A DNA stretch of 63,896 nt, the filler included, from Octopus bimaculoides (lineage: Eukaryota), in NCBI RefSeq assembly GCF_001194135.2. It is 5 parts of 3 records of this genome, joined end to end, with 100 filler letters (N's around TTAATTAATTAA, not from the genome) between each part and the next. Parts side by side here need not be neighbours in the genome. Positions count along the whole stretch, not along the records: positions 1 to 26,231 come from NC_069001.1; positions 26,332 to 39,479 come from NC_068993.1; 3 more parts are not named here. One strand, given 5' to 3'. The notes under the pieces were generated by a model. It did no database searches and was not told where the DNA came from. It was given only the letters and a program-made list of their open reading frames with translations. Both the position numbers and the translations under genes were made by a program. Shown here piece by piece: positions 1 through 63,896 of the stretch (positions are counted from its first letter, which is position 1; every line of letters begins with the position of its first letter).

Positions 1-13340: not shown

Positions 13341-13716
13341 TAAATGAATAAATATCTATAGACATCAGAAGGATCAGAAATGCAACAAAAATTTTAAATA
13401 TCTAGCTCAAATGAAAGAAGATCAGGGGAAAATCGCACATGATATGAAATTAACGAAACTCAAATTACAAAAAAACCCAAAAAAACTTCACATAACATAT
13501 TCTCTATAGCTTCTTCACGATTTTGTAGAGTGTCTCTCTTCGTGATATAATTATGCTCCATGCAATTACTGAAAGTAGTTATAACTCATTCTAACCCATT
13601 TTAGACGTCATATTTTGAAACTTGAAAAGTATCAAGTTAGACATTACTGAGGGGAAAAAATTGACCCAAAATCTAACAGAGAAAATAATATTGATTGTTA
13701 AACATACATAAAAAAT

Positions 13717-14002
13717 CAGTTCTATATTTAAGAGATCAGGAATTATGTACATTATTTACAGTTGACGGATATTTGTCTTCATCTTGTTTGTTGTCAACCC
13801 AATGTTTCGGTTGATATACCCTCCAGCCTTCATCAAGTGTCATGGGGAAATTTCGAACCTGGGTTCTCATTCCTGAGGTATTTGTTGATGTTGATGTTAT
13901 TATTATTATTATTATTATTATTCAGGTCACTGCCTGGAATCGAACTCGGAATATTGGGGTTAGCAGCCCGCGCTCTTAACCACTACGCCATATGCCCGTG
14001 GG
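13717..14002 (-). mobile_element. tRNA-headed short element with Penelope-type hammerhead tail, full-length copy 1 (ribozyme core mutated)
   Basis: Minus strand: GGGCATATGGCGTAGTGG (A box)...GAGTTCGATTCC (B box), then (TAA)n, then GACAC-TTGATGA-AGGCTG...CAACC-GAAAC-ATT. Confidence 0.85.
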
Positions 14003-15849
14003 ATACAAACAAGAAAGTAATATTTCAAATGGCAGTATGGCCGTAAAAACAGTAGAAAGATTGAGCATTTTATCCTTATATGACGGGATAAGTTGTCAGC
14101 AGACAGCCATAATAGCTTTGCCTTATTATTAGGTTCATAGGCTTACATCGACAACAATTCCTGAGGCCCACGTAGAATCGGTAAAATTTATTCAAAAGGA
14201 ATACGATAGGTAAAAGTACGAAGAATGAGTCATCGGCTGCGTGACGCTCGGCGGCTTTTGAAACGAAAACCCGAAGGATGCAACTAAANNNNNNNNNNNN
14301 NNNNNNNNNNNNNNNNNNNNNNNNNNNNNNNNNNNNNNNNNNNNNNNNNNNNNNNNNNNNNNNNNNNNNNNNNNNNNNNNNNNNNNNNNNNNNNNNNNNN
14401 NNNNNNNNNNNNNNNNNNNNNNNNNNNNNNNNNNNNNNNNNNNNNNNNNNNNNNNNNNNNNNNNNNNNNNNNNNNNNNNNNNNNNNNNNNNNNNNNNNNN
14501 NNNNNNNNNNNNNNNNNNNNNNNNNNNNNNNNNNNNNNNNNNNNNNNNNNNNNNNNNNNNNNNNNNNNNNNNNNNNNNNNNNNNNNNNNNNNNNNNNNNN
14601 NNNNNNNNNNNNNNNNNNNNNNNNNNNNNNNNNNNNNNNNNNNNNNNNNNNNNNNNNNNNNNNNNNNNNNNNNNNNNNNNNNNNNNNNNNNNNNNNNNNN
14701 NNNNNNNNNNNNNNNNNNNNNNNNNNNNNNNNNNNNNNNNNNNNNNNNNNNNNNNNNNNNNNNNNNNNNNNNNNNNNNNNNNNNNNNNNNNNNNNNNNNN
14801 NNNNNNNNNNNNNNNNNNNNNNNNNNNNNNNNNNNNACTACTACTACTACTACTACTACTACCGCTGCCTGTTGTTGTTTTCGTCATGATTTGAATCGCG
14901 GAGGAAGCAAAACAAAGAGTGTGAAGTAAAAAATCAAGAAGACATCTTTGTTTTTGTTTACGATGAAAAGCTGCAAAGGTGGGAAAAGCCATTAACGTCT
15001 GTATTGGGCATCAAAGAATGGTGAAAATCACTGAGAATCGATATATTTTATGTTCTCTATTATTAGATCAATCGCCCAGCTTCCTGCATTCTGTTGGTGT
15101 GTGTGTGTGTGTGTGTTTGCGTGTGTGAGTGTGTATGTGCGTGTATGACTATATGCGTGTGTGATTGTGTGAGTGTATGTGATTATGTGTGTGTGATTGT
15201 GTGTGCCTGTGTGTTCATATATGACTGCGTGTGTACGAGATTGTGTGTTTTTCATTTTACTAAAATATCAGCATTCATTTTGAGCAAAAATTTCTCCCCC
15301 ACTCACTCTCCATCTCTCTCTCTCTCTCCATATACCTGCGTGCGCGAACATCATGCCCCTCTGGCTGAAATCAATGAAATAATACCCAAACACGTACACG
15401 CATACACGCACCCCGCCACACATTTATACTTGTTTCCGTGTGTGTAATTGTATCTGTTTATGTAGTGTGTATTGCAGCAATTTTCCAATATTTCTACAAA
15501 AACATACATCATTGAATTAGCGGATCAATTTACACGTTTAGCAGTTTAGATGCCAAGCACCTCTTGCGAGGTTTCGATATTCCAGCAAAGTAAATAACAA
15601 CATAACAATAAAGATAACAAACTCAGAAAAACAACCCAACAAATACCATACAAACAAGAAAGTAATATTTCAAATGGCAGTATGGCCGTAAAAACAATAG
15701 AAAGATTGAACATTTTATCCTTATATGACGGGATAAGTTGTCAGCAGACAGCCATAATAGCTTTGCCTTATTATTAGGTTCATAGGTTTACATCGACTGC
15801 AATTCCTGAAGGCTACGTAGAATCGGTAAAATTTATTCAAAAGGAATAC
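14003..15849 (+). repeat. About 200-bp direct repeat pair, 14003-14208 and 15648-15849, roughly 95% identical
   Basis: ATACAAACAAGAAAGTAATATTTCAAATGGCAG...TTCAAAAGGAATAC appears twice, 1645 bp apart, with several substitutions. Confidence 0.9.
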
Positions 15850-16436
15850 NNNNNNNNNNNNNNNNNNNNNNNNNNNNNNNNNNNNNNNNNNNNNNNNNNN
15901 NNNNNNNNNNNNNNNNNNNNNNNNNNNNNNNNNNNNNNNNNNNNNNNNNNNNNNNNNNNNNNNNNNNNNNNNNNNNNNNNNNNNNNNNNNNNNNNNNNNN
16001 NNNNNNNNNNNNNNNNNNNNNNNNNNNNNNNNNNNNNNNNNNNNNNNNNNNNNNNNNNNNNNNNNNNNNNNNNNNNNNNNNNNNNNNNNNNNNNNNNNNN
16101 NNNNNNNNNNNNNNNNNNNNNNNNNNNNNNNNNNNNNNNNNNNNNNNNNNNNNNNNNNNNNNNNNNNNNNNNNNNNNNNNNNNNNNNNNNNNNNNNNNNN
16201 NNNNNNNNNNNNNNNNNNNNNNNNNNNNNNNNNNNNNNNNNNNNNNNNNNNNNNNNNNNNNNNNNNNNNNNNNNNNNNNNNNNNNNNNNNNNNNNNNNNN
16301 NNNNNNNNNNNNNNNNNNNNNNNNNNNNNNNNNNNNNNNNNNNNNNNNNNNNNNNNNNNNNNNNNNNNNNNNNNNNNNNNNNNNNNNNNNNNNNNNNNNN
16401 NNNNNNNNNNNNNNNNNNNNNNNNNNNNNNNNNNNN

Positions 16437-16545
16437 TATTTTACCGACCTCAAAAAGATGAAAGACAAAGATGGCCTTGGCGGGATTCGAACTCAGAACG
16501 CAACGAACCGAAACAAATGCTGCGAGGAACTGTGTCCGATGCTGG
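16437..16545 (-). mobile_element. SINE family A fragment
   Basis: Degenerate reverse-complement core next to a gap. Confidence 0.7.
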
Positions 16546-17271
16546 GTCCCGAATACGTCGGGGACAGTTGAAAAGGCGAATTACACGAGGAAACAAAGAA
16601 TAGGAGACACCAAGGGACCTATATGGGATGGGAATTTAAAACTGTGATGTTAAAGGTTATAAGTAATGACTGTTTTACACTTCAGTTAGATCTTGGGTTT
16701 AATTTAGAATTAAATTGTATTATGTTCGGTAAAAAACTCTACATCCCACCACCACACAACCACATACGCACACACAAATATTCACACACACTCATACGAA
16801 CACAAACAAATATACACATACGGATTAACACGCACATACATGCATACATGCACACATGCACAGATGCTCACAAGCAGTCACATACAACCGACATCCTCTA
16901 CGCGTAAAACACACACAAAGGGTAACGGGGGACCCTCGGCATAACCGTTTGAACAGACAGAAATAGCAGCCAAGTCAGCCAGAAACCACACCGATCGTTT
17001 TAATGAAGGAGCCATTGGACAACGTAAGTCTCTTGGCATGCAAAAAGAAAAAAAAGGGGTTGACGATCACACCTGGAAAGACCTTTTTCATAGGTAGGCT
17101 AGATCAGTATTTATCTGGAACCGAAAAACAATACTAACAGCAAAAACACATACATACACATATACAGTCACACACACACACTTGCACAGATACACAAGCA
17201 GCAACACATCTATAAACACAGACACATACACACAAACGTATATAAATATCAAATTGCAAGGGTTTGCTTAC

Positions 17272-17382
17272 TTGTCCCTTCATAGGATGAACGTTGACCG
17301 GGGCTTTGAAAGCCCGCCGTGTAGGCTCCCGCTTCGCCTCCTCAGGCAAGACTTTGTTCTGATGTGAACGAAAGACAGACAT
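17272..17382 (-). CDS. Candidate first coding exon MSVFRSHQNKVLPEEAKREPTRRAFKAPVNVHPMKGQ
   Basis: tccgccaatATG (A at -3), 37 open codons in unique CpG-containing sequence, ending CAA|gtaagc (phase 0). No polypyrimidine tract upstream. Confidence 0.5.
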
Positions 17383-18577
17383 ATTGGCGGAAATTTTTTT
17401 TTTCAAATTTTTCAAATGTTTTTCCTTCGTATCTTGAACGACCTTTGTCTCAAAATTTCTCCTGATTTATTTTTCCGTTACCGTTTGGCTTGTATCTGTC
17501 TCTTTTACAATTATATATAAATAAATATATATTTATATATCTAGTTCATATATGATTTGTGTTTGTATCATAGCACAGCGAGAACGATGTTCGCACCACT
17601 GATGTGACGAAGAAATGATGGCTGATTATTTGTGTTTAGGTTGGAGAATGTTTACTACAACAATGCATATGTGCATGTATGTATGTATATGAGTGTGTAT
17701 ATGCCTACGTATACCTACGTATTCACGGATTTGTTTCCGCTTGAGTGCATGTATTTATATGTACATGTGCGATACGTCTTTCTTTCTCTCCCAATATATA
17801 TGTATTTACATATATGTGTATGGAAACGTGTTTGTCGAAGAACGGTATGTTTCCGACGAAAGAAGAAAGTGAGAGAAGGTGGAGGAAGAAATGGGAGGAG
17901 TCTGTAATCACGCACGCTCAAACATGTTGATCATCGATTCGTCTTTCTATCAACAGAAAATAAAATCAATAACTACCAAAGTACACATCCCTCTTCTCGT
18001 CTGTCCATCCAGACCAAAAGCCAAGACTTCCGTTGCAAAACTCTTCTGTCTTTGACTGCTGTCATTCGGTAAGAACGAACGGGGTAGAGACCTCATTCAG
18101 AGAAGAATGGAAGTGCGATGGTAGTAGACTAAGAAAGAACGATATAATGGTCTTGTAGTTGGTTCCAGTAGCTGTGTCTCGTGTCATATCTATGTATCTA
18201 TAGTTTCTTCTCGATCTCCATACCTCGGTATAGATTTCTATACACACACACGCATGCGCGTGCACGTGTCAAATCCCGTTCGTGGTTATTTTTCGTCTCT
18301 CATTCTTTCGGGGATCGACAAAAATAAAGACCCACAAATCGACTTACCCACCCACCCACACTTAAAAAAATTTCTGACATTGGGACTCCTGTCAGAAATT
18401 TTGACCACCATGGACATCGCCACCACCAGCCGTCTCTGCTTCCCGCTCACCTCCATTCAGAGCATCATCATACCCTTATACTCATTTGAAAATTATTTGA
18501 AGGATTAAGTTTTTAATATACGAATAAATAAATAAATAAATAGATAATACAGGTCTATAGTTTCTTCTCGGTTTCTA

Positions 18578-18700
18578 TACCCAGGTTCGAAATTTCCCCA
18601 AGACACCTGACGAAGGCTGGAGGGTATATCAGCCGAAACGTTGTGTTAACAACAAACAAGATGAGGACAAATATCCGTCAAATGTAAATAATATAAATAA
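18578..18700 (+). mobile_element. Hammerhead-tail element copy 2 (tail only)
   Basis: Nearly identical to the tails at about 13.8 kb and 28.7 kb. Confidence 0.85.
18602..18647 (+). ncRNA. Minimal type I hammerhead ribozyme motif (intact core)
   Basis: GACAC-CTGACGA-A-GGCTG(10-nt loop)CAGCC-GAAAC-GTT-GTGTT. Stem I is GACAC/GUGUU, stem II is 5 bp, and helix III is reduced to the palindrome AACGTT. Confidence 0.75.
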
Positions 18701-18761
18701 ATAGATGATTGCATAAAACATATAACAGAAAAGTTACTATTTGGTGATAAATTATTGTTAT

Positions 18762-19000
18762 TTCATCCGTCTTTACGTTCTGAATTCAAATTCTGCCATG
18801 GTCGACATTGCTTTCATCCTTTCGGGGTCGATAAAATAAAGTACCGGGTCGATATAATCGATTAGTCCCCCTCCCACAAATTTCAGGCCTTGCGCCTTTA
18901 CTAGAAAGGATTATTGTTAAGGCAGCGAGATAGCAGAATCGTTAGCACGGCAGACAAAATCCTTAACGACATTTCGTCTGTCTTTATATTCTGAGTTCAA
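18762..19000 (+). mobile_element. SINE family A: 5'-truncated copy plus a head fragment
   Basis: Core at about 18775-18912; head GGCAGCGAGATAGCAGAATCGTTAGC at about 18921. Confidence 0.75.
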
Positions 19001-19242
19001 CACTTAAGGATTCTCAACGTGACACAGGATGTGACAAGGCTGACCCTTTGCATTACAGGTACTACTCAGTTCTGCTAGCTGAGTGAACTGGAACAAGGTG
19101 AAATTAAGTGCGTTGCTCAAGGACAAAGTGTACCTCTGAGAATAGCCGAATACGCTAACCACTCAGCCACGCGCCTTCGCTAAAGCAGTTGATGAAGCGA
19201 ATGTTATTTGGATTCAATTTCTACAATTGATAAAATCAATAA

Positions 19243-19614
19243 AGCACGAGCGCTCAGAGAGCGCAAACCTCCGCCAAGGCAACACCAATGTCTCTCAACG
19301 ATTAGCCGGAGGTGTTTTTAAAATGAGAATATCTGAAATAAACTCGGCTGCTCTCACAAACGAGAATATTAAAAAGGAACCTGACCGCTCTCAAAAATTA
19401 AGTAACAAAAACTGGAAAAAAAAATCCAGAATCCTTGTCCGATACCGGATCGATCCCAAAATCTAATCAGTTCGTGCCAATCATGAAGCCAAACATTCCT
19501 GAAAGTTTCATTCGAATCCATCCAGCGGTTCTTGAGATATCTTGTCCACGGACAAACAAACATACAAACACGACTGAAATAACACCTCCACCATCGCTGA
19601 GGCGGAAGTAAAAA
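19243..19614 (-). mobile_element. Non-autonomous Helentron-type (HINE/DINE-1-like) element
   Basis: Minus strand starts TTTTTACTTCCGCC...GGTGGAGGT followed by a GTTT/GTCC microsatellite, and ends with the subterminal inverted repeat CCTTGGCGGAGGT plus a GCGCTC/GAGCGC hairpin in T-rich flanks. Family assignment is by recalled structural similarity. Confidence 0.65.
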
Positions 19615-19683
19615 GTTAAAACAGAAGGATTCGGAGTAGAAATTGAAATATAAACTTCGGTGATAAATCGTGCAATGATATAA

Positions 19684-19719
<36 letters not shown>

Positions 19720-19954
19720 TCTCTCTCTCTCTGTTTCTCTCAATGTGTTCTCTACAGTGAAAATAATGTCATCTTGAGACTAGGCGAAGCTGGTACTCCG
19801 AGTGTACACGTAAACCAAAGGGGAACAGGATTGACCGAGCTGAAGGGAATCTGAGGCAGCGGAAAACTCCCCGCATCAGCTGAAATGTCTGTCAAGATAC
19901 ATAAGCCATAAACTAATCTTATCTTTCCCTTCTTTCAGGCATTCAGGGTCACTG

Positions 19955-20110
19955 ATCGATATGAAGGGTCGATATGAACAAATCGATCCCAGTATTTATT
20001 GGTTTTGTTTTTTAGTCTGGTACTTATTCTATCAGCCTGTTTTGCCGAACTGCTAAGTTACCGGGACATGAACAAACTAAAACCGGTTGCCAAGCGGTGA
20101 TGGTGCACAA
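19955..20110 (-). mobile_element. SINE family B, 3' half
   Basis: TACTTATTCTATCAGCC.GTTTTGCCGAACTGCTAAGTTAC motif. Confidence 0.75.
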
Positions 20111-20179
20111 ACACAAGCACAAGTAGACACATGCATTGGCGCGCGTGGGTGTGTGTGTATGGGTGTGTGTGAGTATGTA

Positions 20180-20223
<44 letters not shown>

Positions 20224-20675
20224 TGTGCGTGTGTGTCTGTAAGTAGGAATGCATGTATGTATGAGTGTGCCCACACGTCTATAATACAATGTTGAGTTCA
20301 TCGCTCCACTTCAAAAGTGTGGTTCATCTTTCTTTAAGAGGCTTTTTTTATTTGACAATTGCCTTTTGTTCTTCCCTTCAACACGGAAAAATAGAAGCAA
20401 CGAATAAAATACGAATAAAATATAATAAAAAGAAGACAAAAAAAAAACAGGAAGAGTTACAAATAAATAAATATATAAAGCGGAAATATATAGCTGGACA
20501 GATTATATTTTAAGCTCAAAGAGGCCTATCCCATGAGGTAAAACAATATACACACCTATATACACACATGCGTGTGTGCGTGTGTCCGTGTACGTGAGCG
20601 TGTGTGTGCGTGTGTGTGTGTGCACGTATGCCTGTATGTGAGTGTGTACATGTGTGTGCATGAGTGGATATATGT

Positions 20676-20716
<41 letters not shown>

Positions 20717-20918
20717 TACACGTCTGAATGTGTACGTGCGCAAGTGTGTATGTACGTGAGCATGTGTGTGTGTGTGTACAAATGGGGAAAAAAAGGTACT
20801 CATGATTACCATTGCACAGAAATGTTTGCATGCAAATGCATGCATGTATACATACATAGACATTAAGACCCGCAAAAGATTCGGACATCAACTGGAAACC
20901 TCCACAGATAGTGATTAA

Positions 20919-21149
20919 GGCGGCGAGCTGGCAGAGTGGTTAGCACGCCGGGCGAAATGCTTAACGGTATTTCGTCTGCCGTTACGTTCCGAGTTCAAAT
21001 TCCTCCGAGGTCGACTTTGCCTTTCATCCTTTCGGGGTCGATAAATTAAGTACCAGTTATGCACTGGGGTCGATGTAATCGACTTAAACCCTTTGTCTGT
21101 CCTTGTTTGTCCCCTCTATGTTTAGCCCCTTGTGGGTAATAAAGAAATA
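20919..21149 (+). mobile_element. SINE family A, best-preserved copy (tail type 2) with 9-bp TSD
   Basis: A box TGGCAGAGTGG and B box GAGTTCAAATTCC. AGATAGTGA occurs at 20906-20914 and 21150-21158. Confidence 0.92.
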
Positions 21150-21309
21150 AGATAGTGACATCGACAACCCAACAAGAGATGAAAGAGGTAGAGGCTTGAG
21201 GTGAATGCAGACAACCTTCGAATGTGACAGAGACTCTCTCAGACAGTATTTCCTAACTGGAGTAAAAACAAATTCATTAACTTAGTGCTGAAAGTGAAGA
21301 GAACAATAT

Positions 21310-21635
21310 TCTGGGGCACCGCCCTGGAGGATTGTAGTCGAACGAATCGAATTTTAAAGCCTGGAACTTATTCTATTTGCTAAATTACGGGGACATAAAC
21401 AAACCAACACCAGTTAGCAAGCAGTGGTGGTGGACGAACGCACACATACATACATACATACATACACAAACGACGGGGCTTCTTTCGGTTTCCGTCTCAC
21501 AAAATCTACTCACAAGGCTTTGGACCAGTCGGGGCCCATAAAAGACGACACTTTCCCAAACTGGCACGCAATGGGTCTGAACCTAGAAACACATGGTTGG
21601 GAAGCAAACATTTTACCACACAGCCACCCATGCGC
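21310..21635 (-). mobile_element. SINE family B (tRNA head, CORE-like centre)
   Basis: Reverse complement of the 51357 copy along its whole length. Confidence 0.85.
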
Positions 21636-21990
21636 TTACGCATAAGTGATTTGGTATTCCCTCTGTTACGTATTATGATACTAATTAGCAGTAGTTTATT
21701 ACAAGTGGAGTATGTCTCGGACATTTACCTATATTAATGATATCTCAAAAGATAAAATCTGTTTTTTTTTTCTTACCCTCAACTACTTTGACTAATTTTT
21801 ATGTAATTTATTTATATTTTTAAAGTTAGTTTACGCAGTTGCTTTTGTAAGTTGTCATCAATCATCACTCATCATTCATCATTACCGTCAATAACAGCAA
21901 CATCTGCTGCCGAGCGGCTAGAAAGTACACACACACACACACACACACACTCTCTCTCTCTCTCTCATACACAAATACATACGCGCGCGT

Positions 21991-22037
<47 letters not shown>

Positions 22038-22314
22038 CACGCGCACACACACATGTGCATATGCACACACAAGCACATGATTCAGGAGACCAAAATACGT
22101 GCCTGGATATGTGGAATTCTAACAACCAAATCCTTTCTGTAGAATGTGCATATGTTAAAGTCACCACCATAAAAGAGGCTAGACAAAAGTGATCTCATGT
22201 CCTGATGATGAGTCAGAGATAGCCACGCAATAACGATAACAATGAACTTAGTAAAGTTACTGTCTCAAAGAAACTGTATCCGTGCGTCCAGCAGTTAAAC
22301 GGTTTGTTCTTTTA

Positions 22315-22500
22315 TCCTTTTGACTGCGGCCATGCTGGAGTACCGTCTTAAAGGGTGTCAGTCGAACAAATCGACCCCAGGACTTATTCTTTGTAAACCT
22401 AGGACTCATTCTATCGATTACTTTTGCCGAACCGCTGTGTTACGGGGCGCATAAACACATCAGCATTGGTTGTCAAGTAACGGAGGAGCGGAACACAGAC
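22315..22500 (-). mobile_element. SINE family B, 3' half
   Basis: TTTGACTGCGGCCATGCTGGAG...GAACAAATCGACCCCAGGACTTATTC. Confidence 0.85.
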
Positions 22501-23417
22501 ACACATACAAATATATATATATATANNNNNNNNNNNNNNNNNNNNNNNNNNNNNNNNNNNNNNNNNNNNNNNNNNNNNNNNNNNNNNNNNNNNNNNNNNN
22601 NNNNNNNNNNNNNNNNNNNNNNNNNNNNNNNNNNNNNNNNNNNNNNNNNNNNNNNNNNNNNNNNNNNNNNNNNNNNNNNNNNNNNNNNNNNNNNNNNNNN
22701 NNNNNNNNNNNNNNNNNNNNNNNNNNNNNNNNNNNNNNNNNNNNNNNNNNNNNNNNNNNNNNNNNNNNNNNNNNNNNNNNNNNNNNNNNNNNNNNNNNNN
22801 NNNNNNNNNNNNNNNNNNNNNNNNNNNNNNNNNNNNNNNNNNNNNNNNNNNNNNNNNNNNNNNNNNNNNNNNNNNNNNNNNNNNNNNNNNNNNNNNNNNN
22901 NNNNNNNNNNNNNNNNNNNNNNNNNNNNNNNNNNNNNNNNNNNNNNNNNNNNNNNNNNNNNNNNNNNNNNNNNNNNNNNNNNNNNNNNNNNNNNNNNNNN
23001 NNNNNNNNNNNNNNNNNNNNNNNNNNNNNNNNNNNNNNNNNNNNNNNNNNNNNNNNNNNNNNNNNNNNNNNNNNNNNNNNNNNNNNNNNNNNNNNNNNNN
23101 NNNNNNNNNNNNNNNNNNNNNNNNNNNNNNNNNNNNNNNNNNNNNNNNNNNNNNNNNNNNNNNNNNNNNNNNNNNNNNNNNNNNNNNNNNNNNNNNNNNN
23201 NNNNNNNNNNNNNNNNNNNNNNNNNNNNNNNNNNNNNNNNNAGCTCATACTATTATCATCACACCATTACCATCACAACCGTCAATCTACTTCCGCCCTC
23301 ACCATCTCTATGCCTATTATTACTCTCACCCCAACAAGAGGAATAGTAGAAGTGTCATTGAATAGTGAGAGCGGGAGTCAAAGTATGACACACTGACACA
23401 CAGAAATTCGTTTAGGC

Positions 23418-23449
<32 letters not shown>

Positions 23450-23453
<4 letters not shown>

Positions 23454-23580
23454 GACGGGCTCACAAGGGTTTTGTCAACCTGAAGCTATAGTAGAAGACA
23501 CTTGCCCAAGGTTCCACGGAGTGGGACTGAACTCGGAACCATGTGGTTGGGAAGCAAGCTTTTTACCACACATCCACGCT
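23450..23580 (-). mobile_element. SINE family B head
   Basis: GAAGACACTTGCCCAAGG...GGGACTGAAC..GGAACCATGTGGTTGG. Confidence 0.85.
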
Positions 23581-23695
23581 TTTTCTAGCAAGTTTGTTCA
23601 TTTCACTAGCAGTTGACTCTTTCTTGAGCATTCTGCCTATCTTCCTCTGACTCGTATACAAGACAGTGGGAACTGAATTTATCTAAAATGCTTAC

Positions 23696-23928
23696 CTCAT
23701 TGAAATACCGGAAATCGTCTTCGGTTCTGGTTTCGAATTTGTTGGACGATGTCTTCACGTCTTTGCCGACTTGGGTATTGTAAGACTCGTTCCCAGATTT
23801 AAACTCTACCCGACTTCCAGTAGTCACTAATCCTTTCGCGCCGCCCTGTGTCAATGTTCTGCATTGATTTGTGGTCCGAGATCCTGTATTGTACGACATG
23901 GCTTGGTCATTTTTTTTGAATTGGGAGC
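23696..23928 (-). CDS. Internal coding exon B (233 nt, phase 1 to 0) of an unrecognised gene
   Basis: cttattcttctacttgtttctttccaaaag|GC TCC CAA...TTC AAT GAG|gtaagc. Reads (G)SQFKKNDQAMSYNTGSRTT...RTEDDFRYFNE with no stop. Confidence 0.75.
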
Positions 23929-24945
23929 CTTTTGGAAAGAAACAAGTAGAAGAATAAGCGAAGCTAATTCACTTTATTTTTAATCGTTCATGTAGAAAGT
24001 ACATGAGTTTAACCGTTTTAATTCTCTAACAGAAAGCTAGTGACCAATTTTGGACCCTAACATAGACCGAGGACCTTAAATTTGGTAGATATAAACAGAA
24101 CTCAACTGCAGAAGCCAATATTTCTTTGTCTGTAAATCAACATAGATTTATTAAGTTAACTTAAAGATTCCCGGACTAACATTTCACTGAGGAGTCTAAA
24201 AAAGACGAAACACAACATCAGCCGCTGTACTTACCAATGAAAATCATGTGATATATATCTGTGATATATAACTGTGATATATCATGTGTGATATATCTGT
24301 AGCATGGAGTTTTGTCGCGGTTTCAAAGCGACGGAAGTATTTTGACAAATTAAATTTAAATGTTGAAGTGAATCTAACGGTTTTTGTGTTTTTAAATGGC
24401 TTATAAACACCTTCCACGCTGCAATTGTATATGTATATATATANNNNNNNNNNNNNNNNNNNNNNNNNNNNNNNNNNNNNNNNNNNNNNNNNNNNNNNNN
24501 NNNNNNNNNNNNNNNNNNNNNNNNNNNNNNNNNNNNNNNNNNNNNNNNNNNNNNNNNNNNNNNNNNNNNNNNNNNNNNNNNNNNNNNNNNNNNNNNNNNN
24601 NNNNNNNNNNNNNNNNNNNNNNNNNNNNNNNNNNNNNNNNNNNNNNNNNNNNNNNNNNNNNNNNNNNNNNNNNNNNNNNNNNNNNNNNNNNNNNNNNNNN
24701 NNNNNNNNNNNNNNNNNNNNNNNNNNNNNNNNNNNNNNNNNNNNNNNNNNNNNNNNNNNNNNNNNNNNNATATTCATGTATGCATGTATGTGTATATGTA
24801 TATGTTTATGTGTGTGTCTATGTGTGTGTATATGCGTGCGTGGGTGCTTGTATGTGTGCTTGTGTGCGTGCGCGTGCATGCCTACGTACGTACGTGCGCG
24901 CGCGAGTGTGTGTCTGCGTGCGTGCGCGTACGTCTCTATGCTTAC

Positions 24946-25134
24946 CCAGTACGGTATCAGCACTGTCTTCTTGAAAAGTTTGCTTCTGGACGAGTTTCCC
25001 ATCGGAAAAAGTCTGCACAGTTCGAGAAGAAGTGGAATATGTTTTGGTAACAATGGATTGTTTTTGACCGGCAGGAGTTGAAGTGTCATCTCTCTCTGGG
25101 AAAGACATCATGAATGGTATTCCTGGGAAATTAA
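24946..25134 (-). CDS. Internal coding exon A (189 nt, phase 1 to 1) of the same gene
   Basis: tttttctcacttttccag|TT AAT TTC CCA...GTA CTG G|gtaagc. Reads NFPGIPFMMSFPERDDTST...QEDSADTVL(G), in phase with exon B. Confidence 0.8.
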
Positions 25135-25153
25135 CTGGAAAAGTGAGAAAAAT

Positions 25154-25156
<3 letters not shown>

Positions 25157-25220
<64 letters not shown>
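25157..25220. repeat. (TAA)n microsatellite
   Basis: About 21 perfect units. Confidence 0.98.
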
Positions 25221-25221
<1 letters not shown>

Positions 25222-25797
25222 CACATGGAGAGCAGATGAACTAAATAGCTTAGACAGAAAGACAAGGAAGTTGCTGACTAGATATGGGACACTCCACCCA
25301 AAACGTGACACAGACAGACTGTATGTACCAAGATAAAGAGGAGGAAGAGGACTGATCGGATGTGAACTCAGCATTAGAGCAGAAGAAAACAACATAGCAT
25401 GGTATGTAAAAAATGCCACAGAACCACTATTATTGGAAGTAAGAAGGTCCGGCTTGTGTAGGATGGAAGATTGCAAAAATAAAGCACTGTAGAAGCACTT
25501 GAGAATGAATGAAACTGAAAATAGGTGGATAAAGAAAAGAATGCATGGACGATTTCATAGGGATGCTGAAGATAAGACAGAGAAAAAAGATGGCTATGGA
25601 TGACTAAAAGTGATTTAAAACCGGAGCAAACATTAAGAACCAATTACATCAAATACAGAATAGACAACACATCAGAAAGTGATAAGTGCAGAATTTGTGG
25701 ACAAAGTGGTGAAACCGTATGGCATATTACCAGTCAATGTACGCCACTAGCCCAGAAAGAATATAAGAGACGTCATGACAATATAGCAAGGATTGTC
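25221..25797 (+). mobile_element. R4/Dong-clade non-LTR retrotransposon fragment (post-RT region and CCHC finger)
   Basis: LDRKTRKLLTRYGTLHPKRDTDRLYVPR*RGGRGL, and CRICGQSGETVWHITSQCTPLAQKEYKRRHDNIARIVH. Confidence 0.85.
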
Positions 25798-25849
25798 CAT
25801 TCGACCCCTGATCTTTTCGTTAACTTTCCATAAAGGCATTCCTTTGTCA

Positions 25850-25910
25850 TATGTTGCAGCCATTCGTAGCATCCTTGTGTAGCAGCCATTTAGTCCGTCA
25901 GTGTCCATGT
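25850..25910 (-). mobile_element. Short LINE RT-thumb remnant
   Basis: LNGCYTRMLRMA resembles the LDGxYTRMLR motif of non-LTR reverse transcriptases. Confidence 0.45.
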
Positions 25911-26231
25911 TTCTGTTGCCATCTTTTATTTTGAGCTCAGATCGAGGGTTTGGACAAAGTCCCATTTCCTGTGGGACAGAGAAAAGGAGCTGAAGTTTCA
26001 GAAATGACAGATTGACTGAGGGATGCGGGTGGGGGATTACCCTTCGTACATCCACTCTCCCTCTCTCTCTCTCCGACAAAGAGACATTTCTAAAACGTCT
26101 GATTCCTCTTCTGAGGATTCTTCTCAGAAACCTCTCAGTATATTTTTTACAGGCACAGACCACCATCACAATCATCTCCATAGCAACCGTTACCAAAACC
26201 AAGACGACCCCGCCCCCTCCACCGCCGCCGC

Positions 26232-26331
26232 NNNNNNNNNNNNNNNNNNNNNNNNNNNNNNNNNNNNNNNNNNNNTTAATTAATTAANNNNNNNNNNNNN
26301 NNNNNNNNNNNNNNNNNNNNNNNNNNNNNNN
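26232..26331. other. Assembly linker (44 N + TTAATTAATTAA + 44 N)
   Basis: Identical 100-bp construct occurs four times in the window. Confidence 0.97.
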
Positions 26332-27883
26332 TATTTATTTAATTTCTAATGAACATAAATGGGATATACCAATACTATATTTGCATACACATGCATAAAC
26401 TAAGAATATGCAAAAGAAACTAATAAATTATAGTAACTAATGAATTTATATACAATTATAAATATTTAGGTGTGAAAAAAAGTATTCGTACAGAATAAAT
26501 CTATGCCACAAGACACTGTTAAAAATTTTTTTTTTAATAGAACTTTCTTGTTTGTTCCAATAATCTTATCAGTGGTCATTTTTAAGTGTCAAAACGCTAG
26601 CTTATTAATTCAGCACTGAGACAACATAAAGTAGTGTCGTAATAATGGCGAAAAGTAAAGAACTCACAAATTCAGTGAAAAACTTAATTATTGAACAGTG
26701 GAAAGCAGGTAAAAGTTTACAGGAAAATATCAGAGACCCTTTGTATTCCATTTTCTACCATATCTTCATTTATTCAAAGATATAAAAAATCGGGAACTGT
26801 TGAAAACAAAATAAGATCCGGTGCACCACGCAAAATTTCCCCTAGTGAAGTATCGAAAAAAACGCAATGATCACCAGAAAGGAGTTGCAAGAAGATTTAT
26901 TAGCTTCAGGGACTAGTGTTATACTATGAACAATCAGCAATGAACTTCATAGGAATGAACTGAAGTCATGCTCTCCTAGAAAAACTCCACTGTTGATTAA
27001 AAGGCATAGAGATGCCCGTTTAAAATTTATTTATGAACATAAAGATAAATCGGATACATTCTGGGAAAATGTTCTTTGGACAGACGAGTCGAAAATTGAA
27101 TTGTCTGGACGAAATTCGCGTAGCCATGTTTGGAGGAAAGACGGTACCACCTATTTGCCAAAAAACACAATTCCTACTGTAAAGTTTGGAGGTGGCAACA
27201 TCATTGTGTAGGGGTGTTTCTCTGCAAATGGTACTGGCAATTTACATGTGATAGATGGTAGAATGAATGCAGAGATGTACCAAAATATTTTGAACAATAA
27301 TTTACGCGACTCTGTAGAAAAGTTCCAGCTTTATGAAGGATGGGTTTAACAACAGGATAACGACCCCAAGCACACGGCGAAGTCTACCAAAAATGGGTTG
27401 TCAATCACAATATAAAATTATTGGAATGGCCAAGCCAGTCACCTGACTTGAACACCATTGAAAATTTGTGGCGTTATTTGAAAATTAAAACTCATTCAAG
27501 AGCCCCAATTCCAGAGCCCCAATTCCAGATTTGAAGAAAATTTGTCAAGAAGAATGGGAAAAAATTCCTAAAGAAACATGCGAATCATTGATCAAGAACT
27601 AGAAGAAGGGAATGGTTGAAGTGGAACTGAATAATGGTTATGCTACGAAGTATTAAATCAGAATTATCAGTTATTTATGTTCTGTACGAATACTTTTTTC
27701 ACCCCTAGATATTTATATTTGTATATAAATTCATTAGTTACTATAATTTATTAGTTTCTTTTGCATATTCTTAGTTTATGTATGTGTATGCAAATATAGT
27801 ATTGGTATATCCCGTTTATGTTCATTAGAAATTAAATAAATAAAGAATTTTGACATGTACGAATATTTATTTCCCCCGCTGTG
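26332..27883 (+). mobile_element. Tc1 element with long IR/DR-type TIRs (left end cut by the linker)
   Basis: 26332-26505 is the inverted copy of about 27670-27842. The right end is ...CCCCCGCTG(TG)+TA. The right TIR holds two TGTACGAATA direct repeats. Confidence 0.93.
26645..27656 (+). pseudogene. Tc1 DDE transposase pseudogene
   Basis: MAKSKELT...SGAPRK, VLWTDESKIEL, GGGNIIV*GCF, QQDNDPKH, WPSQSPDLNTIENLW, with several stops and frameshifts. Confidence 0.93.
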
Positions 27884-28189
27884 TATATATATATATGAGA
27901 AAAAATAAGTTCAAAAAGAACAATTCAAACTTTCTGAAGGATCCAAAAAGAGAGAAAAAGTCATTTCCAATAAAAATTCATCATATTCATCAAAATCAGC
28001 CAGAGCAAGTATTAAGAATATGTAAATAAGAATTGAAAAAGTTTGTTATAAGTATAAAGATACCACAAACAAGTATAAAAATGGAGAAAATATGTTAAAA
28101 TCAAAATTGGACTTAATGCAAAATTGGATTAAATACATACATACGTTTCAAAAGACAATACAAATACGCGCGCGCGTGTCGTTGTGTCT

Positions 28190-28375
28190 GTTTGTCCTCC
28201 ACCACTACATGACAACTGGTATTGATATGCTTTTGTCTCTGTAACTTAGCAGTTTGGTAAAAGAGACTGACAGAAAAAGAGCCAGGCATAAACAAAAATC
28301 AAAATACTGGGTTCCATTCATTCAATTCCCCAGCATGGTCACAGTCTAATGACTGAACAAGTAAAAGATAAGATA
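28190..28375 (+). mobile_element. SINE family B 3' half, CpG-decayed
   Basis: Matches the 51357 copy, but CG sites appear as TG/CA. Confidence 0.75.
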
Positions 28376-28624
28376 AAGACTCTATTAGCCACATAAACTA
28401 TGATGAATTAGTATTCTATAATCACATAAATTATATTGAATGGGTACTGAAGCAAGAATTGTATGAATACATAAGATATATTAACTAAATACTGAAGCAA
28501 ATAATCTATGACAATATACCTTATGCTAACTGAGCACTGTTGATAAAGATGTTATGTATATTGAGTATTAAAAATAAGATTCTATGTTTAAATGTGTTGA
28601 CTGAGTATGAATTAAGTATTTTAT

Positions 28625-28957
28625 GTACATTATTTACATTATTTACATTTGACGGATATTTGTCCTCATCTTGTTTGTTGTTAACACAACGTTTCGGCTG
28701 ATATACTCTCCAGCCTTCATCAGGTGTCTAAATGAAATTTTGAACCTGGGTTCTCATTCCTAAGGTATTTTTCGATGTTGTTGTTGTTGTTGTCATTATT
28801 ATTATTATTATTATTGTTAATATTCAGGTCACTGCCTTCAATCGAACTCGGAATCTTGGGGTTAGTAGCCCGTGCTCTTAACTACTATGCCATATGTCCA
28901 TGGACATATAGCGTCAAATATAAATAATGCAAATAATGTACATAATTCCTCATCTCT
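28625..28957 (-). mobile_element. Hammerhead-tail element copy 3 with an inverted head/tail remnant
   Basis: Same organisation as copy 1 on the minus strand, followed by the palindrome CATATGTCCATGGACATAT and the extreme tail end on the plus strand. Confidence 0.85.
28683..28728 (-). ncRNA. Minimal type I hammerhead ribozyme motif (intact core)
   Basis: GACAC-CTGATGA-A-GGCTG-GAGAGTATAT-CAGCC-GAAAC-GTT-GTGTT. Confidence 0.78.
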
Positions 28958-29189
28958 TAAATATAGAACTGAAGTATTTTATGAATACACAAGTTGACAG
29001 AATACTGAAGTATGTATTCTATAATAATATGTCATGTTGACTGAGCATTTAAATAAGAGCATTTAAACAAGTCAGGTTGACTGAGTATTGCAATATTGAA
29101 TTGAAGTGAAGCTTACAATTGAAGCCTTACAGCTTTAGTAACTAGGATCATGGCACATTTTGATCAGGCCACATGTCCTGAATACCGAC

Positions 29190-31946
29190 TAGCGCTCGAA
29201 ACCGGTTTTATATTATGATCAGTAAAACCGAAACGGATTTGCCAAAACCGATTTTAATGCTTGCTCTTTCTTTCTTCTTTTTTTCTCGCAAAACATTTCT
29301 CCATTTTTTCTTTTGAAGAAATAACGTTGAAACTAAACTGAACTGTTGTCGGTCGCCTCTAGTTAAGAGTGCTGTCTGATTCATTGAAACATATTGCAAC
29401 ATATCAATTTCCTTCGCTAACCCCTGGCTGGCTCTTTGAATTTGGAGGTAACAGAGTTTATTGATAGCAAGTCAAGGGGATGCCGTTAGTCTTCAGTCAA
29501 GTGATCTTTCTCGTTGAGCATATGTAATAATCAGTTCCAGATTCATTTCAAGGAAGTAACACTAGCTAAATTATTTCTTAATTATTTTCATTAGCCCTAG
29601 CATGATAAAAAGAAAATCAACTGTTTGGATTTTTTTTCGATAGGAAAAACAAAGACGAAGCTCAAGGCAATAAGTGTGATAAGATCATGAAGTCTTCTGG
29701 AGGATCTACTACGTCTCTGATCTTGCACTTGAAGAAGATTCATCAAATCGACATAAATCAAGATGCAAACCAGCCTCCTGTGAAAATGGCAAGAACAATG
29801 GAACACATTTTAACAAAAAAATCAATGGAAGAAGAAGTTTCAAAGTTAGCTGCTATGGATGGATTCTCTTTCAATTCAATCGCCAAAAGCGATTTTATAC
29901 AGAGAAATTTTCATAGTCAGAGAGGTTAATATGATAAATTACAACCAACATCTGCAAATGGAGTCAGGAATATGGTAATGAATTATTACATAACCAAGAA
30001 AGAAGAACTTATTCATTATTTCGNNNNNNNNNNNNNNNNNNNNNNNNNNNNNNNNNNNNNNNNNNNNNNNNNNNNNNNNNNNNNNNNNNNNNNNNNNNNN
30101 NNNNNNNNNNNNNNNNNNNNNNNNNNNNNNNNNNNNNNNNNNNNNNNNNNNNNNNNNNNNNNNNNNNNNNNNNNNNNNNNNNNNNNNNNNNNNNNNNNNN
30201 NNNNNNNNNNNNNNNNNNNNNNNNNNNNNNNNNNNNNNNNNNNNNNNNNNNNNNNNNNNNNNNNNNNNNNNNNNNNNNNNNNNNNNNNNNNNNNNNNNNN
30301 NNNNNNNNNNNNNNNNNNNNNNNNNNNNNNNNNNNNNNNNNNNNNNNNNNNNNNNNNNNNNNNNNNATATACACATTGTTGGCTGTACGACGGATGATGC
30401 TTCTATGATGGTGAAATTCGGAAAAGAAATAAGACCTGATCACCAACAATGTCTCACACATTGCATACATCTGTATGTGGTCGACATTCTCTATCAAAAA
30501 AATATTGAAAATATTGCCTCAACCGATGAGACTGATAAAAAAAAGTGAAGAGATCGTTATAACAGACGATAGTGATGATGAAGCTGACATAAGCCAACAG
30601 GACATACTTTTTCAAACAGATTTGGCTCACGAATATGCTTGTTTTCTCCAGCTAAAACCTGAATTTAACAATGTTTTGAATAAGGTAAGAAAAATTTCAA
30701 AACTTTTCCATAAATCTCCTACAAAAAATGAAATTCTGCAAGATTTTGTATGAGCGAACTTTGATAATAGAAAATATAAACTTATACTGGATTGCAGAAC
30801 TAGGTGGAATAGCACATTCCATATGATTGAGAGATTTTTGAAATTGAAAAGCTGCATTCCAAATGCTTTACGAGCAGTACTTTCCACAGATGCCGTGGCT
30901 GACGAAGAATGGAAATCTCTCGATTTACTATATGAAATTCTGCATCCAGTAGGAATTATTTTGAAGGCTATTTGCGCTGATGATACGGATTTACTGAAAG
31001 CGGAATATTCTATAGAATTTTTATTGAATAAACTTAATATCGTCGGCAACCCTTTGGCTCTAAATCTTCGTGAAAGATTTATGCATAGATATAATAAGAG
31101 AAGAAATATTGAAACCTTGACTCTCTTGAGGTATTTACATAACCCAAGGAAGTTTAAAGGTGAATCAATTTCTGGACCTTTACTTTTTTTAACGAAGCAA
31201 CATTTAAGGAAGTATGCTGAACAAACATATAGGAGATTATTTCCTGAACATGACGCTGAGAACACAACGGAATTATACTAAGAAAATGAAATAGGAGGGA
31301 ACCTAAAAACAAGTGTTATTGTTGTCTCATCTACTTACGAAGGTAATGAACTCATGCGTGAATACACAAGCGCAATGAAGAAAATGAATGAAGAGCCCAA
31401 GATAGTAACAGATGGATTTGAAATCTCTAAAGAATTCGAATATTTTGAAGCAACTTCGAACAGAAGTGAAAAGTTCGAGAAACTTTATAGAGCATTGCTT
31501 ACATCTAAAGCAACTAGTGTCCGGTCGGAAAGAGCTTTTTCAATTTACTGGACTTTTCAACACAAAAATTCGGACAAGTTGAATGCATTGTGTTTTTTAA
31601 AAGATTATTTTCGAAGGAAAGTGAATCATCAAGCAAGTCAAGAAACTTGATTGATTCTCAAAAATACGACTTGGAAAAACGTTGCATTCCTGATTAAATA
31701 AATATAATACCATTATTTTTTGTTATTGTTCGTACACAGATACAGATACAGGCATCATCAACATATTTGTGGATATCAGTCAACCTGTTACTTTCTCTCT
31801 TTCTCTGTTTATGTATATAAGCAAAATTCAATATACGACAAACTTCTTCATTACAGGGACACCATTCTAAATCCGGGAAAACCGGTTTTGAGAATTACTT
31901 ATACTTGAACTCGGTTTTGGAATTTATAGGATTTTTGCGAGCCCTA
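29190..31946 (+). mobile_element. Full-length-looking hAT transposon
   Basis: TIRs TAGCGCTCG / CGAGCCCTA. The 8-bp flanks ATACCGAC and CTACCAAC match at 6/8. Several AAACCG/CGGTTT subterminal repeats lie at both ends. Confidence 0.88.
29602..31650 (+). pseudogene. hAT transposase pseudogene with BED zinc finger
   Basis: STVWIFF...NKCDK...GGSTTSLILHLKKIH (BED), GCTTDDASMM, CLTHCIHL (CxxH), CRTRWNSTFHMIERF, ATSVRSERAFS. Contains stops, frameshifts and an N gap. Confidence 0.92.
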
Positions 31947-32644
31947 CTACCAACCAATCAGCTTGCAGAAGTATCACCCCATGTTTTAGAATGTTCTATC
32001 ATGTTCTAGATGTTTCCGTGTAAAAGGGGGATAATATAAGCAATAACACAGTCAAGAAAGGTGCAAACATTTAAGAAAGTTCCAGGTAAGATAGACAAAC
32101 ACAGGATTCTTGATATCTATTCCATCTATGTTTAAAAGAGCCTCTTCACCTAGAACTCACTTCTAATATATACTATAAATACAATATCCTCATCTCTTGC
32201 CACACAAATAAGTAGCCAGCCAGTACTTAGTCAAAATAAACCAGAAGTGCACATAGGTTATACAGACCACTAGTCCTTCAGAGGCAAGTCTCTTGTACTT
32301 ATTCAACCCTGAGTAAAAGGAATCATTGGTTGTGAAGAATAGAGTATTTCTCCCGCTTCTCACGCAAAGCATTTATTTTCTGTTATTAATGTAATTACTT
32401 TCTACTTCTGGCACAATACACTACTGAGAAGCATCTGTATAATAATGTAAATGATATATTTCTGTAAAAATTTTATCAACTGTTTTACATACATACTTTG
32501 CAGAAGAGATTTTGAAGAACAGTTTCATATTTTACATTCCATTTTGTTTTTGTTAAAACAAATTTTGCTCTAGCCTACAAATGTCATTCATTCACACGCA
32601 CTGTGATAGCTTTGCAAGAGACACATCTAAGTTAATACATTTTT

Positions 32645-32810
32645 TTTCCTGTAGATCTCACTTGGAGATACATTCATATGATGCATTCGATCCCTGCAAA
32701 TGCACTCATTTCCATAGACCTCACTTGCAGAAAAATTCATATGCTGCATTTAGTACCTGCAAATACACTCATTTCCTGCACACCTCACTTGCAATCTCAT
32801 ACATGCATAT
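32645..32810 (+). repeat. ~63-bp tandem repeat, about 2.3 units
   Basis: CTCACTTG at 32657, 32720 and 32784 with similar intervening sequence. Confidence 0.8.
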
Positions 32811-32850
32811 TAACATGGTGAAATTGTGTCCCACGCTTCTGGGTGATATA

Positions 32851-33946
32851 CAAGGTGCATTCCATAAGGTTTGAAACTATTTCAGGAGAGACATTTATTA
32901 ATTTCAAAGAAGTGCAAAACTCTAGTCTACTTCAAAGCAGGATCCTCTGACTGCATTTGTTGTAGCATTTCAGCAACTTTGTAAAGCCCTGTGGAAGTCC
33001 TTCAGGGCCCCTATCACAGCTTCTTTCATCTTCTCCTTCAGTATTGGGAACAACCAAAAGTCACAGGAAGCAAGGTCTAGAATACAGGGAGGATGAGGGA
33101 CAGTTTTGATGCCCATCTCTGTCAAGTAGTCGGTTACCAGGATGGGACTGTGGACTGATACATTGTCTTGGTGGAGATGCTCCAGCTTTTTGTGATGAAA
33201 TCTCTTCCTGAATTCTCTCAAAATCTCCACAAAGTACTTTTTGTTGACTGCCTGGCCAGAGGCAACCCAGTGGATGTACACGATACCCTTGTTGTCAAAA
33301 AGAACATCATCATGAACTTCCCAGTGAACTTGTTTTCCCTGGCATCTTGTATAGCTGAAAATAGATGCTCAGCTCATATAAGTTAATCAATAAGCATTTC
33401 ATAAGTTTCTGTAGCCTTGTTGCCTATTTAACATAAAACTTTATTGCATAGCCAGCTTCCAAACTGTCTTCACATTCCATTTACATTCTGCAGACAAGTT
33501 AGCTGTGATAAGCAGTGTTTATTAGAGTGTGTTCAAAGTGCTGTTACAGCCATCTCCTTCAATTGAGAATAAACAAAAGCTGGCAGGTCAGCTTATTAGA
33601 TCTATAGTATTGATATATTAAAATTACATTAATCTAGGACACTTTGTGAAGCCCCATGGAACTCCTACAAAGTGAAGGTCCCATGGAAGTCCTTCAGGGC
33701 CCCTATCACAACCTCTTTCATCTTCTCCTTCTGCATTGGGAACAACCAAAAGTCACAGGAAGCAAGGTCTGGAATGCAGGGAGGATGAAGGACAGTTTTG
33801 ATGCCCATCTCTGTCAAGTAGTCAGTTACCAGGATGAGACTGTGGACTGATACATTGTCTTGATGGAGGTGCTCTAGCTTTTTGTGATGAAATCTCTTCC
33901 TGAACTCTCATAAAAAAAAGTTTCAAAAATTTTGGAACACACCTTG
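32851..33946 (-). mobile_element. Rearranged mariner (irritans-like) with TIRs at both ends
   Basis: TA-CAAGGTGCATTCC ... GGAACACACCTTG-TA. HQDNVSVH and HPPCILDLASCDFWLFP motifs; N-terminal YAIKFY...ATETYEML at about 33.4 kb; the C-terminal segment is present twice. Confidence 0.85.
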
Positions 33947-33961
33947 TACACCATCTATGTA

Positions 33962-34396
33962 CAGAGTGTGTAAGATATTTGAGGACAGATTTATGTTTAT
34001 AAAAAAAAAAAAACAGATATATAATAGCAGATAATAACTTTATTTATCAAAAAATGCTATGAGGATAAAAATAAGCCTTCTTTTCTATAATGTTATCAAT
34101 AAAGCCACCTTCAGCTTCAACAACTGCTTCTAAATAAGATCTAAATCATCTATATGTTCAAGTGGTCCTGGTTCATTTTGGACATTATTCTGACTATGAC
34201 AGCTTTCAAAGAATTTTTGGTGTTATGGGCAGGTTCATTGACCTCTCTCTCAACAATGCTCCACATGTAATAGTTATTTCTTGAGTAAACTGAGGGTCTG
34301 CCATTATTATTTTCTGAAACAAAGATTATACAGAGCTTGCAAAAAATGTAGCAATGACCCAAAAAAGGTATGTCCTCAAATACCTTATGCACCCTG
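33962..34396 (-). mobile_element. DD37D (maT)-like deletion derivative
   Basis: TA-flanked TIRs CAG(A/G)GTG..TAAG.TATTTGAGGACA. The interior encodes YYMWSIVEREVNEPAHNTKNSLKAVIVRIM and EAVVEAEGGFIDN. Confidence 0.8.
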
Positions 34397-35064
34397 TATA
34401 TCACTGATCTCTTGCAATGGCTTTTTGTTTCATCTTGTTGCTTAGATGTTTGCAGTTTTCTAAATTTTGCTGCATTTTACTCATAGATGTAAATAATGTG
34501 CACACACATATCTAAATACATGTTTGCCATATTCTCTTAGCTCTCTCACACAAAAGGAATACTAACTATGATTTTCTGTGCTAATGTTTCTAGCCAGCTA
34601 CTTTTATCTATATGACCTTGCTATGGTTATGTTGAATATATAAATAAATTTAAATGGCTTAGCACATTCAGCATCTCACAGTTTTCTTCAACACAAACAA
34701 AATACAAACCCCACACCATTCTTTAAGTAAGGCATACATGGACTTTTACTCTCTCTCTTTTATCATACATTTCTCTTTTCAACACATTTTTGCACATGTT
34801 GAATCTAAATTAGAACAATATTTCTTACACTTTGGTTATTTACATTTTCACTTGTATTCTTTTTGAATTTTGCACATCAATTCCTTGCCATGTGGTTGTA
34901 TTGTTAATTAGTTTTTGCTGCAATTGTGTTAATTTTATTCACTTTTCCTCCCTATCTCACTGGAAAGAGACCAATGTAGTGAAACCTAGAATCGAAGTAT
35001 TACAGCTTTAGTGACTAAGATCAGACCACACTTAGATCAGGCCATCCCCTTCCTCCTCCTCTTC

Positions 35065-36030
35065 ATCGTCATTGTCCTTTAACATTCGTTTTCCATGCTG
35101 GCATGGGTTGGATAGTTTGACCTGAGCTGGCAAGCAGGACAGCTGCACCAGGTTCCTGTCTGACTTGATTTGGTTTCTATGGCTGCATGCCCTTTACAGT
35201 TTGTGCTGGCTGCTTTTAACGTGGCACTGGCATGAGTGCATTTACATGGTGCCAGCACAAGTGCTTTTTACAGGGCACTGGCACAGGACTCTTATAGGCC
35301 AATCCTCTTCACCAGGGGAGTAGCCTTAACACCTCTATTGTGGGGGACAGGTCTTCTTGAGTACAGCGAGGTGCCAGTTATCTCAGTCCTTTGTTATTTC
35401 TTCCATAAAGTTCAGTGTTCTAAGGTCATCCTTCAGTACTTCACCCCATGTTTCTTGGGTCTCCCTCCTCCTTGAGTTCCATCCACTTTGAGTGATCAGC
35501 ACTTCTTTAGGGAGCTGTCAACATCCATCTGCATTACATGACCAAACCTGTGCAGTCTTCTCTCTTGCACACTTCACCTAATTCCTCTTATGCCTAACCT
35601 TTTTCTCAACACACTAGCACTGTTGCACATGTGCACTTACATTGCACATCCAATGGAACATACTAGCCTCGTTCCTCTCTAACCTTAATATGTCTTCTGC
35701 ATTCAGGGTCCACATCTCATTACCATGTAGAATTGCTGTTCATACATCGTACAATCTGCCTTTCACTTAGAGAGGAAGAGAGAGAAATCTTTGGTTGCCA
35801 GCAGAAGTAAAAGCTCTCTGAATTTTCTCCATCCTATTCTTATTCTGGTGATTACACTTTCCATACATCCTCCTCCACTACTAATTAGGTCCCCTAGGTA
35901 GCAGAAATTATTCACTACCTCTAAAGAGCCTCCAGGGCATTTAAGAAAATCAATTTCCCGAGTATCTGTAGTTTTTATGGCTCCTGTGCATCTTCCACAT
36001 ATGAACACTACTTTCTCTGATAACTTAAGA
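35065..36030 (-). mobile_element. RTE LINE 3' portion
   Basis: CGRCTGAI...LEVVNNFCYLGDLISSGGGCMESVITRIRIGWRKFRELL, followed by the RTE-type 3' region. Confidence 0.88.
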
Positions 36031-36039
36031 ATTATTAGA

Positions 36040-50225: not shown

Positions 50226-50785
50226 TAGAGAGGTTGGGCCTTTCTAGCCCCGTCTGTAGATGACGTAGGGGTAAAGTGACATCATTTGTATTATTGCAGT
50301 TGTTCTCTTTCTCTCTCTCTTTCTCTCTCTCTCTTTCTCTCTCTCTCCATATATATATATACACTTTTATTATAGCTATAAAATTATCATAAGAGTTACT
50401 CAGAACTTCACGTTTCCGTTCGTTGGAAAGCATGACATCTTTCCGATGAACTAAGAGTAACAGTTTTGGTGATAATTTGCATCTTTTATAAAAGCATGTT
50501 ACTCTACCTTCCGTATTGAGTACTATTTTTTCCAACTTGTTTTGCACTTTTGTGCTCACCTGTGTGTGTGTGTGTCTGTGTGTATATATTTTCTTTTCTT
50601 TTCTACTCTAAGCAAGAGACCCGAAATTTTGGTAGAGGGGGCCAGTCGATTAGATCAGCCCCAGTACACAACTGGAACTTATTTTAGCCAAGGTGACGTG
50701 CAGTGGAACCTGAACCTGGAACTATATGGTTGCAAAGAGAAATTCTTCACAATCATATTTGTATGTTTGTGTGTGTTTGTGTGAT

Positions 50786-50840
<55 letters not shown>

Positions 50841-51356
50841 NNNNNNNNNNNNNNNNNNNNNNNNNNNNNNNNNNNNNNNNNNNNNNNNNNNNNNNNNNNN
50901 NNNNNNNNNNNNNNNNNNNNNNNNNNNNNNNNNNNNNNNNNNNNNNNNNNNNNNNNNNNNNNNNNNNNNNNNNNNNNNNNNNNNNNNNNNNNNNNNNNNN
51001 NNNNNNNNNNNNNNNNNNNNNNNNNNNNNNNNNNNNNNNNNNNNNNNNNNNNNNNNNNNNNNNNNNNNNNNNNNNNNNNNNNNNNNNNNNNNNNNNNNNN
51101 NNNNNNNNNNNNNNNNNNNNNNNNNNNNNNNNNNNNNNNNNNNNNNNNNNNNNNNNNNNNNNAATAATCCTTTAAGTGTTTAAATTGTAATCGAGTTTTT
51201 TAATTTTTTTTTATGATTGGTCTTGGAGATCTCTCAAGGTTAAAAGAACCAAAGCAATCTAATAATGAATCATAGTCACTTGAAAGATCATGCGCGCACA
51301 CACACGTACGCACGCACACACATACACACACATGCACACATATACCATATGTGCGC

Positions 51357-51770
51357 ATAGCTGTGTGGTAGGTAGCTTGCTTACCAGCCACATGGTTCCG
51401 GGTTCAGTTTCACTGCGTGGTGGCACCTTGAGCAAGTGTCTTCTACTATAGCCTCGGGCCGACCAAAGCCTTGTGAGTGGATTTGGTAGACGGAAACTGA
51501 AAGAAGACCGTATCATATATGCATATATGTATGTGTGTGTGTGTGTGTATGTTTGTGTCTGTGTTTGTCCCCCAACATCGCTTGACAACCGATGCTGGTG
51601 TGTTTACGTCCCCGTAACTTAGCGGTTCGGCAAAAGACACCGATAGAATAAGTACTAGGCTTCCAAAGAATAAGTCCTGGGGTCGATTTTCTCGACTAAA
51701 AGGCGGTGCCTCAGCATGGCCGCAGTCAAATGACTGAAACAAGTTAAAAGAGAGTAAAAGAGAGTATAAT
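51357..51770 (+). mobile_element. SINE family B, full-length reference copy
   Basis: AGCTGTGTGG A-box-like and GGTTCAGT B-box-like motifs, CCTTGAGCAAGTGTCTT CORE-like block, internal (GT)n and a GAAACAAGTTAAAAGAG tail. Confidence 0.92.
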
Positions 51771-52374
51771 AATTTCATTCTAAAGAGAGCGATTTTAACG
51801 AAAGCATATCCATTTCCGCTTTGCCGTAACCATCTTGAAATTCCATCTCGTACTCCAGATGGAAACACCTCGTAATAGAAAACGGAAACGGTAACAATAC
51901 AGATCGATGTAGTTGCAGTAGGAGAAACGTAGGGAGGAGACAATCTGTGTAACACTAGACAATTGTTTGTATTGTCTGGCGGAGTAAAAGAGTTTTGTGT
52001 ATCGGGCGGTTGACCTAATTGTATTGTATGTTGTCTTCAATAGAACAGAACTAAATTTTATTTATCACACTCATGCTAGATAATTAAAATAAATATTGAA
52101 AGAGCCACAACTTTTAGACAATCGATTAATCAATCAATCAATCGATATTTATTTGTTTATTTATTTATTTGTGTATTTATTTATCTCATGCAGTTGTGTG
52201 ATAAAACAAGTTGATTGATTGATATTTTTTTTAGCACTCATTCGATGCATTTATCAATAGCCAATCAGTGCTTTTCAGACTTATTTTCTACTGTTATCGA
52301 TCACTAGCGATCGTGACGCCCTTCAGAGTTCATTGAACTGTCGCCCCTGGGTAGCTCTTTGAAGTTTTGGGTGT

Positions 52375-52845
52375 ATATATCGATGGAGGCTGCGTGTATG
52401 TAATGGTGAAGGACATGTGTTTATAATGATAGAGACAGGGTGTGTATAACGGTTGCAGTTGGCTGCATCTATAAATATGGATGGTGGTTGCATATATTGA
52501 TGGAGACTGAGCGTATACAATGATGGAGGTTGGGTGTATATAATAATGGAATCTGGGCGTATATAATGATGGAAGCCGGGTGTACATAATGATGGATGCT
52601 GGACGTATAAAATGATGCGGGCTGGGTGTATATAACGATGGAGGTTGGGTGTATACAATGGTGGAAGCTCGATTTATATAATGATGCAGGCTGGGTGTCT
52701 ATAATGAAGAAGATTGGGTGTATGTGATGATGGAGTCTGAGTGTATATAATAATGGAGGATGAGTGTATATAATGATGGAGATTAGACGTGTGCAATAGT
52801 GAAGGCTGGGTATATGTAAGAATGGAGGTTGGATGCATAAAATGG
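52375..52845. repeat. 23-bp minisatellite
   Basis: Consensus TATAATGATGGAGGCTGGGTGTA; ATAATGAT recurs at 52563 and 52586. Confidence 0.9.
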
Positions 52846-53157
52846 ATGCCCTCTTGTTTTGGGGTCGTTACTTGTGGCTTTCATTGTGTCGAGGGACAGC
52901 AACTGTTCATTCTTGTATGAAGAGAAGACGGGTGGGAACTGTGATCGCTGCAGTGGATGGCTGAAAGAGATGGAGGTGGTGGGGGTGGTAGTAGCGATGG
53001 TGACGGTGATGGTTATTGGGGGGGGGGGGCGATGTTGATAATGACAATGATGAAGATAATGGCGGTAGCGGTAGATTGTTAAATTGATTAGTGGTGATAA
53101 TGCTTATTATAAGTGCAATGGTGGTGACGATATTAATTGTGACAATGGAGGTGGTGG

Positions 53158-53257
53158 NNNNNNNNNNNNNNNNNNNNNNNNNNNNNNNNNNNNNNNNNNN
53201 NTTAATTAATTAANNNNNNNNNNNNNNNNNNNNNNNNNNNNNNNNNNNNNNNNNNNN
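53158..53257. other. Assembly linker (44 N + TTAATTAATTAA + 44 N)
   Basis: Counted directly. Confidence 0.97.
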
Positions 53258-53324
53258 ATATACGTAATATATGTAATATATGTAATATTTGTGTAATACA
53301 TGGGGAGAATTCACAAAAAAAAAA

Positions 53325-53516
53325 AAAAAGACTAAGGCAGGTGGTGTAAACAACAAATAGATGTATTAGTATAACGCTTGGGAAGTGAAAAAGTCTTTAA
53401 CATTTCGAGCCTACGGTCAAGCGTGGGTTTGAAACGTTAAAGACTTTTTTAACTTCCTGAGCATTATACTAATACATCTGTTTGTTGTTTACACCACCTG
53501 TCTTCGTCTTTTGTTT
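53325..53516. repeat. ~90-bp inverted repeat with a 6-nt spacer (Penelope-terminus-like)
   Basis: AGGTGGTGTAAACAACAAA.AGATGTATTAGTATAA mirrors TTATACTAATACATCT.TTTGTTGTTTACACCACCT; the centre contains GAAACGTT. Confidence 0.9.
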
Positions 53517-54084
53517 ATATATATATATATATACAGCTTCAAATAGACCTACACATGTTTCTACTGCATTAATTAGTAACTGTTGCAATTGCAGCCTTAC
53601 TATAATACCGGTGCAGTTTCTTTAGGGTCTTCACGTTAATATTCTTTCATTTAACTGTTTAAAGTTTTGCATTGATCTTCTTTGCATTCTATGATGTGGA
53701 ATTGTAAATTAATTTAGACATGAACTATCTTCAATGTGTCTGTATGTGTGCACTTATATATATGGTAAATGCAAGACAGAAAATAGAATATACGAGGATT
53801 TATTATTAATCACAACAATTGTTTCGACACATATAGCATCGATCCCTCATGGGTGGGACACTCAACAACTATATATTATAGTGGGGTAGGCTCGTCTAGG
53901 GGGTTACCCTGGGTTTCTCATTCATAAGTAGTTTAGCCTTACGGTGTATCTTCAGACCCCAAACACTGCTGACCTGAGACCACTTTAAAATATGGAGGGG
54001 GGAAAAGCCTCGTTTTTAAGGGTAAAACCCTAGGTAATTATCTCCCTTTGCCACTGTCCATCGATCTTTGGCCATGCTGCCATC

Positions 54085-55741
54085 TTGCTGTCACCAAAGC
54101 ACTACAAAGGTAAATGATTGTCTCCTTTCAGCCTTGGTTATTGGTTTCTGGCTGTGGTGCCGCCCTGTGGATTCCAAAATGCCAAAAGGAATTTTCTAAA
54201 ATGCAAGCATGATCCGAAAATCTCTGTCTTGGAGTTTAGGATTCCCCCTGGCATGAGCGAGTCTTTAAGGATCCTCGTGCATTCGGCAATGCATAACTTG
54301 CACCATTTCATCCCATTGATGTAGGGACCTGTGTTCTCAAGTATTTTCCATGCAATTGAGTATGGAATCTCTTCATCTCATAATTGATATGGCTGGCCAG
54401 CGATGTCACATATTTCTTTTCTGGGACTCTGAAGGAGGACAGATGATTGGAAATACACTGTTTAAGAGAGTGCCCAGTGCAGCCCATGTACTTCTATGGG
54501 CATGTGATGTCATTGCACCTGTTGCTGTTGTTGTTGGTGCTGTTGCTGCTACCATTGCTGCTAGTGCCACCGGTGGTGTTGTCACTGCTGGAGTTGGGGC
54601 TGCTGCTGTTGGTGCTGGTGTTGGCATTGCTGGGGATGGTGCTGGCGCCGGTCATGTTCTTGATTCTGCACGTGTTGCCTGTGGTGCAGTCATTGTTGCT
54701 GCTAGTGCTGGTGTTGCTGTTGTTGTTGTTGTCGTCGCTGCTGCTGGTCCTGCTGCCAGTGTTGCTGTTGTTGGAGTCAGGGCTGCTGGTGATGGTGAAG
54801 GATGTGGTGGTAGCAACAGTTGTGCTATTGCCACTGCCGGTTCCACTGCTGTTGCCACTATAGCCAGCAATGGAACTGGATCCGTTACCGCTGCTACTAC
54901 AACTATAGTGGCCAATAGGCCTGGCATCATGGATGTTGGAGAAGCTATTAGTAACGCTAGTGGTAGTGGTGGTGGTGGTGATATCACTGCTGTTGGCGAT
55001 GCTGTTGCCATTGTTGTTAGCGATGCTGCCATCCATTGTGACAGTAGTGGTGATGGTGGCTGTGCTACTGTACTGGCTCTGTTGATGGAACTGGACCTGT
55101 TACTTCTGCTACTACTACTATAGTGGCTAATAGGTCTGGCATCATGGACATCAAGGAAGCTATTTGTGAGACTGGTGATGGCGGTGATGCCACTGCTGTT
55201 GTTAGCTATGCTGCCATCCATGGTGATGGTGGTAGCGATGGTGGCTGTGTTACTGGCTCTGTTCTCAGGTCTATGGCTATTATTGCTTCTGCTGGTGTTA
55301 AATGCATGTCTAGTTAGAACCTCGGCTTGATATACAACCCCTTTGGTTTTGCAGCAGCCTTCTACCAGGCAACTGCTTCAGATCCTGCATGAACAGCCTG
55401 CTTCTTCTTGTGTCCTAGGGGCGCTAACTAGGATGATCTTAACGTTTGGGGCACAGCTAAACGAGATCCTAATGTTGTGCCTGTTGAATATGGATCTGTA
55501 CCTATGGGAGCTAGTGAAATTCTTATCTATTAATTTAAGGAAAAGTCTAACTACAGGTATTATTGTGTTAAGGGAGTGTGGGAGCGCAAACCAAATCCTA
55601 TTTCTGTGGCACTTCCTTCTGCAGCTGTTGAGTTCTGGCATGTAGGAGATGCGGTCCCTAAACCCACTGGCAGCTAGGGCCTTATTATAGTATGGGGATG
55701 CTGTGTCGAAGGCTTCTTGAATGGAGGAAAGGCTTGAAATC
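54085..55741 (-). mobile_element. Penelope-like element remnant 1 (RT thumb/linker plus split GIY-YIG)
   Basis: ISSLSSIQEAFDTASPYYNKALAASGF, NRIWF, FNRHNIRISFSCAPN, CSCR..SCLVEGCC..KGVVYQAEV, then the insert, then KYMGCTG..SNHLSSF and WCKLCIAE..RIL...LNSKTEIFGSCLH. Confidence 0.85.
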
Positions 55742-55989
55742 CACTTGCTTATATATTTATGTCTGCATGTATGTATGTGAATCATTATATTAATGTCCTC
55801 TTTTCCATGCCTGCATGGATCAGATGGAATTTTTTGAGGCAGATTTTCTGTTGCCAGATGCCCTTCCTGTTGCCAACTCTCACCTGCTTCCAAATAAGAT
55901 ATCATTTCTCCAAAGACAGACACCTTTGCAAGGAAGTCTGGAAATACATAACACTACTTGTTTGATAAGGACACTTATTTACTACTGTT

Positions 55990-56190
55990 GCATACTGTCA
56001 GGACAAGGAGAGGACAGGAGATACAAACACAAAATTGCTTACACACACATATATGCATATGATAGGCTTCTTTCAGCTTCCATGAATCAAATCCACTCAC
56101 AAAGCATTGTTGGACCAATGTTACAGCAAAAGTCACTTGCCCAAGTTGCCATACAGTGAGATTGAATTCAAAATCATGTGGTTGGAAACA
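55990..56190 (-). mobile_element. SINE family B head, CpG-decayed
   Basis: Aligns to the 45883 copy with CG changed to TG/CA. Confidence 0.75.
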
Positions 56191-56249
56191 CACATAAAAT
56201 ATCCCACTATCTTGAAAAAAGTTTCCTCTTTCTGCCTTCATCAAGAGAC

Positions 56250-57990
56250 AGGAATGGGAGGATGTTGCAACTATGAAAGATATGTCTGGAAAAATTATTG
56301 AGATGTCGGAGTGGAAGCTGGTAGATATCTGCTATTTATATAAGCTGGGCCTCAGCTAGACTCCTTATGGGCAAGGAATACCAGTACATATTCTTCTGGG
56401 TGGGTAACAGCTCTGGAGATATTGCAGTAGGCATACTGATGTTGAGAAAGGAAGATATAAAAGTTTGTGATGGAATAATTAATCTTAGGCTAATTATGAA
56501 CAATGTAATAGAAGCATCAATCTCTGCTTATGCACCACTATTAAGACTAGCAGATAAACAAAAATGCAGTTTATAGAAAGCCCTCTTGCATACTACCTCA
56601 ATAATGAATAGAAGTGACCTCACTAAGGATAGGGAAACAGCCAGTCCATTAAGAATGGCTGCTGAGAAGTTGAAAATATTTCTAGTCACCAATATATTCA
56701 ACTAGGTAGTACAGGGATGTAGCACAGTTTGTAACTGGCATAGCAGTATCATCATCAACTACCAAAAGAGGTACTCTTGAAAAATAAACAGCTACACAAT
56801 TACAGACAAAGTTATGACAGCAGTAGAAAGAGTTTTAGCACAACTAATTAAGTAGAAAATTTACTTAGATGAATTTCAGTTCTCATTTTTAACAAGATAA
56901 GATATCACTGATACCTTCTTCCTAGTGAGATGACAACTGTTGAAATTCTTGGTTAAGAGCAAGCTATTATGCTTAGCATTCACTAATCTGGAGAAGGCCC
57001 TTGACATGGTACCACACTCTGTAATCTGGTGATTTGTAAGAAAACTAGTTACAGAAGAATGTTTCGTGAAAGCTGTTAACCAGGTGAAAGTTAGTAATAA
57101 GTTCAATGAACTTAGAATGTAGGTAGGTGTCCATCTGGTTCAGTTCACAGCTCTTCCCTGTGTATTATTGTCCTTTGCCTGTATATTATTGTCCTTATTA
57201 GCAAAATGCAGTGGAGTCTTAGACTGACTGTCTCTGAGAACTCTGGTATGTTGATGTCCTTGTCCTCATAATTGAATCTGTTGAAGATTTAGGGATGAAA
57301 TTCTAAATGCAGAAGAAAACCCTAGAATCAAGAAGCCTCAAACCAATCATGGCAAAGACAAAAGTTTTAAATAACAGGAAACATGATAGGACATTACTGT
57401 TGACCAAGAAGTAATGCTTGATATAAAACAAAGGAGTAAGTAAACACTATATAGTATACCTAATGTAAACAAGGATGCACAAATGGTGTAGTGAAATCAC
57501 AAGCAAGATGACAGGGAATAAAATTTTCAGATGTAGCAGATGCACGGGAGCAATTAGCTGTAAGTTCGCCCATGAAATAAATTCGTTGAAATAATTGCTT
57601 TTAGTTAGGTGACCTAATTAATAGTAGAGTTGGCTACTCCAAAAGTGTAGTTGGCAGAGTAAAATTAATCAGTAAAAGCTCAGAGAGGTTTTACAGTCAA
57701 AGATGAGATACTCTCCCTCTCTCTAAGTGAAAGACAGACTGTGTGATGTTTGTATACATTGAGATTAATGCACAGTAATGAAACATGAGTGTTGAATGCA
57801 GATATGTAAAAGTTAGGAAGAAATGAAGTAAGCATGCTACACTTGGTGAAAGCTGATCTCAGGAAATTGAATTTCAAGAGAGATGACAAAGAACTGTAAA
57901 TAAATGGTGAGATGCCATACTGGAGAAGATATGTTCAACTATTGCAAGCATGAAAAAAACAGTTGAATATATTGTACATATGAGTGCATG
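56250..57990 (+). mobile_element. Old RTE LINE with deletions (endonuclease and RT remnants)
   Basis: IFFWVGNS..AVGIL (APE), NLEKALDMVP (DLEKAFDxVP-like), degenerate GVHQGS and YADD equivalents. Confidence 0.75.
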
Positions 57991-57991
57991 T

Positions 57992-58030
<39 letters not shown>

Positions 58031-58192
58031 CATGTAAATGCCTGTAAGCATGTGTAAGAATATACATGCACATATTAGATACAGGCATGTGCAGCATCAG
58101 TTCTACTGCATGAATACTATCAGCTAGTCTCCTCTACCGCAGCTAACCAATACATTGTAAGAAAAATTAGTTGACAGAAAATGGAAGATGCT

Positions 58193-58241
<49 letters not shown>

Positions 58242-58684
58242 GCATGTGAGTCAGTAACTCATATATCTCAAAAGAGGCACACTCTAAAACATTAGAGTGG
58301 TGATATTTGGAAGGTTGTTTGTTATGAATGATCAGAGCGTTCTACACCTACAAAGTGCTCAGCTGTACAGGTGATTCATCAGACTCAAAATGGTCAGAGG
58401 TACATAACCTCTCTACAACTATAGTGGGCAATACGTGATGGTTAGTAATTTTGTAAACAAAAAAAGTTCTGGAACAAAACTCTACTGGCAAAATCTGGTT
58501 ATCCCTCTTAGAGTTATCTCCCTTAGATCGTTTCCAGTTATGTCCACAATTGGTCTGCAGAAAATGGCTGAAGATGGGAACATTTCCCTAGTCAGCAAAC
58601 TGGGAATTCCATGTTCCCATCACAAATTTTCTCTGATGTGAGAACTAACTAAACACCTCTTTTTTTTTTTTGAGTTTAAAAGGT

Positions 58685-59310
58685 CCTTTGGTCAAGTGAA
58701 ATTTTTCAGGATTCTATCTCTTTCGGCCAAACAAAGCTGACACCATTTGCTCCTGTTGGAGTACAGTCCCAGTTGTTCTAGGAGTTTCCACTTAATTATG
58801 TATGGCATACCCTCTTCTTTTAAATGCCATATGTAGCATGCCAGGAATGTGATGTTACACCTCTCTAGTATCCTAAAGGCAGATCTTTGATTGCTAACAA
58901 TGCTTGAATAATCTGCCTGTAGATACATGTTTCCATGTCTGTGCCCTGTGTTGATGATGTTACAGCTGCTGTTGTTGCTGACGCTATTGCTGCCAATGCT
59001 GTTGTCACTGTCAGATCTGTTGCTGGTGTTTCAGTTGCTGCTGACAAGGCTGCTACTTCTGCCAGATGCATTGCTGGTGCTGTTGTTGCAGTAATAGCTG
59101 TTACTATAGCTGCCGTAGCTACAGCTGCTGCTTGACATGCTGCTGGTGTAACTACCATCATCCCCACCATTGTTGTAGTTGGGGTCACTATTGTTATTGG
59201 TGGGTGTGTTGTTGGTACTGTTGCTGTTGTTGCTGCCAATGCTGAAGAACTCCTACAGCACACTAGTATACATAGTGTTGCCTATCCTCTGCAAATCGCA
59301 GTTGCACTGA
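58685..59310 (-). mobile_element. Penelope-like element remnant 2 (split GIY-YIG)
   Basis: QCNC, then an S/N-rich insert, then SNQRSAFR...TFLACYIWHLKE...YIIKWKLLE...YSNRSKWCQLCLAE..RILK. Confidence 0.78.
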
Positions 59311-60834
59311 TTGAAACAAGTTCCACATAGAAAACACTAGCATCTCCAAGCAGAAATTTGGAAGCTGTGAAAGAGGGTGCCCAAAACTCTATCATAAAGA
59401 TACCATTAAATGAAATTTCAAAGAATTTACTTGATTGTGACTGAATGGGAGAGGATAGTGACCATGAACGATGATGGGAGTCTATGAAGAAAGAAGTAAA
59501 TTAGCAGAATTGGATTGGATGAAACTAGAAGAGAGAAAAAAGCTAAAGAAAGATTCACTTTACCAAATCTGCCAACAACTATTCAGTAATATCTGTGGTC
59601 ACAGGTGTAACTGTCTGGGTTTACAATCCCATGAAGATGTAATGCATTACTTATGCAGCTTCATTAAATTTACAAAAATGCAAGAAAACATCCTTTTCAG
59701 CTACCAAGTAATACACAATTATAAGTGATTGTCAAGAGAAAGACATGTCTTTTAGATGAAAAAATGCTGTTAGGTTGATGTAAGTGATGTAATACTTGAA
59801 ACACTGTATGTATACATATATATATATTGCTATTTACACTCATGATAATTCACAAACACACACACACACACGCATACACATGCATGCATGCATAGTGATA
59901 TGGAATCCTACAAGAACAACAATGACAGACTGAAGAGGGATTCAGAGATAGAGTATGGATAGACATAGGATGAGAGAGATGGGGTGCTATAAAATAGTTT
60001 CATAGCTGGACGAATAGAAAAGTAGATAGCAAAAATGATAGGCATAAGGTACCCACTGTCATGTTGTCATAGTGTTGGCTGACTTTCACACCAAACCATC
60101 CTTAACAAAATCATAAAACATGGCCTAAACACTGCAGGCTTCCCTTCCCAGCTCAAGCCAGTAGGGTTAAACTTAGGGGATGGTAAAAGGCTTGATGATA
60201 TGACAATTTTCCCATTCTGTGGTGATAGGCCCCTCATCTGGAATGCCACATGCAGTGAAACCTTCTACAGCAACAACTTGCTGTGTTTAACTATCTGCCT
60301 AGGCTCCACAGTCACTCTCTGACAGGTTTATAGTCAAGCCTGTAGCAGTGGAAACTTCTGGCATTCTCAGCCCCCAGACCATATCTCTGCTCACAACTAT
60401 TGGGGTGGAGATGACTATCTGCAAGTACGAGCCACATGAATCAGAGTGGCTGTTTCAGTACATCTCCCTTGCCATCCTCCAAAGCAATGCCTTTTGTATT
60501 TAGTCTGTTGGGACCATGAGGTGGCCTGAATTACAGAAAATTGTACATTCCACTCCTTAAAGTAAATTTGAACACAAGGGGATTCAAACTCATATTTTTC
60601 AGATTGATAGCTATGGGTAAAGACAGGCAAGTAACTGCATGAATAGACTGACTACATAAAGAAAGTAAAGAGAAAGGGAGAAGTGATGAATAAATAGACA
60701 GCTAGAATAGTAAATAAGAGGATAGACTGATGACAGCTAGAAGGATAAAGACAATTATAAGGATACGGAAAATTGTACAAATATATTTATTGTAAAGGTA
60801 GTTTTTGATCATCCTTCTATCGAACTATCATCAG

Positions 60835-62090
60835 AGACATCAGCCATCATCACTATTACTACAGCCATCAATCCCCATCACCACCATCACAGCATCAATC
60901 ACCATCACTACCACCACAGGTATCAATCACCATTACACAGCCATCAATAATCATCACTACCACCACAACCATCAATTTCCACCACCACAGCCATCAATCA
61001 CCATCAGTATCACCACAGCCATCAATCACCATCATCACCTCCACAACCATCAATCATCACCACCACCACAGTATCAATCACCATCACTACCACCACAGCC
61101 ATCAATCACCACCACCATCACAGCCATCAATCACCATCACCACCACAACCATCAATCACCATCACTACCACCACAGCCATCAATTACCATCATGACAGCC
61201 ATCAATCACCATCACTACAGCCATCAATCACCATCACTACAGCCATCAATCACCATCACCACAGCCATCAATCACTATCACTACCACCACAGCCATCAAT
61301 CACCATCACCACTGCAACCATCAATCACAATCACTACCACCACAGCTATCAATCACCACGACCATCAATCATCATCACCACTACCACCACAGCCATCAAT
61401 CACCACCACCACAGCCATCAATCACCATCACCACCACAGCCATCAATCACCATCACCACCACAGCCATCAATCACCATCACCACCACCACAGCCATCAAT
61501 CACCATTACCACCACTAGAGCCATCAATCACCATTACCATCACCACAGCCATTAATCACCACGACTACCACCAGACATCAATCACAATCACCACTACCAC
61601 CAGACATCAATCACCATCACCACAGCCATCAATCACCATCACCACAGCCATCAATCACCACTACCACAGCTATCAATCATCATTACCACCATCACAGTCA
61701 TCAATCACCATCTCTACCACCACAGCCATCAATCACCCTCACCACCACCACCACCAATCACCATCACAACAACCACAGCCATCAATCACCATCGCTACCA
61801 CCACCACCACCACCACCACCACCACCACCACCACAGCCATCAATCACCATCACCACCACAATCACCATCACTACCACCACCACAATCACTCACCATCCCT
61901 ACAATCAGCAGTACCATCAATTGTCATTACCACTACTACCACAATCACTGCCTTCAGTCTCTATCATTACTACCATCAATAACCATCACTATGATCACCT
62001 ACCATCAATCACCATCAGTCACCATCCCTGCCATGACCACTACCATTTCCACCACCATCACAACCATTAAACCCCATTTATGATCACCAC
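60835..62090. repeat. Long CAC/CAT-based minisatellite (ACCACAGCCATCAATCACCATC, unit 21-30 bp)
   Basis: Dozens of variable-length units that degrade toward the 3' end. Confidence 0.93.
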
Positions 62091-63724
62091 AACCATTACT
62101 CCCACCTCCACTACCATCTCTCCACTACAATAAGATCTTTGTGGTGTTGCTGACAAAAGAATGTCTGTCAACGGCTTGAATACATAACTTACACAGACTT
62201 ATACATATCATCATACATACATGCAAAAACAGACAAATGACCTTATTTATAAATGCTCATACACATGGACATACAACCTTACATACACACACAAACATCC
62301 TTACATACACACACATACATACAATATACCCTCACATACAGGTATACAACCTTATATACACATAAACATATAACATTATATACACAACCATTAACATATA
62401 GTGTTACACAGGCATAAAATTTGACATACATACACTAAAACATATAGCCTAACATATGCACCTGCTACCACACATACATATCTATGCCATATACATGCCA
62501 TACATGCAACCAAACACTGGTACTCATGCAACCACACTTTTACACAAAATACACACAGCCACACATACACATTGTAAAACACACAAACATAGCTACATAT
62601 ATACTCACACATTCACATTCTGATATCACACAGATATCTTCACACACACACACACATTATTGTTCATAGGCAGACACACTTAGGGACATATACACATAAA
62701 AACAGAGACACACACATAGACATATACACACACACCATCTGTCACATATGCTCCAAGAGATCCACTTGCATACACACTTCTGTCCACACACATACACAGT
62801 CATGTTCCCCTACATACATATCTAAGCTTAAACTATCATATATTTTGACAACGACTGTATATGTTGTGTGGCAGATGTTGAATTAATATTAGGTGTAAAG
62901 ATGTTGGCTGCTGATGTGTTAGTGTTGTTTAGCCACAGACTTAATTGTGACTATATAGAAAACAGTAACTGACCATAGCAAACCTATAATCAAAGGCATA
63001 TCAAAGGTGACTATCCTATTATTTTATTTGGATGTAGGATTTCCTTGGGTCCTTCATAAAGAAGCTGGATCGCTACAAGTGAATTGAAGTCAGATGTAAA
63101 AGTAATAATTTGAATGAGATTTGGCAACTATTTCTAACAAGTCAAGCATCCATGTACAGGCCCTTTTTGGATGTTGCAGTTGCTTAGGCCCATGTCAAAC
63201 CTAATGAAAAGCATTCTAGCTATGACCTTGTCTTTTAGTTATATGCATTGAATCCAGGCCACATTATCCAATGTGTTCTCTTTAATGTGTAACCTGAGGG
63301 AGAGGTTATTGTTACTTCTAGTAAGCTCAGTAACCACATAGTGGGTGTCTTGTAGGTTTGGAAGGTAAAGTAGAGGAGGGATAAATATGTCAGTGGACAA
63401 ATTTATTAAAGGTCAACAATGAACAACAAACGTTCTTTCATCAAATTATATGTCAACCCCACCCATATTACAAAACAAAAAATAAGATGAGAAAGCCAAA
63501 AGTAGAGGAATCTTACTTATGGCATTTCTAGAATGATGTTTGTCACTCCCAGGCTGCTAGGATATATATATTGCCCAACAAGCACTCAAAATATTTAGAC
63601 TACTGTATATGTATGTCACACAACTCTCAGATATATTTCCAGTAATAACTAGAACTATATTGTTTGTCTATTTCTCTCTTTCTCACTATACATACATATA
63701 TACATACATACATACATATCATTC

Positions 63725-63759
<35 letters not shown>

Positions 63760-63764
63760 TTTTT

Positions 63765-63896
63765 AAGTCATTTGACTGTAGCCATGCTGGAGCACTGCCC
63801 TTAGTTGAACCAATCGACCCGAAGGCTTATTCTTTGTAAGCCTAGTACGTATTCTATCAGCCTCTTTTGCTGAACTGCTAAGTTACAGGGACATAA
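63765..63896 (-). mobile_element. SINE family B 3' end, CpG-decayed
   Basis: TCATTTGACTGTAGCCATGCTGGAGCACTGCC...; most consensus CG sites read TG/CA. Confidence 0.85.

Follow-up and report, generated by a model that had tools for sequence, protein, structure and literature searches.

Three copies of a tRNA-headed repeat and a Penelope-like element

We analysed a stretch of 63,896 nucleotides of Octopus bimaculoides DNA, joined from five parts (54,751 non-N bases) and referred to here as the window. It contains three copies of one repeat, all dispersed monomers, and a decayed Penelope-like element (PLE). Noncoding and about 290 nt long, the repeat starts with a tRNA-like head, continues through a (TAA)n spacer, and finishes in a tail with a minimal hammerhead ribozyme (HHR) motif. 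The features are as follows.

13717..14002, minus strand: copy 1, a full element with the long 3′ end, a decayed hammerhead, and no target duplication found
13925..13997, minus strand: tRNA-like head of copy 1, 73 nt, which lines up in register with real tRNAs carrying the same variable-loop/T-arm motif
13882..13924, minus strand: spacer of copy 1, (TAA)n/(CAA)n, variable in length
13796..13841, minus strand: decayed hammerhead of copy 1, with C3U, G16.2A, and mismatches in stem I and stem II
13717..13741, minus strand: optional 3′ extension of copy 1, a PLE-type "tail" that separates the long from the short end class
18532..18706, plus strand: copy 2 with its 14-bp direct repeat (18532-18545 and 18693-18706)
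18579..18692, plus strand: copy 2, 5′-truncated and headless, with the short 3′ end, an intact hammerhead (18602-18647), and the cut site after 18642
28614..28983, no strand: target-site duplication of 12 bp (28614-28625 and 28972-28983) around the whole copy 3 unit
28626..28900, minus strand: main arm of copy 3, with head (28827-28899), spacer, tail, and the short 3′ end
28683-28728, minus strand: intact hammerhead of copy 3, with the cut site after 28688
28901..28971, plus strand: inverted arm of copy 3, made of the first ~13 nt of the head, CGT, and the last ~60 nt of the element
53745..55752, minus strand: decayed Hydra-clade PLE, with thumb/linker, CxCx5C, and a split GIY-YIG
53745-53945, minus strand: 3′ UTR of that PLE, with a decayed hammerhead, colinear with the tail of the repeat

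Repeat finding across the window was dominated by microsatellites and runs of N. The three tails agree with one another at 101 to 107 of 115 positions, and the heads of copies 1 and 3 agree at 69 of 77. An initial annotation of this DNA had described three copies, two of them with heads, and this is borne out. Its coordinates for copy 1 stand, and those for the other two become 18579-18692 (from 18578-18700) and 28626-28900 (from 28625-28910). It had overlooked the optional 3′ extension of 25 to 34 nt, the inverted arm that takes the copy 3 unit as far as 28971, and the target duplication around that unit. The fusion of head, spacer, and tail that it had described recurs: copies 1 and 3 have the same junction in the same orientation, and contigs bridge it. 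The 14-bp direct repeat of copy 2 is likely a target duplication, though of low complexity. Between its left half and the element lie 33 bases (18546-18578) without explanation.

The family is present in very many copies: each of four DNA-type sequencing runs has between 12,637 and 41,407 contigs that match the repeat. SINEBase asks for a short interspersed element (<1 kb) in at least 100 copies, and we found ~290 nt, dispersed copies, and thousands of contigs. Loose ends of contigs place the 5′ end of the family at 14002 and its long 3′ end at 13717.

A tRNA-like head and a minimal hammerhead

The head is tRNA length and carries an A box (13990-13980 in copy 1) and a B box (13945-13937) at positions +8 and +53 of its 73 nt, in agreement with the Pol III-type head claimed previously. 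Both anticodon-like loops reported there, ctGCTaa and ctACTaa, are present; ctACTaa alone is the norm of the family (97 to 99% of its depth), and the ctGCTaa of copy 1 has the minority letter at position 13964. The head may resemble tRNA-Arg(ACG). SINEBase sets a threshold of 60% identity to a tRNA across 60 nt or more; the best match of the head was a tRNA-Met from a viral contig (46 of 73 positions, 63%), in a comparison set whose members had been preselected by the head motif, and outside that motif 28 of 53 positions match. Eleven of the 21 distinct matches to the motif are tRNAs in register with the head. ARAGORN called no tRNA in the repeat, and Rfam returned no tRNA family for the whole window (E up to 1) or for two copies (E up to 10). 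The element is likely transcribed by RNA polymerase III. The family is also present in contigs of presumed RNA runs, which are silent on the polymerase. The absence of TTTT from the sense strand was considered as evidence and rejected; base composition predicts it (2,513 of 5,000 shuffles).

In copies 2 and 3, the hammerhead reads GACAC-CUGAYGA-A-GGCUG[10]CAGCC-GAAACGUU-GUGUU, exactly as the initial annotation had given it for two intact copies of the three. A descriptor scan of the window found 2 strict hammerhead sites; 100 dinucleotide shuffles yielded none equally strict and a mean of 0.05 looser sites. The motif fits the metazoan minimal HHR consensus (supplement of Cervera and de la Pena 2014, PMC4209133), in line with its earlier assignment to the Penelope type. 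Recognition by the Rfam hammerhead models, to which the initial annotation had looked, did not follow: no hammerhead family matched the whole window (E up to 1) or two copies (E up to 10). The exact pattern had no matches in metagenome and viral contigs.

In copy 1, the damage is at C3, G16.2, stem I, and stem II. In the three non-RNA runs, the intact letter makes up 91 to 99% of family depth at C3 and at the two stem positions, and 47 to 80% at G16.2, a CpG site where the figure is reference biased. Among the rows listed, variation of at least 4% in more than one run is confined to N7 (the one free core position) and CpG sites. In the depth tables, selection on the catalytic core is not separable from conservation of the flanks; the comparison of core with flanks that the initial annotation had named as a refuting condition is ill suited to copies that decay neutrally. 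Taken as a whole, the RNA has no more stable a fold than its shuffles (z = −0.68), and stem I is absent from the full-length minimum-free-energy structure.

Insertion structure and a probable Penelope-type partner

The element ends in fixed, unique sequence, with no poly(A) or simple-repeat tail, and its 3′ ends fall into two classes 25 to 31 nt apart. The long class has loose ends at 13717-13720 (324, 370, and 290 contigs at 13717 in runs X3, X11, and X14) and the short class at 13742 (135, 151, and 134 contigs) and 13748 (77 contigs in X14). Short ends are scattered, over 13742-13748 and 28621-28635. The distance between the classes is at or under the 30 to 40 bp quoted for PLE tails. A 9-nt repeat lies at the short end of copy 3.

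Copy 3 has a second 3′ end, in inverted orientation, and the same 12-bp duplication encloses both arms; a boundary match like it occurred in 87 of 46,118 control intervals. The inverted arm includes the long 3′ end (28971, as placed by contig loose ends), and the long extension is on this arm only. An 18-bp palindrome (28892-28909) bridges the junction of the arms. Contig joints, tabulated like the ends for the best-supported rows, show the same arrangement elsewhere in the family. Four of the best 15 of 80 joints run between the tail (13766-13866) and the opposite strand of the head start (13996-14002), and a further 4 of the best 15 jump from the tail into the head. At 14002, the loose letters are those of an inverted head start in 122, 162, and 138 contigs (X3, X11, and X14). 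In the window, a clear inversion is present in one copy of three; for copies 1 and 2, candidate remnants of an inverted arm were set aside because controls matched them too often (170 and 257 of 5,000). PLE insertions are described as having an adjacent, inverted, 5′-truncated copy and a 30- to 40-bp tail at one end (PMC8557442).

The decayed PLE in the window is a relative of the tail donor, not its exact partner. It carries the CxCx5C linker and the CxxC/CxH motifs that define the Hydra clade, to which we assigned it by these motifs and by comparison by eye with Hydra-1_Obim. In a 28-nt block upstream of the HHR, 24 positions agree between its 3′ UTR and the tail of the repeat, a score reached by 0 of 2,000 shuffles for copy 3 and 20 of 2,000 for copy 1. 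For the whole tail, none of 1,000 shuffles scored as high as the real alignments; among controls from the window, 0 of 741, 1 of 729, and 2 of 747 did. The homology is distant: identity is patchy, the score comes partly from the shared HHR core, and loop 3 of the PLE hammerhead is 4 nt longer. The published Hydra-1_Obim differs from the tail in both HHR and 3′ UTR.

The initial annotation had pointed to an autonomous Penelope ORF ending in the same tail. Scans of metagenome and viral contigs and three motif searches of the Craig 2021 consensus file found no autonomous PLE with the exact tail, and the 3′ UTR in the window is related only distantly. The PLE linker protein gave 305 pattern matches in metagenomes, none confirmed as a relative; a protein search with the linker fragment gave 0 of 309 candidates. 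With the endonuclease fragment, the result was 2 of 26, one of them named from Octopus bimaculoides (75% identity), and 0 of 10 longer relatives of that protein, none full length. Pfam did not recognise the decayed fragments. In the Atlas, the endonuclease piece lies near unnamed clusters (0.93) and GIY-YIG clusters (0.85), a lead only, and the linker gave nothing. No LINE 3′ homology to the repeat was seen in the window.

We consider it quite probable that the repeat is a noncoding, high-copy, tRNA-headed element, likely transcribed by Pol III and likely copied by PLE reverse transcriptase (RT) and GIY-YIG endonuclease. The partner is likely a PLE because copy 3 has an inverted, deleted second 3′ end within one 12-bp duplication, because tail-to-head inversions and two 3′-end classes recur across the family, because the tail is colinear with a Hydra-type PLE 3′ UTR, and because the HHR fits the metazoan consensus and PLEs are abundant and active in Octopus vulgaris (6.83% of the genome; 30 Penelope families recently active [PMC13282606]). 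Dependence on Penelope enzymes, as first proposed for this repeat, is probable from insertion structure and 3′ UTR homology. A 3′ part like a PLE pseudo-LTR, an HHR near the 3′ end, an inverted arm next to the 5′ end, and an optional tail are what a nonautonomous PLE would have, and the repeat shows all four, the tail being slightly shorter than quoted. Counting against the model are the failure to find an exact autonomous partner, the patchy identity to the PLE in the window and its longer loop 3, the scatter of the short ends, the inversion of one copy in three, and the lack of a target duplication at copy 1.

Under the PLE model, transcription by Pol III would start at the head and stop where the flank has its first T-run. 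The tail would be bound by a PLE protein, which would nick both strands of AT-rich DNA and prime cDNA synthesis internally at two positions past the hammerhead, setting the 3′ ends without poly(A). The first cDNA would reach the head, and the second would mostly be truncated or jump by microhomology; joining of the two at the short palindrome at the 5′ end of the head would yield the inverted unit. The template would be uncleaved RNA. In vitro work on the one PLE studied in this way found uncleaved RNA to be the main template and insertion to be normal for HHR mutants (PMC11167929). In that work, two internal RT start sites produce the tail of an anole PLE, with a start 85 to 92 nt beyond the HHR cut; the long end of the octopus repeat lies 84 nt beyond its own cut site. 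The hammerhead would be an inheritance from the PLE terminus, with at most protein-assisted or dimeric cleavage that does not set the ends. The element may have arisen when the 3′ end of a PLE inserted into the microsatellite that closed a simple tRNA-derived repeat.

The initial annotation had proposed instead that self-cleavage processes the ends. A PLE-dependent element whose hammerhead does so, in the style of retrozymes and Sm-alpha, from tandem or dimeric transcripts and perhaps through circles, would account for a core that is intact in most of the family and for repeated variation confined, among the rows listed, to N7 and CpG sites. The ACGU palindrome allows a double hammerhead to be drawn (−22.7 kcal/mol), and dimeric minimal HHRs show weak cleavage in vitro (PMC4209133). 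However, the drawn dimer is weaker than the predicted cofold (−31.2 and −34.8 kcal/mol). The GUU triplet cleaves slowly. All three copies run across the GUU cut site and end 50 to 84 nt downstream, neither end lying at the site; because every copy keeps sequence on both sides of it, self-cleavage does not appear to set the ends. The site is also unmarked among the best 24 of 1,065 and the best 24 of 945 loose ends, there is no step in depth, the window copies are dispersed monomers, and no same-strand tandem of tail end and head start is among the best 15 of 80 joints. We regard end processing by self-cleavage as unlikely.

We give an equally small chance to an ordinary SINE driven by a LINE (e.g., an R4/Dong or RTE partner) with a captured PLE terminus. 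Octopus has active RTE and Dong-R4 LINEs, and the tRNA-like head with A and B boxes, the 5′ truncation, the 12- to 14-bp duplications, and the 9-nt repeat are all compatible with LINE-type target-primed reverse transcription, but the two end classes, the lack of a poly(A) or simple-repeat tail, and the lack of LINE 3′ homology in the window are not what SINEBase describes, namely a simple-repeat 3′ tail and a partner LINE. LINE twin priming is not known to duplicate the 3′ end, whereas the inversions here do. Least probable of all, and in our estimate very improbable, is that there are two elements, a simple tRNA SINE and headless PLE termini that repeatedly insert into its (TAA)n tails. Hydra-clade PLEs favour (TA)n targets, tail depth is ~2 to 3 times head depth, and copy 2 is headless; yet the head-tail junction and orientation are identical in copies 1 and 3, a single duplication encloses head and tail in copy 3, joints from tail to head start recur, and 4 of 32 contig pieces listed bridge the spacer.

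Comparison with known systems

We found no description of a PLE-driven SINE in the literature searched, and, among the papers listed, no transposon paper under "Chuyu," a name that may belong to a PLE-linked nonautonomous family. The repeat may already be catalogued (in the SINEBase table, file 1 of PMC4209133/PMC4758252, bioRxiv supplements, or the Zenodo library of PMC13282606), and it may be OK, OR1, or OR2, the three octopus tRNA-derived SINEs named in 1994 (Ohshima and Okada); one of OR1 and OR2 has been reported as a CORE-SINE. On balance, we lean toward a joint reading in which the family, at around 100,000 copies in order of magnitude, is one of the dominant octopus repeats: a tRNA-headed element driven by Pol III, moved by PLE enzymes, and not yet so described, that has spread a hammerhead motif genome-wide. 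SINEs are defined by dependence on LINEs, a rule that a high-copy tRNA-headed family inserting Penelope style would break. Large-scale mobilisation of Pol III RNAs by PLE proteins acting in trans would then be shown, and part of the octopus "SINE" fraction would be misassigned in repeat annotations. The repeat also offers a natural minimal substrate for asking which features an RNA must have for a PLE protein and what purpose the hammerhead serves; about 170 nt of PLE terminus appear to be enough, and thousands of insertion junctions record how tails and inversions form.

Like tRNA-derived SINEs (SINEBase, PMC3531059), the repeat is short, dispersed, and very high copy, with a 73-nt head bearing A and B boxes; unlike them, it has a PLE-type insertion structure and no LINE-derived or simple-repeat 3′ tail. 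It shares with the minimal HHRs of PLE pseudo-LTRs (PMC4209133) the core, the extra base after A9, G10.1-C11.1, the palindromic helix III, and the AU-rich flank. The Hydra-clade PLEs of Craig et al. 2021 (PMC8557442) have the same inverted 5′ arm, optional 3′ tail, and 5′ truncation. In contrast to PLEs, the octopus repeat has no ORF and has a tRNA-like head in place of the PLE promoter; published Hydra HHRs, including that of Hydra-1_Obim, have a longer helix III.

Cassandra, Helenus, and Ajax (TRIMp3; Kojima 2024, PMC10886601) likewise carry a captured small-RNA Pol III promoter on a LINE-independent, nonautonomous element; their partners are LTR retrotransposons, and Penelope is mentioned 0 times in that paper. 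Under the PLE model, the octopus repeat would add a third kind of passenger with a small-RNA head to the two already known, SINEs driven by LINEs and TRIMp3 driven by LTR elements. Schistosoma Sm-alpha and Sj-alpha (reviewed in PMC6765202) are also noncoding retroelements in which a type I hammerhead lies behind a Pol III-type promoter. They are often in tandem, with the ribozyme freeing monomers from multimers, whereas the octopus HHR is minimal, the ends lie away from the cut, all three window copies are dispersed, and the best 15 of 80 joints include no full-unit tandem; arrays may exist elsewhere. Animal non-LTR retrozymes, as far as the consulted portions of PMC7229834 and of Li, Clavereau and Pollet 2026 (10.64898/2026.07.22.740005) describe them, are noncoding, carry a type I HHR, and are proposed to be nonautonomous derivatives of PLE termini; they are defined by tandem repeats that make circular RNA, and those portions describe no tRNA head and, in the 2026 study, no cephalopod among the groups sampled. 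Sm-alpha and the animal retrozymes are the nearest precedents for the octopus repeat.

Copies and size of the hammerhead SINE family

The hammerhead SINE is a ~290-nt family with a tRNA-like head, a (TAA)n spacer and a tail containing a minimal hammerhead. We re-located its three copies where the initial annotation had placed them, with slightly shifted boundaries:

13717-14002 (-), hammerhead SINE copy 1
18579-18692 (+), hammerhead SINE copy 2
28626-28900 (-), hammerhead SINE copy 3

Between tails, 101-107 of 115 positions agree; between the two heads, 69 of 77 do. The annotated A and B boxes lie at +8 and +53 of the 73-nt head. A variable-loop/T-arm motif of the head, searched in viral contigs, occurred at 29 loci; 11 of the 21 distinct printed matches were ARAGORN tRNAs, of five isotypes, in register with the head. 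The head is therefore tRNA-shaped and may resemble tRNA-Arg(ACG). Rfam and ARAGORN, run on the window, recognized neither head nor hammerhead.

As annotated, complete minimal type I hammerheads are present in copies 2 and 3. These were the only sites in a descriptor scan of the window, and 100 shuffles gave no equally strict site. The core of copy 1 is broken, at letters that are in the minority in the family, most members of which have an intact core. The consensus printed by Cervera and de la Pena (PMC4209133, supplement) agrees with this hammerhead, and their Lottia examples are like it. A relaxed scan returned loose core-like matches at 29178-29207 (+) and 43208-43244 (+), imperfect and possibly due to chance.

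We sampled the family by mapping contigs from public sequencing runs onto copies 1 and 3. The stretch was present in 20 of 24 listed runs, with at least half its words in 14 (four organisms). With copy 3 as the reference, three DNA-type runs gave 32,200, 41,407 and 33,743 matching contigs, and one run guessed to be RNA gave 1,451; with copy 1, the counts across four runs were 12,637, 23,814, 27,559 and 1,315. The family is real and high copy. The window density (3 copies per 54,751 non-N bases) extrapolates, roughly, to 100,000 copies in a genome of 2-3 Gb.

Core variants at or above 4% fell at CpG sites (6-17% in DNA-type runs, copy 3 reference) and N7; those at U4 and U17 were single-run exceptions in guessed RNA runs. 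Since contig depth tables showed the flanks to be about as invariant as the core, core conservation does not by itself point to selection on catalysis.

Other repeats were also seen. At least two abundant short families, detected by recurring translated motifs (18790-18870, 5236-5400, 13000-13250, 51262-51603 and others), may be SINEs. Decayed reading frames at 26930-27208 (+), 30433-31647 (+), 32973-33907 (-) and 25576-25830 (+) resemble transposases of the Tc1, hAT and mariner types and the C terminus of a LINE. Minisatellite arrays occupy 52432-52891 (23-nt units) and 60905-61831 (~25- to 28-nt units).

A Penelope-like element and the probable source of the tail

The window contains a Penelope-like element (PLE):

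53745-55752 (-), decayed PLE

Its CxCx5C linker is interrupted by an internal stop, a long Asn/Ser-rich insert divides its GIY-YIG endonuclease domain, and CxxC and CxH surround a conserved E and N. Such a linker and such motifs around E and N are Hydra-clade features (PMC8557442), and by eye the linker is near that of Hydra-1_Obim, a published PLE in the supplement of that paper. Pfam returned nothing for the fragments, and two of three protein searches returned no relatives; one window protein fragment, marking the host as octopus-like, has 75% identity to an Octopus bimaculoides protein, and an Atlas search gave a GIY-YIG lead for the endonuclease piece only. The insert that separates the GIY half from the YIG half is ~300 residues long; Octopus protein P0001 has a similar one, so this could be a trait of the family. 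A second decayed endonuclease fragment of this kind, with Asn/Ser-rich sequence ahead, lies at 58650-59250 (-).

Along its 3' UTR the PLE aligns colinearly with the SINE tail. Upstream of the hammerhead, 24 positions of a 28-nt block are identical; next comes a decayed hammerhead whose 10-nt loop II ends in TATAT, as in the SINE, and whose loop 3 is 4 nt longer. None of 1,000 shuffles attained the alignment scores; among ~740 window controls, 0-2 did. We concluded that this PLE is a relative of the tail donor, not the SINE's partner. The Hydra-1_Obim 3' UTR (PMC8557442, supplement) is unlike the SINE tail. PMC13282606 puts PLEs at 6.83% of the O. vulgaris genome and counts 30 Penelope families as recently active.

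Insertion structure and the role of the hammerhead

Copy 3 carries, ahead of its head, an inverted arm (28901-28971) that forms a second 3' end in opposite orientation: ~13 nt of head start, a CGT jump and the element's last ~60 nt, with a 3' extension absent from the main arm. An 18-bp palindrome spans the arm junction, and a 12-bp duplication (28614-28625 and 28972-28983) flanks the entire unit exactly, a boundary found for 87 of 46,118 control intervals. The pattern recurs in the family: among the best 15 of 80 family joints, 4 link tail to head start on opposite strands and another 4 jump out of the tail into the head. Across the family, the loose letters found at 5' ends are the head start, inverted, and 3' ends cluster at 13717-13720 and 13742-13748 (best 24 of 945 rows). 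Counting against a PLE-type pattern, inversion is clear in one of three window copies, the copy 1 flanks have no target duplication, and that of copy 2 (14 bp) lies in low-complexity sequence. The 33 bases at 18546-18578, which separate copy 2 from the duplication upstream of it, weakly resemble the inverted element end, as did 257 of 5,000 controls. Separately, 53335-53503 is a near-perfect foldback of another repeat end (arms ~80 bp, -119.5 kcal/mol) that starts in a GAAACGTT motif and stops at a (TA)n run; its appearance is that of another family inserted head to head in the PLE manner.

We consider it probable that the hammerhead SINE is a Pol III-transcribed passenger of PLE enzymes. These enzymes would copy its RNA from two internal priming sites, and the resulting twin cDNAs would unite at the palindrome of the head. 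The initial annotation had assigned self-cleavage a part in end processing. All three copies span the predicted GUU cut site, their 3' ends lying past it by 84 nt in copy 1, 50 nt in copy 2 and 62 nt in copy 3; contig depth is alike on either side, and no loose end falls there among the rows listed. The inserted RNA was therefore uncleaved, and the end-processing proposal lacks support. A monomer is unable to form helix III, and the double hammerhead that one can draw differs from the predicted cofold. Cleavage-dependent processing of the RNA is improbable; our preferred reading of the motif is a piece of the inherited PLE terminus. A LINE-driven SINE carrying a passive PLE piece is similarly doubtful. 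That PLE ends inserted time after time into the microsatellites of SINEs is less probable still; such insertion may have given rise to the first head-tail fusion, because Hydra elements favor (TA)n (PMC8557442).

Relation to known elements

Among the listings of literature searches, mostly of non-subscription papers, none dealt with an octopus hammerhead SINE or a PLE-driven SINE. Quite possibly the family is one of those that Ohshima and Okada (1994) named OK, OR1 and OR2. Measured against the SINE definition of PMC3531059, it departs in tail and probable partner; it departs from the retrozyme definition in that its window copies are dispersed rather than tandem. It behaves like a non-autonomous PLE bearing a SINE head. 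PLE insertions are marked by a 5'-truncated inverted copy beside the 5' end and a 30- to 40-bp tail at one end (Craig et al. 2021, PMC8557442), and copy 3 of the SINE likewise has an inverted arm and a 3' extension at one end. In Frangieh et al. 2024 (PMC11167929), the tail of the anole PLE is traced to two internal reverse transcriptase start sites, both strands are nicked and extended at AT-rich DNA, and the PLE protein is predicted to be dimeric. Hammerhead mutants of that element insert normally and cleavage requires protein; in inserting uncleaved RNA, the hammerhead SINE is like the anole PLE.
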